A stretch of DNA of 64,000 bases. It comes from Lentisphaerota bacterium. Its GTDB lineage: Bacteria > Verrucomicrobiota > Kiritimatiellia > UBA8416 > JABMPJ01. Where the stretch lies: contig JABMPJ010000047.1 in the NCBI GenBank assembly GCA_013203785.1, positions 2,459 through 66,458 of the forward strand, read 5' to 3'. The notes beneath the pieces are model-generated. The model was not told the origin of the DNA and did not search any database. It saw nothing but the letters and a program-made list of their open reading frames with translations. Of the stretch, positions 1-64,000 are shown in pieces. Both the position numbers and the translations under genes were made by a program. How positions within the stretch are numbered: position 1 is the first letter of the stretch; every line of letters starts with the position of its first letter.

Positions 1-1814
1 CTCCCGCCATGGCCTCTGTAGGCGGCCACAACATCCGCCACCGTCGCGGTCGCCAGATCGCATACGACACCGGGCTCGAATGCATCGAGAGCGGCGCGCA
101 CGTCCGATGGAATAACCGCCCCCGCCGGAATCACCATGTGCGAATAGGATGAGCCCGTGCGGCTGATCAGTGGCCCGGCGACCGAACTGCCCGCGAGACC
201 GTCGCAAGAAGGGCGGGACAGGTTCAGGATGTCCGGATCGATCAGGTAGACGAACTCCACCTGACTATAGGTCAGCGCTTCAGCCAGGGCCGTGAGCCTG
301 TCGCCGATGGTATCATCGCACGCGTAGTAATTGGCCGACGGAACGTAGACCGCCAGCAACGGACCGGCGGGGGTGCCCTCACTAATCAGGCGAGCCACGG
401 TCTCGATGCGGTCACCGAAGCAGGTGCCGAAGCGCTGAATGATGGGGTTGTGATCCGATAGCTCGGGCGGATGAAAATAGTACGACTTCTCCCGGTTGTA
501 GTTGCTGAGTTTGCAGAAGAACGTATTCACGCCGCGCATGAGCTGATGCTCACAGACATAGCGCATGTGGTTCAGATCGGTACCGTGCCCATACACGGCA
601 AACGACTCACTCATGGCCCGTGGATGGCCATGCACGGAAGCACTCGATCCTGGCAGGCGGGGAAAATCCAGAAACAAGCCGGGTTCAATGCGCCCCCCCC
701 ACCCTCCCGCGCTGTCCACGCCAGGAACATCGGCGAAACGCATGTTCTTGAAGAAGTGGCCGCCAGTGGAAAGGATCTCATGGAGGCTGTTGTCGCCGAT
801 TTGATGCCCGGCCGCCATGACCCCATGCGCGTGGCACCATGTCTGAATCGTTCGGTAGAACGTCTCAGCCACCAGGGAGGTCCACACATCCCGATAGTCC
901 GCCGTCGCCGGATCCACCGGTGGGTGGCGCTCAGCCATAACGGCGATAAGGTGATCGCATAGATCGTAGCCCTTCAGCTCTCTGAAGCGCGCCGCAAAGT
1001 CCTGCGTCCAGGGCCTATCCGTCGGGACCATGGGTTCATCGTAGAAGAACCCCTTCAGCGTGTTCCCGAAGAACTCCGGGACCGCCTGCCAATAGCGCTC
1101 GTGGATCAACTCAACGTACTGCGCGATCGCGTCCGGGTTCATCATGTCGACTGACCAGACCTCGGCATCTTCGCAGGTCTTGATGTCGCATTGCACCTCA
1201 TCCAGCTCCGGATCCAGGAACTCGGCGTGGGACCGGGTCGTATGCTGCATGCCGGATCGATAGGCCCACCCGACCGTCATGATCCGTGTGCGCGCCTCGG
1301 CGACCCGCTGGATGGTGTCGCCCGCGGAGACGGGGAGTGCTTCCGCATATCCGCCATCGGGGAAACCGAATTTGTCGACCGAGAAGCAGCGGGCCGAGAG
1401 GGTGCGCGGCGGGATCACCGCATGAATGGGTTCACCGGCCTCCACAATGAAGTTGAGGGTGACCTGCAACTCCTTCGCCCGATGAGCCGGGTTCTCCGTC
1501 GCCTTGCCACCTGCCGGGCCACTGCTGAACAACCAATCATCCCAGAGCCATATGTCCAGCCCTACAGCCTGAGCCGTAACCAGAATGAACCGCACGAACT
1601 CAAGCCATTCGTCACACATGAAGTCATAGGGCAACCCGCCCCACGGCATCACCATCACGCCGCCATAGCCGGACGCCTTGAATGCATTGAGTTGACGCTC
1701 CAGCTCCGACGTGTCCAGCACGTCATTCATCGCCCACACAATGATGGGGCGATAGCTGAACGTCGGATCTGCTTCGTCAGGTATCTCTGGAAGCCGAATA
1801 TCCATGGGCTCCAT
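1..1814 (-). CDS. Glycoside-hydrolase-like TIM-barrel protein, paralog 1 (5'-partial in window; C-terminus beyond window start)
   Basis: My reverse-strand translation from the ATG at 1812-1814 gives MEPMDIRLPEIPDEADPTFSYRPIIVWAMNDV...GYGGVMVMPWGG...LDIWLWDDWLFSSG, which stays open to position 1. It carries the same N-terminal motif set (S[FY]RP..FW.WN, GGV, WLYDED..PSG) as the ORFs at 2016..5159 and 13705..16620. It is absent from the ORF track because it has no stop inside the window. GH family not assigned (possibly GH106-like; uncertain). Confidence 0.6.
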   Translation of the reverse strand, partial: MEPMDIRLPEIPDEADPTFSYRPIIVWAMNDVLDTSELERQLNAFKASGYGGVMVMPWGGLPYDFMCDEWLEFVRFILVTAQAVGLDIWLWDDWLFSSGPAGGKATENPAHRAKELQVTLNFIVEAGEPIHAVIPPRTLSARCFSVDKFGFPDGGYAEALPVSAGDTIQRVAEARTRIMTVGWAYRSGMQHTTRSHAEFLDPELDEVQCDIKTCEDAEVWSVDMMNPDAIAQYVELIHERYWQAVPEFFGNTLKGFFYDEPMVPTDRPWTQDFAARFRELKGYDLCDHLIAVMAERHPPVDPATADYRDVWTSLVAETFYRTIQTWCHAHGVMAAGHQIGDNSLHEILSTGGHFFKNMRFADVPGVDSAGGWGGRIEPGLFLDFPRLPGSSASVHGHPRAMSESFAVYGHGTDLNHMRYVCEHQLMRGVNTFFCKLSNYNREKSYYFHPPELSDHNPIIQRFGTCFGDRIETVARLISEGTPAGPLLAVYVPSANYYACDDTIGDRLTALAEALTYSQVEFVYLIDPDILNLSRPSCDGLAGSSVAGPLISRTGSSYSHMVIPAGAVIPSDVRAALDAFEPGVVCDLATATVADVVAAYRGHGG

Positions 1815-2015
1815 GATCTTGGTTTGCGGATACATTTGGCAAGACCATAAACAGCAGACCGGCTTGCGCACGGCAACATGGCACAAGCAGAGGCGTTAAC
1901 GGGCCGCACGCCGAGCCGCATATTCGATCGCCAATAACCCATTGACATCGCCAGAAGGTTCTGTCTGAATGCCCCGCCAACGGAAAACAGTAGAGACAGA
2001 CAAGGCGGACACCTG

Positions 2016-5000
2016 ATGTCGACATGCGCTTATCCTCCTGATACAGAGCTATTTACAGAGCCACCCACCTCATTCCGCCCGGTTCCTTTCTGGAGTTGGA
2101 ACGAGGTCATGGAGCCGGACGAAGTGCGGCGACAGGTGAACCTTTTCGCCGAGGCCGGTGTGGGTGGTGTCATGATTCACAGCCGGGCCGGACTCATCAC
2201 ACCCTACATGGGCGACGCATGGTTCGAGGCGGTGGACGCAGCCGTGGACCAGGCCGAGCAGTGCGGCATTCACGTGTGGCTCTACGATGAGGATAAGTGG
2301 CCCAGCGGCTTCAGCGGCGGCGAGGTCGTCGCCGAACACCCGGAGTTTCGGATGCGCGCTTTGACGGTCCGTCCCACCACCGCCGCACCGCCGCCTGACT
2401 GTACGCCCATCGGTGAACCTGTGGACGGGTTGCGCGTCTATGCGTGGCAGAGCCCGCTCGGACACGAACATTTCAACGGCACCTGCTATGCCTCGCTGCT
2501 CAACCCGCAAGCGATGCGTCGTTTTCTCGACCTGGCGTACGAGCCCTACGCTGAGCGGTACGGATCGCGATTCGGCGGGATGATGCCGGCCATCTTTACA
2601 GACGAGCCTGCCGCCATTTTCCGGCGGCGCATTGTGCATCCCGCGCTGCCCTATGCCACCAACGTTCCGGAAGGCTTCGAACAGATGTTCGGCTATGACC
2701 CGCTGCCGCACCTCACCAAGCTCTTCATTGAAACCGAGGGCTACTCACTGTTCCGCCTGCACTACCACCGCGTGATCAACCATCTGTTCGAGACCAGTTT
2801 TACGCAGCAACTGGGCGACTGGTGTCGTGCCCACGCGATCGCCTTCACAGGTCATTTTGAATACGAGCAGGGACTTTTTGAGCAGCAGCTCTGGGGCGTG
2901 GACATCATGCCCAACTACCGCCACATGGATATTCCGGGCATTGACCATCTGGGGTGCCAAATCCACGAGCGTGTCACGGCGATTCAATGCCGCAGTGTGG
3001 CCAACCAATACGGCAAGCCGCGCGTGATGAGCGAACTCTATGGGGCCTCCAGCCAGGACCTCACCTTCGAGGATCGGAAATGGATTGCTGAACAGCAGCT
3101 CTGCCTTGGCGTCAACCAGTTCATCCCCCATCTCGCGCTCTACACCATGAGCGGTTGCCGCAAGCGTGATTTTCCTCCGACGCTCTCACCGCAACAGCCC
3201 TGGTGGCCGATGAACCGCCTGTTCGACGATTCACTCAGCCGCCTCTGTGCCATGCTCGCCCAAGGCCAGTACCAGGCCGAAATCGCCGTCCTGCATCCGC
3301 AAGAGAGTATTCCGCTGCACTGGACACCCCGCATAGACGAGACCCAATTCGACGGCCTGCTTGAGTACGATGATGAGCCACTGCAACCGGACCGTGCAGC
3401 CCAGATCGAGGGCATCAACCAGGACTTTAAGACGCTGACCGACACGTTGCTAGGTCTCCAGCGCACGTTCGATTATGTGCACGAAAAACTGTTTGAGGAA
3501 GACGGGCACATCGAGCAGACAAGCGACGGCCCGCGGCTGGTCATGGGGCAGGCCAGCTATCCCTTGGTCGTAATGCCTTCCATGACGACGATCCGGCCAC
3601 ACACACTTGAGCGACTGCTTGAGTTCACTGCGGCTGGCGGAACCGTGATTCAAACCGGCCAGTTCCCTGCGCTGGTGGACGCCATACCGGATGAGCGCCT
3701 GCATGCATTGAAGCGGGTGGTCCAGACCGTCGCGGGCTGCGACGACCTACCGTCTGTGCTTGCGACCGCGCTCCCGGCGGCCGTAGAGGTCGACGGGCAT
3801 CCCGAGCATCTCTGGATTCACCGTCGCCATGTGGGTACACAGCGCATGCTCTTCCTCGTGAACCTGTCGCGCCGCGCCGCCGCAGAGGTCAACCTGCGTT
3901 GGCGCGACATCGGCGGTCTGCATGTGGAGCGACTGGACCCCGCAGATGGGAGCCGCCACCCGCAATGGGTTGAGCCGTGCGACGGCGACGGCCTGATGGT
4001 CTTCACACTGGCGCCCGGCGAGAGTCGTCTGTTCACGGCAGCCCCCGCTGCCGTGAGCACAGACGCGCTGGCCTCCCCACACCCAACCGTACACCCGCGG
4101 ACAGAACCCGAGTCCCTCTCCCCCACACATATTGAGCGACTGGATGACAATGCCCTGCTTCTCGACCAGGCCTACTACCGGCTGGGCGAGCAGCCGTGGT
4201 CGGAGCGCCCCGTACCGGTCATTGCCATCCAGGAATACCTCGACGGCCGCCACTACGACGGCCCGCTGAGCCTGCGCTTCATGATCGAGAGCGAACTGAC
4301 GAGTCGACGCAAGGTACACCTGATCGCCGAGAAACCCGCCACGTGGCAGATCACACTCAATGAGCAACCGGTATCGTATGAAGGCCTGCCCTTCTGGCGC
4401 GATATCCGCTGGTTGCCCATCGATGTCAGCGGTGGGATGCAGCGCGGCACGAATGTGATCGAATGTCACACCGACCGGTTCCAAGCCGGTGACTTGTGCT
4501 GCTTTGACGATCCGGCGGCGCGCTACGGGACCGAAGTGGAACCGTTGATATTGATTGGTGACTTTGGGGTGGCGGGTGCCCCCGGCGGCGAACGACCGGC
4601 TTGTCCGCTGTGGGAGCAGTACGACCTACCGCCGCCGCAAAGCCACTGCCTGGCGGGCCCCTTCATGCTGGTGGACCCCCATCCGCTCGTCCTCGGAGAC
4701 GTCATCTGCCAGGGGCTGCCCTTCTATGCCGGCCGACTGCGCTATGACTATCGCAGCGGGCTGAGCGCACGCGCCGCCACGTTGAGACTCGATGGACTGG
4801 AGGCCTGCGTGGCTGACGTGTCGAGCCAGGGGCAATCGCTCGGCGGCATCAGTGCGGCACCCTATACATTGCGCCTCAAAGGTGGAGCGGAGGAGCACAC
4901 GGAGTTTTCGGTCACGCTCTTCAATTCGCTGCGTAACCTTCTCGGCCCGCATCACCATCCGCAGGGACTCATGCCGGTCGATTACCCGGGTGCCTACACC

Positions 5001-5159
5001 GCCGATCCCTATCGCGTGCGCCGTCCGGATGGCTCGGAAAAAGCATGGATCTTCACGATGGAACGGGGCGAAACGCATCCGGATTGGAACCCGCACTATG
5101 CCTTCCGTCAATACGGCCTGATCAATCCCGTGTGGCTGGAGGTAGACACCATCGCCTAA
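2016..5159 (+). CDS. Glycoside-hydrolase-like TIM-barrel protein, paralog 2 (1047 aa)
   Basis: ATG at 2016. N-terminal motifs RPVPFWSWNE, GVGGVMIHSRAG and HVWLYDEDKWPSGF are shared with the other two paralogs. Divergently arranged with paralog 1, with a 200-bp shared promoter region. Exact CAZy family not determinable by eye. Confidence 0.75.
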   Translation: MSTCAYPPDTELFTEPPTSFRPVPFWSWNEVMEPDEVRRQVNLFAEAGVGGVMIHSRAGLITPYMGDAWFEAVDAAVDQAEQCGIHVWLYDEDKWPSGFSGGEVVAEHPEFRMRALTVRPTTAAPPPDCTPIGEPVDGLRVYAWQSPLGHEHFNGTCYASLLNPQAMRRFLDLAYEPYAERYGSRFGGMMPAIFTDEPAAIFRRRIVHPALPYATNVPEGFEQMFGYDPLPHLTKLFIETEGYSLFRLHYHRVINHLFETSFTQQLGDWCRAHAIAFTGHFEYEQGLFEQQLWGVDIMPNYRHMDIPGIDHLGCQIHERVTAIQCRSVANQYGKPRVMSELYGASSQDLTFEDRKWIAEQQLCLGVNQFIPHLALYTMSGCRKRDFPPTLSPQQPWWPMNRLFDDSLSRLCAMLAQGQYQAEIAVLHPQESIPLHWTPRIDETQFDGLLEYDDEPLQPDRAAQIEGINQDFKTLTDTLLGLQRTFDYVHEKLFEEDGHIEQTSDGPRLVMGQASYPLVVMPSMTTIRPHTLERLLEFTAAGGTVIQTGQFPALVDAIPDERLHALKRVVQTVAGCDDLPSVLATALPAAVEVDGHPEHLWIHRRHVGTQRMLFLVNLSRRAAAEVNLRWRDIGGLHVERLDPADGSRHPQWVEPCDGDGLMVFTLAPGESRLFTAAPAAVSTDALASPHPTVHPRTEPESLSPTHIERLDDNALLLDQAYYRLGEQPWSERPVPVIAIQEYLDGRHYDGPLSLRFMIESELTSRRKVHLIAEKPATWQITLNEQPVSYEGLPFWRDIRWLPIDVSGGMQRGTNVIECHTDRFQAGDLCCFDDPAARYGTEVEPLILIGDFGVAGAPGGERPACPLWEQYDLPPPQSHCLAGPFMLVDPHPLVLGDVICQGLPFYAGRLRYDYRSGLSARAATLRLDGLEACVADVSSQGQSLGGISAAPYTLRLKGGAEEHTEFSVTLFNSLRNLLGPHHHPQGLMPVDYPGAYTADPYRVRRPDGSEKAWIFTMERGETHPDWNPHYAFRQYGLINPVWLEVDTIA

Positions 5160-5251
5160 GGCTACGGCGAACAGGAGGGGCGTTAGAGGGGCGCGTCACT
5201 CAGGAAAGACCGTGAATTCCGAACGGGCTGACAAGACCTACGGGGCTAGAA

Positions 5252-7567
5252 TCACTCGTTTGTGGGAGACCAGAACATGACCGGCGCAACGATGCCGCCG
5301 GTGCCGAGCTCGCTCAGCGTTATGTTGCTGACCTTGACCGCAATGGTGTTGCTTTCACCAAAGCGAACTGCATCGCTGGCATCCAGCTCGAAAGGAAGGA
5401 ACGTGCCGGGTACACCCGGCAGACCGTTCCCCGGGTTGGCGCTGGTCCCGAGCAGCTGGCCGTTCAGCCACACCGTAGCGGCTTCGTCGATGCCGCCAAA
5501 CCAGAGGAAGACCTTCCGGCCTTTGAAGCGAGCGGGGATCTCCACCTGCGTGCGGTACCAGACCAACCCTTTGAAATAATGCAGGCCCTGGTCGCTCCAG
5601 CTTGCGGTCTTCGTACGCAGGCGCCCCCAGTTACCGCCGATGTGGCCATCGCGAAACCACTGGGCTGACTCGCCAATGTCGGTCAGGTCGGCCAGGAAAC
5701 CCCATTCATCCGGGCAGCCCGCCACAAATTCTCCGCGGACGGCCAGGCGCTCGTAGCCACTCTCGGTGGTGGGCGACCAGAAGCGTGTGATATAGGACTG
5801 CGCACTGCGCCACCACAACGCGCGCGCTTCGGTGTCCGGCCGCTTCTCACCGATCGGATCATCACCAGGTGGATTGGGATACAAACGAAAATCGACCATC
5901 GTAGCGGTCAACTCGCGCAGTCTCTCCAACGCCTTCTGCGACGAGACAAAATCGAAGCGGTTGCGCGTGTCCAGCAGTTCCAGGAAGGCCTCCAAGCGGT
6001 CGTAGTTGAGTCGAATCAGAGCCACACGCTGCGCAAACACCGTCCCCGACCCCGCTTGCTGTGCCGCGGCGTCCAGCAGTTTCCGTCCGCGCGCCATACG
6101 TTCAGGGGTAAAGACCGTGGCCGTGCTGAACGCGCCACCGGTGTGCGCATCGGTGTCGCGGAACCCGTGATCGATCATCGTCACATACTCGCCCATCGGT
6201 TGGGCGGCCGGACCGAAGAAGCCCGTATAGAACTCCTGCAGGAGCGCATCCACGTCGGTGTCCACGGCCCACATCAGCCGGGCCGCCACGTACAACATGG
6301 GCGTGTCAGGCACCCAGCCCGGCATGCATTCGACCCGCCAGCCCTTAACCCCGGCTCTGTGGGCCACGGGGGTTTCGTCCCGAATCGCGTGCACCTTGCT
6401 GAACGGCAAGTTCGGGGATGCCAGGTTGAAGTAGTAGCCACGCTCGTACACGTCGGGCACGAGCTTGCCCCATTCGACCATCAGGGTCTTGTAGAAGGAT
6501 CGATCAGGGCAGATCGGGTTGGACATGCCGTGAATGCGGCAGAGCGTGATAGGTGCCAGGGCGGGTACGATATGCGGATCCGGCGTGTGTTTGCGCGGGG
6601 GCAGTTTGTAGGCGTGGTAGGCGTAGAAGCCAATCTGCTTGCCGGGATATGTCTTGTGGACTTCGGCCAGGATGCGGTTGAACAGCCAGACGTAGCGGTC
6701 CGTCATGGACGCTTCGGCGGCATAGGGGTCCCACTCACCGGCGTCAAGCGCCCGGCAGTCATCGCACTCGCAGAATCCACCACCATCGTTGGGCCCCATC
6801 CCGATCCAGGGCTCATCCGGGTGTTTCGCAAAATAGTCCAGCACGTATGCCGTCGCACGGCTCACGAGCTCGGGATTGCTTACGCAAACCTGCCCCTTTG
6901 ATCGCTCGCCGTCGCGAAGCGCGAAGAGGTCGGGCTCCTTCGCGATGTCTGCACGCGGCAGCGTGGGTATACCATGCGAAGAAGGGAAGAACAGACCGCC
7001 CAAGCGCTGACGTCGAACCCAAGGAAGCTGCGAAGAAACACCCAGATGCCGCGCAGGAAATGACGGGGCATAGACCGTCCTGCCTGCAGGCAGCGCGAGG
7101 GTCGGGGCCTTGGGGATGACGGCACCCAGGTCGCCCGGCATATACCAGCGCACACCGAGCTGTTCAAGCAGCTCGTACGCCGCAAAGAGCGTGCCTTCGG
7201 GCGAAAGGCCCGCGAGGCCCACTCCGTCGGGCGCGACGGACACCCGATAGGCGGCCGGATCTTTGCTCTCGGCTTCGATCTCGGTTTGCGCACCGGGTGT
7301 AAGCGACAGCCCGATCCGGATGGGTAGCAATGTGCCAGACGCGCTACCGCGCACGATCTCCAGCGTCGCGCCTGCCATCTTCTCAATATGGTCCTGTAGT
7401 TCACGCGCAGCCAATTCCTCGTCCGCGTGCGCTTGATCCGGCAGCACCAGCGCCGCAGCCGGTTGACCGTCCCTGGTCAGAAACACATCAGCGTTCATAC
7501 TCGCCTCCGCCGCCCAGCATCCCGCCAGGACAAGCATGCTACACATCCACACCACGCGCATCACCAT
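5252..7567 (-). CDS. Secreted DUF4838/GH20-like putative glycosidase with C-terminal galactose-binding-like domain (paralog A)
   Basis: Signal peptide MVMRVVWMCSMLVLAGCWAAEA. Motif DGGGFCECDDCRAL is shared with the next two genes. The C-terminus resembles a GH2-type sugar-binding jelly-roll. Start set at the ATG at 7567, preceded by AAAGAGGGG (the ORF track's longer start is at 7585). Confidence 0.7.
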   Translation of the reverse strand: MVMRVVWMCSMLVLAGCWAAEASMNADVFLTRDGQPAAALVLPDQAHADEELAARELQDHIEKMAGATLEIVRGSASGTLLPIRIGLSLTPGAQTEIEAESKDPAAYRVSVAPDGVGLAGLSPEGTLFAAYELLEQLGVRWYMPGDLGAVIPKAPTLALPAGRTVYAPSFPARHLGVSSQLPWVRRQRLGGLFFPSSHGIPTLPRADIAKEPDLFALRDGERSKGQVCVSNPELVSRATAYVLDYFAKHPDEPWIGMGPNDGGGFCECDDCRALDAGEWDPYAAEASMTDRYVWLFNRILAEVHKTYPGKQIGFYAYHAYKLPPRKHTPDPHIVPALAPITLCRIHGMSNPICPDRSFYKTLMVEWGKLVPDVYERGYYFNLASPNLPFSKVHAIRDETPVAHRAGVKGWRVECMPGWVPDTPMLYVAARLMWAVDTDVDALLQEFYTGFFGPAAQPMGEYVTMIDHGFRDTDAHTGGAFSTATVFTPERMARGRKLLDAAAQQAGSGTVFAQRVALIRLNYDRLEAFLELLDTRNRFDFVSSQKALERLRELTATMVDFRLYPNPPGDDPIGEKRPDTEARALWWRSAQSYITRFWSPTTESGYERLAVRGEFVAGCPDEWGFLADLTDIGESAQWFRDGHIGGNWGRLRTKTASWSDQGLHYFKGLVWYRTQVEIPARFKGRKVFLWFGGIDEAATVWLNGQLLGTSANPGNGLPGVPGTFLPFELDASDAVRFGESNTIAVKVSNITLSELGTGGIVAPVMFWSPTNE

Positions 7568-7588
7568 CGTATTCCCCTCTTTCATTGT

Positions 7589-10108
7589 TCACTGACTCTC
7601 TATCGATACGCGGGGAAGCACCAGCTGCTCAGCGGTCTTTGCCAGGAACGGCGGCACGTTGAGGAGGTAGATATTCCCCAGCACGTTGTCGACCTTCCAC
7701 AGTTGATCATCCATGCCCGCAGGCACTACGACACTCAGAAATTCTCCAGTACGATTGCCGCCGAGATCGAGTACCGGGTTGCCGTCGGGCTGGAGCAGGC
7801 TGCCTGCACTGGCCGCTGAATACAGTCCGATTCGCTTGGTGCCTTTGGGGACGTAGAAATAGAGGTGCCAGCGGCCGTGCATTGACTGGGGATGGTCATC
7901 CATCGCCATCTTCCAACTGATCCACTGCCCTTCCGGCCACGTGACTCGGGTCAGATCACCGCCGTCATCGAGATCAATGCGGTACGTGCCGGGATCCTTC
8001 AGGGCGAGTGTGACGGTGTGCTCGTTTCCGTCTGGAGGTACCGAGCTATCTTCCGCGACGAGCGTCTTCCGCTCGCCCGTCTCGCTGGCACCCCCAAGTT
8101 TCCACACTTGGATCTTCACATGGCCCCGGTCGCGGTAGTAGGGAATCAAGCCACCGGTGATCGTCAGCTCAATCTCTGCGGGAGCGGATTCGACCACGGT
8201 AAACCAGGATCGTGAGCTGCGAGCTGTTTCGGCTTTGCCAGCTGCGAGTATGGCAAACTCCCGTCCCTTTGTCGCCGGCACGAGATCCTCATCACTGAAT
8301 TCCTTCGGCTCGAAATCGAGTTCGACGGGTTGATGAGCGGCCATGGCATCGTGAAGCATGGCCGCTATCTCCTCCTTCGAGAAGGGCTCGCTCGATTTCC
8401 ACGGGTTGTTTGCTTCCGGGACGGTCCACGTGGCCTCGTCGGGAACGACGATGGATTTGTCGCGCGTATGTACATCGCGATAGAGTGCAAGACTGTCAAC
8501 CATATGGGTGCCGCGTATGCGGTAGGCATGCTGGATCATGGCCTCATAGGCCGACTGTCGCTCCTCGCCCCTGGAAACGCGATACCGATCATACAGCTCC
8601 GCATGCCGCGTGTAGAGGACGAGATCATCGATCCGACGTTGTACAGCCTCATCGGCTCCAGCCAACACGCGTGCCTCGGACAGACGCCGGAACATGCGTG
8701 CCAGTAGATCGGCAAACACCAACTGCGCCTGCTTGTTGGAACCGTCAATGAGGGCATAGAATGCGCGCATGGGCTCCTTTGCTCCTCCGAAACACCGCTC
8801 CAGAAAGTCCTCTACGATTTCATCGCGCCGCTTCGCCGCTTCAACGTCCCACAGCACGCGCGACGCATAGTAGTACCCCAGCCCGTTGCAGCCCCAGTTC
8901 TCACTGGCTTGGGAACTCATGTAGCGTATGCCTCGCGCATGGAAATCAGGAATGGTCTCCGACAGGTAATCGAGATTGCTGCCGCGCGCACGTCCCGGCA
9001 TATCACGGTCCCAGGTGGAGACGCTGTAGTATTCGCGCACACCCAGTGTGGCGCCTTTCTCGGCCCAACCGGCTATGATGTCCTCTACCTTGAGGCCATT
9101 CTTGATGAACGCCGTTGCCACTGAGATGACCACGTTGGGGTGCACACGCAAATGTGGGGGCGTTGAATGTACGTTGTAGGCATACATTCCCACGAGCTTA
9201 CCGGGGAAGGTCTCCTGCACGGCCGCCGCGACGTCGTTGGCCAGCAGCAACGCCCGGTCACTGGCCGGGCCGATGGCCTGACAGCGCTCGCATTCGCACC
9301 ACCCCCCGCCATCACTGGGATCCACAGAAACGCAATCCGCTTCGGGGTCGTTCTCAAAATACGCCAACGCATCGTCGACCACCACACGGCGCAGGTCGGG
9401 ATTTCCAATGCACAACTTCGCCTGGGGGGTGACATTCCGTTCGCCATTGAGCAAGGCGTAGTACTCGGGATGGGCATCGAACGCAGCCTGCTGGTGCCGA
9501 ATGATACGCCCGTAGGCGTGGCCCGTGACGATTTTTACCCCGTTGGCCATTCGGTTGCGCCGGTTCCACTCCTGCCAGGCCTCGTGATCGTTGCCCCACG
9601 ATCCATAGCCGTACCAGATGCGACGAGCCTGGTAATCGGGTGCCTCCGCGATATTGAGCGCTATGGCCAGGGAGTTGGTTTGTGGAATGACCTCCCACGT
9701 CTTCCCAGGGAAGAACTGTCGATAGCCGAAACGGTGGAGCAGATCCCATACGGCATGCTCAAGCGCCAGATCCGTGACGCCGATCAAGGTCAGGCCATCC
9801 GCGTCCGACCGAATCGAGTAGTGTTCACGCGCCGAGATTTCCGGTCGCGGTCCCTCAGCTATTCTCAGATGAATGGCAGGCACTTGAGGTGCGTTGGTTG
9901 CGATCATGAATACAGCACCTGAGAGCCTCCCAAGCATGTCGGCCAGCGACGCGGCCGTCGCCTGATGGCGCGGTGAAGCTTCGGCAGGAATCACAATGGA
10001 TAGACGGGCTTCCCCGCCTTCCGCCAGAACCACTCGAGGGGGCGCTTCAGCCATGGCCACAACGGGAATGAACAGCAACAGGAGACAGCGAATGAGAGTG
10101 CGTTTCAT
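7589..10108 (-). CDS. Secreted DUF4838/GH20-like putative glycosidase (paralog B)
   Basis: Signal peptide MKRTLIRCLLLLFIPVVAMA from the ATG at 10106-10108. Motif DGGGWCECERCQAIG. Tandem with paralogs A and C on the same strand, with 3-22 bp spacers. Confidence 0.7.
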   Translation of the reverse strand: MKRTLIRCLLLLFIPVVAMAEAPPRVVLAEGGEARLSIVIPAEASPRHQATAASLADMLGRLSGAVFMIATNAPQVPAIHLRIAEGPRPEISAREHYSIRSDADGLTLIGVTDLALEHAVWDLLHRFGYRQFFPGKTWEVIPQTNSLAIALNIAEAPDYQARRIWYGYGSWGNDHEAWQEWNRRNRMANGVKIVTGHAYGRIIRHQQAAFDAHPEYYALLNGERNVTPQAKLCIGNPDLRRVVVDDALAYFENDPEADCVSVDPSDGGGWCECERCQAIGPASDRALLLANDVAAAVQETFPGKLVGMYAYNVHSTPPHLRVHPNVVISVATAFIKNGLKVEDIIAGWAEKGATLGVREYYSVSTWDRDMPGRARGSNLDYLSETIPDFHARGIRYMSSQASENWGCNGLGYYYASRVLWDVEAAKRRDEIVEDFLERCFGGAKEPMRAFYALIDGSNKQAQLVFADLLARMFRRLSEARVLAGADEAVQRRIDDLVLYTRHAELYDRYRVSRGEERQSAYEAMIQHAYRIRGTHMVDSLALYRDVHTRDKSIVVPDEATWTVPEANNPWKSSEPFSKEEIAAMLHDAMAAHQPVELDFEPKEFSDEDLVPATKGREFAILAAGKAETARSSRSWFTVVESAPAEIELTITGGLIPYYRDRGHVKIQVWKLGGASETGERKTLVAEDSSVPPDGNEHTVTLALKDPGTYRIDLDDGGDLTRVTWPEGQWISWKMAMDDHPQSMHGRWHLYFYVPKGTKRIGLYSAASAGSLLQPDGNPVLDLGGNRTGEFLSVVVPAGMDDQLWKVDNVLGNIYLLNVPPFLAKTAEQLVLPRVSIESQ

Positions 10109-10130
10109 GGTTTGTGGATCTTGCGGCCAA

Positions 10131-12542
10131 TTATGGCTTGGGGGCATAGAGGAACAAGCGACCGAGGAAGCCTTCGATGGCCTGCGTGCGGTTCAGCCCT
10201 GTGTTGACCCACACAGCAATCGTGTTGCGCTGGCCGGGCTTGATGAGCGTGGTCACATCAAGGTCCAGTGGCGCGGGCCGGATGTAGGCTTCCAGATACT
10301 TACGGTGGCCGCAATACTGGCCGTTGATCCAGGTCCACGCTTCGCCGGGAACGGTCGGCGAATAGAGCTGAAGCGATTTCCCGGCCGCGTCGGCCGGCAC
10401 ATCCAGCTCGAACACATACCACATGTTCCCAGCATAAGGTACACCGTTCGTGGTATAGGTGCCGGGTATCTGTAGATAGAACGGCCGGGTGGTGTCAATA
10501 TCTTGCCAGTCCCGGCGGTCAAAGCCGGGCTCGTACCAACGCAGGGCTTTCCCAACGGCGGCTTCGTCGAGCGCAAAACGGGCGATTCTGTCGGCCATCA
10601 CGATCAGATCACCGGTCTTGCCGGACATGCGGTCGGCAAGATCCTGATAGTAATCGCGGCGATCAATCGCCCCCCAGTAATGATCTCCGCCATAGTACTT
10701 GGCGCGCCCCTCCTTGGACGGTGGCATGGCGAGAAAGGGGCTGATCGCTGTGATCTGCGCGCGGTACTCGATCATCTTGCGCATCTGGGCGGCGGCATCA
10801 GCATAACGGCCGTCAAACTCGGCCGCATGCACTGCCATATACGCCTTCAGATGGTCAAGCGTAAGACGGTCAATGCGCACTCGGGTCTGGTAAGGCTCCG
10901 CCACAGCGAGGGCCTCTGCGGCGACGCAATGTGCCTCCAAAGTCTGGAGCAGTTCCGGCGTGTAGATAAAGGGCAGGATGCGGTCTTCATGGCCGAGCAT
11001 GGGTGAGTCCAGGATGCACGTCTCGATGGCCTTCCAGAATGCGGCACCCGGTGTCGCGGCCGGGCCGTACCAGTGCTCGTGGTAATCGTCCAGAGTGGCC
11101 TGCAGATCGAGATTGGGATCCCACATGAGCTGTGCACGCATGTAGCGCGTGATGATCCCCTCCTCCATGATGGGCAGTCGCGTTTCGTTCGCGAAACCAA
11201 GTAGGCCCCACTGCTTGAGGTACCGGTAATTGATCGCCATTTTCTGGACCTGCGGTACAGGCGTCAGAAGCGTGACCAACATCGTGAGATTGTAGTTGTA
11301 GAGATAGACGCGCGGGTTTAGCTCGCACCAGCGACGAGTTTCCTCCGCGATCACCTGGCTGTGCCAGCTACGCGGATGGTAAAAAGGTTTGAGCGTGTCG
11401 GGCCAGATCTGGGCAAGCATCACGCTCAGATTCGGGTGCAGGGCCACACCTTCCGGCGGAAGGGATCGGTTGGCGTAGCCGTTGGTATTGAGGATAAAAT
11501 CAGGAAACTCAGCCACCACATGTTCGGCCACGCGATTAATGAAACGAAACCACTCCTCACTGATAGACCGCTCTGTGGGCACACCCGCGCGCCCTACCCA
11601 ATCGGTGAACGACTGATGCCACTCAGCAAGGGTGTCCGGGGTATGATCCATCGGCATGCCGTCGTGGGGGGCAAGACCAAGGAATTCAAGGCGCTCGCCC
11701 TCTTTCTCGGCGTCACGAATCGCGGCAATAATCTTGTCCGCCACAATACGGGCGGCCCCGGGATGGGTAAGGTTCGGGAGATGGGTATCGAGGCTGCCAT
11801 CCAGTTTGCGGGCAAATAGCTCGGGGCGGCTGTTGGTCAGGGATAGATCCGGCGTGAACTTACTCAGCGAGCCGTCCGTGGGCCAGCTGAAGATCTCTAC
11901 GTCTGCCACCTGCATCTTATTGCGCAATTTCCACAGACTGGCTTCGACGAACATCTCAGGCGGTTGATTGCACCACCAGATGCGCCGCGCAAAGGCCGGG
12001 CGCTCCTCGATGTGCAGGTCCGCAAACGTGAGGGTGGAGGCCTGCGGGATCACCTCCCCACATTCGCCCGGCATGATCCAGCGTACACCCACTCGGTTTA
12101 GAAACTCAGCCACGGCATAGTAGGTGCCCATATAGGGCCCATCATCGTTACCGGCCAACAGGAGCGTGTCGTCTTTGCAATGGATGAGATAGGCTTCTTC
12201 CTTGCGTTCGGACGTACAGCCGGATGGGATTTTTACGCCGGCCAGCGATTCCGTCAACATGCTCGCCCCCACAAGTATGAGCGCGCCGGAAGGCGCAGCG
12301 CTATCGGCGACGATGGGCAGTGTGGCACCGCTGATCTTCTCAACATAGTGCTGAAGGTCAAGCGCGGCCAGCTTGATGCCACCCTTGGCATCTACGCCGC
12401 GACGCGCGGGCTGATAGGGCTTAGCCTCCAACACCTCCGCACGTACGACTATGGTGGCGGTCGGCAGGCCATCCTGGACAAGGGTAATGGCCGGTGCGCT
12501 GCGCATGGCCAGAACGGCGATTGCAACAATCGATTTCTTCAT
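10131..12542 (-). CDS. Secreted DUF4838/GH20-like putative glycosidase (paralog C)
   Basis: Signal peptide MKKSIVAIAVLAM from the ATG at 12540-12542, with AAGGAG upstream. Overall collinear similarity to paralogs A and B, and a C-terminal jelly-roll domain. Confidence 0.7.
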   Translation of the reverse strand: MKKSIVAIAVLAMRSAPAITLVQDGLPTATIVVRAEVLEAKPYQPARRGVDAKGGIKLAALDLQHYVEKISGATLPIVADSAAPSGALILVGASMLTESLAGVKIPSGCTSERKEEAYLIHCKDDTLLLAGNDDGPYMGTYYAVAEFLNRVGVRWIMPGECGEVIPQASTLTFADLHIEERPAFARRIWWCNQPPEMFVEASLWKLRNKMQVADVEIFSWPTDGSLSKFTPDLSLTNSRPELFARKLDGSLDTHLPNLTHPGAARIVADKIIAAIRDAEKEGERLEFLGLAPHDGMPMDHTPDTLAEWHQSFTDWVGRAGVPTERSISEEWFRFINRVAEHVVAEFPDFILNTNGYANRSLPPEGVALHPNLSVMLAQIWPDTLKPFYHPRSWHSQVIAEETRRWCELNPRVYLYNYNLTMLVTLLTPVPQVQKMAINYRYLKQWGLLGFANETRLPIMEEGIITRYMRAQLMWDPNLDLQATLDDYHEHWYGPAATPGAAFWKAIETCILDSPMLGHEDRILPFIYTPELLQTLEAHCVAAEALAVAEPYQTRVRIDRLTLDHLKAYMAVHAAEFDGRYADAAAQMRKMIEYRAQITAISPFLAMPPSKEGRAKYYGGDHYWGAIDRRDYYQDLADRMSGKTGDLIVMADRIARFALDEAAVGKALRWYEPGFDRRDWQDIDTTRPFYLQIPGTYTTNGVPYAGNMWYVFELDVPADAAGKSLQLYSPTVPGEAWTWINGQYCGHRKYLEAYIRPAPLDLDVTTLIKPGQRNTIAVWVNTGLNRTQAIEGFLGRLFLYAPKP

Positions 12543-12717
12543 CGAGGAGGGGCTCCTTGGGTCGCTTGGATATCCAGTGGCGTCCACCATTGGGCCGCTC
12601 TGACCCTTGCACTTTCACCTCTACCCTCATATTGAGAGCGCTCTCATTTCTCTGAGAATGGACTAGAGCCTTGCGTACGTCAACCAATAATGGGATAGAG
12701 TAACGATTGATGGAGAT

Positions 12718-13458
12718 ATGAACGACAGGAGTAAGAAGATTATGAGACCTCTTGATCGCCGTTTCACGCCACCAGTGGCAGGCATTGACCTTGAACAAGC
12801 CATGAACTACCTGGAACTGGGACCGGTTCCGCGTGACGTGATCTACGGTCATTACACATCTGGGCGTCTCTTTTACGAGGCCGGTAGCCGGCCTTGCCTG
12901 GAAGCAGTGGCTCGTGCGGTCGTGGGTCAGGAAACACGTCCATTGGAGCAAGTCCGCATGCTGGCAGAATTCATAGCCCGCGATATCCCATGGGCGGGCT
13001 ACCACGAACAGCGGCTCGGATTCAAGCTGCCAGCTGATCGCGACCTCACGGAGGAAGCGATCATTGAGTCCGGGTTCGCGTGGTGTAATGAGCAGGCACG
13101 CGTCTTCTGTTGTCTCACACAGGTCGTGGGCATTGTTTCTCGCCTCGTATTTGCCTCGAACATCGCGAAGCGGTACGGCCATGTGATTTCCGAGGTGCTA
13201 CTGCCCGACGGTTGGCTTGCCGTGGATCAGTCGTTCGGTTTCTGTTTCGTCGCTTCTGAACGCGTGATCTGTGCCGCTGACATCTATCACGATGTCGAAG
13301 CGCGCCGTCTGCTGGCACCCGCCTATGGTAGGATTTGCGTAGATCTCATTGGAGAGCTGGGTAGAGCGATCACGAGCACAAGCTTCACCATGGCCACATC
13401 CGATACTCCGCTTGACGGATTCACAAACCTGGGCTTCTGCAACTACTTCGTGCGGTAG
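12718..13458 (+). CDS. Transglutaminase-like cysteine-protease superfamily protein
   Basis: ATG at 12718. Candidate Cys (AWCNEQARVFCCL), His and Asp (HVISEVLLPDGWLAVD) residues in the expected order. Confidence 0.6.
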   Translation: MNDRSKKIMRPLDRRFTPPVAGIDLEQAMNYLELGPVPRDVIYGHYTSGRLFYEAGSRPCLEAVARAVVGQETRPLEQVRMLAEFIARDIPWAGYHEQRLGFKLPADRDLTEEAIIESGFAWCNEQARVFCCLTQVVGIVSRLVFASNIAKRYGHVISEVLLPDGWLAVDQSFGFCFVASERVICAADIYHDVEARRLLAPAYGRICVDLIGELGRAITSTSFTMATSDTPLDGFTNLGFCNYFVR

Positions 13459-13704
13459 TTGAGACCGGGCCATCCGGCTCTGGAACGGAACAGATGGGTC
13501 GGTTTCGACTGCCGAACGCCACGCTCCAGATCAAGCCCAGTACCGAACTGTCAGCGGCGACGCTTCGCGCTGCCATGACAGATTCTTGTCTATCGATAAA
13601 GGCCTCGTTAGCAATGACTAATGATGAGATACGCAACCTTTCAAGTGCGGCCAAAGAGACATGCGTGTATGAGTACGTGCACGAGTACGGAAAAGTCCCG
13701 CCAA

Positions 13705-16620
13705 TCACATACTCATACACGTGACGGGGGCGGCGAAGCCGGCGGGCCGGATCAACGCTTGCAGGTAGCTGGCGGGCGACGTGGCACAGCGTATGGTGAG
13801 CGTGTTGTGTCCCGTCTGCCACAGCGACCTATCGATCTCCAGCAGGTGCGGCGGCTGCCACAGTGTGCCCGCCACCACGCCGTTCACCAGAATCTCGGCG
13901 GATTCATAGAGTCTCTCGAACCGCAAGGCCAGACGCTCCGGGACCGTCTTCAACTCGACCGAGCGTTCGTGGATGACAATCCCGCCGTAATGCGGGTGCC
14001 CGAAGTGACTGGGTGACGCGGGCGCGCCGAGGGGGTACGACGGGGGTCTGGGGGTCAACCGTGCCGGCGTGGAATGTCCGTGCGGAAACTCCGCATGGAA
14101 GTCCCCGAAGAGCCGCACGGCATCGTACGGCATCCCTTGCTCCACAGGCCAATCGGTGGGCAGGCTCTGCTCGATGACCAGGTGGTTGCGTCCTTCGCAA
14201 AGCAGGCGGTCAATTCGGGTCTGAAGATTGTAGGGATCATAGCGGCGACAGCGACGGAACGCGGGAACCGGCTGACCGTTGACAAAGAACCGAAAGGTAT
14301 CCGAACACGCCCGGTCGGCAGGCGGGCCCAGTTGGCTATCGCGCACGAGCCAGAGCGGACGGTCATAGCCGTGACAGTCGAACGATGTCCAGAAGGACCT
14401 GATGCGCCCCGGCACAGTCGAGGCAGCCCGGACGTCGGGAGCCAGTACATCGACGAAGGGCGCGGAAACAAACTCTACATTGCTGACATGCCGTGGCGTT
14501 GCACCAGCCACCATGCGGTATTCGTGTAGTACCAGGCAGTTGTCGGATTCAGGCCTTGCGGTCCACTCCGTCGTCAGATCCATCCATGGACGCCAGTCGC
14601 TCGCATTGCGATGAACCGGACCCGTGGGACGGATCCTCTTTGTCTGGCGGATCAATACGCTGCGGTCCGGCTCCATCTCCAAACGCGGGGGCGATGAGGC
14701 CGCATGTGACACGCCGGTTTGCGGATCGTAGATCTCGTAGGGGCCTGGAAAATCTGGTGTCACCGCCCCACTGAAGCGGGTGTCGCCGTTGTTCGTCAAA
14801 AACAGCCGGAAGCCGTTCCTCGCCGCGCGCTTATGTCCGAGTAATCGGCCGCGTGCCTTGAAGATGGGCTGACAGAGACCCGCGACGCGACGTACCAGTG
14901 TGGTCAGGCCAGTGGTGCGCCGGGGGCGGTAGACCCCATTGCCGAGGATCGGGATCTGGCGCTCCAGAGAGAGAATGGGTACCCCAGCGCGCTCGAGTTT
15001 CCGTAGGGCCGCTACGGCGTCTTCTCTCATCCATCCACCGGGCAATACCAGCGCCATGTATTGCTCTTGCTTGACCCGTAACCGTGCATCCACGGCATCC
15101 GCCCCAACCAATGCCTGGGCGTCCACGAGATCGAAATCGTATCCAGCGGTCAGGAGCCTGTCGCAGAGCTCCGCTATGAGAGTGCGCAACGGCTCCGCCG
15201 TCTCCTGCGTCCGGCTCTCGGGGTCCGTCGCCAGTGCCATAAACGCCTCACTCGGGTAGTACACGGCAAGCGGGGCCGCATGATGGCCACTCGTCAGTTC
15301 GCGCGAGAGGTTCTCAACGTATCGGCTGAGGGCACCGAAATGCTCCCAATAGGCCGCCGGGATGAACTGGGACGGAGGCGCTTCACGTTTTCGTGGGCCG
15401 TCAATCGAGTAGAACTGCCCGTGGGTACAAAGTTGATTCACACCCAGGGCATAGAGCCAGTTCGTGACCTTCCCCATGAACGCCATGTCCTGTACCCAAT
15501 CTGCCACCGCGAAGGCTTCGCACAGCACATGCGTCCGCCCGCGCGTGTGCGCGGCCGAACTGGCCAGTTTCGGACCGAGATGCAGCAGCGGATGCCGCGC
15601 ATCCCCAATCTCGGTTCCGATGTGGTCGGTGCCCGGAACAGTCATGCCGCCGATCCAGTTCATCAAGCCCGGCGTCATGTACGCTTGGCCGATCGGGTCC
15701 TCTTCGGGACTGATGTGACCGGTGAAAGCCAGGTTAACGCTCCGGCAATAGCGCTCGACCGGGACGATGTACGCCGCCCGAAATGCTTGGGAAACCGCCT
15801 CGCGGTATGCCCACCGTATAAAGGGCGTTCGTTTGTCCACATCCAACACCAGATGCGGGAGAGAGTCCGCCAGGGCCCGACCCGTCAGGGCTCGAAAAGG
15901 TACATCGAGGTACTCTGACCATGGCATCCATGCTGGCACTTTCGGTTCATCCGTAAAAATGCCGGGCACCGTCGTTCCGAAATGGCTACCGAAGCGCCGA
16001 TGGTACTCCCGGTGAGTCAGTTCGAGAAAGTAATCAACTGCCTTGGGGTTCATCAGGTCCGCATACTCGCCCCAAGGTCGATGCTCAGCATAGTGCCGCG
16101 TAAACCCGATCAGAGTGGCAGGCGTTTGGTGGATATCCACCACCACCCGGTAGTGCGTGTTCGCGGCACTGGCGCGCCAATGCGGCGCCCCTTCGGCGGT
16201 GAAAGGTGGATAGTAGTTTGTCGACTGCAGCCAGACGTCCCAGTCGGTGCGAACCAGCCCGGCGCGATCATCCACGCGCGAGACGTTCCCATCATGAACG
16301 AGGAAGGCACCAATCAGGGCACCAGCCGGCAGATCCAGCTCATACTCCCCAGGCGTGTGAACAGGGAGCTCGGCAAGACGCAGATGCGAGGCGCGATACT
16401 CGGGATGATCCAAGGTCACGCGCCCGCCCGCCATGCCCGACGGAAAGGGGTCCTCGTCGTACAGCCATGCTTCCAGACCGATCTTCTTCGCGTGGTCGAT
16501 GCAGAATCCGACAACATCGAACCACTCCCGCGAGCCATAGGGCGTGAGCAGTCCTGCGCGGGGATGCATGAAGAACCCACCAAAGCCGCGCGCCTTCAGT
16601 TCGTCTATCTGCCGCGCCAA
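13705..16620 (-). CDS. Glycoside-hydrolase-like TIM-barrel protein, paralog 3 (N-terminus apparently truncated or non-canonically initiated)
   Basis: The ORF track starts at a TTG (16618-16620) with ARQIDELKARGFGGFFMHPRAGL...WLYDEDPFPSG. The conserved SYGPLSFWCLNH block lies in-frame upstream, with no canonical start before the stop at 16723-16725. Confidence 0.65.
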   Translation of the reverse strand: MARQIDELKARGFGGFFMHPRAGLLTPYGSREWFDVVGFCIDHAKKIGLEAWLYDEDPFPSGMAGGRVTLDHPEYRASHLRLAELPVHTPGEYELDLPAGALIGAFLVHDGNVSRVDDRAGLVRTDWDVWLQSTNYYPPFTAEGAPHWRASAANTHYRVVVDIHQTPATLIGFTRHYAEHRPWGEYADLMNPKAVDYFLELTHREYHRRFGSHFGTTVPGIFTDEPKVPAWMPWSEYLDVPFRALTGRALADSLPHLVLDVDKRTPFIRWAYREAVSQAFRAAYIVPVERYCRSVNLAFTGHISPEEDPIGQAYMTPGLMNWIGGMTVPGTDHIGTEIGDARHPLLHLGPKLASSAAHTRGRTHVLCEAFAVADWVQDMAFMGKVTNWLYALGVNQLCTHGQFYSIDGPRKREAPPSQFIPAAYWEHFGALSRYVENLSRELTSGHHAAPLAVYYPSEAFMALATDPESRTQETAEPLRTLIAELCDRLLTAGYDFDLVDAQALVGADAVDARLRVKQEQYMALVLPGGWMREDAVAALRKLERAGVPILSLERQIPILGNGVYRPRRTTGLTTLVRRVAGLCQPIFKARGRLLGHKRAARNGFRLFLTNNGDTRFSGAVTPDFPGPYEIYDPQTGVSHAASSPPRLEMEPDRSVLIRQTKRIRPTGPVHRNASDWRPWMDLTTEWTARPESDNCLVLHEYRMVAGATPRHVSNVEFVSAPFVDVLAPDVRAASTVPGRIRSFWTSFDCHGYDRPLWLVRDSQLGPPADRACSDTFRFFVNGQPVPAFRRCRRYDPYNLQTRIDRLLCEGRNHLVIEQSLPTDWPVEQGMPYDAVRLFGDFHAEFPHGHSTPARLTPRPPSYPLGAPASPSHFGHPHYGGIVIHERSVELKTVPERLALRFERLYESAEILVNGVVAGTLWQPPHLLEIDRSLWQTGHNTLTIRCATSPASYLQALIRPAGFAAPVTCMSM

Positions 16621-16917
16621 CTCTGGCTTCTCGAGTCGGTGATTGAGACACCAGAATGAGAGCGGTCCGTAGGATTGTCGGTGAAACCCAGTTCTTTTAA
16701 CAAATACCTCCCTATCGCCCGGCTATCTGGGCCTATTCGCGGAACGTGAGAATCACCTGTCTGTAGTAAGGCACTAACAAATTGTCAAAACATTCTTTCT
16801 ACAGCATGGTGCCGTGATTACAGCTCATGTCCTCGGCAATCGTGCGAAAGCGTGCGCGAACAGTCATGGCCTCCCGTTACACGTGTGTCTCGTGTATACT
16901 TGGGGCCGCCATGTGGC

Positions 16918-18090
16918 TTAGCGGATGGAGATAAGCGTTCCCTCGGGAGGAACCAGACGGCCACTAAACTGCACTTCTGAGAGTCCGTAGAATGAATCGG
17001 CGTTCCCATGATGCGAGGTGATCGCGAACGAGATGTACCTGGCCCTCAATGGGGCGACAAACGTAAACAGCTCGCCCAGATAAGAGGGGGCACCTGGGGC
17101 GTTCGAAGCCACCCCGAAGGTGTATGCTCCTTGCGATACATTCGGAGTGCCCGATTCTGAGCTCCACAAATCAAGATCCTTCACACCGCGGTCCAATTGG
17201 CCAAACTCATCATAGTTCCACACATGCATCTCGAAAACATAATATAGGTCCCCAAGATCGAAGGCGACAGAGGGACTCGGGTCAATACCGCCGAAACCAT
17301 TATCTCCCGTGGATAGCCACATGGTGCTACTTGCGTTGCTGTAGACATGGGTGACGCCAGCGTTCGAAAAGGAATCGACGGGGATAGAAAGGCCTGAATA
17401 GTTGACGATGTTCGCTGCCACGCGCGTTGAATACGTGGAAGATGCTGTGGCCGTTACACCGGTTATCAGGGACGGCAACGTTGCCGGATCAACGGGAACG
17501 CCGTCGAACTGCACTTCCGAAAGCCCATAGAACGTGCTGGCGTCGCCATGGTTCGAGGTTATCGCAAACTTGATATAGCGGGCCCGAAACGGTTCGGCAA
17601 ACGCGACGAGCTCGCCTTCGTATGGAGCTCCTGCGGCCTGCGCCAACGTCTGCGCGCCTTGCGATTCGGTCGGAGATCCGAGTTCAGAACTCAACACAGT
17701 CAGGCCCTGGACACCGCGGGTGTTCGCGCTTCCACCCTCGTTGTAATTCCAAACGTGCATGTTCGACACCGTGTGGACCATCCCAAGATCGAATGTAACG
17801 GATGGACTCGGATCAACACCTCCAAAACCATCCCCCGTGGATAGCCACATGGTGGTGCTGGTTGCCCCGTGGCTTACACCGGCGTTCGTGAACGCATCGA
17901 CCGGAACGGACAGGCCTGAATAGTTAACGATGTTCGCTGCCACGCGCGATGAATACGTAGAAGACGCTGTGGCTGTTACGCCGGTTATCAAAGCTGCCAC
18001 ACCGTTCAAGGCGGACAGAGCCAGAACGACAACCATACTTGCTACCAACCGTTTCTTCATATTCGGACTCCTTGTTACATGGCTTTTCAT
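16918..18090 (-). CDS. Secreted lectin-like protein with two tandem discoidin (F5/8 type C)-like domains
   Basis: Signal peptide MKKRLVASMVVVLALSALNG. There are two 174-aa repeats, each starting LITGVTATASSTYS.RVAANIVNYSGLS and ending YGLSEVQF. Two in-frame ATGs sit at 18090 and 18060. Confidence 0.7.
   Translation of the reverse strand: MKSHVTRSPNMKKRLVASMVVVLALSALNGVAALITGVTATASSTYSSRVAANIVNYSGLSVPVDAFTNAGVSHGATSTTMWLSTGDGFGGVDPSPSVTFDLGMVHTVSNMHVWNYNEGGSANTRGVQGLTVLSSELGSPTESQGAQTLAQAAGAPYEGELVAFAEPFRARYIKFAITSNHGDASTFYGLSEVQFDGVPVDPATLPSLITGVTATASSTYSTRVAANIVNYSGLSIPVDSFSNAGVTHVYSNASSTMWLSTGDNGFGGIDPSPSVAFDLGDLYYVFEMHVWNYDEFGQLDRGVKDLDLWSSESGTPNVSQGAYTFGVASNAPGAPSYLGELFTFVAPLRARYISFAITSHHGNADSFYGLSEVQFSGRLVPPEGTLISIR
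16948..17991 (-). repeat. Intragenic tandem duplication (2 x 522 bp) encoding the two discoidin-like domains
   Basis: Near-identical DNA stretches at 17391-17468 and 17913-17990 (ggcctgaatagtt.acgatgttcgctgccacgcgcg...), 522 bp apart. Confidence 0.7.
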
Positions 18091-18184
18091 ATTCGGACTC
18101 CCCTATTACAGGACTGGAGATATTCTCCCAATTGTCCCAAAACATGTCTAGCATGCTATTGACCAGTTATTGTACGATATTGTC

Positions 18185-19069
18185 ATGCGACTATCCGTCT
18201 TCACGCGTGACGAGTATTGGCCATCGCATGATATGCGTGTCACGGTGCGGCATGAGCCGCATCAGGGCGAGACGTATCGCCATGAACATATATTTAACGA
18301 AATTGCCTTCATTGTAGCGGGTACCGCAGAGCATGTCACGGTTGCAGGCAGCCGCAGATTGTATCCCGGCGATGTCATCGTGATTCGCCCCCGCATGTGG
18401 CATCAGTATGTGCAAACGTCCTCGTTTGCGCTGATCAATTGCCTGTTCGACGGCAGCATGCTTCGGCACGGCGACGAACGAGTCTTGCAGGCACCCATGT
18501 TGTTCGCTCTGTTCAGGCAGCGCGTTCCCCAGGCGCAGATGATTGCCCCGTTGTTGCTGCACGCCTCGCCCGCGCAACAGGAACGGTTGACGGGTTGTCT
18601 GGACATCATGCGAGATGAATTGACGGAACAGACCAGGGGCTGGAAACCGGCATTAACCGTCGCTCTGATGGATTTCCTCGTGAGTATCGCCCGCTTGGAC
18701 AACTCGCCAAACACGAGGACAGCCCACAAGGGAACGCGCGCGCACAAGGCGGTGATGGAGGTCGTCAACTACCTCGAGACGCACTTCACGGCCCCCCCTG
18801 TCCTGGGCGCCTTGGCCAAGATGGTGCACCTGAGCCCGGCATACCTATGCCGAACGTTCACGCGGCAGATGGGCATGAGCATCGTGGCGTATCTTCACCA
18901 TATGCGTATTGAGGAAGCGTGCCGCCTTCTGCGCCACACCAACCGTTCGATCACCGAGGTGGCCGGTCAGGTCGGCTACAATGAGATCGCGTACTTCTCG
19001 CGCCGTTTCCGGGCTGAAATGGGACGCTCCCCCCGCCAATACAGGAACGCCGACGGACTACAAGGATGA
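18185..19069 (+). CDS. AraC/XylS-family transcriptional regulator (cupin sensor + HTH)
   Basis: C-terminal AraC HTH signature (YLCRTFTRQMGMSIVAYLHHMRIEEACRLLRHTNRSITEVAGQVGYNEIAYFSRRFRAEMGRSPRQYR). First ATG at 18185; the track start at 18170 is a TTG. Divergent from the lectin gene. Confidence 0.85.
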   Translation: MRLSVFTRDEYWPSHDMRVTVRHEPHQGETYRHEHIFNEIAFIVAGTAEHVTVAGSRRLYPGDVIVIRPRMWHQYVQTSSFALINCLFDGSMLRHGDERVLQAPMLFALFRQRVPQAQMIAPLLLHASPAQQERLTGCLDIMRDELTEQTRGWKPALTVALMDFLVSIARLDNSPNTRTAHKGTRAHKAVMEVVNYLETHFTAPPVLGALAKMVHLSPAYLCRTFTRQMGMSIVAYLHHMRIEEACRLLRHTNRSITEVAGQVGYNEIAYFSRRFRAEMGRSPRQYRNADGLQG

Positions 19070-19306
19070 TTCCAGATCGGATTCAGTGCAGACGCAGACC
19101 TGGTACACTTCAGAAGCGTCCCATGGGGCGCCTTTAGATCCACTTCTCCTGATAGCGCGTCACGGGAGCCAGAAGTCCTCCCGTACCAAGCTCGTTGATG
19201 AACGTGCGTTCTGCTTGCGACCTACGTCGCCATCTACTGATGTCTGGTTGTGTTGCGCCACCGGAACACGATCATGTGGTTGGCCATGAATTGCGGCTAA
19301 GGTACG

Positions 19307-19765
19307 TTGGCGTCCGGTCGGTTCCCGGAGAACTGGACCGCACTCGTTGCTGACTACAATAGCCGTGACTACATCCTTGAGTTTCGCGTAGGAGGTCTGT
19401 TCTGGTTCTTGAGGGGCCTCATGGGGCCCGAGGCCTGTTTACGTGCCTTCTACGACGACCCTCAGCTCGTGCGAGATATGATCGATTGCTTCGGAGCTTG
19501 CGCCTTGTGGGTGGCTGATGTCGGCACACGCGACGTGACGCCCTGGCGATCAGTACACGCCACAATGGAGACCGGCGGCATCGACAAACGCGCCATCGCA
19601 CACAGCAAGCAAGTCATTGACGAACACTTCCACGCTCTCGTCCCCGCAATGCTACAGAGCGGCGGGTATATCCCGCATGTGGACCACGGGGTCGCCAGCG
19701 ACCTGCCGTTTGGGAACGACGCCCACTACCGCGACCTCCTACGCGAGATATCGGAAGGGGCGTGA
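19307..19765 (+). pseudogene. Possible C-terminal remnant of a uroporphyrinogen-decarboxylase (URO-D/MtaA)-family gene
   Basis: The 152-aa ORF ends ...QSGGYIPHVDHGVASDLPFGNDAHYRDLLREI, reminiscent of the URO-D-family C-terminus. No room upstream for the missing ~200 aa (AraC ends at 19069). Weak call. Confidence 0.25.
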
Positions 19766-20007
19766 TTGGGCTGGATGACTCGGCGTCGTGAGCGCCTGTT
19801 CATGCTGGGGGCACATCTGCGTTTCGGCCTCGGAATCGCTTCTCGATAGCGAGGCTGATTCCAAAAGAAACCCGCTTTCACCCAGTGGGAAAGACTCGGA
19901 GTTCTCTGCGGTCGGCATGAGTGCAACGAAACACAGATGCACCTCTCCATGCGCTGACGGGGCGATGGGATCTGGACATAGTGGCAGGTGCGCGGCATAG
20001 TTCCGGT

Positions 20008-21219
20008 ATGAGTAACGCACAGAAGACCATCATTTTTCTCGGGGACGGCATGGCGGACGAACCCATTGCCGAACTGGGTAACCGCACCCCCCTACAGGCG
20101 GCGCATACGCCGGGCATGGACTCCATCGCCCGCGATGGCCGCTCGGGGACGCTTCTGACGCTGCCAGAGGGGTTCCCCACCAGCAGCGACGTGGCCAACA
20201 TGTCGGTCCTGGGGTGCAATCTGACGACGGACTATTGCGGGCGGGGTGCCCTTGAGGCGGTCGGCCGCGGCGTACACCTTGGTCCCGACGACATCGCCTT
20301 TCGGATTAATCTGACTACCGTCGAAAATGGCATCCTGCGAGATTTCTCGGGGGGGCATGTGGACCCTAAGCCGGCCGCGCAATTGATTGAACTCCTCAAT
20401 AAGGCCTTCGGAACCGCGACGGTGCGCTTTCACAGCGGTGTCAGCTACCGCAACATTCTGGTGCTGTCGGGAGCGGAATATTCTGCCGATCTGGACGCCG
20501 ACAAGCCGGATGACAATCAGGGCAATCCCGTTGAGGAACATTTGCCGACCGCACGCTCGGCCAAGGCAGAAGCGACCGCCGCTCTGCTGCGCAAACTGAT
20601 CGCTGAAGCGCCAGCCGTTTTGGCGGCCAGCGACGTGGTCGCCAAACTGACGGCAGCGGGGCATCCCCCCGTGAATGGCATCTGGCCTTGGAGCGGTGGG
20701 CGCGCGGGGGCCATTCGGACCCTGGAGCAGCGATTTGGCATCAGCAGTGCCGTCATCTCAGCCGTGGATGTCATCATGGGGCTGGGCATCTGCCTCGGCA
20801 TGGAACCGATTGCTGTTGAGGGGGCTACGGGCTACATAGACACCAACTATGAAGGCAAGGCCGACGCGGCGATTGAGGCCATCAAGCGGCACGACCTGGT
20901 CTATCTTCATGTGGAGGCGGTGGACGAAGTCTCGCATGCGCAGGACTTGAAGCTGAAGCTCTCCGCCATCGAAGACTTTGACCGTCGTGTGGTGACACGC
21001 GTGTTGGAGGCCGTGGGCCCAGACGTAGCCGCTGTCGTCCTGCCCGATCATCCGGTACCGATACGCCTCGGCAAGCATACGCGCACACCGGTACCGGTAG
21101 CGGTCCGCAGGCCGGGCGTTGCGCCGGACCACGTGCTGACCTTCGATGAAACAGCCTGCCTCGATGGCGCGCTCGCGCACATGCGCGGCCCTGAGCTGAT
21201 GGAGCTTCTGTTCGGTTAG
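20008..21219 (+). CDS. apgM: 2,3-bisphosphoglycerate-independent phosphoglycerate mutase, archaeal type (alkaline-phosphatase superfamily)
   Basis: N-terminus MSNAQKTIIFLGDGMADEP...TPLQAAHTPGMDSIA and a length of ~400 aa, typical of the ApgM family. ATG at 20008 (the track ORF starts upstream at 19921). Confidence 0.75.
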   Translation: MSNAQKTIIFLGDGMADEPIAELGNRTPLQAAHTPGMDSIARDGRSGTLLTLPEGFPTSSDVANMSVLGCNLTTDYCGRGALEAVGRGVHLGPDDIAFRINLTTVENGILRDFSGGHVDPKPAAQLIELLNKAFGTATVRFHSGVSYRNILVLSGAEYSADLDADKPDDNQGNPVEEHLPTARSAKAEATAALLRKLIAEAPAVLAASDVVAKLTAAGHPPVNGIWPWSGGRAGAIRTLEQRFGISSAVISAVDVIMGLGICLGMEPIAVEGATGYIDTNYEGKADAAIEAIKRHDLVYLHVEAVDEVSHAQDLKLKLSAIEDFDRRVVTRVLEAVGPDVAAVVLPDHPVPIRLGKHTRTPVPVAVRRPGVAPDHVLTFDETACLDGALAHMRGPELMELLFG

Positions 21220-21252
21220 GGCCGTTTAAGTAATGTCGTAGCCAATCCTCCT

Positions 21253-21302
21253 GGAGGGTCGCGCTCTGTCGCGACTGCGGACGCGACGGAGCGCGTCCCT
21301 CC
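21253..21302. terminator. Bulged GC-rich hairpin between convergent apgM and lolD (candidate bidirectional terminator, no U-tract)
   Basis: ggagggtcgcgctc (21253-21266) pairs with gagcgcgtccctcc (21289-21302) at 13/14. An inner stem gtcgcg/cgcgac lies at 21268-21287. Confidence 0.3.
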
Positions 21303-21340
21303 AAGATCAGGCGACCGGCTACGGTTCTTCGGAAACGGCT

Positions 21341-22024
21341 CTAGGCCAACGGATGGATGCCGCCGTCGCGGAGCTCGAGCACGCGATCGCAGCGCTCGGC
21401 CACACGGCGATTGTGGGTCACCATGACCAGGGCGTGCCCACGGCCAAGCGTCAGAGAGAGCAGTAGGTCCAGGACAAGACCGCCCGTCTCATCATCCAGG
21501 TTCCCGGTGGGTTCATCGGCCAAGACCAGCTGCGGGCTGTTCATCAGCGCCCGCGCCAGCGCCGCGCGCTGCTGCTCGCCGCCGGAGAGCTCCATCGGGA
21601 GGTGCCCCTCGCGCTCGGCCAATCCCACAGACGCCAGGAGTTCCCGCGCGCGGGCGCGGGCGCGGCGGGCACCATGCAACCAATCGGGCAGCGCCATGGC
21701 TGGCAATACCACGTTTTCCAGGAGATCCATCTCCGGCAGGAGGTGGTAGGACTGGAAGACAAACCCAATGTCAGTAGCACGTAGACGGGTGCGACGCGAG
21801 GCGCTGACGCCGTAGACATCCACGCCATTCACCGCCACACGCCCGGCGTCGGGGCGGTCCAAGCCGCCCAGCACATGGAGCAGCGTGCTCTTCCCGGCGC
21901 CGCTGGCCCCAATAATGGCGACGCTCTCTCCGGCGCGGACCGCTAGCTCCGCATCGCGCAGCACGTCAATACGCGCCTTGCCCAAGTGGTAGGTCTTGTC
22001 CAATTTTTCAGCGATCAACAGCAT
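21341..22024 (-). CDS. lolD: Lipoprotein-releasing system ATP-binding protein (ABC ATPase)
   Basis: Walker A GASGAGKSTLLHVLGG, ABC signature LSGGEQQRAALARAL, Walker B LVLADEPTGNLD. ATG at 22022-22024 (GTG at 22033 in the track). Confidence 0.85.
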   Translation of the reverse strand: MLLIAEKLDKTYHLGKARIDVLRDAELAVRAGESVAIIGASGAGKSTLLHVLGGLDRPDAGRVAVNGVDVYGVSASRRTRLRATDIGFVFQSYHLLPEMDLLENVVLPAMALPDWLHGARRARARARELLASVGLAEREGHLPMELSGGEQQRAALARALMNSPQLVLADEPTGNLDDETGGLVLDLLLSLTLGRGHALVMVTHNRRVAERCDRVLELRDGGIHPLA

Positions 22025-22032
22025 GGTAGTCA

Positions 22033-23259
22033 CTATTCCTGGCGAAGGGCCCGCACCGGATCGAGTCGTGCCGCTCGATAGGCCGGCAGAATACTGGAGA
22101 GCGTGCAGAAGACCATGACGAAGGCGGCGATCTGGATGATTTCGGACGTGGAGGTGCTCCAGGGGATTTCGCTCAGCCCGTAGATCTCCTTAGGGAATAC
22201 TTCAACGCTGATCGACGTAAGAGCCGACACAATATTGGCCAGGTTGTTTAAGACGAGGAGGCCCGTCCCAATCCCCCCGGCAATACCCACCAGGCATTGG
22301 ATCCAGCCCAGCCAGACAAATGCCCCCATGATCTTGAGGGAGGAGAACCCCAGCGCTTTGAGGAGGCCGATCTCGCCGGTCTTCTGAACCGTAATGACGA
22401 TCAGAGTATTGGTCACACAGAAGATGGCGACAATGGTGATAAAGACGAGAAGGATAAACATCATCGCCTTTTCATGTCGCAGGGCGTCAAAGAGTACGCT
22501 ATCCATCTGCTGCCAGCTCTTGACGTCGTAGGCGGGTCCCAGTTCTGACCGCAGGGCGGTCGCGTACGTATCGACATTGAAAGCGTTATCGGTCATGACG
22601 TAAATACTGTGTGAGCCAGATTCCAAGCCCACCAGATCACGCGCCACGCCGAGCGAGGTGAAGACAAACCCGGAATCAAAATCGCGCATCCCCATGTCGA
22701 AGACACCTGACACGACCAACTCCTCGGGCAGATACATCTCGTCCATGGCGACCACGTTCATGGGGCTGTAGAGCAGCACCGTATCGCCCACGCGCACCCC
22801 CATGCTGTCGGCCAGATCGATGCCCATGACAATCGAATCATTGCCCAGCTCGAAGACACCTCGTGTCATGTGCTCCGTCACCCGGCTGATACGATCGACA
22901 CGCTCCGACGGCAGACCCAATACTACCGGGGCCACCAGACGGCCTTCGTACTGTAGCAGAACCCGCGTCTGCACACTGGGGGCGGCCCCGCTCACACCAT
23001 CCAACGCTTCGATCCTCCTGCAGAGCGCTTCCTCCTGCTCGATCGGACCATACATGCCCGTCACGATCAGATGCGGCTTGAAGCTCAGAATTTTCTCGCG
23101 CCACATGTCATCGAAGCCGGTCATGACCGAAAGGACAATCACCAGGATGGCGACTCCCAGTAAGACCCCCAGAACCGAAATCACCGTTACAACAGAGGTA
23201 AAACTGCGTTTAGGCCGCAGATACTTGAGCGCAAGGAAGCATGAAAAGGGTAGTCGCAT
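22033..23259 (-). CDS. lolC: Lipoprotein-releasing system permease (LolC/LolE family, FtsX-like)
   Basis: MRLPFSCFLALKYLRPKRSFTSVVTVISVLGV... followed by a periplasmic domain and a C-terminal FtsX-type 3-TM domain. First ATG at 23259. One-bp overlap with lolD. Confidence 0.8.
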   Translation of the reverse strand: MRLPFSCFLALKYLRPKRSFTSVVTVISVLGVLLGVAILVIVLSVMTGFDDMWREKILSFKPHLIVTGMYGPIEQEEALCRRIEALDGVSGAAPSVQTRVLLQYEGRLVAPVVLGLPSERVDRISRVTEHMTRGVFELGNDSIVMGIDLADSMGVRVGDTVLLYSPMNVVAMDEMYLPEELVVSGVFDMGMRDFDSGFVFTSLGVARDLVGLESGSHSIYVMTDNAFNVDTYATALRSELGPAYDVKSWQQMDSVLFDALRHEKAMMFILLVFITIVAIFCVTNTLIVITVQKTGEIGLLKALGFSSLKIMGAFVWLGWIQCLVGIAGGIGTGLLVLNNLANIVSALTSISVEVFPKEIYGLSEIPWSTSTSEIIQIAAFVMVFCTLSSILPAYRAARLDPVRALRQE

Positions 23260-23306
23260 TGAGAGGTCAGCAATCCGTGTTTTAGTGTTCAGACAATCGA
23301 CAGTGA

Positions 23307-24752
23307 TCAATCGGCTTTCCGCTTAAGCTGCGGAAAGAGGATGACGTCGCGAATGGCTTCCGCGCCGGAAAGGATCATCATGAGGCGATCAATGCCAACC
23401 CCCATGCCGCCCGCCGGCGGCATACCGTGCTCTAGCGCTGTAATAAAGTCGATGTCGAGCTTGCTGGCGTCGTCGCCGACCTGGTCCAGGAAGCGTTGGC
23501 GCTGCTCGATCGGATCGTTCATTTCGGTGTAGGCCGGTGCGACCTCCTGCCCCCGAATGACCAGCTCGAAGACATCCACCAGCGAGGGATCGTCGCTGCA
23601 GGTGCGAGCCAACGGCACCAGATTGGCGGGCAGACGCGTCACAAAAGTGGGCTGGATAAGCGACGGCTCGATGGTCTTTTCATAAACCTCATGCGTCACC
23701 ATGAGCAGGTCCCAGCCGGGATCCAGGCTCAGCCCCAGCGCTTCGGCCTGGGCACAGGCATCGGTCAGGGGCAGATCGAACCATCCCTCGCCCATCTTCT
23801 CCTTGACCAGCGCGTGGTAGGTGACCTCGCGCCAGGGGGGCGTCAGATCAAGGGCCGTCTCCCCCTCGCCGATCACGAGCGAGCCGAAGACGCTTTGAGC
23901 CACATGGGTGATCATGCCCTGGATCAGCTCGTGCATGCCGGTGACGTCCGAAAAGGCTTCGTAAATCTCAAGCATCGTGAACTCGGGATTGTGCGTGCGA
24001 TCCAGCCCCTCGTTTCGGAAGTTACGGTTCAGCTCGAAAACCTTGTCGAAGCCGCCCACGAGCAGCCGCTTGAGATAGAGTTCAGGCGCGATACGCATAT
24101 AGACATCGGAGCCCAAGGCGCCGTAATGCGTCACAAACGGCTTCGCGGCGGCCCCCCCCGCCTGTGCCTGTAGCATGGGTGTCTCGACCTCCATGAATCC
24201 GCGGTCCGCCAAGTACTGCCGGATCTCGCGAATCATGGCGAAGCGCTTGTTGAATAGCTCGCGGACCTCCGGGTTCCCGATCAGATCCAGGTAGCGCTGG
24301 CGATAGCGCATCTCAACATCTTTGAGCCCGTGCCACTTCTCGGGAGGTGGCAGGAGCGCCTTGGAAAGCAGGGTCCAACGGGTGATCTTAATCGTAGCTT
24401 CGCCGGTGCGGGTCGTAAACAGCTCACCTTCGATGCCGATATGGTCGCCTAAATCGAGCAAATTAAAGGCCTTGAAGGCCTCCTCCCCTAACGTCTTCAT
24501 CTGTACGTAAAGCTGAAAGCGGTCGCTGCCATCGCGCAGGTCGGCAAAGATACTCTTGCCCATGTCGCGCACCGTAGCCAAGCGGCCCGCCGCCTTGACC
24601 GTCCGCCCCTCTTCAAATGCGGCACGCAGCTCGGAGAGCGAGCCGGACCGCTCAAATGCACGCCCATAGGGGGGATACCCCAGCATCTGCAGGGCGGCTA
24701 GGTTGGCCAGGCGCTGCTCACGATACTCGTTGCTCGATTCTGTCTCACTCAT
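23307..24752 (-). CDS. lysS: Lysine--tRNA ligase (class II)
   Basis: MSETESSNEYREQRLANL...FVTRLPANLVPLARTCSDDPSLVDVFELVIRGQEVAPAYTEMNDPIEQRQRF, a class II motif set. ATG at 24750-24752. Four-bp overlap with the lolC ORF. Confidence 0.9.
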   Translation of the reverse strand: MSETESSNEYREQRLANLAALQMLGYPPYGRAFERSGSLSELRAAFEEGRTVKAAGRLATVRDMGKSIFADLRDGSDRFQLYVQMKTLGEEAFKAFNLLDLGDHIGIEGELFTTRTGEATIKITRWTLLSKALLPPPEKWHGLKDVEMRYRQRYLDLIGNPEVRELFNKRFAMIREIRQYLADRGFMEVETPMLQAQAGGAAAKPFVTHYGALGSDVYMRIAPELYLKRLLVGGFDKVFELNRNFRNEGLDRTHNPEFTMLEIYEAFSDVTGMHELIQGMITHVAQSVFGSLVIGEGETALDLTPPWREVTYHALVKEKMGEGWFDLPLTDACAQAEALGLSLDPGWDLLMVTHEVYEKTIEPSLIQPTFVTRLPANLVPLARTCSDDPSLVDVFELVIRGQEVAPAYTEMNDPIEQRQRFLDQVGDDASKLDIDFITALEHGMPPAGGMGVGIDRLMMILSGAEAIRDVILFPQLKRKAD

Positions 24753-24855
24753 GGACCCTCTCTTCCACCTCCCTGTCAACATAAAGCGCAGCATACTACC
24801 CGCTTCTGCTCCAAAATGAAACATTGAAAGGTGGCGGAAAATAAATATGGTAGGC

Positions 24856-24869
24856 ATAAACATGTTTAT
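24856..24869. promoter_or_regulatory. Perfect 14-bp palindrome ATAAACATGTTTAT in the AT-rich divergent lysS/oxidoreductase promoter region
   Basis: The 24753-25005 intergenic region is markedly AT-rich relative to its surroundings. The palindrome reads identically on both strands. Confidence 0.4.
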
Positions 24870-25005
24870 TCTGAAGATAATGCGTATGTATTGCCTGTAA
24901 TAGCCAGACAAGGGAATCTCCCTATTCGCGTTTTGCAATGTTTCTTGTTGCATGGACTCTCACCTCATAGTAACCTTCCCCAGAATTTTGGAGCAGAGGA
25001 GGGAT

Positions 25006-26163
25006 ATGAACCGTAAGTTAAAAATGGGCATGGTGGGTGGCGGACGGGATGCATTTATCGGCGGGGTGCACCGTATGGCGGCCCAGATGGATGGGCAAAT
25101 TGAGCTGGTGTGTGGGGCATTCAGCAGTACACCTCAAAAATCCAAGCTCAGTGGCAAAGACCTGCACCTGCCTGCTGATCGTGTTTACGGGACCTACCGG
25201 GAGATGATCAGGAAGGAAGGCAAGCTACCTGAAGGCGACCGGATGGACTTCATCTGCATCGTGACACCCAATAACATGCACTACCCTATCGCGATGGCCG
25301 CGCTGGACGGCGGCTTCCACGTGGCGTGCGACAAGCCGATGACGCTCAATCTGGACGAAGCCCAGAATCTGGAGCGTAAGATTGAGGCGACCGGTCAGCT
25401 CTTCTGTCTGACGCACAACTACACGGGCTACCCCATGGTCAAAGAAGGACGCGACCTGATTGCCCGAGGCAAACTGGGGGCCATTCGCCGAGTCGTTGTG
25501 GAATACCCTCAAGGCTGGCTGGTAGAACGGCTGGAGGCCACAGGCCAGAAACAGGCCTCCTGGCGCACCGACGCGCGCTTTGCGGGGGCGTCGTGCTGTA
25601 TTGGCGATATAGGTAGCCACTGCCACAATCTGGCTGAATACATGACCGGCTCACGTATCACCGAGGTCTGTGCCGATCTCAACATTTTCGTCAAGGGGCG
25701 AACGCTGGATGACGATGGCAGCGTGCTCATTCGTTTTGAGAATGGGGCGCGTGGCATGCTGTGGGCCAGCCAGGTGGCCGTCGGCGAGGAGAACGCCCTG
25801 AACATCCGCATCTATGGAGACAAGGGCACCCTGGAGTGGCACCAGCAGGAACCCAACTCTCTGATCGTGCGCTGGCCGAACAAACCCGCCGAGGTGCGCC
25901 GTACATCGACACCAGGTCTGAGCAAGGTGGCGGCCGCCGCCGCGCGCCTCCCGGCGGGACATACGGAGGGCTACTTGGAGAGCTTTGCCAACATCTACTC
26001 GAACTTCGCGCAGGCCATGGCCCGCAGGATCGAAGGTAAGCCCATGGATGAGAGCAAGTTTGACTACCCGAAGGTGCGTGACGGCGTTCGCGGGATGTTC
26101 TTCATCGACACGGTCGTCAAGAGTGCCGCGGGCGAAGAAAAGTGGCTCGAAGTTCCTGAGTAA
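25006..26163 (+). CDS. Gfo/Idh/MocA-family NAD(P)-dependent oxidoreductase
   Basis: MNRKLKMGMVGGGRDAFIGGVHRMAA is a Rossmann N-terminus. The C-terminal domain and length (~385 aa) are typical of the family. ATG at 25006. Confidence 0.85.
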   Translation: MNRKLKMGMVGGGRDAFIGGVHRMAAQMDGQIELVCGAFSSTPQKSKLSGKDLHLPADRVYGTYREMIRKEGKLPEGDRMDFICIVTPNNMHYPIAMAALDGGFHVACDKPMTLNLDEAQNLERKIEATGQLFCLTHNYTGYPMVKEGRDLIARGKLGAIRRVVVEYPQGWLVERLEATGQKQASWRTDARFAGASCCIGDIGSHCHNLAEYMTGSRITEVCADLNIFVKGRTLDDDGSVLIRFENGARGMLWASQVAVGEENALNIRIYGDKGTLEWHQQEPNSLIVRWPNKPAEVRRTSTPGLSKVAAAAARLPAGHTEGYLESFANIYSNFAQAMARRIEGKPMDESKFDYPKVRDGVRGMFFIDTVVKSAAGEEKWLEVPE

Positions 26164-26382
26164 GCGGCAGCAATTCGCACGATAACAGCATCTCCTCCAC
26201 CATGGCCCCGGACGTCCGGGGTGGCTCTCCCGAAGCAGTACTGTGTTCTTCAGGGCGCGAGGGCGAGCGGCCTCGCGAGCCGGGGCCATAGTCAGAACTG
26301 CCGAGTCGGCTGCGGGCGGCCTTGCAGAAGCTAGCGTCCTCACGATAGACTCTCCCCTTCGACACCACATGTCACACAGGGA

Positions 26383-27279
26383 ATGTCTATGGAGAGCTTG
26401 TTCCAAACGGTCGACCCCGCCAGCATCCCTTTCGCACTGCAGGTCATTGGATCCTTGATGGGCGTGGCCATCGTGTTGGGCGTCGCATTCGACGTGGTCC
26501 TCTTGATCCTGATGCGCCGCCACCCTCTCGCACGCCCGGCCTACGCGGAACGCATGCGACGTCGCCCATGGTCCTGGCGTGAAGCAGGCTTTCTGATCAT
26601 GGTGCTCATCCTTGGATTCCTATGTAGCCAGGTGCTCGCCGAGATTCTGCTGGCGTTGGGCATGGAGAGCGGTGCGCAGCATATCATGCAGCTACAGACG
26701 CTTCTCTTCCAGGTGCTGGCGGTGGGAGTCATCATTTATCTGGTCCGTCGCCGCGGCGGCTCGTGGCGTGGGGCTTTTGGATTGGGCGATGGCCATGTGC
26801 TCCTTCGCATTGGACAAGGAGTCCTCTTCTACCTGGCCGCCATGCCGGTCGTGCTATTCTATGGACTGGTCTCCATGCTTATCCTCACAAGCCTCGGCCT
26901 GCCGCTCGACCGGCAGCCCGCCGTCGAGTTCATGCTCGACCCCACCCAACCGCTGCTCATGCAGCTCTACCTCGCAGTCCTGGCCATTATAGGGGCGCCC
27001 GTGATCGAAGAGGCGCTATTCCGAGGCGTGGCGCTGCCGGCCCTCCTCCGCCATACCACCCCTGCCCGTGCCATGCTGTTCGCCTCCCTCATCTTCGCGG
27101 CGATCCACTTGACCCCCAGCGCCGTCATCCCGCTCTTCGTCTTTGCCATGGCCCTTTCCCTGGCTTACCTCTACACGGGCAATATTCTTGTTCCGATCGT
27201 CATGCATCTGCTCTTCAACACCGTAAGCCTCGCGATGCTGGTGGTGGCGCGCACATGGGTACCGGACCTCGTGCCGTGA
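26383..27279 (+). CDS. CPBP-family intramembrane metalloprotease (CAAX protease-like)
   Basis: Multi-TM protein with the motifs GAPVIEEALFRGV and FAAIHL. Confidence 0.75.
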   Translation: MSMESLFQTVDPASIPFALQVIGSLMGVAIVLGVAFDVVLLILMRRHPLARPAYAERMRRRPWSWREAGFLIMVLILGFLCSQVLAEILLALGMESGAQHIMQLQTLLFQVLAVGVIIYLVRRRGGSWRGAFGLGDGHVLLRIGQGVLFYLAAMPVVLFYGLVSMLILTSLGLPLDRQPAVEFMLDPTQPLLMQLYLAVLAIIGAPVIEEALFRGVALPALLRHTTPARAMLFASLIFAAIHLTPSAVIPLFVFAMALSLAYLYTGNILVPIVMHLLFNTVSLAMLVVARTWVPDLVP

Positions 27280-27324
27280 GAATTGAGGTACCAATTGACG
27301 ATGGACCCTAAAGGAGTGATTACA

Positions 27325-29031
27325 ATGGCATATTTCCACCCCCACAACCTCGTAGCGGCCGTACTCATTTTGATTCACGCCGTACCGGTATTGCCTGCTG
27401 CCACCGTCCCCCTCGCCCTCGGCGTCGTTCGCCAGAGCAACGGGGTCTATCTGGTGGAAAACCACAGTTCAGCGGGGATTGTGTGGCACCTCGCCGGACA
27501 GCGCGGTGCAACCGTCGTGCACTTGGATGCCCATGATGACTGCCGCTTTGTTTCACAGGAGAAGCTCGACCGCCTGACCACTCTCTGGAAACAAGGGGCG
27601 ACGGATGAGATCTTCCGTCTCAGCGATCTTGGAAATGTCTCGTCATTCAAGGTTCGTCCGGAAGATACGCTATATGACCTGGGGAATTTCATCTATCCCT
27701 GCATCAGCGACGGAACCGTTGCTCGCCTCATATGGGTTCTGCCCGATTTCTCACTGGATGCCAGCGCGCGCGCACGACTACAGAGCCACTTGGCCACGGC
27801 CCTTCATCTCGAGACCCCCCGTTTCACCAATCAGCCCGACGGTTCCTTTTCGTTCCCGCTGCTTGAAGCCACCATGGTCGTCACGACTCTGGACGCCATG
27901 CAGCCCCTGCCCGCAGGAGCCCTGCTTGATATAGACGTCGATTTCTTCGCCTTCGATCGCGCACTGACTGACATCCATCTAAAAGGCGACCTACAGTGGG
28001 ACCCTGAGCTTGTCTGCACGCGGCTGGCAACGCTGGTGCCCTCCCCCGCGATTACCACCATTAGCGCCTCGGTCTACGGGGGTTACCTCCCCCTCCTCTT
28101 TCGCTTTATCGCCGATGCCTGCTTTGATGAGTTTGCCTCTGACTCTTATCCCCCTTACGCCCGTCGGCATCTGGATGCAATCCTCACCATGCGCCGAACG
28201 GCCGCTCCGGTGGCACTACCACCGCCGCCCGAGGATCCCACCTACTGTCCCGCCCACCGCCATTTAGAGGGACTCCTCAACCTGATGCAGCACGAGCCGG
28301 AGAAGGCGTTCGCCCTCATGGAAGCGGCGGCTCGCGAAAAACCAATCTACGCCAAAGCACTTCTAGATGCCGCCGAGGCACTGCGCCACATGGGCCAACC
28401 CGAAACCGCGAGCGCGAGCATCGATCGTTTTGAGGCCCTCCAAGGAGGGGCTACGACCGAATCCCGCGCCGAGCGGGTCCATGTGCTTCGCGCCCTCGGT
28501 CGGCTCAATGAGGCTGAGACCATGGCCAAAGTTTTGGTGGCTTGGAACCCCGATCCGCACCTTTTGCTCCTGCACGGTGGCATCCTTGTGGAACTACAAC
28601 GCTATGACGAAGCTACCGTGATCTACAAACACATCCTGGTTCAACACCCGCAGGACTACTTGGCGGCCTACAATTTGGGATATCTCGAGGAGTTACAAGG
28701 CCATGCCGAGCGCGCCATGGCGCTCTATCGCCAGGCGATAGCCTTGCGCCCGGCCTTCGCGGCAGCCCACGAAAACCTGGGCTACCTGCTCGCGAGAGAG
28801 AGCGCGTTCGAAGAGGCCCGGAGGCACCTCGAGAGCGCGATCGCCCTCGCACCCGAAAAAACGACCGCATGGGTCGGGCTGGGCGATGTATTATCGGTTC
28901 TGGATCAGTACGCCCAAGCCACCGCCTCCTATGAGGAGGTCCTACGGTTGCAGCCCGAAGGCCCCGAGGCCACGCATGCGCGCCAGTCGCTCAGGCGACT
29001 GGCAGCGCTCACGAAACCTGCCGCGCCTTAG
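27325..29031 (+). CDS. TPR-repeat protein with ~330-aa N-terminal domain of unknown function
   Basis: C-terminal half holds multiple TPR units (AYNLGYLEELQGHAERAMALYRQAIALRPAFAAAHENLGYLL...). The N-terminal part contains VVHLDAHDDC. ATG at 27325 preceded by AAAGGAG (the track start at 27283 is a TTG). Confidence 0.55.
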   Translation: MAYFHPHNLVAAVLILIHAVPVLPAATVPLALGVVRQSNGVYLVENHSSAGIVWHLAGQRGATVVHLDAHDDCRFVSQEKLDRLTTLWKQGATDEIFRLSDLGNVSSFKVRPEDTLYDLGNFIYPCISDGTVARLIWVLPDFSLDASARARLQSHLATALHLETPRFTNQPDGSFSFPLLEATMVVTTLDAMQPLPAGALLDIDVDFFAFDRALTDIHLKGDLQWDPELVCTRLATLVPSPAITTISASVYGGYLPLLFRFIADACFDEFASDSYPPYARRHLDAILTMRRTAAPVALPPPPEDPTYCPAHRHLEGLLNLMQHEPEKAFALMEAAAREKPIYAKALLDAAEALRHMGQPETASASIDRFEALQGGATTESRAERVHVLRALGRLNEAETMAKVLVAWNPDPHLLLLHGGILVELQRYDEATVIYKHILVQHPQDYLAAYNLGYLEELQGHAERAMALYRQAIALRPAFAAAHENLGYLLARESAFEEARRHLESAIALAPEKTTAWVGLGDVLSVLDQYAQATASYEEVLRLQPEGPEATHARQSLRRLAALTKPAAP

Positions 29032-30122
29032 CGCAACCAGCCACCCACAACCACTTCGGGCGTTGCATTGCTTCCCTCTGGCGTCCACGCGGGGCTCTGT
29101 GTGAGCGGATTGATCACAGCGTGATTCTCCACATAGATGTTATTGAGGGCCACCAGTGCACCCGTGATGTCGCGGTTGTTTCTGCTGACGATGTCGTTGC
29201 CAGCAAAAATAACACCATAGTAGGTATTGCGGTTGTGCAGCCCTATGTTCATTCCCGCCAACAGACAGGGCCAATTGGTGTTGAACGATGTCTGATAGAA
29301 TCGGTTGTTTATGGTGATACTGCCTGACGCCACCAGCGTCCCTGTCATACCACTGTTATTCGAAATCTCCACGTCGCCGTCCACGTAGACAATTCCGTTG
29401 GCAGGGGTAATGCTAGAGCCGCTGAGGGTTACGCTCGAGGGGTAGTAGATACCCCCCGCGATAGCCGCAGCCTTCCAGGCGTCGAATGGTTGAAAATCAG
29501 GAACCGGGATTCGTGCCGAATTGGGCAATTGGGAGTAGCCACCCGCCACGCCCACCTGCACGATGCCAACAGCTGACACATCGCCATTGACTTGGGTGTT
29601 CCCGGTTGAATGCAGCACATTCCCGTTGGCATGCACACTGCCGTTAATCTGGAGAGCGGCCGTCTCCAGCGTAACGTCGCCTTCAGCCAGAATGGCGTCG
29701 CCAGCACCCAGGGCACGATCACGCAGAAGGCTGATATCGCCGAGCAGTTCCACGACCGTGCTACGTCTCTCGCCCTGGCTCTGCCCCTCGCTCTCGATCA
29801 CCACGGCGGCCGTGGACATGTCGGTGGTCGTCGACACGACATAGGAGCCCTCACCGTAGTCGGACGTAAACGTCATGTCCATCCCGGCGACGTAGTTGGT
29901 GCTCATTCGCTCCAACGCATCAGCGACCCCCGCCTCGGCAATCGCCAGGGCCTGCACGCCATGCGTGATCTTGGTGGATTTGCGAGCCATGCTGCCGCTG
30001 ATCATCGAGATCGCAAATGCGGCCATCAGCATGAGTCCTGCCATGCAGAGAACAATCACCATGGCTGACCCCTCTTCCGTCGTCCATCCCACAATGCGGT
30101 GTCTGTTTTGTTGTGCCTTCAT
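29028..30122 (-). CDS. PilX-like minor pilin / pseudopilin with C-terminal beta-helix-like repeats
   Basis: N-terminal TM helix followed by ...HGVQALAIAEAGVADALERM (PilX_N-like). ATG at 30122 with AAGGGGG upstream. Four-bp convergent overlap with the TPR gene. Confidence 0.55.
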   Translation of the reverse strand: MKAQQNRHRIVGWTTEEGSAMVIVLCMAGLMLMAAFAISMISGSMARKSTKITHGVQALAIAEAGVADALERMSTNYVAGMDMTFTSDYGEGSYVVSTTTDMSTAAVVIESEGQSQGERRSTVVELLGDISLLRDRALGAGDAILAEGDVTLETAALQINGSVHANGNVLHSTGNTQVNGDVSAVGIVQVGVAGGYSQLPNSARIPVPDFQPFDAWKAAAIAGGIYYPSSVTLSGSSITPANGIVYVDGDVEISNNSGMTGTLVASGSITINNRFYQTSFNTNWPCLLAGMNIGLHNRNTYYGVIFAGNDIVSRNNRDITGALVALNNIYVENHAVINPLTQSPAWTPEGSNATPEVVVGGWLR

Positions 30123-30135
30123 TACTTGCCCCCTT

Positions 30136-33048
30136 TTACTTACCTGTATTGAGCGGTCGCACTTCCAGCGTACCCACCGTACTGTGCAGACCGGCCCGTC
30201 CCTGCTTGTAAATCTCCATCTCCATACTGACGCCCTTCACAAATGGCCGTCCATCAACTGTAGCGGTTACGATGCCGCAGTCGGGCCCCTTTCCAAAATC
30301 CACAATGAGATCCACCAGGCCGGTCGGTCCCGGCCAATCGATCGTGACATCCCGTAGAATAGCGGTGGGACTGTTGGTATGCGCCGCTGGCTTAAAGCAG
30401 CGTAGCAGGGCCTCATATTGTACATAACGACGTTTCGGCAGTGAGGAGAGACTGTTGCCGCTATTGCTTTGGAAATAACCGTCATCCCCGAACCGGGCAT
30501 CCTGCCAGTCGGCGTCGGTCAGATCAGACATGTTGGCCAGATCGCTGGAGCGGATGCGAATATCGACATCGCCACCATTCGCGAAATCCTCCACATGGGT
30601 CCAGTTCAATTCGTTGTAGACGGGAGCAGTCATGCGGGTATCAAAAATGCCCGATCTAAAGGTGGCGGTCTCGGGATAGCCCACTTCAAGCCGGGAGAGT
30701 GCGATCATCTCGTTGGAGGCCACCCCATCAATGGTCGAGACCATCCCGGTAGCCACGACGTTCTTCAAGAGGCTGTTCAGGTCCGGATTGATGTTGGCGA
30801 AAACAGGCGTACTCCAAGAACCGACATCTATTCCGTTGTAGTTGGCGTTGGTGATGCCCCACACTGCAGCGGCGGGAGTGCCGGTATTGATAAACAAGGT
30901 TACAGTACCATTGTAGTCGCCAGAGAGAAGATCGAGATCTCCATCAGCATCGATGTCTCCGAATGCGGGAGTGCAGGACAGGCCGACGTTCAACCCCGCA
31001 TAAGGGTTGTTGGTCACCCCGAACGCGGGCGATGCGGCCGAACCGGTATTCTCAAACATCACCATATTACCGGGCTCGTACCGGCCCACAAAGAGGTCAA
31101 GATCACCATCTGCATCAATATCTCCAAAGGCGGGTGCCGTGTAGTGGTTTCCCGCGAACGGGTCGTTCAGGCGCGTTACTCGGATGCCCATCCATGCAGG
31201 ATCAAGCGGTGCCCAACTCGGGGCCGTCGGAGTTCCCAGATTGCGCAAGAATTCGATGTACCCATTCTGACCTCCAATGAAGCAATCGTAGTCACCGTCG
31301 GCATCAATATCAGCAAAGGTAGGGCGACTGAGGGGGTGTCGTATGCCGTTCCAGTCGCTATCCGCAAGAACAAGGTTGGGCGTTATGACGTCACCCTGGT
31401 TCTCATAATACCTGATCTCTCCCACCGCCCAGCCCCCCATGAACAAGTCTTGGTCGCCATCGGCATCAATGTCCACGAATGCAACACCGCAGTAGGTGCC
31501 ATAATCAATCCCCTGCCAACTCGCGTCGGCAGCACCCCAACTTGGAGCCACGGGGGTCCCTGTATTCTCGCGGTAGAGCACTTCGCCACTGCTCCCTCCG
31601 ACGAACAGATCCAGATCCGAGTCCCCGACTCCACCGATCTGGAGACCCACGCGATAATTTTGATCCCGGTTAATCGTGAACTCGGGTACCCAATCGCTCC
31701 ACAGCGTGCCGAGCGACGGAACGAGCGCCGCCGCCTCACCGCCGTTGAACGTGACATTGCTGACCGCACCGCTGACGTCATCGATCAGGACCACGTTGGT
31801 CACGTACGTGGGGGCACCCAGCCCGCCCTGAAATTGGAGGCGCGCCCACTTACCGTTCAGGTTGATCGCGGCGAAAGTATTGCTGCCGCCATAGATGAAG
31901 TTGGTCACCTGCATGGGCTGCCCAGAGAGTAACGCCGAGGTTTCACTATCGGCAACGGAGTTGGCCGTCCAGGCCACGCCCTTATCCATCGTCACGACCA
32001 CATCCGGGATATAGGGGTTTACGTTCGTGAAGGAATAGTCAAATTTGGCGCTACAGTTGCTGCTCATGACCGATCCGGGGTTGTCAAAATTGCTGTCGCA
32101 CCAGAGGTCATTGTAGACGTCGAACTCCAACAAAGCGCCAGCACCCGCTCCGGTGGCCACGGCCGCACAGTTGCCGCTGAAAGTCCAACCCGAGCTGCGC
32201 TGCGCTGCGCTGACGGTCACCCCGGTACCCGCAACGGTGAACATAGGCGAGTTTGGGTGCGAATTGGCCGGCACGTATATCTCCCCTTCGCGGTCACTGG
32301 CCGTGTTACTCAGGCGAATGCGGTCGATCTCGATATTGTACCCCGAGCTGGCACCGCTCTTGGAGATCGCCGTGAAGGAGAGTGTGTGCATGCCGCCATC
32401 CAAAACGATGCTCCCCCAGTTGAACGAGCGCCCCTTGCGACGGTCGGGCGAATAGCAGTCGTAGCGTGCCTCGGGGGGGCTGAAGACCATATCAACGAGG
32501 TTCTCGAAGATCACCTTGCTGCGAGAGGACTCACCCGCCATTCCTGCGGCCGCGATCTCGGTCGTGTCGGCAGCGGCAACCACCGCCTCAAGCTGGTCGT
32601 AGAGATCCTCCGGTGTTGCGTTGGTACTGCGCGGCCAGAATTCGGTGCGCAAAAGCTTGTCGGGCTCGCCAGGACGGACATGGTAGATCACCGTGCGATT
32701 CCACAGGATTCGACCGTCGGGTGAACGATCCAGGAATCCATCACCGTCCGTATCGTCCGAGACGGGCAGGCTGATTGCCGTGAAATCGCTGCCATCGTCG
32801 GGATAGAAAGACATCAGCCCAATTCCGACGCTGGAGAGACGTAGATCGGAGCGGATGCGCTCCAGCGAGAGCTCAAGATCCATATTCAGCTCACCCATAA
32901 TCTCTTCATGGTTCCACACGCGTAGCCCCTGGAGAAAGACGGCGAACACACCGCTCACGACCAAGATCGTGATGGTCGAGGCAATCATGAGCTCTACGAG
33001 GGTGAAGGCGCTCCCTTTTCCGGTCCTGCTCTCAGTTGAACAGTCCAT
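30136..33048 (-). CDS. Giant pseudopilin: prepilin-type N-terminal cleavage/methylation domain fused to FG-GAP (integrin-alpha-like) beta-propeller repeats
   Basis: N-terminus MDCSTESRTGKGSAFTLVELMIASTITILVVSGVFAVF is a type IV pilin-like leader plus hydrophobic helix. At least five FG-GAP/Ca-binding repeats follow (FVDIDADGDQDLF, FADIDADGDYDCF, FGDIDADGDLDLF x2, FANINPD...). The ATG at 33046-33048 overlaps the upstream stop (ATGA). Confidence 0.7.
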   Translation of the reverse strand: MDCSTESRTGKGSAFTLVELMIASTITILVVSGVFAVFLQGLRVWNHEEIMGELNMDLELSLERIRSDLRLSSVGIGLMSFYPDDGSDFTAISLPVSDDTDGDGFLDRSPDGRILWNRTVIYHVRPGEPDKLLRTEFWPRSTNATPEDLYDQLEAVVAAADTTEIAAAGMAGESSRSKVIFENLVDMVFSPPEARYDCYSPDRRKGRSFNWGSIVLDGGMHTLSFTAISKSGASSGYNIEIDRIRLSNTASDREGEIYVPANSHPNSPMFTVAGTGVTVSAAQRSSGWTFSGNCAAVATGAGAGALLEFDVYNDLWCDSNFDNPGSVMSSNCSAKFDYSFTNVNPYIPDVVVTMDKGVAWTANSVADSETSALLSGQPMQVTNFIYGGSNTFAAINLNGKWARLQFQGGLGAPTYVTNVVLIDDVSGAVSNVTFNGGEAAALVPSLGTLWSDWVPEFTINRDQNYRVGLQIGGVGDSDLDLFVGGSSGEVLYRENTGTPVAPSWGAADASWQGIDYGTYCGVAFVDIDADGDQDLFMGGWAVGEIRYYENQGDVITPNLVLADSDWNGIRHPLSRPTFADIDADGDYDCFIGGQNGYIEFLRNLGTPTAPSWAPLDPAWMGIRVTRLNDPFAGNHYTAPAFGDIDADGDLDLFVGRYEPGNMVMFENTGSAASPAFGVTNNPYAGLNVGLSCTPAFGDIDADGDLDLLSGDYNGTVTLFINTGTPAAAVWGITNANYNGIDVGSWSTPVFANINPDLNSLLKNVVATGMVSTIDGVASNEMIALSRLEVGYPETATFRSGIFDTRMTAPVYNELNWTHVEDFANGGDVDIRIRSSDLANMSDLTDADWQDARFGDDGYFQSNSGNSLSSLPKRRYVQYEALLRCFKPAAHTNSPTAILRDVTIDWPGPTGLVDLIVDFGKGPDCGIVTATVDGRPFVKGVSMEMEIYKQGRAGLHSTVGTLEVRPLNTGK

Positions 33049-33464
33049 CACATTCCCTCCGCGATCATGGTGTAAACGTCCACGGATTCACCGCTCAAGC
33101 GACCATTGGGCACAGGGAAGAAGACGCGCACGACGATCCGGGTGCAGGTGGGCACGGCGTTACTGACGGTCGTGGTACGCCGAAAAACTCCTGACTGGTC
33201 AATATTCCCAAACTCGTCGACCGCCGCCTCGTATTCGGACAGCAGCCCGAGGCTCTCGTAATCGAGCGTGCGGGCACGCTGAATGCGATTGCGGGCAATA
33301 CAGGTGGCCTTGTAGAGATCCGAAGCCACAGTGTGGGTCCGCATCGCCGAGATGTTGGCGGCAATGAACCCACCCGCGATCACGAAGAAAATGGCCGAGG
33401 CGATGACCACCTCCACCATCGTGAAACCCGCTTCGTTCCGTTTGCCTTTGCGGCGTCCTAACAT
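33048..33464 (-). CDS. Pseudopilin (prepilin-type N-terminal cleavage/methylation domain protein)
   Basis: MLGRRKGKRNEAGFTMVEVVIASAIFFVIAGGF is the canonical G|FTxxE motif. GGAGG RBS upstream of the ATG at 33464. Confidence 0.75.
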   Translation of the reverse strand: MLGRRKGKRNEAGFTMVEVVIASAIFFVIAGGFIAANISAMRTHTVASDLYKATCIARNRIQRARTLDYESLGLLSEYEAAVDEFGNIDQSGVFRRTTTVSNAVPTCTRIVVRVFFPVPNGRLSGESVDVYTMIAEGM

Positions 33465-33624
33465 TACACACCCCTCCTAGCCCTATAGACCATCGTACTT
33501 AATAGCAATTGGCGTACCACCACCCCGAAAGGGAGGTTCTCGCCCTGCCCCAATCAGAATCTTCTCACTTATGAAAGGTGGTGGCCTTCCACGCAGCCGA
33601 TTGTGTCGTATTTTTAGACAGGGG

Positions 33625-34551
33625 TCAACCCGTCACAAAGCGCGTGTGATCCCAGTCATGCAGCAGCTGTGCCACATCTGGTCCCCTGGAACGGTGCTCT
33701 CCCCACGAGAGGTCTAGGAGCTTCAATGCCCCCTCGCCGCAGCCCACGACAACCTCCTGATCGATAATACGTAGCGCGCCAATCACGCAATCAGGATGCA
33801 CTCCCGCAACGACAGCCACGCGCCAGAGGGTGAGCCGCCGGCCTTCAAGATAGGTGAAGGCCCCTGGGTAAGGCGATGTCACGGCCCGCACCAGGTTGTA
33901 AAGTTCGCGGGCAGAACGGGACCAATCGATCAACCCGTCATCAGGTGAGCGCCTTCCAAATGTAGTCGCCCCGCTCTCATCCTGCGAACGCCGTGGGGCT
34001 CGGTCCTCTATAATCGCTGGCAGCCATGCCTCGAGCAGAACTTCTGCCGCAGTCTTCAGGCGGGTATAGAGTGAGACAATGTCATCCTGGGAGCTAATCG
34101 GCACGGGGATCTGACCGACAATGTCGCCGGCATCGGCTTGTTCAGACATGTGATGAAGTGTGACACCGGTCTGTGACTCGCCTCGCACCAAGACCCAGTT
34201 GGCGGGACAGCGTCCGCGGTAGGCTGGCAGCAATGAGGCATGCAGATTCAGGCCACCTCGCGGTGCCGTCTGTAGGAGTTCCCGCGATAGGAGTCGCCGA
34301 TAGAAGAATGAAAAGAGAATATCGGGACGGCAGGCGGCGACTCGATCCGGCCAAGGCGCCAGATTGGCATTGTGGGGCCGCTCACAGGGCACCCCCCGCT
34401 CCCGACACCAGTCGACCACCGAGGCGAACCAGCACTCCTCATTCGCGTCGTCCGGGTGCGAGAGGACTAGGGCAATCTCCACCCCGTGGCAGTGCAGTTG
34501 CTCCAAACCGATCACACCGATATCATGATAAGCAAAGACCACCGCCCTCAT
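33625..34551 (-). CDS. Formyltransferase (ArnA N-terminal formyltransferase-domain-like / Fmt family), stand-alone
   Basis: MRAVVFAYHDIGV...ILFSFFYRRLL...GGLNLHASLLPAYRGRCPANWVLVRGESQTGVTLHHM is the formyltransferase catalytic-core pattern. Length 308 aa. The ATG at 34549-34551 overlaps the upstream stop (ATGA). Confidence 0.75.
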   Translation of the reverse strand: MRAVVFAYHDIGVIGLEQLHCHGVEIALVLSHPDDANEECWFASVVDWCRERGVPCERPHNANLAPWPDRVAACRPDILFSFFYRRLLSRELLQTAPRGGLNLHASLLPAYRGRCPANWVLVRGESQTGVTLHHMSEQADAGDIVGQIPVPISSQDDIVSLYTRLKTAAEVLLEAWLPAIIEDRAPRRSQDESGATTFGRRSPDDGLIDWSRSARELYNLVRAVTSPYPGAFTYLEGRRLTLWRVAVVAGVHPDCVIGALRIIDQEVVVGCGEGALKLLDLSWGEHRSRGPDVAQLLHDWDHTRFVTG

Positions 34552-35459
34552 CAGACGTCCTCCTGCACCGATACCGCGCCAGCAAAGCCAGGAAGGCTCT
34601 GTCGGGCCAATCGGCCGCGCGGCATGACCCGGCCGCCGGGCAGGGCGGTCGCGGCTGTTGCCAGCGTCTGGGTGCTCAAACCCGCCTGCTCCAGCGCTGC
34701 AATGATGGCATCCAGCAGCCCCGGTTGCAGCAAGCCTTCGTAGTAGTCGTGAAGACAACAGAGCTGCCCGGAGGACGACCCGCAGACAACGGCAATCGCG
34801 GTCGCCGTCACGCGGTCCGACCGCCCGGTCATGGCTTCGGCGGAGGGCACCGTCACCGGCAGATGGGGCATCTCAAGCAAAGTTCCATCCCGCAGCAGCG
34901 TCTGAAAAGGAGCCCGGCCCCAGCAATCGGCCAAGTAAGGAACCCCGCGCGTCGCCAGCAGCTGTAGCACATCATCCCGGCTGCGCCAGCCGGGCGAGGC
35001 CCATGCATACTGGGTCTCTCCCGTCACGCGCGCCATCACGTCGTAGGCGCGCGCCACCTCCTGGGCCAATCGCTCCGGCTCAGAGTGCCACACCTCATCG
35101 ACCCACCACTCGTGATCGAATCCATGCACGCCCACCTCGTGGCCCAGTGCCAGCAACCGGGCAATGGTCGAACCCAGCAGTACGTCACTGTCCCCGCCCC
35201 CACTCATTCCCAGAAGCTCGCCCCACGCGCCCAGGCGCCCAAGGAGTCGCCACGCACCAATGTGCAACCATCGCTTCAGGTACCCCGGGCGAACGACCTT
35301 GCGCAGCCAGGGGCGCCCGCCGTTGAGTTGTGTCGTGAGGAAGAACGTCGCAAGCATATTGTGCGCCGCCAACCGCTCCGCCATCCGGGGCACCGCCCGG
35401 TGGAGGCCTATCCTGAAGTCCACATCGATGCGAAGTGCCGGTGCGTGACCTTCAGACAT
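34551..35459 (-). CDS. Polysaccharide-deacetylase-family protein (ArnD-like deformylase)
   Basis: NodB-type motifs (LATFFLTT..., HEVGVHGFDHEWW). About 302 aa from the ATG at 35457-35459, which overlaps the upstream stop (ATGA). The track ORF is longer (start at 35831), but its N-terminal extension would overlap the GT2 gene. Confidence 0.65.
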   Translation of the reverse strand: MSEGHAPALRIDVDFRIGLHRAVPRMAERLAAHNMLATFFLTTQLNGGRPWLRKVVRPGYLKRWLHIGAWRLLGRLGAWGELLGMSGGGDSDVLLGSTIARLLALGHEVGVHGFDHEWWVDEVWHSEPERLAQEVARAYDVMARVTGETQYAWASPGWRSRDDVLQLLATRGVPYLADCWGRAPFQTLLRDGTLLEMPHLPVTVPSAEAMTGRSDRVTATAIAVVCGSSSGQLCCLHDYYEGLLQPGLLDAIIAALEQAGLSTQTLATAATALPGGRVMPRGRLARQSLPGFAGAVSVQEDV

Positions 35460-36205
35460 CAAGACCGCCTCGCCCATGGCATACTGTAACGTAGCGTGGC
35501 AGCCAGGATGGTGAACGTCTCCCACCATCGAATCGTTTTGCCCTGCGCATAGCTGCGGAAGCGGTAAGAGACAGGCACCTCCCGCCAGCGCGGCCGAGTC
35601 GAACGCAGCACCTTCCATATCAACTCCGGGGTATAGGCAAAACGGCGCTCGTACAGTGTCAGGCCCCGTACGCACTCCATCCGAAATCCATACAGACCTG
35701 TGAGGAGATCCGCAGTGGTGTGGCGAGCCAAAAGATTGAACCACCCTGATAAAAGGCGATTTACCAGAAAGGTGGCGAGGTACTGGTCGGGGCGCGGTCG
35801 CCCAAAGCCGTAGCGAACGCCCATAACCCAATCGGCCTCACCGGCCAGGAGTGGCGCCAGCACATCCGGAATCTCGGCGGGTCGATACTCGCCATCGGCG
35901 TCGATGACGACCATGTGGCGCGCCTCAATGTTCCCAAACGCCCAGTTCAGCACCGCACCCTTGCCTTCGTTCACAGAGCGGTTCACCACAGAAACAGGGC
36001 CGCACGTCTCGACAGCCTGCTCAAGCTCAGCCGACCAGTCCGTGCTGGCGTCGTTGAGGACCCAGACATGCGAAGAGACATCAAGCCTTGCCAGAACCGC
36101 GACAACCTCCTGCACCACATCCACCAATGTGGCGCGCTCGTTGAAAACTGGAATCACCACCACCACGGCAGGGCACTCAGCGGCGCAGATGGGATTAGCA
36201 GCCAT
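35459..36205 (-). CDS. Family-2 glycosyltransferase (ArnC-like polyprenyl-phosphate aminoarabinose transferase)
   Basis: VVVIPVFNERATL...VLNDASTDWSAE...NEGKGAVLNWAF...VVIDADGEY is the GT-A/GT2 DxD signature. ATG at 36203-36205. Confidence 0.8.
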   Translation of the reverse strand: MAANPICAAECPAVVVVIPVFNERATLVDVVQEVVAVLARLDVSSHVWVLNDASTDWSAELEQAVETCGPVSVVNRSVNEGKGAVLNWAFGNIEARHMVVIDADGEYRPAEIPDVLAPLLAGEADWVMGVRYGFGRPRPDQYLATFLVNRLLSGWFNLLARHTTADLLTGLYGFRMECVRGLTLYERRFAYTPELIWKVLRSTRPRWREVPVSYRFRSYAQGKTIRWWETFTILAATLRYSMPWARRS

Positions 36206-37343
36206 AGTAGCCAATCACCCTCCCCAGGGCAGTCACCACCGACGCCACATCCGCCTCGCTCATCGCGTCGTGCAACGGCAGCGAGAGGATACGCCGAGCG
36301 ACCTGTGTCGCGACGGGACACGACTCCTCGTGCACGCCCAGCCTATCCTGGAGATAGGTCAGACAGTGCAGCGGCCGATAGTGGATCGCGACTTCAACAT
36401 GCTCAGCCGCCATGGCCTCAATCAGCACTCGGCGATCGATACGCAACCGCTCGGGCACGAGCAGTACGTTGAAGAGATGCCAGCCATGGCGCTGGCTCGA
36501 TGGCACAGGTGCAGGCAGTTCGACTGCCTCACTATTCTGTAGCGCCTCGCGGTAACGCTCTGCCAGCACACAGCGCCGGGCGTGGCGCTCCTCGACGGTG
36601 CGAAGTTGGTGGAGGCCCAGGGCCGCCTGTAGATCGCTCATATTGGCCTTGCAGCCCGGTCCCGTGACATCGCGCAACCAGCCCGATCCGGGCACGGCAG
36701 GCACCAGCCCGTGAAAGCGGCGACGGCGGACCCGCTCCGCCAATGCCGCGTCGTTGGTAGCCACCATGCCCCCCTCCCCCGTGGTGACGCTCTTGCAGGG
36801 GTGGAAACTGTAGGCATTGGCGACTCCATAGCCGCCCACATTCCGCCCCTCATAACCCGTCTCAATGGCGTGGGCGCAGTCGCTCAATAGGGGTAGACCA
36901 TGCCGATTAGCGATCCCGATCAGTGGCCCCATCTCACTAGGTCGCCCGGCGAAGTGGACAGGCAGCACGCAGCGCGTACGTGCCGTGATTGCCGCTTCGA
37001 GCAAGGCGGGGTCCAGGGTCCAGTTGCGCGCATCAATGTCGACCAAAACGGGCGTCGCCCCTCGATTAAGGATGGCATGGGCCGTGGCCACGAACGTCAG
37101 CGGGGTCGTGATGACCTCGTCCCCCTCTCCCACACCCAGCCCCGCCAGCGCCAACTCCAGAGCCTGAGTACCAGAGGTCACCGCCACTGCGTGCTCGACG
37201 CCCACATAGCGGGCGAACTGCGTCTCGAAAGCCGCCACCCGCGGTCCGGTCGCCAACCAACCCGAGCGCAAGACCGCCTCGACCTCGTGAATGGCCTCCT
37301 CAGAGATCGCCGACGCAAACACGGTCAGCTTGGTCTCCCGCAC
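36195..37343 (-). CDS. DegT/DnrJ/EryC1-family PLP aminotransferase (ArnB-like UDP-4-keto-pentose aminotransferase)
   Basis: ...ISEEAIHEVEAVLRSGWLATGPRVAAFETQFARYVGVEHAVAVTSGTQALELAL... Likely GTG start at 37341-37343, preceded by GAGGGTGGG. The track ORF starts at a TTG at 37442. Confidence 0.8.
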   Translation of the reverse strand: MRETKLTVFASAISEEAIHEVEAVLRSGWLATGPRVAAFETQFARYVGVEHAVAVTSGTQALELALAGLGVGEGDEVITTPLTFVATAHAILNRGATPVLVDIDARNWTLDPALLEAAITARTRCVLPVHFAGRPSEMGPLIGIANRHGLPLLSDCAHAIETGYEGRNVGGYGVANAYSFHPCKSVTTGEGGMVATNDAALAERVRRRRFHGLVPAVPGSGWLRDVTGPGCKANMSDLQAALGLHQLRTVEERHARRCVLAERYREALQNSEAVELPAPVPSSQRHGWHLFNVLLVPERLRIDRRVLIEAMAAEHVEVAIHYRPLHCLTYLQDRLGVHEESCPVATQVARRILSLPLHDAMSEADVASVVTALGRVIGYYGC

Positions 37344-37387
37344 GGGGGTCCCACCCTCGCGCGCGGGGCGCTCTGATACGACGTTGC

Positions 37388-39667
37388 TCACGGCTCTCCT
37401 CCGGCTTCCACCGTGAGCGGACGGAGTTCCTCTTTGTCCCAACGGTACGCCACATAGCCTGGGTGCGCCGCAAGAAACTCCCCATTGCGCGCGCCGAGGT
37501 CGCGCACGAAGAAGGGTCCGCGACGCAGGAAAGGATCATTCATAAAGAACCCGTCATTGAAAAGCAGCCCCTCCGTTTCAACGAACACGATCGCCCGGTC
37601 CAGCGACTGCTGCCGCACAGCCTCGTGTAGGCCAGCGGTGACATTGCCGTACTGCCGGGCTTCGTGCAACCGTTTAGGGAGATAGGCCGAGAGATTCCAC
37701 ACCACCATGCCGCTCACGACCAAGAGTGTGAGCACCGACCCCACAGAAAGACTCTCTCGCGAGCGGCGACCACAGCCAAGGGTCAGCCGGTCCAACCCCA
37801 CCCCGGACAGCACGGCCGCCAGGGGCACGGCCGCGAACCAGTAGCGTGCGCCATAGCCGATATGCTGGGTTGCCCAGTAACACATATGACCTGCAATCAA
37901 GGCCAGCATGAGCGCCATGAGAAAGAGGTAGCGCCCTCGGTGCCTGGCCAGGAGCAGCGGGACGGGAACCAGCATCAGTGATAGCTGCCAAGGCCAGCCC
38001 AGAAAGTAGTGCGACGTATGCCTGAGATAGAAACGAACGCTGCGCAATGCCTTGGCCGGTGTGTGCCCCCAGGTTCCCCAGGTCTTCAACCAGCCGTATC
38101 CACGGTCGGCTCCGAACCCCAATCGGTCGGATTGATCATAGAGCGAGTAGACATTGAGGGAGGTATGTTCGCCCCCATCGTGTTTGAAGAGCGAGAGCCA
38201 CAACGCCCCCACGATAATGAAGGGCAGTATCCCCGCCAAGCTGGCACTGCCCAGCCTCAACAGCCGTGCTGGCTGACGTTTCCGGAGAAGCACACCTGTA
38301 GCCGTGAGGGCAAATACGCCGCCCAAAAGAAGCGCCGTGAAGGGCCTTGTCAACATGGCCGCCCCTATCGCGGCCCCGCACAGAGCCGCCCGCCCCAGCC
38401 GATCCTCGCGCAGAGCGGAGCGGCCGGCCAGCAAGGCAAGCACGGCAAAGAGCGCCGCGGCCATGTGCGACATCAAGTTGCCGCCCATTAGGAGAAAGAA
38501 GGGCGAACTCACCAGTAGCGCCCACGATGCCCAAGCCGCCCGACGCCCCGCCCAGCCTGCGGCCAGGCGGTACACCGCCAGCGCCAGCAACCCGGCCAGC
38601 AAGGGATTCACCAGCCAGGGTACCCCCGCGCGCATGCCCGTGGCGAGCAGGAGAGGAAAGAGCGGCGGGTACTTGGAGAGCCACCGATTACCGAGCATCA
38701 AGATATGATCATGCTTAAAGAATTCGGGCAGCTCGGGTACGGTTGCCCAGAGATGCCCATGCGCGTAGATGCCAGCCTGGAACCAGTATGCCGTTTCGTC
38801 CGCCAAGTGGGGAACACGCTGCAGCCCGACCACCCCCACCCACGCCGTCGCCACCATCGGCACCCCCACCAACACTCCCCATCGCACGAACCGATGGAGG
38901 CGCAGGCGGCGTAACCTCGGACCAGGGCGGGCGCCAGCCAACTGGACGACCAGCCAGAGCAGAAGCACCAGGCATCCTCCGCGTAGGGCCAAGCGAGCCA
39001 CGTCTCCCACAAGGAGCCGGGCTTCCGTACCCACTGCGAGCGGTTGGAGCGGGACCACGTCTAATACCGCTCCGGGTCGACCATGCTCCAACCGGAAGAA
39101 GAAGGCGTCATTCAGGTCGGGCCGAATCACGAACGCCAGCCCGTTGTCCGCATCCGTCGCGCGCACGACCAGGCCGGCATCTGAAGGATGCGCCAGGTGA
39201 ACGCTGAGTTCGGCATCATGCCCGGCAGGGCGCGGCAGAAGCAGCACCGCCCGGTCGCCCTCGACTCCCGAGTGCCAGGCACCCCGACCGCGGTCGATTT
39301 TCCACTGCGGGGCCGGGTTGAGCCGAGGCCAGTCCCAGTCCGCATCCAAGAGGTGATAGCGGTGTATCGCGCCACCGCTGGCCACACGACCTCTCACCAA
39401 TAGATTGCGGAAGTACTGCCTATGGGCTACCCCGCCATAGGGATGGTAAACGTACAGCCCACAGCAATCGCCGATCAGATCGGGGGGAACGACCAGAGTG
39501 AGCAGGGACTGACCGTCGATCAGTGCCGTGACAGAGTCCCCCTCGTTGCGCAGTACCAGATCGTATCCTTCCGAGCCTTGCCCTGGCCAAAGATGAAGAA
39601 CCAACAGTAGGGCCACAAGGAGGACCTCCACCAGGCAGGCCATCCATAGCGTCCGGCGCTTATGCAT
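37388..39667 (-). CDS. GT-C membrane glycosyltransferase of the ArnT/PMT (GT83/GT39) family with ~300-aa N-terminal extension
   Basis: The core FFKHDHILMLGNRWLSKYPPLFPLLLATG...LMGGNLMSHMAAALFAVLALLAG is followed by many TM helices. The ATG at 39665-39667 is preceded by GGGGGGAG. The first ~300 residues (one TM helix plus a soluble domain) have no counterpart in canonical ArnT. Confidence 0.7.
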   Translation of the reverse strand: MHKRRTLWMACLVEVLLVALLLVLHLWPGQGSEGYDLVLRNEGDSVTALIDGQSLLTLVVPPDLIGDCCGLYVYHPYGGVAHRQYFRNLLVRGRVASGGAIHRYHLLDADWDWPRLNPAPQWKIDRGRGAWHSGVEGDRAVLLLPRPAGHDAELSVHLAHPSDAGLVVRATDADNGLAFVIRPDLNDAFFFRLEHGRPGAVLDVVPLQPLAVGTEARLLVGDVARLALRGGCLVLLLWLVVQLAGARPGPRLRRLRLHRFVRWGVLVGVPMVATAWVGVVGLQRVPHLADETAYWFQAGIYAHGHLWATVPELPEFFKHDHILMLGNRWLSKYPPLFPLLLATGMRAGVPWLVNPLLAGLLALAVYRLAAGWAGRRAAWASWALLVSSPFFLLMGGNLMSHMAAALFAVLALLAGRSALREDRLGRAALCGAAIGAAMLTRPFTALLLGGVFALTATGVLLRKRQPARLLRLGSASLAGILPFIIVGALWLSLFKHDGGEHTSLNVYSLYDQSDRLGFGADRGYGWLKTWGTWGHTPAKALRSVRFYLRHTSHYFLGWPWQLSLMLVPVPLLLARHRGRYLFLMALMLALIAGHMCYWATQHIGYGARYWFAAVPLAAVLSGVGLDRLTLGCGRRSRESLSVGSVLTLLVVSGMVVWNLSAYLPKRLHEARQYGNVTAGLHEAVRQQSLDRAIVFVETEGLLFNDGFFMNDPFLRRGPFFVRDLGARNGEFLAAHPGYVAYRWDKEELRPLTVEAGGEP

Positions 39668-40523
39668 TCTCCCCCCTCTCTCCCACCCGATAGAGCGCCA
39701 CACCCCGCCAAGCACGCCGCTGAAGCGAGGGGAAGAAGCGTATGAGTTGTCGATCGATTGGCCCGAAACAACGCAATGCAGCGCGATAGCCCCACGGCGA
39801 GCCCCATTCGAAGAGAAAGAAGAAGGCCGACGTGGAGAGTAGGTGCCACCCCTCACACTGCTCGAGCTGTAACCCGCCGCCCAGCGTCCCCAACTCTGCG
39901 AAATCAAGATAGTGTGTAAACGGCTCCCATTCGCGGGGACTCGAGCGATGGCGCAACCACTTCATGCATTTTCCCCCGCGCAATGACTCCACAAAGACGG
40001 CGCGGCCACCGGGGCGCAATATACGCGCACATTCGGTCGCAACCCGGCTCGGGGCCGTGTACATCAGCACATCTCGGGAAAATATGCAATCGGCCGAATC
40101 ATCCTCCAACTCCAGCGCGTCGGCTGACATGGTCCGAAAGGCAAGGCGGCCATTGATGGTGCGTTCCGCGCACCACTGAGCGGCCAACGCAACGCGTGCA
40201 GGCGAGACGTCCGTTGCCATGACGTGTGCCCCACGCTGGGCCAGGTGGAGCGCGCCCTGCCCCAGTCCACAGCCCAACACCACGACGCGGCGGCCCTCCA
40301 GCAGCCCCAGTAGCTTGATCGCCCGTGCGGTCTCGGGCGAGAGGAACGTATCGTAGGCCAGCTGCATGCGTCGGCCGTCATCCTGGCCCAGCGAACCGGT
40401 CCGCCGATTGAGTGGATCGCTGCATCCATGCCAGTAACGTGCTGCCGCGAGCGGGCCGCCCGTCGGCCCCGCTTCCGATATCGCAGGTTGACATCCCTGC
40501 CGCCCGTTGGTTTGCTCGTCCAT
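39660..40523 (-). CDS. Class I SAM-dependent methyltransferase
   Basis: Motif I VVVLGCGLGQGALHLAQRGAHVMATDVS and post-I/II motifs. ATG at 40521-40523. Eight-bp overlap with the ArnT-like start. Confidence 0.75.
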   Translation of the reverse strand: MDEQTNGRQGCQPAISEAGPTGGPLAAARYWHGCSDPLNRRTGSLGQDDGRRMQLAYDTFLSPETARAIKLLGLLEGRRVVVLGCGLGQGALHLAQRGAHVMATDVSPARVALAAQWCAERTINGRLAFRTMSADALELEDDSADCIFSRDVLMYTAPSRVATECARILRPGGRAVFVESLRGGKCMKWLRHRSSPREWEPFTHYLDFAELGTLGGGLQLEQCEGWHLLSTSAFFFLFEWGSPWGYRAALRCFGPIDRQLIRFFPSLQRRAWRGVALYRVGERGENA

Positions 40524-40566
40524 ATGAATCGCCTTCTGAGACCCAAGAAACAAGAAAGCACGTAAC

Positions 40567-42537
40567 ATGCCGGGGCCACAAGCGCAATACCGAGCGATTC
40601 ACATCATCGGCACCACCCTCCTGCCCGGCCTGCTGCTGGTGCTACTGGTCCTGGCCGCATTCGGCCCCGCCCTATGGCATGATTTTGCATGGGATGACCA
40701 CGGGCTGATCGTGCAGAACCCGGATATTCGAGTGACCTCCAGTTGGGCTCGCCCATTTCTGCGCAGCTTCTGGCAAACCGGAGCCAACGTGGAGGACGCG
40801 ACACGCAGCTTTTACCGCCCAATCGTAAGTCTTTCTTACCGAATTGATTACGCCATATGGAGCCTGAATCCCATGGGCTTTCATGCCACGAACATCCTCC
40901 TGCATGCGCTAGTTACGCTGCTGGTCTTCGGGCTGGGGCTGCGCCTCCTCGATAATCGGGCAGCAGCGCTTGTGGCCGCGGCCCTCTTCGCGATACACCC
41001 CTCGCACGTTGAAAATATCGTATGGATATCGGGTCGTACCGACATACTATGCAGCCTTTTTGCTTTGGCCGCACTGCTCCTGCTTCTGCCCACCCGGAAG
41101 GGGGTGCCGCCCTCAGTAGGACGCGCAGCGGCGGGCTGCGGCCTCTGTTTTCTCGCCCTGCTGGGCAAAGAGATGGCCCTCTCGCTCCCTATTCTTCTCG
41201 CGGCCTACATCGTCCTCCTGCCCCCCGAACATCGCCGCGCCTATCTGCTCTTGCTGGCCGGACTCTTCGCCACGACGGGCCTCTATATGCTCCTGCGCGT
41301 CTCGGTTCTGGGCCGCATCGTGGGACCAGCCCTGTTCGGGACGCCCGCAGAGAGGATTGCGGCCATTCCAGCCGTGTTCTCCCACTATATAGGAGTACTC
41401 GTTCATTGGATTCCCATTGACCCCCATCACGCGGACACCTTTGAGGCCCTGACGCGGCCACGCGCCATCGGAGCCGGCATCCTGGTTGCGGGTGGCTACG
41501 CGGCCCTCCTCACGCTCCTTTGGCGACGCCAGCAGAAGCGTGTTGTCTTCCTCCTGGCGTGGCCGCTCATCACACTGCTTCCCGTCATGAAGTTGGGTAC
41601 CTTCGGCGATGTGCTCTACGCGGATCGTTTTCTCTACCTCCCTTCGGTCGGCTTCCTGATGGGGGCGGTGCTGCTGTGGAACAAAACCGCGGTGAAACAG
41701 ATGCAGCACCGCACGGGCCGAAATCTGGGTGCCGTGCTGCTGCTGGCCTACGGAGGTGCCTCCATGGCCCTCTGCTCCATCCATACTCCCTACTGGAAAG
41801 ACGACGAAAGCCTCTTTGGTCACGCCGCGCTCACATCTCCATCCTCAGCCTATATCCAGTACAACTTGGGAAATAGTCTGAGCGAGGCAGGAAAAGACGC
41901 TACAGCCGTCCACGCCTACATGCGGGCGGTAGAGATTGAACCTCACTATGGGGCGGCATTTGCCAATATGGGGATCGCCCTCATGCATGGCGGGCGGGAC
42001 AAAGATGCCATAGCCTGTCTCCGCAAAGCCCTTTCACTGGGCGATAACAGCGTCGTCACCTATACGAGTCTCGGCACCGCCTACCGCGCCCTTGGAGACT
42101 TGGAGTCAGCAAGACAGGCCTATGAGGCCTCGCTCGACATCTCCGAAACCGCCGCCGCCCGCAGCAATCTAGGCGAGTGCTTGCTCGCTCAGCATCACCC
42201 CGCGCAGGCCGAAGCCCACTTCCGGCGAGCCTACCGGATCGAGCCTTCACCCCGCATCCTCTGTAACCTTGGCTCGGCCTTGCTTGAACAGGATCGTGCC
42301 ACGGAAGCCATGCCCTATCTTCGTGAAGCTGAGCGCACGCTCTCACGCACACATGGGGGCGATGCCTTCGCCGTGGCCTATAATCTGGCGTGGGCGCTCA
42401 AGGACTCCAAGGGTACCGACGCAGCGAAGCCCTATGCCGAACGAGCGAGAGCACTCCTCAGGCAGGGCCATGGACCGCCAGCGGCGGACGGTCAAACTCC
42501 TGATATTTTGGAGAGTATCCTTGGTGCGATGGACTGA
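40567..42537 (+). CDS. Multi-pass membrane protein with C-terminal TPR repeats (TMTC/PMT-like putative glycosyltransferase, DUF1736-like)
   Basis: N-terminal ~400 aa hold about 10 TM helices with the AWDDHGLIVQNPDIR...RSFYRPIVSLSYRIDYAIW block. C-terminal ~250 aa hold several TPR units. ATG at 40567. Confidence 0.6.
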   Translation: MPGPQAQYRAIHIIGTTLLPGLLLVLLVLAAFGPALWHDFAWDDHGLIVQNPDIRVTSSWARPFLRSFWQTGANVEDATRSFYRPIVSLSYRIDYAIWSLNPMGFHATNILLHALVTLLVFGLGLRLLDNRAAALVAAALFAIHPSHVENIVWISGRTDILCSLFALAALLLLLPTRKGVPPSVGRAAAGCGLCFLALLGKEMALSLPILLAAYIVLLPPEHRRAYLLLLAGLFATTGLYMLLRVSVLGRIVGPALFGTPAERIAAIPAVFSHYIGVLVHWIPIDPHHADTFEALTRPRAIGAGILVAGGYAALLTLLWRRQQKRVVFLLAWPLITLLPVMKLGTFGDVLYADRFLYLPSVGFLMGAVLLWNKTAVKQMQHRTGRNLGAVLLLAYGGASMALCSIHTPYWKDDESLFGHAALTSPSSAYIQYNLGNSLSEAGKDATAVHAYMRAVEIEPHYGAAFANMGIALMHGGRDKDAIACLRKALSLGDNSVVTYTSLGTAYRALGDLESARQAYEASLDISETAAARSNLGECLLAQHHPAQAEAHFRRAYRIEPSPRILCNLGSALLEQDRATEAMPYLREAERTLSRTHGGDAFAVAYNLAWALKDSKGTDAAKPYAERARALLRQGHGPPAADGQTPDILESILGAMD

Positions 42538-42595
42538 CTTTGCTATTGTCTCGCATGGAACTTGCTCTTACTATTGCCCGCAGTATAAAGCACCT

Positions 42596-43630
42596 ATGAA
42601 ATCACCTTTAGAGATTATTCGCACCCTCAAACGGGGACCTACGGACGTTGTGGGGCTCGACATCGGGAGTGCCTCTGTTCGAGCCGTTCGCATCCGCAAG
42701 AACAATGACACGTTGACCGTCACCGCTGTTGACATTCTGGAACGCCCCGTTCAGGCGGGCAATGAAGCGGAGGAGCACCCCCTCCCAACCCTCGATCTGC
42801 CGTCCCATGTCAAGGCGCGCTATGCCTCTCTCGCTGTCGACTCCAGCGAGGCCATCGTGAGACTGCTGACACTGCCGGGAAAGAGCGAAGCCGATCTGGA
42901 CACGCGCGTTATCGATAGCCTGGGGCTTGAGAATCCAGATGACTACCGCATTAGTTACAAGGTACTGGCCGACGGGGCAACCCGCTCCGAAACACGCGTC
43001 GTGGCCGTCGCCTATCCCGACACCTTGGCCACAGACTCCATCGCCATGCTCCCCACCACAGGAACGCCGGCACCCTACTCCCTTGAGGTAAGCGGCCTGG
43101 CCACAATGACCACTTTCATGAATGGACCGGTGACAGCGCGGGAGAGCGATACGCTCGGCCTCATCGATTTTGGTGAGACCTCCAGTCTTTTTGCCTTCTT
43201 CCACAAGGGCTCACCGGCCCTGATCCGCAAACTGGACCGCGGCACCAATGCCCTGCTCGACAAGGTCGAGGCCATGCTGGGCGTCGATCGCGAAACCGCC
43301 ATCGGCATTATTTCGGATGGCTCTTTCGATATCTCCCCAGCCGCGACGGAAGTCCTACAGCCGCTGGTTCGGCAGATCCTCGTCTCGCGCGATTTCGTGG
43401 AACGACGCGAAAGCTGCAAAGTCGATGCGGTCTATCTGGCAGGCGGACTGGCCGTCTCGCGCGATGCCCAGAATGAAATTGGCGGGGCCATGGGTATCCC
43501 CGTCGAATCATGGAACCCCTTTAGTGGTCTTAACATGGCCGCGGACGCCATGCCGGACAAATTTGCAGGCTTGGAGTGGCGCTTCGCCGCTGCCCTGGGT
43601 GCCTGCCTGGCCACCTTTGAGGAATCATGA
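42596..43630 (+). CDS. pilM: Type IV pilus assembly protein PilM (actin-like ATPase fold)
   Basis: MKSPLEIIRTLKRGPTDVVGLDIGSASVRAVRIRK... is the PilM N-terminus. About 344 aa. ATG at 42596. Confidence 0.8.
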   Translation: MKSPLEIIRTLKRGPTDVVGLDIGSASVRAVRIRKNNDTLTVTAVDILERPVQAGNEAEEHPLPTLDLPSHVKARYASLAVDSSEAIVRLLTLPGKSEADLDTRVIDSLGLENPDDYRISYKVLADGATRSETRVVAVAYPDTLATDSIAMLPTTGTPAPYSLEVSGLATMTTFMNGPVTARESDTLGLIDFGETSSLFAFFHKGSPALIRKLDRGTNALLDKVEAMLGVDRETAIGIISDGSFDISPAATEVLQPLVRQILVSRDFVERRESCKVDAVYLAGGLAVSRDAQNEIGGAMGIPVESWNPFSGLNMAADAMPDKFAGLEWRFAAALGACLATFEES

Positions 43631-44235
43631 ATCTTCGCGCCGACCTGATATTTGCCACGGAGCAACGCAGCGCCAGCCGGGTGAGCTTGCGATCCATCAC
43701 ACGTGTGGCCTCCATTGTCGGCCCCGTGGCGGGCCTGGGTCTCATTGCCTTCATCGCAATGAACGCCATCAACTTGAGCAACCGCGCCAAGGGCATTAAG
43801 CGGGACTGGCTGGATCTCGAGCCCCGCAAAGAACAGGCCCTCAAGGTGCTCGAGGCAGGCCGGGTCAATGACAGCATTCTCAAAGAGATCGAGACGTGGA
43901 AACACTCCAGCATCGACTGGGCCCCACAGCTGTTCGCTATTCAGAAAGGCATCAGCCCGAGCATCCAACTCAGCTCCATCCGGATCAGTCAGGTCTTAAA
44001 CCAGAACGATCGGGGCATCACAGCCCGTTCTTTTGGGCTCTCTCTATCCGGAACGGCAGTCGGCCGAGATGCCGAGGTCGCTGTAGAATCACTGCAGAAG
44101 CTGTTTCTTGAAGGCCCTGAATTCAAGACGCTGATCGCCAGTGCACAGATCCCGCGCTTCGGGGCCGACCCATCTGACAAAAATAATCGAATTTTTGAGC
44201 TGAATTGTGGATATAGCGCGAGCCTTTTCCAGTGA
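43627..44235 (+). CDS. pilN: PilN-like pilus assembly protein (single TM + coiled coil)
   Basis: ATGA overlap with pilM. One TM helix (ASIVGPVAGLGLIAFIAMNAI), then a periplasmic coiled-coil domain. Position is between pilM and pilO. Confidence 0.55.
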   Translation: MNLRADLIFATEQRSASRVSLRSITRVASIVGPVAGLGLIAFIAMNAINLSNRAKGIKRDWLDLEPRKEQALKVLEAGRVNDSILKEIETWKHSSIDWAPQLFAIQKGISPSIQLSSIRISQVLNQNDRGITARSFGLSLSGTAVGRDAEVAVESLQKLFLEGPEFKTLIASAQIPRFGADPSDKNNRIFELNCGYSASLFQ

Positions 44236-44894
44236 AACTACCCGAAGACAAACAACAGCGGCTGAAGATCTTCATCATGATCGGCCTGGCCGTTATCCTC
44301 GTGCTGCTGGGGATCGTGCAGGGCATCATTAATCCGCTGCGCAATTCGGCCAAGAACAAGCGGGCCACGATGGAGGAGAGCCGCAACGGCTTGGAGCGCG
44401 CGCGCAAAGAGATCCGGGCCGCCGCTCAAAGTCTGGATCGCCGTATGGAGACCCTGGTCACTATCCAGAGCATCTCCGACACCCACATTCTCCATCCCAT
44501 CCTCGGTAACTATCTACTCGAAGCCACCAGTATCATTGAAGCACACGCAGCGGCTTTGGCCGTCCCCATCGAGCCGGTTCGCGAAGTAGCCATCTCTGAT
44601 ATTCCTCGTGATGCCAAGAGCAAGGAGGATCGTCTGCTCAAGGCCTATACGGTCCGCGTTAACATGAACTCCTCTTATCACGATGCCTGCCGCCTGATCC
44701 GCGAGATTGAGCGCGGCAACCCCTATATCTGTGTCACCAGCCTGATGATCCGCCCGCGGCCCGGCATAGACGTCGAGACGCACAGCATCAGCATCGAGGT
44801 GCAGTGGCCGGTTTGGGCTGATCCGGAGTTCCCGTCCGAAATCAGGGAGCAGCTCAAAGAGCAAACATCCAAACAGGAGCGTAAAATCGAATGA
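44232..44894 (+). CDS. pilO: PilO-like pilus assembly protein
   Basis: GTG start overlapping the pilN stop (GTGA). N-terminal TM helix (IFIMIGLAVILVLLGIV), then a coiled coil. Position in the operon. Confidence 0.5.
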   Translation: MKLPEDKQQRLKIFIMIGLAVILVLLGIVQGIINPLRNSAKNKRATMEESRNGLERARKEIRAAAQSLDRRMETLVTIQSISDTHILHPILGNYLLEATSIIEAHAAALAVPIEPVREVAISDIPRDAKSKEDRLLKAYTVRVNMNSSYHDACRLIREIERGNPYICVTSLMIRPRPGIDVETHSISIEVQWPVWADPEFPSEIREQLKEQTSKQERKIE

Positions 44895-45373
44895 GAACAG
44901 CGACCACCGCAGTCCTCTTCCTGTTTCTTGCCGCAAACCTCTTCGGCGACGAACCGCTGTCGAACACGGCCAGCCCTGCGGAAGGGATAGGCGTGGATAC
45001 CAACGGCGTGGTCAACGAGAGTGGCATGGAGATTCTACGAGACCCCTTCTGGCCGGTGGGCTACGCACCACCACCGCCCGAGCCTGAAGTCACAGAGGAA
45101 CAGGCTGAGAAGATCGAAGTAGCACAGGCCACTCAAGCCAAGATCCAGTGGCCGGCCCTGCTGCTCAAGGGCATCACCCGAGCTGGCCCAGATCGCTACA
45201 TGGCCATCGTGGAGGGGGTCGGTCTGGTCGAAACAGGCCAAACCATCAGCCTACACAAGAGTGACATGCTTTACACATGGAAGATCGATGAAGTGAGTGC
45301 CAGAGGCGTCCGGTTTTCTCGCCTGGAAGCGCGCCCCTACCAGCCACTGACAGCAGGAGTTCGCACACAATAG
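44891..45373 (+). CDS. pilP: PilP-like pilus assembly lipoprotein/secretin-interacting protein
   Basis: ATGA overlap with pilO. Signal peptide, a Pro/Glu-rich linker, then a C-terminal beta-domain (YMAIVEGVGLVETGQTI...). Position is just upstream of pilQ. Confidence 0.5.
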   Translation: MRTATTAVLFLFLAANLFGDEPLSNTASPAEGIGVDTNGVVNESGMEILRDPFWPVGYAPPPPEPEVTEEQAEKIEVAQATQAKIQWPALLLKGITRAGPDRYMAIVEGVGLVETGQTISLHKSDMLYTWKIDEVSARGVRFSRLEARPYQPLTAGVRTQ

Positions 45374-45417
45374 CGTTGTCACGCCGCGTGGCAACGTTCG
45401 ACAGGAGGTATGATATC

Positions 45418-46566
45418 ATGCGCAAACTGAAATTAGCAGCATCCGTGGCCCTGGCCCTCACCGCTCTAACCGCCCTGACCCTTTTCATCGGGTGCGAGGA
45501 CGAACCCGGAGTGACCGGTACGGATACCTACTTTGATGCCAACGCCTACCAGAGCGACCTGCGCTCAGATGGGGAACTGCCTCTGCTCCTGTCACCGATC
45601 CAAGAATCGGTCACCATCGTCGGTCAACGCATCGCTTTCAGAGCCAAAGGCGGTACCCGGCCGATCACATGGTCCGTTTCCAGTTCTGCCCGAGGCAGCA
45701 TCAATACCGTGGGCCTACGCACCGACTACGCCCTCTATGAAGTCAAGGCCGTCGCCGACAACAGCGTACAAGCCATCGACGCTGATGGCCGTGCCGCCGT
45801 CGCCGCCGTTCGGGCCGGCACTGATGCGCTGCGAATCACGCCCAGCTCGCTCACGCTCCTGCGTCCCGGTGCAGGCCCCGCGGGCGACTTCGTAGTTACG
45901 GGCGGGGTCCCGCCCTATAGCGAATGGATAGAGACCTTTCCCGAACTGGGAGTCGTCAGCCTTGGAGGAACCTACATCGTCATGACCGCCCTGGTAGAAG
46001 GCACCAACTTTGTCTCCATCACCGACGCCGCCGGCGACATCGCCACGGCCACCGTGAACCATGTTCTTGAGTACGACCCGCTCGCTATTATTCCGGAGAG
46101 CACCGCCCTAGCCACCGATGGCGATACAGCCAATTTCATCGCCTCCGGCGGACTGCCGCCCTATCAGTGGTCGCTGGTCTACAACAGTCAGGGGCAGATT
46201 GTTGGCTCAGACACCGGTACCGTTATGCTTTACCGACGCCTTGACGAAGGCGATCAGGTCATTATTCTGGAAGACGCCCTAGGGAGCTTCACGCAGGCAC
46301 AGGTGGCTCAGGCGGCTCCGACCCCACCGGTGATCCAGCCCAGCAACGTCACCCTCGCGACTAACGAGACCACCTTCGCCTTCGCTGTCACAGGGGGCAC
46401 ACCGCCCTTCAGCTGGCTGGTCTTGACCGGAACCGGCTCGCTGACGCCGAATACGGGCACGGCCGTCGTGTACACGCGAGGTGTGGGCAACCCGCCCAAC
46501 AACTACATTATCCGCGTCACGGACAGCGCGTCACAGAGCGCCCTGGCCACGATTACGCAAGAATAG
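45418..46566 (+). CDS. Lipoprotein with four putative Ig-like (He_PIG/cadherin-like) domains
   Basis: Lipobox LTLFIGC. Repeated ~90-aa units carry GGxPPY/F.W motifs (GGVPPYSEW, SGGLPPYQWS, TGGTPPFSWL, plus a first unit with GGTRPITWSV). Inserted between pilP and pilQ. Confidence 0.6.
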   Translation: MRKLKLAASVALALTALTALTLFIGCEDEPGVTGTDTYFDANAYQSDLRSDGELPLLLSPIQESVTIVGQRIAFRAKGGTRPITWSVSSSARGSINTVGLRTDYALYEVKAVADNSVQAIDADGRAAVAAVRAGTDALRITPSSLTLLRPGAGPAGDFVVTGGVPPYSEWIETFPELGVVSLGGTYIVMTALVEGTNFVSITDAAGDIATATVNHVLEYDPLAIIPESTALATDGDTANFIASGGLPPYQWSLVYNSQGQIVGSDTGTVMLYRRLDEGDQVIILEDALGSFTQAQVAQAAPTPPVIQPSNVTLATNETTFAFAVTGGTPPFSWLVLTGTGSLTPNTGTAVVYTRGVGNPPNNYIIRVTDSASQSALATITQE

Positions 46567-46584
46567 ATTGATAACCGAGAGAGA

Positions 46585-46604
46585 GCCCCCCTCCGAGGGG
46601 GGGC
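46585..46604 (+). promoter_or_regulatory. GC-rich hairpin (gcccccc-tccgag-ggggggc) between the Ig-like lipoprotein gene and pilQ
   Basis: Seven-bp G/C stem with a 6-nt loop, 19 bp after the stop. No U-tract follows (the downstream sequence is A-rich). Possible attenuator or processing site. Confidence 0.3.
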
Positions 46605-46628
46605 CAGCCAGAAAAAGGGGAATAGCCC

Positions 46629-48581
46629 ATGAATCACAAACTGAGAAACATGATGCTGCCAGCCGCGGCGGGACTGCTCGTCGTTGGTGCCCTCTGGCTC
46701 AACGCCCAGGAGATGATAGACCCCGCATCCATGCCGCCGTCGGAGGATGTACGTGACAGCGCCGCCCCGATCGTCCCACCCATTCCGACCGCCCCAGACG
46801 GGTCCCCCATGCTGGCCCCGGACGGACGGCCCACCACCCCCGACGCCATGCGCGCACCCGCACTGGCCGCCCCGGCCGTCTCCATCGCGCCGGAGCCCAT
46901 CGCCGAGGCCTTTGACACCTCGGACGAGGCAAGCGGCTTCTTGACGCTCGACGAAAGCAGCGACAGCCCTCTCGACCTTCAAGAAGCGGACGCGGCCGCC
47001 GACAAAATCAGCATTACGCTCGATGATGTCGAAATCCTCGATGTCGTGCGTATGTTCACCCGTATTTCGGGGGCCAATATTATCGCGACCCCCTCCAACC
47101 TGAACGGGCGGGTCACGGTCAACCTGACCGATGTCGAATGGAAGCCCGCCCTGGAGTCCATACTCGATATGCACGGCTTGGCCCTCGACGAGAAACTGCC
47201 CGGATCAGGTGTCTACCGCATCGTTCCGCGCCCCGCTGGCTCGCCCGAGCCCATGAAGGTGGAAACCTTCTTTCTGAGCTATGCGGCCGTGGCCAACGTC
47301 TCCCCTGTGGTCACCTCCATGCTCGCTGCCGGAGGAACCGTCTCCGACTTCCCCTCCAAGAATGCCCTCGTCGTTCGTAGTACCGCCGCCAACCTGGGCG
47401 AGATCCAGCAGGTCATTACCGAGATCGATACGCCCCGCGATCAGGTTTTCATCGAAGCCAAGTTTATGGAACTCAACGACCAGGCCATCAAAGACCTCGG
47501 CATTAATTGGCAGGCCCTTTCTGGCTATAGCATCGGAGCCTCCAGCTTGCAGGTGGATCTCAGAAAATCCCGAGTCTGGGAGGACCAACGCTCCGATGCG
47601 CTGGCCCGCCGCGACCTTAGGGGGGCCACCGATACGCTCAATGAGCGCTATGACATCTACAACGACCAGTACGAAGAACAAACGCTTGAGTTCTTAGAGT
47701 CGCCACCCGACTCAGGAAATTTCATTTCACAGACCACGATTACCCCGACGCGTGAGACGGTCGACAGCATTGATGCTGGTGCGGACGTCCTCTCCGATGT
47801 CTCCAGGGCCTTTACGAAGTCCATCTCGGACGCCCGTACGGCCGTACTGAGTGCCGCAGATTTTCAAGTTGTCCTCAGCGCACTGAAACAGATGAGTGGT
47901 ATCAGCGTGGTCTCCAACCCGAAGATCATCGTGGCCAATGAAGAAATTGCCACGATCCATATTGGGCAGACGGAGCGGCCCTTCATCTCCAGTGTCACCC
48001 CCGGCCAGCAGGGCATCGCCCCCGTGGTGACCTACAACCCCGGTGAGCCGGTCGACTTGGGCGTAAAGCTCACCGTCACCCCGACCGTCAATACGTCCAG
48101 CAACATTACGGTCAAGATTGAGCCGGAGCTGACGCGTTTTCTGAGAGATGCTGAAGCGCCCAACGGCCAGACCTATCCGATCATTGCCACCAAGAAAATC
48201 ACGACCATCTTCTCGCTCGACAGCGGCAAGACCGTGGCCATCGGCGGACTGACCGAGACGACCGACCGTGAAGTCACCAGCAAAATCCCGCTGCTGGGCA
48301 GCATCCCGATACTGGGCAAGTACCTCTTTTCACACACACATCAGGAAAAATCCCAGGAGGAAACCATTATCTTTGTCTCGGTCGGTCTGGCTATGCCTGA
48401 CTCGATACTACGCGAGACCGGCCTGCCCGAAGACACCGAATTGACCCGCCGCCACCTCATCGCAGCGGAAGCCAAACGGCGCGCCTTTCTCGCAGAGATG
48501 GACCAAATTCAGGCGGCGGCAAAAGCCGACAGAGAACGGGACAGTAGCGAGGAAACATCCAAGCTCCTGAAGCGTCGCTAG
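46629..48581 (+). CDS. pilQ: Type IV pilus secretin PilQ (GspD/PilQ secretin family)
   Basis: Signal peptide, a Pro/Ala-rich linker and N-domains. C-terminal secretin signature ...GKTVAIGGLTETTDREVTSKIPLLGSIPILGKYLFSHTHQEKSQEETIIFVS. Confidence 0.85.
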   Translation: MNHKLRNMMLPAAAGLLVVGALWLNAQEMIDPASMPPSEDVRDSAAPIVPPIPTAPDGSPMLAPDGRPTTPDAMRAPALAAPAVSIAPEPIAEAFDTSDEASGFLTLDESSDSPLDLQEADAAADKISITLDDVEILDVVRMFTRISGANIIATPSNLNGRVTVNLTDVEWKPALESILDMHGLALDEKLPGSGVYRIVPRPAGSPEPMKVETFFLSYAAVANVSPVVTSMLAAGGTVSDFPSKNALVVRSTAANLGEIQQVITEIDTPRDQVFIEAKFMELNDQAIKDLGINWQALSGYSIGASSLQVDLRKSRVWEDQRSDALARRDLRGATDTLNERYDIYNDQYEEQTLEFLESPPDSGNFISQTTITPTRETVDSIDAGADVLSDVSRAFTKSISDARTAVLSAADFQVVLSALKQMSGISVVSNPKIIVANEEIATIHIGQTERPFISSVTPGQQGIAPVVTYNPGEPVDLGVKLTVTPTVNTSSNITVKIEPELTRFLRDAEAPNGQTYPIIATKKITTIFSLDSGKTVAIGGLTETTDREVTSKIPLLGSIPILGKYLFSHTHQEKSQEETIIFVSVGLAMPDSILRETGLPEDTELTRRHLIAAEAKRRAFLAEMDQIQAAAKADRERDSSEETSKLLKRR

Positions 48582-48588
48582 GAGCCGC

Positions 48589-57498: not shown

Positions 57499-58455
57499 TC
57501 ATCCCTGATTCTGGATCTCTCGATACCACGCCACAAAGCGCTCAATGCCTTCGGCCACGGTGGTGGAGGGATGGTAGTCGAGCAATGCCTGCGCTTTGCG
57601 GACATCGGCGCAGGTGATGGTGACATCGCCAGGCTGCATCGGCTGTCGGTCGAGTATGGCTTTCTTGCCTAGAGCCACCTCAAGGAGGCCGACCAGTTCG
57701 GTCAGACTGGTCGTGCGTGACTCACCGAGATTGATGATCTCGTAGCCCAGATCACGATCCACGGCCGCCTCGACACCATCGATGATATCCGAGCAGTAGG
57801 TATAGTCGCGCTGCGTAGATCCGTCACCGTAGAACGGAATAGGCTGTCCTTCGTCAATCAGGCGCGCGAACTTGTGGATGGCCATATCGGGTCGCTGGCG
57901 CGGGCCGTAGACGGTGAAGAAGCGCAACGCGGTGAAAGAGATCCCATACAGGTGGAAGTAGTTGTAACCATAGAGCTCGCCCGCCGCCTTGGTGGCCGCG
58001 TAGGGGCTCACAGGGCGGTTCACTTGCGCATCCTCTGAGAAAGGGATCTCCTTGACGTTGCCGTAGACGCTGGAGGACGAGGCGAAAACAAAGCGTCGGA
58101 TATCGTGGTGCCGCGCAGCCTCCAGCAAGTTCAGTGTGCCGCGGCAGTTCACCTGCTCATAGAGAATCGGGTCCACCAGGCTGGGGCGCACTCCGGCGCG
58201 AGCGGCCAAGTGTACGATAACGTCGAAGGCATGTGTGTCGAAGAGAGTCGCAAGGAGGCCCTCATCAAGAAGGTCGCCACGTACCACGGTCAAATCGTCA
58301 CGGGCCCCGATTTCAGCCAGATTGCGCTCTTTAATGGCTGGATCGTAGTAGTCGTTGAAACAGTCGAGCACGACAACCTCATCGCCCCGCCCCACCAGGC
58401 GCTTCGTTAGGTGACTCCCAATAAATCCCGCTCCGCCTGTGACTAAAATGCGCAT
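57499..58455 (-). CDS. NAD-dependent SDR epimerase/dehydratase (UDP-glucuronate 4-epimerase / UDP-GlcA decarboxylase-like)
   Basis: MRILVTGGAGFIGSHLTKRL...YAATKAAGE (the YxxxK catalytic pair). The ATG at 58455 is preceded by GGGGGAGGTGG. Confidence 0.8.
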   Translation of the reverse strand: MRILVTGGAGFIGSHLTKRLVGRGDEVVVLDCFNDYYDPAIKERNLAEIGARDDLTVVRGDLLDEGLLATLFDTHAFDVIVHLAARAGVRPSLVDPILYEQVNCRGTLNLLEAARHHDIRRFVFASSSSVYGNVKEIPFSEDAQVNRPVSPYAATKAAGELYGYNYFHLYGISFTALRFFTVYGPRQRPDMAIHKFARLIDEGQPIPFYGDGSTQRDYTYCSDIIDGVEAAVDRDLGYEIINLGESRTTSLTELVGLLEVALGKKAILDRQPMQPGDVTITCADVRKAQALLDYHPSTTVAEGIERFVAWYREIQNQG

Positions 58456-58498
58456 ATCCACCTCCCCCGAGAGCCGTTAGCCGTATCTGAAGAGATTT

Positions 58499-58539
58499 GC
58501 GTGTACGAGTACGGAGTCAGCGAGCGTACTCGTACACGC
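58499..58539. promoter_or_regulatory. Perfect 14-bp inverted repeat GCGTGTACGAGTAC-(13 nt)-GTACTCGTACACGC in the divergent SDR/rfbA promoter region
   Basis: Read directly from the sequence. A related motif sits at 13664-13722. Confidence 0.5.
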
Positions 58540-58703
58540 CTATCTCTCGTCTCTTGACGCCCTCAACCAGCAATCTCACGTAGGCCGCACGTTATACCGC
58601 TAAAGGTTGACCTGTCAATCTGCCGTACGCCCTCTCGCACATTTGGCTTGGCCCAAATCGCTGCCTGCGCTACGTTTACAGCTTGTCGCGTAACAGGAGT
58701 CAC

Positions 58704-59621
58704 ATGGAAACAGAGCAGGACAAACCGAGATGGAAAGGCATCGTACTGGCGGGCGGTACCGGCACACGCTTGCATCCCATTACGCGTGCCGTCAGCAAGC
58801 AGCAGTTACCCGTCTACGACAAGCCCATGATCTACTACCCGGTGTCAACCCTGATGCTGGGCGGCATTCGCGACATTCTGGTTATTTCAACCCCTGCCGA
58901 CCTGCCACGCTTTCAGGATTTGCTAGGCGACGGCTCCGACCTTGGGATACGCTTTGACTATGTCGTACAGGAGGCCCCGCGCGGCATTCCGGAGGCCTTC
59001 ATCTTGGGGGCTGACTTCATTGACGGCGATCCAACCTGCCTGATTTTGGGCGACAACCTCTTTTACGGCGACATGGGGTTTCTGCGCCGCGCCCTGACCT
59101 TCACGGCCGGCGCCACCGTTTTCGGATACCCGGTTCATGATCCCGAACGTTACGGAGTGGTCGATTTTGATGACAAGGGCAAAGTCTTGAGCATCGAAGA
59201 GAAGCCCGCTCATCCCAAGAGCCGTTATGCCGTGCCCGGTCTCTACTGCTATGACGCCCAGGTTGTAGAGGTTGCGCGCAAGCTGAAGCCCTCGCCACGG
59301 GGCGAAACGGAGATTACGGCGGTGAACCAGTGGTATCTCGACCGCGGAAAGCTGCATGTTGGCCTACTCGGACGCGGCATGGCATGGCTGGACACCGGCA
59401 CGCCACAGAGCTTGCTGGAGGCGGGCAACTTTGTCGCCAGTATCGAGAACCGGCAGGGCTTGAAGATCGGTTGCATTGAGGAAGTGGCTTTTCGTATGGG
59501 ATACATTGACGTTGCCGGACTCAAATCTCTAGCGACCCGATTCAAGGGCAACGAGTACGGGCGCTATCTTGAGCAACTGGCGGAAGAAACCCTTAATCCG
59601 CCCCATAACCTTTGTGGATAA
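58704..59621 (+). CDS. rfbA: Glucose-1-phosphate thymidylyltransferase
   Basis: KGIVLAGGTGTRLHPITRAVSKQQLPVYDKPMIYYPVSTLMLGGIRDILVISTP is a near-canonical RmlA N-terminus. ATG at 58704. Confidence 0.9.
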   Translation: METEQDKPRWKGIVLAGGTGTRLHPITRAVSKQQLPVYDKPMIYYPVSTLMLGGIRDILVISTPADLPRFQDLLGDGSDLGIRFDYVVQEAPRGIPEAFILGADFIDGDPTCLILGDNLFYGDMGFLRRALTFTAGATVFGYPVHDPERYGVVDFDDKGKVLSIEEKPAHPKSRYAVPGLYCYDAQVVEVARKLKPSPRGETEITAVNQWYLDRGKLHVGLLGRGMAWLDTGTPQSLLEAGNFVASIENRQGLKIGCIEEVAFRMGYIDVAGLKSLATRFKGNEYGRYLEQLAEETLNPPHNLCG

Positions 59622-59669
59622 TCAAACCGGTCAGACCGGGCATTTAAACCAGAAGAAGCGAGGAAGAGC

Positions 59670-60629
59670 ATGAAGAGAGCAGTCGTATGTGGCGCGGGAG
59701 GATTTATTGGCGGACACCTCGTAAAGAAGCTGAAGGACCAGGGCTATTGGGTTCGCGGTGTAGACATCAAGGAGCAAGAGTTCTGGACACCGCCCTGGGA
59801 CGAATTCGCCCTGCTCGACCTGCGCACAACCACAGCCTGCGAGCAGGCCGTTATGGTGGATGGTGAACCCGTGGACGAGGTCTACCAGCTTGCCGCCGAC
59901 ATGGGCGGCATGGGCTTCATCCATTCGGCCGAATGCGAGATTATGCGCAACAGTGCTCTCTGCAACATCAACATGGTACACGCTGCCTCCACGGCTGGCG
60001 TCTCACGTTACCTTTTTTCTTCCTCGGCCTGCGTCTACCGCAACATGACCAAGGAGGAGGCCGATCTGACCGAAGAGGAAGCCTACCCGGCCATGCCGCA
60101 CAACGAGTATGGGTGGGAGAAACTCTATGCCGAACGCATGGCCATGACCTACGCTCGCAACGGGAACATGACCGCGCGCATCGCGCGCTTCCAGAACTGC
60201 TACGGCCCTTGTGGCACCTGGACCGGTGGCCGCGAGAAGGCTCCCGCCGCCATGTGTCGCAAGATCGCCGCCATCGAGGACGGCGGCACGATCGAGGTGT
60301 GGGGTGATGGCAGTGCCATGCGCGCCTACACCTTGGTAGATGATCTCGTGGACGGCATCTACATCCTGATGCAATCGGACTGCGACGAGCCGGTCAATAT
60401 TGGCCGCAAGGAGTATGTCTCGGTTGATGAGCTGGTGCAGGTCGTGGCCGAAATAGCGGGCAAGACGGTTAACATCAAGCACATCGATGGTCCGGTCGGC
60501 GTCCTGGCGCGTAACTTTACAAACGAGAAGATCCACTCCCTGGGCTGGACATCCAAGTTTTCGCTCAAGGAAGGCATCGTGCGCACCTACCCGTGGGTGG
60601 CCGAACAGCTGGCCAAGCAGAAGCAGTAG
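59670..60629 (+). CDS. NAD-dependent SDR epimerase/dehydratase (nucleotide-sugar epimerase/reductase)
   Basis: MKRAVVCGAGGFIGGHLVKKL...YGWEKLYAE (Yxx(x)K). Length 319 aa. Confidence 0.75.
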   Translation: MKRAVVCGAGGFIGGHLVKKLKDQGYWVRGVDIKEQEFWTPPWDEFALLDLRTTTACEQAVMVDGEPVDEVYQLAADMGGMGFIHSAECEIMRNSALCNINMVHAASTAGVSRYLFSSSACVYRNMTKEEADLTEEEAYPAMPHNEYGWEKLYAERMAMTYARNGNMTARIARFQNCYGPCGTWTGGREKAPAAMCRKIAAIEDGGTIEVWGDGSAMRAYTLVDDLVDGIYILMQSDCDEPVNIGRKEYVSVDELVQVVAEIAGKTVNIKHIDGPVGVLARNFTNEKIHSLGWTSKFSLKEGIVRTYPWVAEQLAKQKQ

Positions 60630-60675
60630 CGGCAACAATGGTACACGTTGGCGGTCCATCCGGCTCGCTTCGGAG

Positions 60676-60707
60676 AGCTCGCCCTGCCTGGGGCGAGCTG
60701 TCTTTTC
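60676..60707 (+). terminator. Candidate Rho-independent terminator downstream of the SDR gene
   Basis: Stem agctcgccc / gggcgagct (60676-60684 / 60691-60699), loop tgcctg, followed by gtcttttc. Confidence 0.45.
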
Positions 60708-60829
60708 ACGGTAGGGCGAGCGCTCCGCACGCCAGGGAAGGCGGATTGTGCCCTGCATAATTTGCGGGCACGGAGTGTGGCTGCAACCTTAGCGTGACAC
60801 CCACTGAGGGAGAGGAAATCCCGACATAC

Positions 60830-62311
60830 ATGGAGCGGATCGAAACAACCATAGCGTGGAGCGCCTTCTGCCTGCTTGCGGCAGTTGTCCTTGTCGCCCC
60901 CTGGTGTTTCGGAGCATGGGAGGCGTGGTGGTTCTGGCCATTCGTGACCGTCATCTTCGCCGCCAGCGCCCTCTTTGGCTTTCAGCTCCTACTCCGAGCC
61001 ACACAGGAGGAGACCCACCCCGTTTCAGGTCGACGCCCCTCCACGCGTGCTGGTTCGCGCCGCCGCCGTTCAGGCGCGCCCCCCAGCGGACGACAAAAGT
61101 GGCGGCTGGCCTGCCTCCTGTCCTGTGGTGCGTTCCTGGCCTACGCCATGCTGCGCATGTTGAGCGCACCGGTCTTCACCGATGCGCAACGAAGCCTGCT
61201 GCTCTTTCTTACCCCCTTCCTCCTCGGCATCCAGGTCGTCTACGGCATGAACAGCCAGCGACGCCTGCTGCTCTTCCGCATCCTTCTCCTCAACCTGCTC
61301 CTTCTCGGCCTCTACGGTATCCTCAACCACATCGCCTGCGGCAGCCGGTGGGTCGTCTGGCGCCCCGGTTATGCGCAGTACTTCATGGGCCATCGCGCCT
61401 CGGGGAGCTACTTTTGTCCCGATCATTACGCCGGACTCATGGAAATAACCCTTTGCATGGCGCTGGCCGTGCTCTGCGGGCGTGGCAGCACACTCCGTTG
61501 GCGTATCGCCTCCCTCCTTGTCGCCGCTGTGGCCGTAGCCGGAGTGGTCATGAGCAAGTCACGCGGTGGCGGCATGGCCACCCTCCTGATTTTGGCAGCG
61601 GCATGGCTCTGGGGCCTGCGAGAGTACCGGCCCCGCGTGCGATGGGCGCTGCGGGGAACAGCCCTGGCGTGCACCATCATAGGTCTCTTGGCGGTCTCAA
61701 TGAGTGGAAGTGCCTACGTCAAGCGCTTCGGCAGCTGGTTCCGCTGGGAGCAGGCCAAAACACAACCTTTCGCCGCGGCCCTGCATACTGTGTCACAGGC
61801 CGTGCACAGCTCCTCCCGATGGATCATGCTATCTGGAGCCATGGAAGCCTGGACCAGCTCGCCGCTGACAGGGATTGGCCCCGGCATGCATCAAAATATC
61901 TGGCCGCATGTGGCGACCAGTGACGACGGCGACAGGGCGCAGGGCATCTGGCCCACAAGGCTCAACAATCGGAACTACTCCTACGAGGTCCATAACGACT
62001 GGGCGCAGCTTTTGGAGGAATATGGACTGATCGGGCTGGTTCTCGCCGCGGCTGTCATGGGAATTCTCAGTCGCACGCTCCTCCTCGCGATATCTCGCAA
62101 TAACGACACGAGGGAGAGTGAAGAGTCCTCTCCCACGGCAAGCGACGCTCTGCCCATCGTCCTGAGCGCCTGGCTGGCACTGATCGCTATGGCCTTCCAC
62201 TCGCTGGGCGATTTTAACCTGCAGATCCCCGCCACGACATGGCTCTTTGCTGTGATCGTTGCGGCAGGAGTGGGCAACGCCACACGCCGCGGCGGTGTAG
62301 CCTCGCGCTGA
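60830..62311 (+). CDS. O-antigen ligase/polymerase-family membrane protein (Wzy_C domain)
   Basis: About 11 TM helices. A large periplasmic loop carries ...GIGPGMHQNIW...YEVHNDWAQLLEEYGLIG, the H-N-D-x-x-x-E-x-G motif typical of the WaaL/Wzy_C family. ATG at 60830 (track start GTG at 60794). Confidence 0.65.
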   Translation: MERIETTIAWSAFCLLAAVVLVAPWCFGAWEAWWFWPFVTVIFAASALFGFQLLLRATQEETHPVSGRRPSTRAGSRRRRSGAPPSGRQKWRLACLLSCGAFLAYAMLRMLSAPVFTDAQRSLLLFLTPFLLGIQVVYGMNSQRRLLLFRILLLNLLLLGLYGILNHIACGSRWVVWRPGYAQYFMGHRASGSYFCPDHYAGLMEITLCMALAVLCGRGSTLRWRIASLLVAAVAVAGVVMSKSRGGGMATLLILAAAWLWGLREYRPRVRWALRGTALACTIIGLLAVSMSGSAYVKRFGSWFRWEQAKTQPFAAALHTVSQAVHSSSRWIMLSGAMEAWTSSPLTGIGPGMHQNIWPHVATSDDGDRAQGIWPTRLNNRNYSYEVHNDWAQLLEEYGLIGLVLAAAVMGILSRTLLLAISRNNDTRESEESSPTASDALPIVLSAWLALIAMAFHSLGDFNLQIPATTWLFAVIVAAGVGNATRRGGVASR

Positions 62312-62342
62312 GCACGACCACCGCACAACATCTATTAGAGGA

Positions 62343-63035
62343 TTGCCCCCTTTGCAGACCCATGTTATCAGTGATATTCACCTCGGTTCCACCGAAGCGC
62401 AGCACGAGCGATTCATGGATTTCGTACGCGGGCTCCCGGCAGGTGCCTGCCTGGTTTTAAACGGCGACGTCGTTAACCACGCCACCAAGCTACAGCCAGG
62501 CCAGGCCGAGAGCACGGCCGCGTTGCGTCTCTTGGCCGAAGAATCGCATCGGCGCCCCGTGATCTGGATCAGGGGCAACAACGACGCGACCTTTCATCCG
62601 GACGACCCCGGGGCCATCCGCTTTGTCGACCACTACGCAATCGAGCATCGACTCTACATCTGCCACGGCCACCGCTTCCTGGCCCCTCCCCCTCCGGTAC
62701 AGTGGCTGCTGCAGCGCATCGGTCGTGCTTGCGAGCGGCTGTGTGCCCGCCGCATGCACACTTTCCATACCTCGGCCTATCTGCGACGTGTGGCCCCACT
62801 CTATCGCCTCGTCTGCAGTCGTCAGGCCCATGCTGCCACCGCCTATGCACGCCACCATGGCTACAGCGCCGTCGCGTGCGGACATACCCATAACGCGGAG
62901 ACCCGCCCCATGAGGGGCGTCACTTTCTTTAATACCGGCTCGTGGACAGACTCCGCGCCACATCAACTTATCGTTGGGGACCAAACCATGGCGTTGCACC
63001 CCATTGGCAATCCGCCTGCGCCGCTCCCCCTGTAA
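62343..63035 (+). CDS. Metallophosphoesterase (LpxH-like UDP-2,3-diacylglucosamine hydrolase family)
   Basis: VISDIHLGS...LVLNGDVVNH...GHTHN form the calcineurin-like phosphoesterase motif set. The start codon is uncertain (TTG at 62343; no in-frame ATG nearby). Confidence 0.6.
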   Translation: MPPLQTHVISDIHLGSTEAQHERFMDFVRGLPAGACLVLNGDVVNHATKLQPGQAESTAALRLLAEESHRRPVIWIRGNNDATFHPDDPGAIRFVDHYAIEHRLYICHGHRFLAPPPPVQWLLQRIGRACERLCARRMHTFHTSAYLRRVAPLYRLVCSRQAHAATAYARHHGYSAVACGHTHNAETRPMRGVTFFNTGSWTDSAPHQLIVGDQTMALHPIGNPPAPLPL

Positions 63036-63063
63036 AGCCCCTATGCCTTCACCCTCCACACCT

Positions 63064-64000
63064 ATGACTCGGCGCGGACCGCTTCTGCGGCGAATCAGCC
63101 AATCAGCCGTAACCTGGGCCTCGCTCGTCACGGTCGTACGAGGGCTCGGCTTCCTACTCGTCATGGCTTATGCCCTACGTTCCCTCTCCCCAAATGACAT
63201 CGGGCTGTGGTACGCCATGCTGGGAATTGTCAATGTATCGCTGATGGCGGAACTGGGCTTCAATACCACCATAGGCCGATTCGTAAGCTTTTATCTCGGA
63301 GGTGCCGTGCATGTCCCTGCGCTAGGACTACGCGGGACGGAAAGTAGCGGCGGACCCAATATGCGGGCCATCGCCGGTCTCATCCGGATGGCGCGGCGAC
63401 TCTATCGTATCCTGGGGACACTCACGGTTGGCCTCACGGCAGGTCTGGGCCTTGGATGGCTGCTGTTTCACGGCCAGACCGCTGATCTCCATACGACTCA
63501 TCTGCTCGTATTCGGCATACTGGCCATCGGTTCAGGGATGAACATGACCGTCCTTTTCTGGCTCGGTATGCTCTTTGGGATGAACAAGGTGCGGCTGCAC
63601 AGCCAGCTCGTGGTAGTGGGCCTTCTTGTGAGCTATGCCGTGACATTCCTCTGTCTCCGGGTCGGCCTGGGGCTCTACGCCCTCGGCGTGGGGCAGATTT
63701 TGATCAACCTCGTTCCCCGTCTGATCTCCCGACGGTGCGTACTGGTCGCCGTCCCAGCCACGGCGTTCGAAGCGGCTCACACCATCTCATGGCGCGCCGT
63801 ATGGCCCATGACGTGGCGGGCAGGACTTCTTCTCGTGGGCTGCTATCTCTGCCTACAGATCATGACGCTCATCTGTTCTTTTGTATGTGATCTCGAGACC
63901 ACGGCCAGCTTCGGACTCACCCTTCAACTTGCGCTCATGCTGCACCTTTTCGCCGCTACATGGTTGGCAACGCGGCTGCCCCAGATCAGCGCCCTGCGCA
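63064..64000 (+). CDS. Multi-pass membrane protein, probable polysaccharide/O-antigen flippase (MOP/Wzx-like), 3'-partial
   Basis: My translation from the ATG at 63064 gives MTRRGPLLRRISQSAVTWASLVTVVRGLGFLLVMAYALRSLSPNDIGLWYAMLGIVNVSLMAELGFNTTIGRFVSFY..., which stays open to the window end. Successive hydrophobic helices are typical of Wzx-type flippases. Not in the ORF track because there is no stop in the window. Confidence 0.45.
   Translation, partial: MTRRGPLLRRISQSAVTWASLVTVVRGLGFLLVMAYALRSLSPNDIGLWYAMLGIVNVSLMAELGFNTTIGRFVSFYLGGAVHVPALGLRGTESSGGPNMRAIAGLIRMARRLYRILGTLTVGLTAGLGLGWLLFHGQTADLHTTHLLVFGILAIGSGMNMTVLFWLGMLFGMNKVRLHSQLVVVGLLVSYAVTFLCLRVGLGLYALGVGQILINLVPRLISRRCVLVAVPATAFEAAHTISWRAVWPMTWRAGLLLVGCYLCLQIMTLICSFVCDLETTASFGLTLQLALMLHLFAATWLATRLPQISALR

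Follow-up and report, generated by a model that had tools for sequence, protein, structure and literature searches.

Background

Modular pilins carry adhesive modules that are predicted to be exposed at the filament tip, and the survey by Raynaud et al. in 2021 catalogued them in 264 InterPro architectures (PMC8179133). Dataset S1 of that survey lists the prepilin motif combined with FG-GAP (IPR012902-IPR013517) for 5 proteins plus variants, and Dataset S2 includes PilY1 proteins with FG-GAP repeats N-terminal to the PilY1 domain (PMC8179133). Although the architecture is catalogued, no FG-GAP pilin has been studied so far, and our literature searches found neither a paper treating FG-GAP and pilin together nor anything specific on the pili of Kiritimatiellia. 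In Streptococcus sanguinis, a class III signal and helix carry a bulky ligand-binding module, which is a vWA module in PilB and a lectin module in PilC. Oversized minor pilins with an extra beta-rich domain are known from Thermus (ComZ, beta-solenoid), ETEC (CofB) and Vibrio (TcpB), where they serve as a DNA receptor or as trimeric initiators; all three start the assembly of the filament and are located at its tip (PMC8179133). In the T2SS (GspI-GspJ-GspK) and in T4aP (PilV-PilW-PilX), small and middle pilins with Glu+5 are encoded in order with a third protein whose mature start is of the G|(S/V)AL(L/V)IVL type and lacks Glu+5. The T4aP tip adhesins PilY1/PilC present a Ca-binding beta-propeller together with minor pilins at the tip, but PilY1 is not a pilin, and its propeller (IPR008707/PF05567 type) has seven blades.

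Here we describe a gene triad in a 64-kb window (the whole stretch of DNA analysed) from a Lentisphaerae MAG. The three genes run from 33464 to 29028 on the minus strand and are co-directional and, judged from their sequence, translationally coupled:

33048..33464, minus strand: small minor pseudopilin, 138 aa, GspI-like, first of the triad (N_methyl and a weak GspI match)
30136..33051, minus strand: giant modular minor pilin, 971 aa from GTG, stop codon within the range
29028..30122, minus strand: third gene of the triad, 364 aa, GspK/PilX-type, without Glu+5 and with a probable beta-solenoid body (family N-terminus, Pfam)

The giant pilin resembles PilB and PilC in that a class III signal and helix carry a bulky putative ligand-binding module. 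In modular minor pilins, however, the module is C-terminal and attached via a linker, whereas here it lies inside a hairpin of a base of about 690 aa, and the protein comes from a diderm host of the PVC group. The three-gene order is that of GspI-J-K and PilV-W-X, with Glu+5 in the small and middle pilins, a third protein of the same type lacking Glu+5, and a link of the triad to a secretin operon. The giant pilin nevertheless has about 5 times the size of GspJ, which in E. coli measures 195 aa, and shares with it only the N-terminal helix, and where GspK has an alpha-domain, the third protein of the triad gives weak matches of beta-solenoid type. Like PilY1/PilC, the giant pilin is proposed to present a Ca-binding beta-propeller at the tip, but its module consists of five FG-GAP repeats. 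The extra domains of ComZ, CofB and TcpB are unrelated, their hosts belong to other phyla, and none of the three gave a sequence or fold match to the giant pilin family.

Results and discussion

Reading frame and prepilin signal

The original prediction placed the protein at 30136-33048, and these coordinates are exact because the NCBI protein (NQU39024.1, 970 aa, annotated as 'VCBS repeat-containing protein') starts at ATG 33048. This ATG lies one codon past the GTG, yields a 970-aa product (30136..33048) and shares nucleotides with the stop codon of the pilin gene upstream, in the sequence TGATG. Residues are numbered here from the GTG, so that NCBI numbers are lower by 1. A second 971-aa ORF in the window (13705..16620) was considered as a paralog and rejected, being an unrelated GH106-like protein (BLASTP E=2.2).

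The giant pilin begins with MMDCSTESRTGKGSA|FTLVELMIASTITILVVSGVFAVFL, where the bar marks the predicted processing site:

33007..33051, minus strand: leader peptide, class III signal (aa 1-15), with Ala at -1 where the family consensus is Gly
32815..33006, minus strand: mature N-terminus FTLVE (Phe+1, Glu+5) and long alpha1 helix (aa 16-79), from the model and the family alignment

The leader of 15 aa is short and polar and ends at the junction ...RTGKGSA|FTLVE; F16-T-L-V-E20 is then followed by LMIASTITILVVSGVFAVFL, giving the Phe+1, Glu+5 and hydrophobic stretch that characterise type IV pilins. The AlphaFold model of the giant pilin (mean pLDDT 90.5, pTM 0.72) places a helix at residues 18-79 (62 residues), followed by strands at 81-83, 92-97, 119-126 and 132-139. 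At -1, Gly is found in 66 of 69 sequences of the 72-member family alignment and Ala in 3, including the giant pilin, which thereby departs from the Gly-1 of type IV pilins. The positions that follow are highly constrained in the same alignment: Phe (64) or Tyr (5) accounts for 69/69 at +1, Thr occupies +2 in 68/69, and Glu occupies +5 in 70/70. Cleavage after Gly13 (G|SAFTLVE) was also considered, and it was rejected because Glu would then stand at +7 and because Ala15 falls in the Gly-1 column of the family alignment. In mutagenesis of the Strom and Lory type, Ala at -1 was reportedly cleaved less well than Gly. Pfam N_methyl (PF07963/IPR012902) scores 15.5 bits on the giant pilin, under the cutoff of 21.2, and matches 53 of 57 family members at E<=0.05 (best 5.5e-8). 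We regard this as evidence for a class III signal peptide that would be under selection family-wide. The claim of a bona fide type IV pilin-like N-terminus thus holds for the prepilin motif, Glu+5 and the long helix, and has to be qualified for the Ala in place of the canonical Gly at -1 and for the sub-threshold N_methyl score.

The same two departures would suit a protein outside any filament, in which the prepilin-like N-terminus would serve only to anchor or export a periplasmic or surface binding protein, as may be the case for many PVC prepilin-motif proteins of unknown function. The very large body of nearly 900 residues, a head without a pilin-fold match and assembly machinery that does not adjoin the triad in most loci are likewise compatible with it. 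We nevertheless consider such a role quite improbable, because Glu+5, which in pilins serves subunit-subunit contacts within the filament, is invariant (70/70 members), the gene strictly co-occurs and is translationally coupled with two other pseudopilin-type genes, and the triad repeatedly adjoins pilMNO-secretin.

The FG-GAP module

At least five FG-GAP/Ca-binding repeats had been predicted, and Pfam and a repeat HMM built from orthologs bear this out with exactly five, four of them with intact Ca loops:

30781..31635, minus strand: inserted FG-GAP module (aa 473-757), five repeats, predicted to be circularly closed (Pfam, repeat HMM, fold search)

Pfam FG-GAP_3 matches the giant pilin with E=7.8e-13 and 49.3 bits against a cutoff of 26.9. 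The repeat HMM delimits the repeats at 476-519, 520-572, 575-628, 637-690 and 693-745 (iE 1e-17 to 2e-26), and a 12-residue fragment (746-757) supplies the first strand that is missing from repeat 1. The repeat consensus is ...PAFADIDGDGDLDLFVGG...FYENTGT..., with the Ca loops between strands 1 and 2; four of the DxDxDGDxD loops are intact and one is degenerate, a pattern conserved across 30 full-length orthologs. The presence of FG-GAP repeats in the giant pilin is therefore well supported at the level of sequence and far beyond chance. In the AlphaFold model, residues 473-757 form a compact beta module with pLDDT above 90 and about 20 strands by DSSP. With the Pfam score, this upholds the claim that the FG-GAP repeats are covalently part of a pilin-type protein.

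Foldseek with the whole 971-aa model gave propeller matches only, all of low TM. The best were PVL and PAL, two lectins that bind GlcNAc and have propellers of the FG-GAP type (E 2e-6 to 1e-5, probability 1.0), after which CRTAC1 and integrin alphaV ranked; PVL, PAL, AAL-2, CRTAC1 and integrin alphaV had probabilities of 0.96-1.0, but with TMt of about 0.3 and rmsd of 9-30 A for this full-length query. The Psathyrella velutina lectin, CRTAC1 and the integrin alpha head are seven-bladed, whereas the giant pilin has five repeats in 285 residues, and superposition on seven-bladed propellers was poor (rmsd 9-16 A, TMt about 0.3). The 'integrin-alpha-like' label first given to the module can be kept for its repeats, its Ca loops and the presence of integrin alphaV among the closest structures, but not for the blade number: in place of the seven blades of integrin-alpha-type propellers there are exactly five repeats and a 12-residue closing strand. 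As to the suggested resemblance to PilY1 in function, the PilY1 domain (PF05567/IPR008707) gave no Pfam match at E<=0.1 in the giant pilin or its two neighbours and the repeats number five and not the seven of PilY1. No description of a five-bladed FG-GAP propeller was found in our literature search.

Were the module catalytic, for instance as a propeller resembling a polysaccharide lyase, the pilin would be a filament-displayed enzyme, and modular pilins bearing peptidases have indeed been predicted (PMC8179133). Rhamnosidase-like GH106 genes in the neighbourhood fit this idea, as do the PL11 rhamnogalacturonan lyase 4cag among the weak structural matches (E=1.5e-2, probability 0.63) and the five-bladed GH32 enzymes 8bet and 6j0t among the fold matches. 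These lyase and GH32 matches are, however, much weaker than those to the lectins, integrin and CRTAC1, and neither Pfam nor NCBIfam gave a match to a catalytic family. The PL11 propeller has eight blades, as against the five repeats found here, and we hold a catalytic module to be very improbable.

The base of the giant pilin

About 40 relatives of roughly 690 aa occur without the repeats, and the stretch that they lack is exactly the FG-GAP module. Because of these relatives, the stretch is read as an inserted module: by sequence comparison, the propeller is a module of about 285 aa inserted into a beta-hairpin of a large pseudopilin. The proposed 'fusion' of pilin and propeller is thus right in being covalent but is not an N-to-C fusion, since the module sits in the hairpin of a multi-domain pseudopilin of about 690 aa that also exists without it. 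Two parts of this base could be delimited:

32311..32439, minus strand: conserved motif in a beta-sandwich of the base (aa 205-247), CBM84-like (family profile against PDB 7EHG)
30139..30780, minus strand: C-terminal beta-rich domains of the base (aa 758-971), of no known family

MiXBM (7EHG) is a CBM84 xanthan-binding module, and the family profile matches it with E=6.5e-7, the alignment covering only the last 40 residues of this module of about 140 aa. Residues 758-971 align to the C-terminal 200 aa or so of the short relatives, have no Pfam match and are predicted by AlphaFold to be all-beta with pLDDT mostly above 90. We also modelled a propeller-less homolog, P0030, for the fold of the base (pLDDT 87.3). 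Its fold search returned nothing convincing, the sole high-probability match being the beta-sandwich of PNGase PAW (probability 0.98 over 139 columns). For the giant pilin model and the P0030 model alike, no pilin or pseudopilin structure was among the top 50 Foldseek matches. An hhalign comparison of the family profile with E. coli GspJ aligned only 31 columns of the alpha1 helix (probability 69%), and Pfam and NCBIfam gave no T2SSJ or PilW match to the giant pilin, only HpsC at 0.067.

The conserved triad

A small pseudopilin and a PilX-like protein had been predicted to flank the giant pilin, and both assignments are confirmed. The small pilin starts with KRNEAG|FTMVEVVIASAIFF, matches Pfam N_methyl with 27 bits (over the cutoff of 21.2) and TIGR01707 GspI weakly (E=3e-4), and is annotated by NCBI as a prepilin-type N-terminal cleavage/methylation domain protein. 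The 364-aa third protein has the GspK/PilX-type N-terminus of its family, G-[SA]-A-[LMF]-x-[IV]-V-[LM], which compares with QRG|VALLIVL in E. coli GspK. Pfam matches within this family are to DUF2572 (17/33), DUF4900 (16/33), Ice_binding (6/33) and PilX_N (2/33), and also to FapA and Bactofilin. Neither flanking protein gave a useful sequence match in the PDB. A motif scan for further pilin genes in the window found only the two of the triad, and a promoter and terminator scan around the triad returned sites at no more than chance expectation.

The original prediction also called for a search for orthologs and their genomic context, which showed that the three genes keep their order, from small pilin through giant pilin to K-like protein, in nearly all of 47 loci (Kiritimatiellia, Lentisphaerae, other PVC); in almost all loci the giant pilin directly follows the small-pilin homolog and directly precedes the K-like homolog. 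The giant pilin therefore occupies the position of GspJ/PilW, between GspI/PilV-like and GspK/PilX-like genes. Its family is confined to the PVC group (Kiritimatiellia, Lentisphaerae/Victivallales and one Omnitrophota), and long and short forms both occur within the conserved triad.

Probable filament machinery

About 9 kb from the triad, the window contains an operon that is probably the assembly and outer-membrane machinery of the filament:

42269..48581, plus strand: pilM, pilN/O-like, unknown and secretin genes (Pfam, NCBIfam)

Its products match PilM_2 (2e-10) and Secretin (4.6e-33) in Pfam, and pilM (TIGR01175, 2e-17), GspM-like (1.6e-6), PilQ (1.3e-52) and GspD (4.2e-51) in NCBIfam. Orthologs of this operon directly adjoin the triad in L002/L008, L009, L011 and L034, which represent at least four lineages; in most of the 47 loci the triad is not beside pilMNO or a secretin gene. 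The 64-kb window contains no gene for a prepilin peptidase (PilD/GspO), an assembly ATPase, a platform protein or a major pilin, and no GspH/FimU-like gene. It is rich in secreted-type carbohydrate-active enzymes (GH106-like, DUF4838/GH2_N proteins).

This gene content bears on whether the triad belongs to a T2SS, in which case it would cap a short periplasmic pseudopilus in the manner of GspI/J/K and help to push or select secreted glycoside hydrolases through the secretin, with the propeller and CBM-like domains binding cargo or gating the secretin and not mediating adhesion outside the cell. The I-J-K-like order with a K-like protein lacking Glu+5 is the hallmark of the minor pseudopilins in T2SS, the secretin matches GspD and PilQ with nearly equal scores, the PilO-like protein matches GspM, some relatives are named 'type II secretory pathway pseudopilin PulG' by JGI, and the carbohydrate-active enzymes of the window would be plausible cargo. 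On the other hand, a separate PilM is present (PilM_2 and TIGR01175 matches), which is typical of type IVa pilus machines, while T2SS use GspL instead; no GspC, GspL, GspE or GspF was found near the triad; and a bulky lectin-like head would be easier to rationalise on an exposed filament. A T2SS pseudopilus tip thus appears unlikely.

Proposed role of the triad

Our preferred reading, to which we assign a probability of roughly 0.6, is that the triad forms a minor-pilin priming and tip complex, in which the middle subunit presents a head that depends on Ca and probably binds glycans. From sequence or model we read the signal motif with its family-wide conservation, the anatomy of the repeats, the topology of the insertion and the synteny, and on these we base the inference that the giant pilin is cleaved, becomes part of the tip, binds Ca and recognises the proposed ligand. 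The complex would comprise three products, namely the small GspI-like pilin, the giant pilin in the 'J position' and a GspK/PilX-like cap without Glu+5, on a filament assembled by the nearby PilM/N/O-secretin machinery. The class III signal peptide would insert the giant subunit into the inner membrane, a prepilin peptidase encoded elsewhere would cleave before Phe16, and the 62-residue alpha1 helix would dock with the two partners and prime polymerisation of a major pilin. Such a priming role would leave the giant subunit at the filament's distal end. The globular part of this subunit would be a stalk made of beta-sandwich domains, one of them resembling a carbohydrate-binding module, and the FG-GAP module, its five repeats stabilised by four Ca2+ loops, would project from a hairpin of the stalk as the head that binds the ligand. 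A glycan or polysaccharide surface is the most likely ligand, because the structural neighbours are lectin-like and the organism carries genes for carbohydrate degradation.

The 'probable tip-adhesin complex' of the original prediction gains support from the synteny of the triad (nearly all of 47 loci) and from the adjacency of pilM-N-O...secretin in at least four lineages, while tip location, adhesion and processing stay at the level of prediction. Several observations weigh against a tip complex: a body of nearly 900 residues must traverse the secretin; Ala stands at -1, N_methyl is sub-threshold and no pilin structure appears among the fold matches; the alignment to GspJ covers the N-terminal helix only, and most loci have no adjoining pilMNO or secretin; and the peptidase, ATPase, platform and major pilin genes are absent from the window.

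More tentatively, the triad may represent a lineage-specific filament tip of Kiritimatiellia/Lentisphaerae, in which a 'super-pilin' of about 690 aa with a new multi-domain fold replaces the pair of PilW and PilY1. One clade could then have inserted an FG-GAP propeller whose five blades form a closed circle. Acting as a lectin head that depends on Ca, it would tether cells to the glycans that they degrade, by means of a filament able to retract or extend.

Conclusions

The giant pilin is an uncharacterised yet not unprecedented modular pilin. Because the pilin-FG-GAP architecture is already listed among the modular pilins of PMC8179133, it is less novel than the original prediction had implied, and the findings extend current concepts and do not change them. 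Its most likely role is that of an adhesive component at the tip of a type IV filament, in a bacterium of the Lentisphaerae/Kiritimatiellia type that feeds on polysaccharides. Modules on minor pilins help to make type IV filaments versatile, and few have been studied (vWA, lectin, beta-solenoid); the same putative three-gene tip set with and without a Ca-binding FG-GAP head offers a natural experiment in this respect. A five-bladed FG-GAP propeller, if confirmed, would be of structural interest. The triad is hosted by PVC bacteria, either uncultured or only recently brought into culture, which play an important part in breaking down complex and sulfated polysaccharides, and if the head binds glycans, filament biology would be linked to substrate capture in these degraders.

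Giant pilin gene and prepilin motif

The giant pilin is encoded by the middle gene of a triad, whose members lie in the window as follows.

33048..33464, minus strand: small pilin, 138 aa, upstream of the giant pilin, N-terminus KRNEAG|FTMVEVVIAS
30136..33051, minus strand: giant pilin ORF, 971 aa counted from a GTG start
29028..30122, minus strand: 364-aa K-like protein, beginning 13 nt past the giant pilin stop

The GTG is directly followed by an ATG at 33048 that shares a TGATG overlap with the stop codon of the preceding gene. The original prediction had begun the gene at this ATG, exactly where the deposited 970-aa protein begins (NQU39024.1, "VCBS repeat-containing protein", from a Lentisphaerae bacterium MAG). 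Residues are numbered here from the GTG. A homolog search covering 5.8 billion proteins returned about 30 orthologs of full length (940-1015 aa, 40-77% identical) and about 40 short relatives of ~690 aa, which cover only ~47% of the query. Where source names are given, they are Kiritimatiellae, Lentisphaerae or Verrucomicrobia, and the products are named [quoted passage not shown], "PulG" or "PilW family protein".

Alignment of 72 family sequences (A1) revealed a textbook class III signal peptide, with a short polar/basic leader, a conserved motif and then a hydrophobic stretch. Position +5 is Glu in 70/70 sequences, +2 is Thr in 68, and +1 is Phe in 64 and Tyr in 5. At -1, Gly is found in 66/69 and Ala in three members, including the giant pilin of the window (N-terminus MMDCSTESRTGKGSA|FTLVELMIASTITILVVSGVFAVFL). 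Ala at this position is reportedly tolerated in P. aeruginosa pilin, but with less efficient processing. The Pfam N_methyl score of the giant pilin is 15.5, under the cutoff of 21.2; 53 of 57 family members match this model. The N-terminal head domain also carries a DxDxDG-like loop, SDDTDGDGFLDR (residues 99-110; 32722..32757, minus strand), which is partly kept in long and short members (Gly105 in 68/72, Leu107 in 65/72, Arg109 in 66/72) and may be an extra putative Ca site in the pilin head, as in some pseudopilins.

An inserted five-repeat module

The giant pilin matches Pfam FG-GAP_3 (E=7.8e-13, 49.3 bits, cutoff 26.9) and falls slightly under the cutoff for FG-GAP; NCBIfam gave nothing significant beyond the Pfam matches. 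A repeat HMM built from repeats 2-5 of the orthologs (unit consensus GYSAPAFADIDGDGDLDLFVGGQDGTITFYENTGTPTNPAWAAVVSNWAGIDVG) found exactly five units in the protein, bearing out, together with the family-wide class III motif, the original observation of a pilin-like N-terminus joined to FG-GAP repeats.

Residues 476-519: repeat 1, HMM match begins only at position 12
Residues 520-572: repeat 2, complete
Residues 575-628: repeat 3, complete
Residues 637-690: repeat 4, complete
Residues 693-745: repeat 5, complete
Residues 746-757: fragment, HMM positions 2-13, weak (iE 0.087)

The DxDxDGDxD loops of repeats 2-5 are kept in 30 orthologs, and that of repeat 1 is degenerate. Short relatives align to residues 1-~476 and ~759-971 without the intervening stretch. 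The insertion site was mapped from the DSSP strings of two AlphaFold models, the full-length giant pilin (pLDDT 90.5, pTM 0.72) and the short homolog P0030 (pLDDT 87.3). In these models the module (residues 473-757) is inserted in a hairpin loop between strands 466-472 and 758-765, equivalent to strands 465-471 and 479-485 of P0030. Because repeat 1 starts late and the fragment at 746-757 supplies HMM positions 2-13, the module starts and ends in the same repeat phase, as would be expected of a ring whose closing strand acts as "velcro" and whose termini are adjacent, a prerequisite for insertion into a hairpin. The ~20 strands assigned to residues 473-757 of the model are consistent with five four-stranded blades, and we infer a five-bladed ring for the FG-GAP module.

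In a neighbour-joining tree of the family, built from 628 columns of the base (the conserved ~690-aa part outside the module), the propeller-bearing proteins form one clade, within which a single propeller-less subclade (P0030-37) is nested. No repeat remnant was found in this subclade. This is most simply read as a single gain of the insert and one clean loss, for which such a tree is weak evidence. Mean pairwise identity among the long forms is 39% in the insert and 40% in the adjacent region 261-472, indicating a similar rate. The insert evolves faster than the helix, pilin head and C-terminal domains (50-55% identical).

Conservation of the triad

The 138-aa protein scores above the N_methyl threshold, with weak GspI, ComGE and PilV matches. 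The 364-aa protein has no Pfam match by itself. The ~60 members of its family begin with a leader and the motif G-[SA]-A-[LMF]-x-[IV]-V-[LM] and lack Glu at +5, a pattern also seen in E. coli GspK (MNNEQRG|VALLIVLMLL). Weak matches are to DUF2572 (17/33 members), DUF4900 (16/33) and PilX_N (2/33), as well as to the beta-solenoid families Ice_binding, FapA and Bactofilin. Both predicted flanking partners, a small pseudopilin and a PilX-like protein, are recovered, the latter through its GspK-type N-terminus and the weak PilX_N matches of its family.

When one genome was scanned for each GTDB species, 47 loci were identified, in PVC-group genomes only; among the hosts are Victivallis vadensis, a cultured isolate of the Pontiellaceae and a single Omnitrophota MAG. 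By tblastn with the window's proteins, almost every locus with enough flank has the small pilin directly upstream and the 364-aa homolog directly downstream, in the same arrangement around long and short forms. Minor-pilin operons of T2SS and T4P show the same I-J-K order. Two loci (L006 and L009) belong to one MAG (JAQBYD01, "Verrucomicrobia bacterium casp150-mb.303") that encodes two paralogs with the propeller, sharing 47% and 40% identity with the query; one adjoins pilM-N-O, and the other adjoins a TPR gene and has the 364-aa homolog upstream instead of downstream. Some short-form loci have, near the triad, an extra pair of small prepilin genes of ~130 and ~190 aa (L030/L035, 6378..7450; L017/L027, ~15700..16500), and L003/L030 also encode a 557-aa DUF4900 protein there, which suggests a fuller minor-pilin set in these genomes.

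Probable assembly operon and neighbouring genes

The following genes surround the triad in the window.

42269..48581, plus strand: probable assembly operon (a homolog of PilM, PilN/O-like proteins, of which one matches GspM, and a secretin)
33625..39907, minus strand: Arn-like sugar-modification operon, between the triad and the pilM-secretin operon
27283..29031, plus strand: TPR protein, 582 aa, weak N-terminal UPF0489 match, converging on the third triad gene
5252..12590 (minus), 2016..5159 (plus), 13705..16620 (minus) and 16918..18090 (minus): carbohydrate-active cluster
18170..19069: AraC-type regulator beside this cluster

The secretin scores equally as PilQ and GspD. PilD, PilB/GspE, PilC/GspF and a major pilin were not found within the window. 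The pilM-secretin operon directly adjoins the triad, divergently, in L002/L008 (a 46%-identical ortholog locus) and L011; it also adjoins the triad in L009 and follows it on the same strand in L034. In the window, as in L001, its closest relative, the Arn-like operon and a TPR gene intervene. As triad and pilM operon directly adjoin in the more distant L002 and L011, the Arn-like block looks like an insertion into older synteny. It encodes a formyltransferase (Formyl_trans_N/C), the only one assigned by Pfam in the window, and, as assigned from the L001 orthologs, a polysaccharide deacetylase, a GT2 glycosyltransferase, a DegT-type aminotransferase and an 839-aa multi-pass membrane protein. 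A histidine kinase-like gene comes directly after the secretin (48589..50268, plus strand), as it does in L002/L008 and L011, and may regulate the filament system.

Two alternatives bear on these genes. The triad might form a T2SS-type pseudopilus cap, acting in secretion rather than adhesion, or the giant pilin might be a non-filament protein that uses its prepilin motif as an anchor only. The presence of PilM, the invariant Glu at +5 and the triad synteny make both less likely. The most economical reading is that the triad is a minor-pilin priming and tip complex.

The TPR gene at 27283..29031 and the third triad gene overlap by 4 nt at their ends. Eight loci, all long-form, have a homolog of this TPR gene downstream of their triad (L001, L002, L004, L005, L006, L008, L011 and L014); beside short-form triads nothing beyond a 25% TPR-level match was found. 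The association may reflect a functional link or just the shared synteny of a clade.

Structural neighbours and possible ligand

With the whole giant pilin model as query, FG-GAP-type propeller lectins rank first among the PDB matches, namely those from Psathyrella velutina and P. asperospora (E 2e-6 to 1e-5, probability 1.0). After them come CRTAC1 of mouse (1.3e-5), a GlcNAc lectin from Agrocybe aegerita, and integrin alphaV. The TM scores of these matches are low (TMt ~0.3) and rmsd high (9-16 A), as expected if five blades are superimposed on seven, and the match to seven-bladed propellers should be read as qualitative. Since the propeller-less model (P0030) gave no convincing whole-fold match, the base is a predicted string of beta-sandwich domains without a described relative; the sole high-probability match was the mannose-binding PAW beta-sandwich of PNGase. 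The predicted pilin head is supported by the helix and four-strand pattern only, not by a fold match. Residues 205-247 of the base match, through the family profile, the last 40 residues of PDB 7EHG (E=6.5e-7); this entry is MiXBM, a CBM84 xanthan-binding module from a Microbacterium xanthan lyase.

The carbohydrate-active cluster comprises three tandem DUF4838 paralogs with GH2-type sugar-binding domains, two GH106 (alpha-L-rhamnosidase)-like proteins and one F5/8 type C protein; its ORF 13705..16620, likewise of 971 aa, has no relation to the giant pilin. Circumstantial evidence for a glycan as ligand of the head comes from the similarity to lectins, from the motif resembling CBM84 and from the carbohydrate-active genes (GH106-like, DUF4838/GH2_N, F5/8 type C). 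Alternatively, the propeller might be catalytic.

Implications

As part of a tip complex, the middle subunit would be a giant modular pilin displaying a Ca-stabilised, lectin-like FG-GAP head. It fits the idea of a "modular pilin" put forward by Raynaud et al. (PMC8179133), whose Dataset S1 already includes prepilin motif plus FG-GAP architectures (IPR012902-IPR013517) and whose Dataset S2 includes FG-GAP-PilY1 architectures. The original interpretation, a probable tip-adhesin complex, was largely sound in placing a pseudopilin with an FG-GAP module in a triad; the architecture itself is of a known kind, belonging to the modular minor pilins, and is not categorically new. What goes beyond the known is the insertion topology of the module, the apparent five-blade FG-GAP ring and the conserved ~690-aa base family, restricted to Kiritimatiellia and Lentisphaerae apart from one Omnitrophota MAG.

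Follow-up and report, generated by a model that had tools for sequence, protein, structure and literature searches.

Gene organization of the locus

The window, a 64,000-nucleotide stretch of a Lentisphaerota bacterium contig, contains an open reading frame on the forward strand at exactly the predicted position, 40567..42537. Its 656-residue product is 100% identical to the deposited protein P0001, annotated as [quoted passage not shown]. An Arn-like gene cluster and two prepilin genes lie upstream on the opposite strand, the prepilin genes at a distance of 7-10 kb, and the pilMNOPQ genes lie downstream.

30136..33051, minus strand: giant prepilin-type FG-GAP protein, 971-aa ORF, prepilin motif AFTLVELMIAS (FG-GAP_3 7.8e-13)
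33048..33464, minus strand: small prepilin-type protein, 138 aa, GFTMVEVVIAS (motif scan; N_methyl 3e-06; ortholog in L009)
33625..34551, minus strand: ArnA-N-type formyltransferase, without the decarboxylase domain (NF005414, 315.5 bits)
34551..35477, minus strand: ArnD-like deformylase, polysaccharide deacetylase family (Polysacc_deac_1; NF011923 1.7e-29)
35459..36214, minus strand: GT2 of the polyprenyl-phosphate glycosyltransferase type, ArnC/AglJ/PpgS-like (Glycos_transf_2 4.9e-18)
36195..37391, minus strand: ArnB/PseC-like sugar aminotransferase (DegT 9.9e-118; NF008658 ArnB 4.4e-96)
37388..39667, minus strand: second large GT-C, "GTC839" family, about 759 aa (PMT_2 6.9e-06)
39660..40523, minus strand: SAM methyltransferase, divergent from the GT-C/TPR gene (Methyltransf_11 1.7e-19)
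40567..42537, plus strand: putative GT-C/TPR glycosyltransferase, 656 aa (AF2 pLDDT 94.7, pTM 0.93)
42546..42574, plus strand: promoter-like element TTGTCT-N17-TACTAT (comparative alignment)
42596..43630, plus strand: pilM (PilM_2 6.9e-11; TIGR01175 7.9e-18)
43627-44235, plus strand: pilN-like gene (position, overlapping stops/starts; orthologs in L001, L003 and L078)
44232-44894, plus strand: pilO/GspM-like gene (weak T2SSM/GspM matches; orthologs in L001, L003 and L078)
44891-45373, plus strand: gene in the pilP position, 160 aa (overlapping start; orthologs in L001, L003 and L078)
45418..46566, plus strand: lipoprotein with four repeats of about 82 aa bearing an Ig-like motif (lipobox LFIG followed by C26)
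46629..48581, plus strand: pilQ secretin (Secretin 4.6e-33; TIGR02515 1.3e-52)
48589..50268, plus strand: HisKA-like 559-aa protein (weak HisKA match; also after pilQ in L001 and L078)

The start of the methyltransferase is likely M16 of its ORF, judging from the length of the L001 ortholog, which leaves a divergent gap of 43 nt. Within the Arn-like cluster, the formyltransferase matches ArnA (9.9e-94) across the N-domain only, and the GT2 protein matches AglJ (4e-25), PpgS (1e-14) and ArnC (4.5e-09). A search of the window for an ArnA-type (UDP-GlcA) decarboxylase gave only one weak match, to SDR, which lies beyond the cluster at 57.7-58.5 kb. Because the cluster has no UDP-GlcA decarboxylase domain, its sugar may not be Ara4N. 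The second GT-C protein has no PDB sequence match, and we did not retain it as a straightforward ArnT ortholog; members of its family adjoin the GT-C/TPR gene in L005 (twice), L012, L015 and L077. In L004, the ortholog of the giant FG-GAP prepilin bears N_methyl.

The lipoprotein had been described as cadherin-like/He_PIG. It carries a lipobox and Ig-like-motif repeats (GGxPP[YF]xW at aa 162, 244 and 326) and has 19% Ser+Thr, but its assignment to those families is not confirmed: no Pfam family, He_PIG and cadherin included, matched at E<=0.01. The orthologs vary in length (218 aa in L001, 391 aa in L003 and 227 aa in L078).

Does the GT-C/TPR gene belong to the pilM operon? The original prediction placed it 59 bp upstream of pilM, at the head of the pilMNOPQ transcription unit. 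The two genes are indeed adjacent on the same strand, with a gap that we count as 58 nt (42538-42595). The promoter-like element lies in this gap and ends 21 nt before the pilM ATG. It is near-identical in L001 and L003, and in L078 the hexamers are retained while the spacer has diverged, so that TTGTCT-N17-TA[CG]TAT precedes pilM in four lineages, including L003, where pilM follows an unrelated oxidoreductase gene. The element agrees with the σ70 consensus at 8/12 positions, under the scan threshold, and was found through comparative alignment alone; a σ70/terminator consensus scan of 40200-42900 detected neither a promoter nor a terminator in the gap. Furthermore, six genes (5.8 kb) stand between the GT-C/TPR gene and pilM in the L003/L009 lineage. 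Membership in the pilM operon is doubtful in view of the promoter-like element conserved in front of pilM and of the six-gene insertion in this lineage. The GT-C/TPR gene is probably a conserved neighbor of pilMNOPQ that lies outside the operon and is not an obligatory co-transcript, and the annotation is corrected in this respect.

Membrane and TPR domains of the protein

The original prediction described about 10 transmembrane (TM) helices followed by TPR repeats. Hydropathy and two AF2 models of the protein and its membrane domain (pLDDT 94.7 and 91.7) agree on the multi-TM N-terminus, but we read 11 TM helices, and loop EL4 of the AF2 models contains an additional juxtamembrane helix (aa 260-278). 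[quoted passage not shown]

40567..41796, plus strand: predicted membrane GT-C domain, aa 1-410, 11 TM (conservation in alignments A1/A2/A3; Foldseek)
40693-40698, plus strand: D43-D44, first periplasmic loop (EL1) (motif conservation, as for the motifs below)
40813-40821, plus strand: Y83-R84-P85, periplasmic loop
41035-41043, plus strand: R157-x-D159, periplasmic loop
41167-41172, plus strand: K201-E202, periplasmic loop
41422-41430, plus strand: P286-H287-H288, in EL4
41623-41637, plus strand: D353-R354-x-x-Y357, periplasmic loop
41839..42462, plus strand: periplasmic TPR domain, aa ~425-632, about six repeats (Pfam TPR_1/2/8/12)

Conservation was assessed in alignments of 94 homologs (A1) and 27 sequences (A2), and in a 16-sequence alignment of the close subfamily. 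D44, P85 and Y357 are invariant across all 94 homologs of A1, and D43 is kept in at least 90% of them. In A2, the invariant residues are D43, D44, R84, P85, E202, P339, Y357 and P359. The first periplasmic loop therefore contains conserved acidic residues, as expected of a transferase of this type.

We compared these residues with the seven motifs published for the TMTC proteins (PMC7801869). The region of M2 (SHKSYRP in TMTC) is T79-R-S-F-Y83-R84-P85, with YRP present in 26-27 of the 27 A2 sequences; the H/K positions of M2 correspond to R80, which is invariant in the subfamily only. The counterpart of M3 is R157-T-D159 (23/27). In that of M4 (KE(T/Q)xxT in TMTC), K201 is kept in 25/27 and E202 in 27/27, and the third and sixth positions are M and S. 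The counterpart of M7 is D353-R354-F-L-Y357 (E/D 27/27, R 24/27, Y 27/27). At M5, the D-[YW] of the DUF1736-positive relatives aligns with H287-H288, and all 16 subfamily members have PHH. At M6, P339 alone is invariant, without PxxP. The conserved residues thus appear to correspond to five of the seven motifs (M1, M2, M3, M4 and M7).

The fold of the membrane domain points in the same direction. The full-length model in Foldseek was drowned by TPR proteins (OGT, consensus TPRs and APC/C), and the membrane domain was remodelled separately. Its top 26 PDB matches are all GT-C(A) transferases, after which the probability falls below 0.2. They include STT3 (8age_A, E 2.9e-4, TMq 0.54), ArnT (5f15, E 3.8e-3; also 5ezm), PglB, AglB, Pmt/Pmt4, DPY19, Emb and Aft. 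O-antigen polymerases and ligases (Wzy/WaaL/PglL), the non-GT homologs against which the assignment had to be weighed, are absent from the Foldseek matches, and Wzy_C is absent from the Pfam matches. At the sequence level, neither the domain (phmmer) nor the profile of the 27-sequence family (hmmsearch) matched any PDB sequence.

The predicted DUF1736/PMT-like loop was recovered in some relatives, but not in the protein itself. The N-terminal domain alone matched none of TMTC_DUF1736, PMT and PMT_2 in Pfam at E<=10, and NCBIfam and Pfam together gave only noise-level matches, whereas among the 27 relatives four match DUF1736 (best 7.8e-15), two PMT and two PMT_2. The link of the protein to TMTC/DUF1736 is therefore transitive. 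The protein belongs to a very large bacterial and eukaryotic TMTC-like family, with 146,091 representative clusters found at E<=1e-3 and varied gene contexts among its distant members.

The TPR domain is evident from Pfam (TPR_1 1e-23 and TPR_12 7.7e-23 over aa ~425-632), and in Foldseek this part of the full-length model resembles OGT and consensus-TPR structures. Together with the motifs and the membrane fold, these matches support the predicted fusion of a TMTC-like GT-C to a TPR domain. Within the subfamily, S424, S427-A428-Y429, N433, P459 and other positions of the TPR region are invariant, suggesting a conserved partner. By analogy, the TPR domain is presumed to be the module that recognizes the acceptor protein: in TMEM260, the TPR by itself is sufficient to bind the acceptor (bioRxiv 10.64898/2026.03.17.711096).

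Among characterized proteins, the closest bacterial precedent by architecture appears to be TfpW, the GT-C D-arabinofuranosyltransferase of Pseudomonas aeruginosa group IV pilin (bioRxiv 10.1101/2020.04.19.049825). TfpW is 646 aa long and has 11 TM helices, with a DDx in its first periplasmic loop and its TPR on the periplasmic side; its gene lies within the pilin locus, its best modelling template is ArnT, and it glycosylates PilA from a lipid-P-monosaccharide donor supplied by a dedicated gene cluster (bioRxiv 10.1101/2020.04.19.049825). The present protein, compared by description, shares the length of about 650 aa, the 11 TM helices, the DD in loop 1 and the C-terminal TPR, and its gene likewise lies in a type IV pilus (T4P) locus. 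Against the proline-rich YX6PFX7P that precedes the TPR of TfpW, the present protein has Y409-x6-L416-F417-x7-P425, which agrees in spacing but has Leu for the first Pro; all subfamily members have L416 and F417, and at least 90% of the family keep P425. The two systems differ in their donor genes, which are DprE1/DprE2/PPPRS (D-Araf) for TfpW and Arn-like amino-sugar genes here; a non-exhaustive search by Pfam scans of 45 window ORFs found no DprE-type families. They also differ in their neighbors, since TfpW is next to the major pilin gene pilA while the present subfamily adjoins pilM or a minor-pilin operon, and in the additional second large GT-C at the present locus.

The cadherin O-mannosyltransferases TMTC1-4 (GT105) share the 11 TM helices followed by a lumenal or periplasmic TPR, the non-membrane hydrophobic helix in EL4, and the motifs DD and (S)xxxYRP in EL1, RxD in EL2, KE in EL3 and (E/D)RxxY in EL5. 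In contrast, the present protein is bacterial and periplasmic, its acceptors are not cadherins, it has no DUF1736 match, an invariant "HH" stands where TMTC has the "DW" metal/phosphate motif, and only one invariant Pro is left of the TM9 PxxP. Its donor is probably other than Dol-P-Man. TMEM260 (GT117, the IPT-domain O-mannosyltransferase), compared by description, shares the 11-TM GT-C core, the catalytic loop-1 Asp and a lumenal acceptor-recognizing TPR, but carries a further lumenal domain, of Rossmann-like type, between the core and the TPR. ArnT (GT83) is alike at the fold level only: it lacks a TPR and acts on lipid A, whereas the present protein has a TPR and no PMT_2 match. Similarly, the neighboring homologs of ArnA-N, ArnB, ArnC-type GT2 and ArnD recall arnBCADTEF, but the cluster lacks the ArnA decarboxylase domain, and ArnE/F were not identified. 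We also weighed the cyanobacterial pilin glycosyltransferase Ogt as a possible relative and rejected it, as it is a cytoplasmic GT41.

Gene neighborhoods of the close subfamily

Within the close subfamily (at least 35% identity), the gene context was compared in 11 distinct lineages, counting T4P genes within 10 kb. Such genes are found in eight of the 11. pilMNOPQ is near the GT-C/TPR gene in the window, in L001 and L078, and in L009 at 5.8 kb. Minor-pilin operons are near it in the window, L009, L014, L011, L012/L077 and L015; the L011 locus also has PilD and PilS/R, and in L012/L077 the GT-C/TPR gene and the minor-pilin operon are contiguous, with a 1-bp gap. L014 and L011 come from different phyla, and their minor pilins are orthologs (E 4e-31). 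L078, whose ortholog is only 37-39% identical, retains the same order of GT-C/TPR gene, pilMNOP, lipoprotein and pilQ. The predicted link with T4P genes is thus real and conserved down to this level of identity. No T4P genes were found nearby at L008, L013 (an exosortase/WecG context) and L016.

Prepilin ORFs are nearby in 6/10 subfamily loci, as compared to 7/59 distant-family loci (Fisher p=0.002), and six distant family members (L038, L039, L046, L051, L069 and L072) lie directly beside PilA-like genes. Part of this adjacency could be due to chance, since PVC-group genomes are rich in prepilin-type genes. The Arn-like, GT2 or second-GT-C gene set is also found in eight of the 11 lineages; L078 has no Arn-like genes nearby.

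Proposed pilus glycosylation and competing readings

What does the enzyme modify, and with which sugar? The relatives adjoin T4P genes and an amino-sugar lipid-donor pathway, so the decoration of pilus proteins with a sugar is the most likely function. We propose, with about even confidence, that the protein is a glycosyltransferase of the TfpW kind that acts on pilus proteins and receives its sugar from the adjacent Arn-like polyprenyl-phosphate amino-sugar pathway. The reaction may proceed as follows.

Donor synthesis: The divergent Arn-like operon would make a polyprenyl-phosphate-linked 4-amino sugar in the cytoplasm, as its homologies suggest, using the ArnB-like aminotransferase, the ArnA-N formyltransferase, the GT2 polyprenyl-P transferase and the ArnD-like deformylase. 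The sugar is putatively L-Ara4N-like. The lipid-linked sugar would then be flipped to the periplasm, although no flippase was identified.

Sugar transfer: In the light of the motifs and the GT-C structures, the phosphate of the donor may be held in the GT-C domain by K201 and R354 together with a metal site formed by E202 and H287/H288, and D43/D44 in EL1 may be used for the transfer. The TPR domain would recruit the protein acceptor, most likely a type IV pilin or minor pilin, or some other component of the T4P.

Pilus assembly: The gene neighborhood and the TfpW precedent suggest that the modified pilus would be assembled by the adjacent PilMNOPQ machinery.

An ArnT-like role, in which the amino sugar is attached to lipid A, LPS core or a glycan, with the TPR as a scaffold and the T4P adjacency incidental, is unlikely. 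The frequent adjacency of Arn-like genes, the ArnT structures among the fold matches and the EL4 "PHH", which resembles the His-containing metal site of ArnT discussed in PMC7801869, would all be explained by it. However, the characterized TPR-bearing GT-Cs (TMTC1-4, TMEM260 and TfpW) all have protein acceptors, the T4P linkage occurs in as many lineages as the Arn linkage and extends to the operon fusion with minor pilins in L012/L077, and the role of ArnT could be filled by the second GT-C with its PMT_2 signature in the same operon. With two GT-Cs in the cluster, the donor or acceptor assigned to either may be the other's.

The enzyme might instead be a broad-spectrum periplasmic protein O-glycosyltransferase, with T4P proteins as only some of many envelope targets. 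The size of the family and the varied contexts of its distant members fit this reading, and there are known systems of general O-glycosylation with pilins among their targets (PglL/TfpO). We regard it as rather improbable, since the close subfamily is repeatedly and specifically tied to T4P genes and its conserved TPR suggests a conserved partner.

The original prediction paired the enzyme, as a TMTC-type O-mannosyltransferase, with the downstream Ig-like repeat lipoprotein (45418-46566), by analogy with TMTC and the cadherin EC domains. The lipoprotein would be exposed in the periplasm or on the outer membrane, it combines 19% Ser+Thr with motif-bearing repeats, TMTC and TMEM260 act on Ig-like/IPT folds, and four lineages, the most distant at 37-39% identity, have it together with the GT-C/TPR gene and pilMNOPQ. 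These four (the window, L001, L003/L009 and L078) are the only ones in which it co-occurs, and all keep pilMNOPQ. A homolog is absent within 10 kb of the GT-C/TPR gene in the other seven of the 11 lineages (tblastn, E<=1e-5), five of which carry pilin genes instead. Moreover, panC is likewise retained, so the co-occurrence may be mere retained synteny. The repeat number is variable and no Ig-like Pfam family matches. On the donor side, the conserved neighbors are Arn-like amino-sugar genes and not mannose-specific ones, with no Dol-P-Man-type synthase specifically identified among them, which argues against the predicted mannosyl donor. The pair lacks specific support, and we consider this reading rather improbable. 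The acceptor question is thereby redirected from the Ig-like lipoprotein to pilins.

Finally, a non-catalytic T4P assembly factor, with a TPR like those of the secretin pilotins PilF/PilW/Tgl and the membrane domain as a mere anchor, is highly improbable: the gene adjoins pilMNOPQ and the TPR region weakly matches PilW (6.3e-13) and Tgl (6.3e-10) in NCBIfam, but these scores are far under the family cut-offs (48.8 vs 154 bits and 38.8 vs 225), a pattern typical of cross-matches among generic TPRs. The three pilotins are lipoproteins of the outer membrane, while the TPR described here is attached to 11 TM helices in the inner membrane and the protein has no lipobox. The (near-)invariant catalytic and donor-binding residues argue for an active enzyme.

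The glycosylation of pilus proteins may be part of a wider scheme. We tentatively suggest that a conserved cross-phylum module, composed of the GT-C/TPR enzyme, the second large GT-C, the polyprenyl-P sugar synthase with Arn-like tailoring enzymes, and minor pilins or pilMNOPQ, might repurpose the Arn chemistry of lipid A to place a cationic 4-amino sugar onto type IV pilus proteins. Such a module would then represent a new class of pilin glycosylation, a process that bears on pilus assembly, adhesion and phage resistance, and the cationic amino-sugar modification would be chemically new for pili. The bacterial TMTC-like GT-C/TPR proteins (about 146,000 representative clusters) are nearly always annotated only as "TPR protein", and TfpW is the only characterized bacterial protein of this architecture that we found in the literature. 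The tie of the subfamily to T4P genes and an Arn-like donor pathway provides a concrete hypothesis for part of this family, and, if correct, would be the first functional handle on it. The invariant His-His in place of the Asp-Trp of TMTC might then mark a change of donor.

Fold and conserved residues of the GT-C/TPR protein

The open reading frame at 40567-42537 (plus strand) encodes 656 residues, identical to a deposited sequence (P0001) that is annotated merely as a tetratricopeptide repeat (TPR) protein. An unambiguous TPR array occupies the C-terminal third (residues ~425-632; Pfam TPR_1 1e-23, TPR_12 7.7e-23), and residues 1-410 are strongly hydrophobic. Models of this region are of high confidence, both within the full-length protein (pLDDT 94.7, pTM 0.93) and for the N-terminal membrane domain by itself (pLDDT 91.7). 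The modelled helices and the positive-inside loops predict 11 TM helices and two long periplasmic loops, EL1 (residues 38-101) and EL4 (residues 249-297), the latter holding a hydrophobic, non-spanning helix (residues 260-278). This layout matches the topology derived for TMTC1-4 by Eisenhaber and colleagues (PMC7801869).

Seven TMTC motifs, M1-M7, have been published (Table 4, PMC7801869). M1 (DD), M3 (RxD), M4 (KE..) and M7 ((E/D)RxxY) are present in the protein, as is the core of M2 (xxxxYRP). M5 (DW) is replaced by H287-H288, with “PHH” invariant across the 16-member close subfamily, and of M6 (PxxP) a single invariant Pro remains. D43, D44, R84, P85, E202, R244, P339, L356, Y357 and P359 are invariant in an alignment of 27 sequences, and three of them, D44, P85 and Y357, do not vary among 94 full-length homologs either. 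F40, Y83, H106, H144, P145, E149, K201 and S360 are near-invariant in these alignments. The conserved acid expected in the first periplasmic loop is thus found, and the original prediction of a TMTC-like multi-TM protein with TPRs was correct.

The predicted DUF1736/PMT-like loop is not upheld by Pfam for the protein itself, which matches none of TMTC_DUF1736, PMT and PMT_2, even at E≤10 with the isolated N-terminal domain. Among the 27 relatives, 4 match TMTC_DUF1736 (best 7.8e-15), two match PMT and two PMT_2. Several relatives bear the JGI name “protein O-mannosyl-transferase”; for the present protein, the “mannosyl” label is unsupported. No PDB sequence matched the family profile. In the Foldseek search with the membrane-domain model, the first 26 matches are all GT-C(A) lipid-phosphate-sugar transferases, namely STT3 (E 2.9e-4, TMq 0.54), PglB, AglB, ArnT (5f15, 3.8e-3), Pmt4, DPY19, EmbA/B, AftA/D and Pmt1/2; beyond these the probability falls below 0.2. 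No Wzy/WaaL-type protein occurs among the matches, so the homology to O-antigen polymerases that would have spoken against the original prediction is not seen. The analysis shows the fold class, conserved catalytic-face residues, topology, TPR domain and gene neighbourhoods, and the protein is very probably an active GT-C/TPR glycosyltransferase of the TMTC-like family.

A collection of 5.8 billion proteins yielded 427 word-sharing homologs of the membrane domain. An exhaustive profile search retrieved 146,091 representative clusters at E≤1e-3 (70,319 at E≤1e-30), and the GT-C plus TPR architecture is therefore commonplace.

Pilus genes and an Arn-like operon on either side

Downstream of the GT-C/TPR gene lie the following genes.

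42596 (start): pilM, after a 58-nt gap
After pilM, in order: pilN-position gene, pilO/GspM-like gene, 160-aa gene, lipoprotein, secretin PilQ, HisKA-like gene
45418-46566: the lipoprotein (lipobox LFIG|C26), built with four repeats of ~82 aa that have GGxPP[YF]xW as their marker
48589-50268, plus strand: the HisKA-like gene, directly after pilQ (559 aa)

The lipoprotein has no match in Pfam, and the cadherin-like/He_PIG identity once proposed for it is not upheld. The 559-aa protein shows a weak HisKA match and partial VirA/CckA-like matches, keeps its post-pilQ position in the comparison loci L001 and L078, and could represent a sensor kinase, now degenerate, that is linked with the pilus operon.

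On the other side, a tightly packed Arn-like operon of overlapping genes (33625-40523) diverges from the GT-C/TPR gene across a gap of only ~43 nt and is followed by two prepilin-type genes.

39660-40523, minus strand: SAM methyltransferase
37388-39667, minus strand: second large GT-C (GTC839, 759 aa), PMT_2 signature
36195-37391, minus strand: ArnB/PseC-like aminotransferase (4.4e-96 to ArnB)
35459-36214, minus strand: polyprenyl-phosphate-type GT2 (AglJ/PpgS/ArnC matches)
34551-35477, minus strand: ArnD-like deformylase (1.7e-29)
33625-34551, minus strand: ArnA-N-type formyltransferase (315 bits)
33048-33464, minus strand: 138-aa pilin (N_methyl 3e-6), directly after the operon
30136-33051, minus strand: 971-aa protein combining FG-GAP beta-propeller repeats with an N-terminus of prepilin type (AFTLVELMIAS)

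The longest methyltransferase frame (start 40568) would overlap the start codon of the GT-C/TPR gene (40567) head to head. The true start is probably M16 (40523), which leaves only those ~43 nt for two divergent promoters. The cluster lacks the ArnA decarboxylase domain, and its sugar can therefore be called “Ara4N-like” by analogy only; no ArnE/F is recognisable in the operon. That a methyltransferase is added and the decarboxylase absent points to a sugar other than plain L-Ara4N. In the motif scan of the 64 kb, the pilin and the FG-GAP protein carry the only class-III signal motifs, and both are conserved in L009/L004. The FG-GAP protein could be a tip adhesin resembling PilY1 and fused to a pilin. 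Just past the pilin genes lie a 582-aa TPR protein with a UPF0489-like N-terminal region (27283-29031, plus strand) and, adjoining it, an Rce1-like CAAX protease (26383-27279).

Comparative gene context and transcription units

We compared gene contexts using exact-protein look-ups and a scan of species-representative genomes (67 loci), annotated by tblastn with the window proteins, a prepilin-motif scan and Pfam. The close subfamily (at least 35% identity) comprises 11 lineages: the window, L001/L010, L003/4/L009, L005/6/L014, L007/L011, L008, L012/L077, L013, L015, L016 and L078. They belong to PVC-group bacteria, Thermodesulfobacteriota, FCPU426, Acidobacteriota and unclassified MAGs. In 8 of the 11 (all but L013, L016 and L078), genes of Arn-like, GT2 or GTC839-family type lie within 10 kb. 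Type IV pilus (T4P) genes lie within this distance in eight as well (missing in L008, L013 and L016), upholding the predicted association with pilus genes.

The pilM-N-O-P-lipoprotein-Q-HisK-like operon follows immediately in the window, L001 and L078, the L078 enzyme being only 37-39% identical (PilM 45%, PilQ 61%). In L003/L009 it lies 5.8 kb off, behind six unrelated genes. The other form of linkage is to an operon of minor pilins, with N_methyl genes plus PilX_N/DUF7305. In L012/L077 this operon adjoins the enzyme gene (1-bp gap), in L015 it diverges from it, in L014 it lies upstream, and in L011 PilD and PilS/PilR accompany it. L014 (Kiritimatiellia) and L011 (Thermodesulfobacteriota) have orthologous minor pilins (E 4e-31).

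Prepilin ORFs occur near 6 of 10 subfamily loci, compared with 7 of 59 distant-family loci (Fisher p=0.002). Six of these distant members (L038, L039, L046, L051, L069, L072) directly adjoin mutually similar PilA-type genes. Around the distant member in L038 (8898-19149, Omnitrophota), the order is pilin, pilin, GT-C/TPR, pilin, then PilM and PilQ, an independent tfpW-like arrangement within a T4P cluster. At the other distant loci, tblastn with the window proteins gave neither a pilus nor an Arn-like association. In L013 (8150-11830), a WecG/TagA glycosyltransferase and an exosortase (EpsH) precede the subfamily gene, hinting that some members serve PEP-CTERM/exosortase systems, not pili. Pfam and tblastn annotation recognised nothing around the L016 gene.

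The GT-C/TPR gene had been taken as the first gene of the pilMNOPQ unit. The terminator scan found no terminator-like hairpin in the 58-nt gap, and read-through is therefore possible. The gap upstream of pilM is almost invariant among the window, L001 and L003, and in L003 the gene preceding it is an unrelated GFO/IDH oxidoreductase. It contains a promoter-like element:

42546-42574, plus strand: TTGTCT (42546-42551)-N17-TACTAT (42569-42574), ending 21 nt before the pilM ATG

This element is conserved in four lineages; at 8/12 to the sigma-70 consensus, it was missed by the consensus scan. L078 retains both hexamers (TTGTCT-N17-TAGTAT) with a diverged spacer, the pattern that would be expected of a functional promoter. 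Together, this element and the six genes inserted in L003/L009 suggest that pilMNOPQ forms a separate transcription unit and that the GT-C/TPR gene is a conserved neighbour of it, not its first gene. The GT-C/TPR gene and the Arn-like operon keep their tight divergent pairing in the window, L001 and L003/L009, which suggests that these two are co-regulated.

A proposed role in pilus glycosylation

The characterised TPR-bearing GT-C enzymes—TMTC1-4, which glycosylate cadherins, TMEM260, whose TPR suffices for binding the acceptor peptide (bioRxiv 10.64898/2026.03.17.711096), and bacterial TfpW—all glycosylate proteins. TfpW (646 aa) has 11 TM helices, a periplasmic TPR and, in periplasmic loop 1, a DDx motif required for pilin glycosylation. 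ArnT was its best modelling template, a dedicated gene cluster supplies its lipid-phosphate pentose donor, and the TfpW gene sits in the pilin locus. The spacing of its pre-TPR motif YX6PFX7P is matched here by Y409-x6-LF-x7-P425. On the strength of these precedents, we propose that the enzyme may be a TfpW-like O-glycosyltransferase for pilus proteins. Its donor would be a polyprenyl-phosphate amino sugar that the Arn-like operon makes, in keeping with the scheme of GT2, flippase and GT-C in extracytoplasmic glycosylation (PMC11194591). Inference covers which donor is used, the flippase, how the two GT-Cs share the work and, above all, the acceptor. Use of the neighbouring pathway's donor is somewhat favoured; that the acceptor is a pilin or another T4P protein is a tentative assignment, at slightly under even chances.

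The most serious rival is an ArnT-like enzyme with a lipid or glycan acceptor, but the TPR domain, the presence of another GT-C and the joining of minor pilins to the enzyme gene in one operon speak against it. The enzyme could also be an O-glycosyltransferase with a broad spectrum of targets. The specific acceptor originally suggested, the lipoprotein at 45418-46566, is improbable: it accompanies the enzyme in four lineages, which may merely reflect retained synteny (panC is kept too), whereas the remaining seven have none in the enzyme's vicinity, and its repeat number varies. A non-catalytic, pilotin-like role is unlikely, given PilW and Tgl scores far under the cut-offs, a TPR anchored in the inner membrane, and conserved catalytic residues.

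The existence of prokaryotic TMTC homologs has been noted (PMC7801869), and TfpW has established GT-C/TPR pilin glycosylation. Our literature search found no described subfamily that is tied at once to T4P genes, an additional GT-C and an amino-sugar pathway of Arn type, and no described amino-sugar pilin modification by such an enzyme.

The window holds a second group of glycan genes (57499-62311).

57499-58461, minus strand: SDR, 4,6-dehydratase type
58683-59621: RmlA-like nucleotidyltransferase
59670-60629: epimerase
60794-62311: Wzy_C-family protein

The Wzy_C-family protein may be either a WaaL ligase or an O-oligosaccharyltransferase of PglL type. At 18170-19069 there is an AraC regulator. 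Large predicted glycoside hydrolases fill 2016-16620, two of them GH106-like (rhamnosidase-type) and three DUF4838 with GH2 sugar-binding domains, a run typical of polysaccharide-degrading PVC bacteria.
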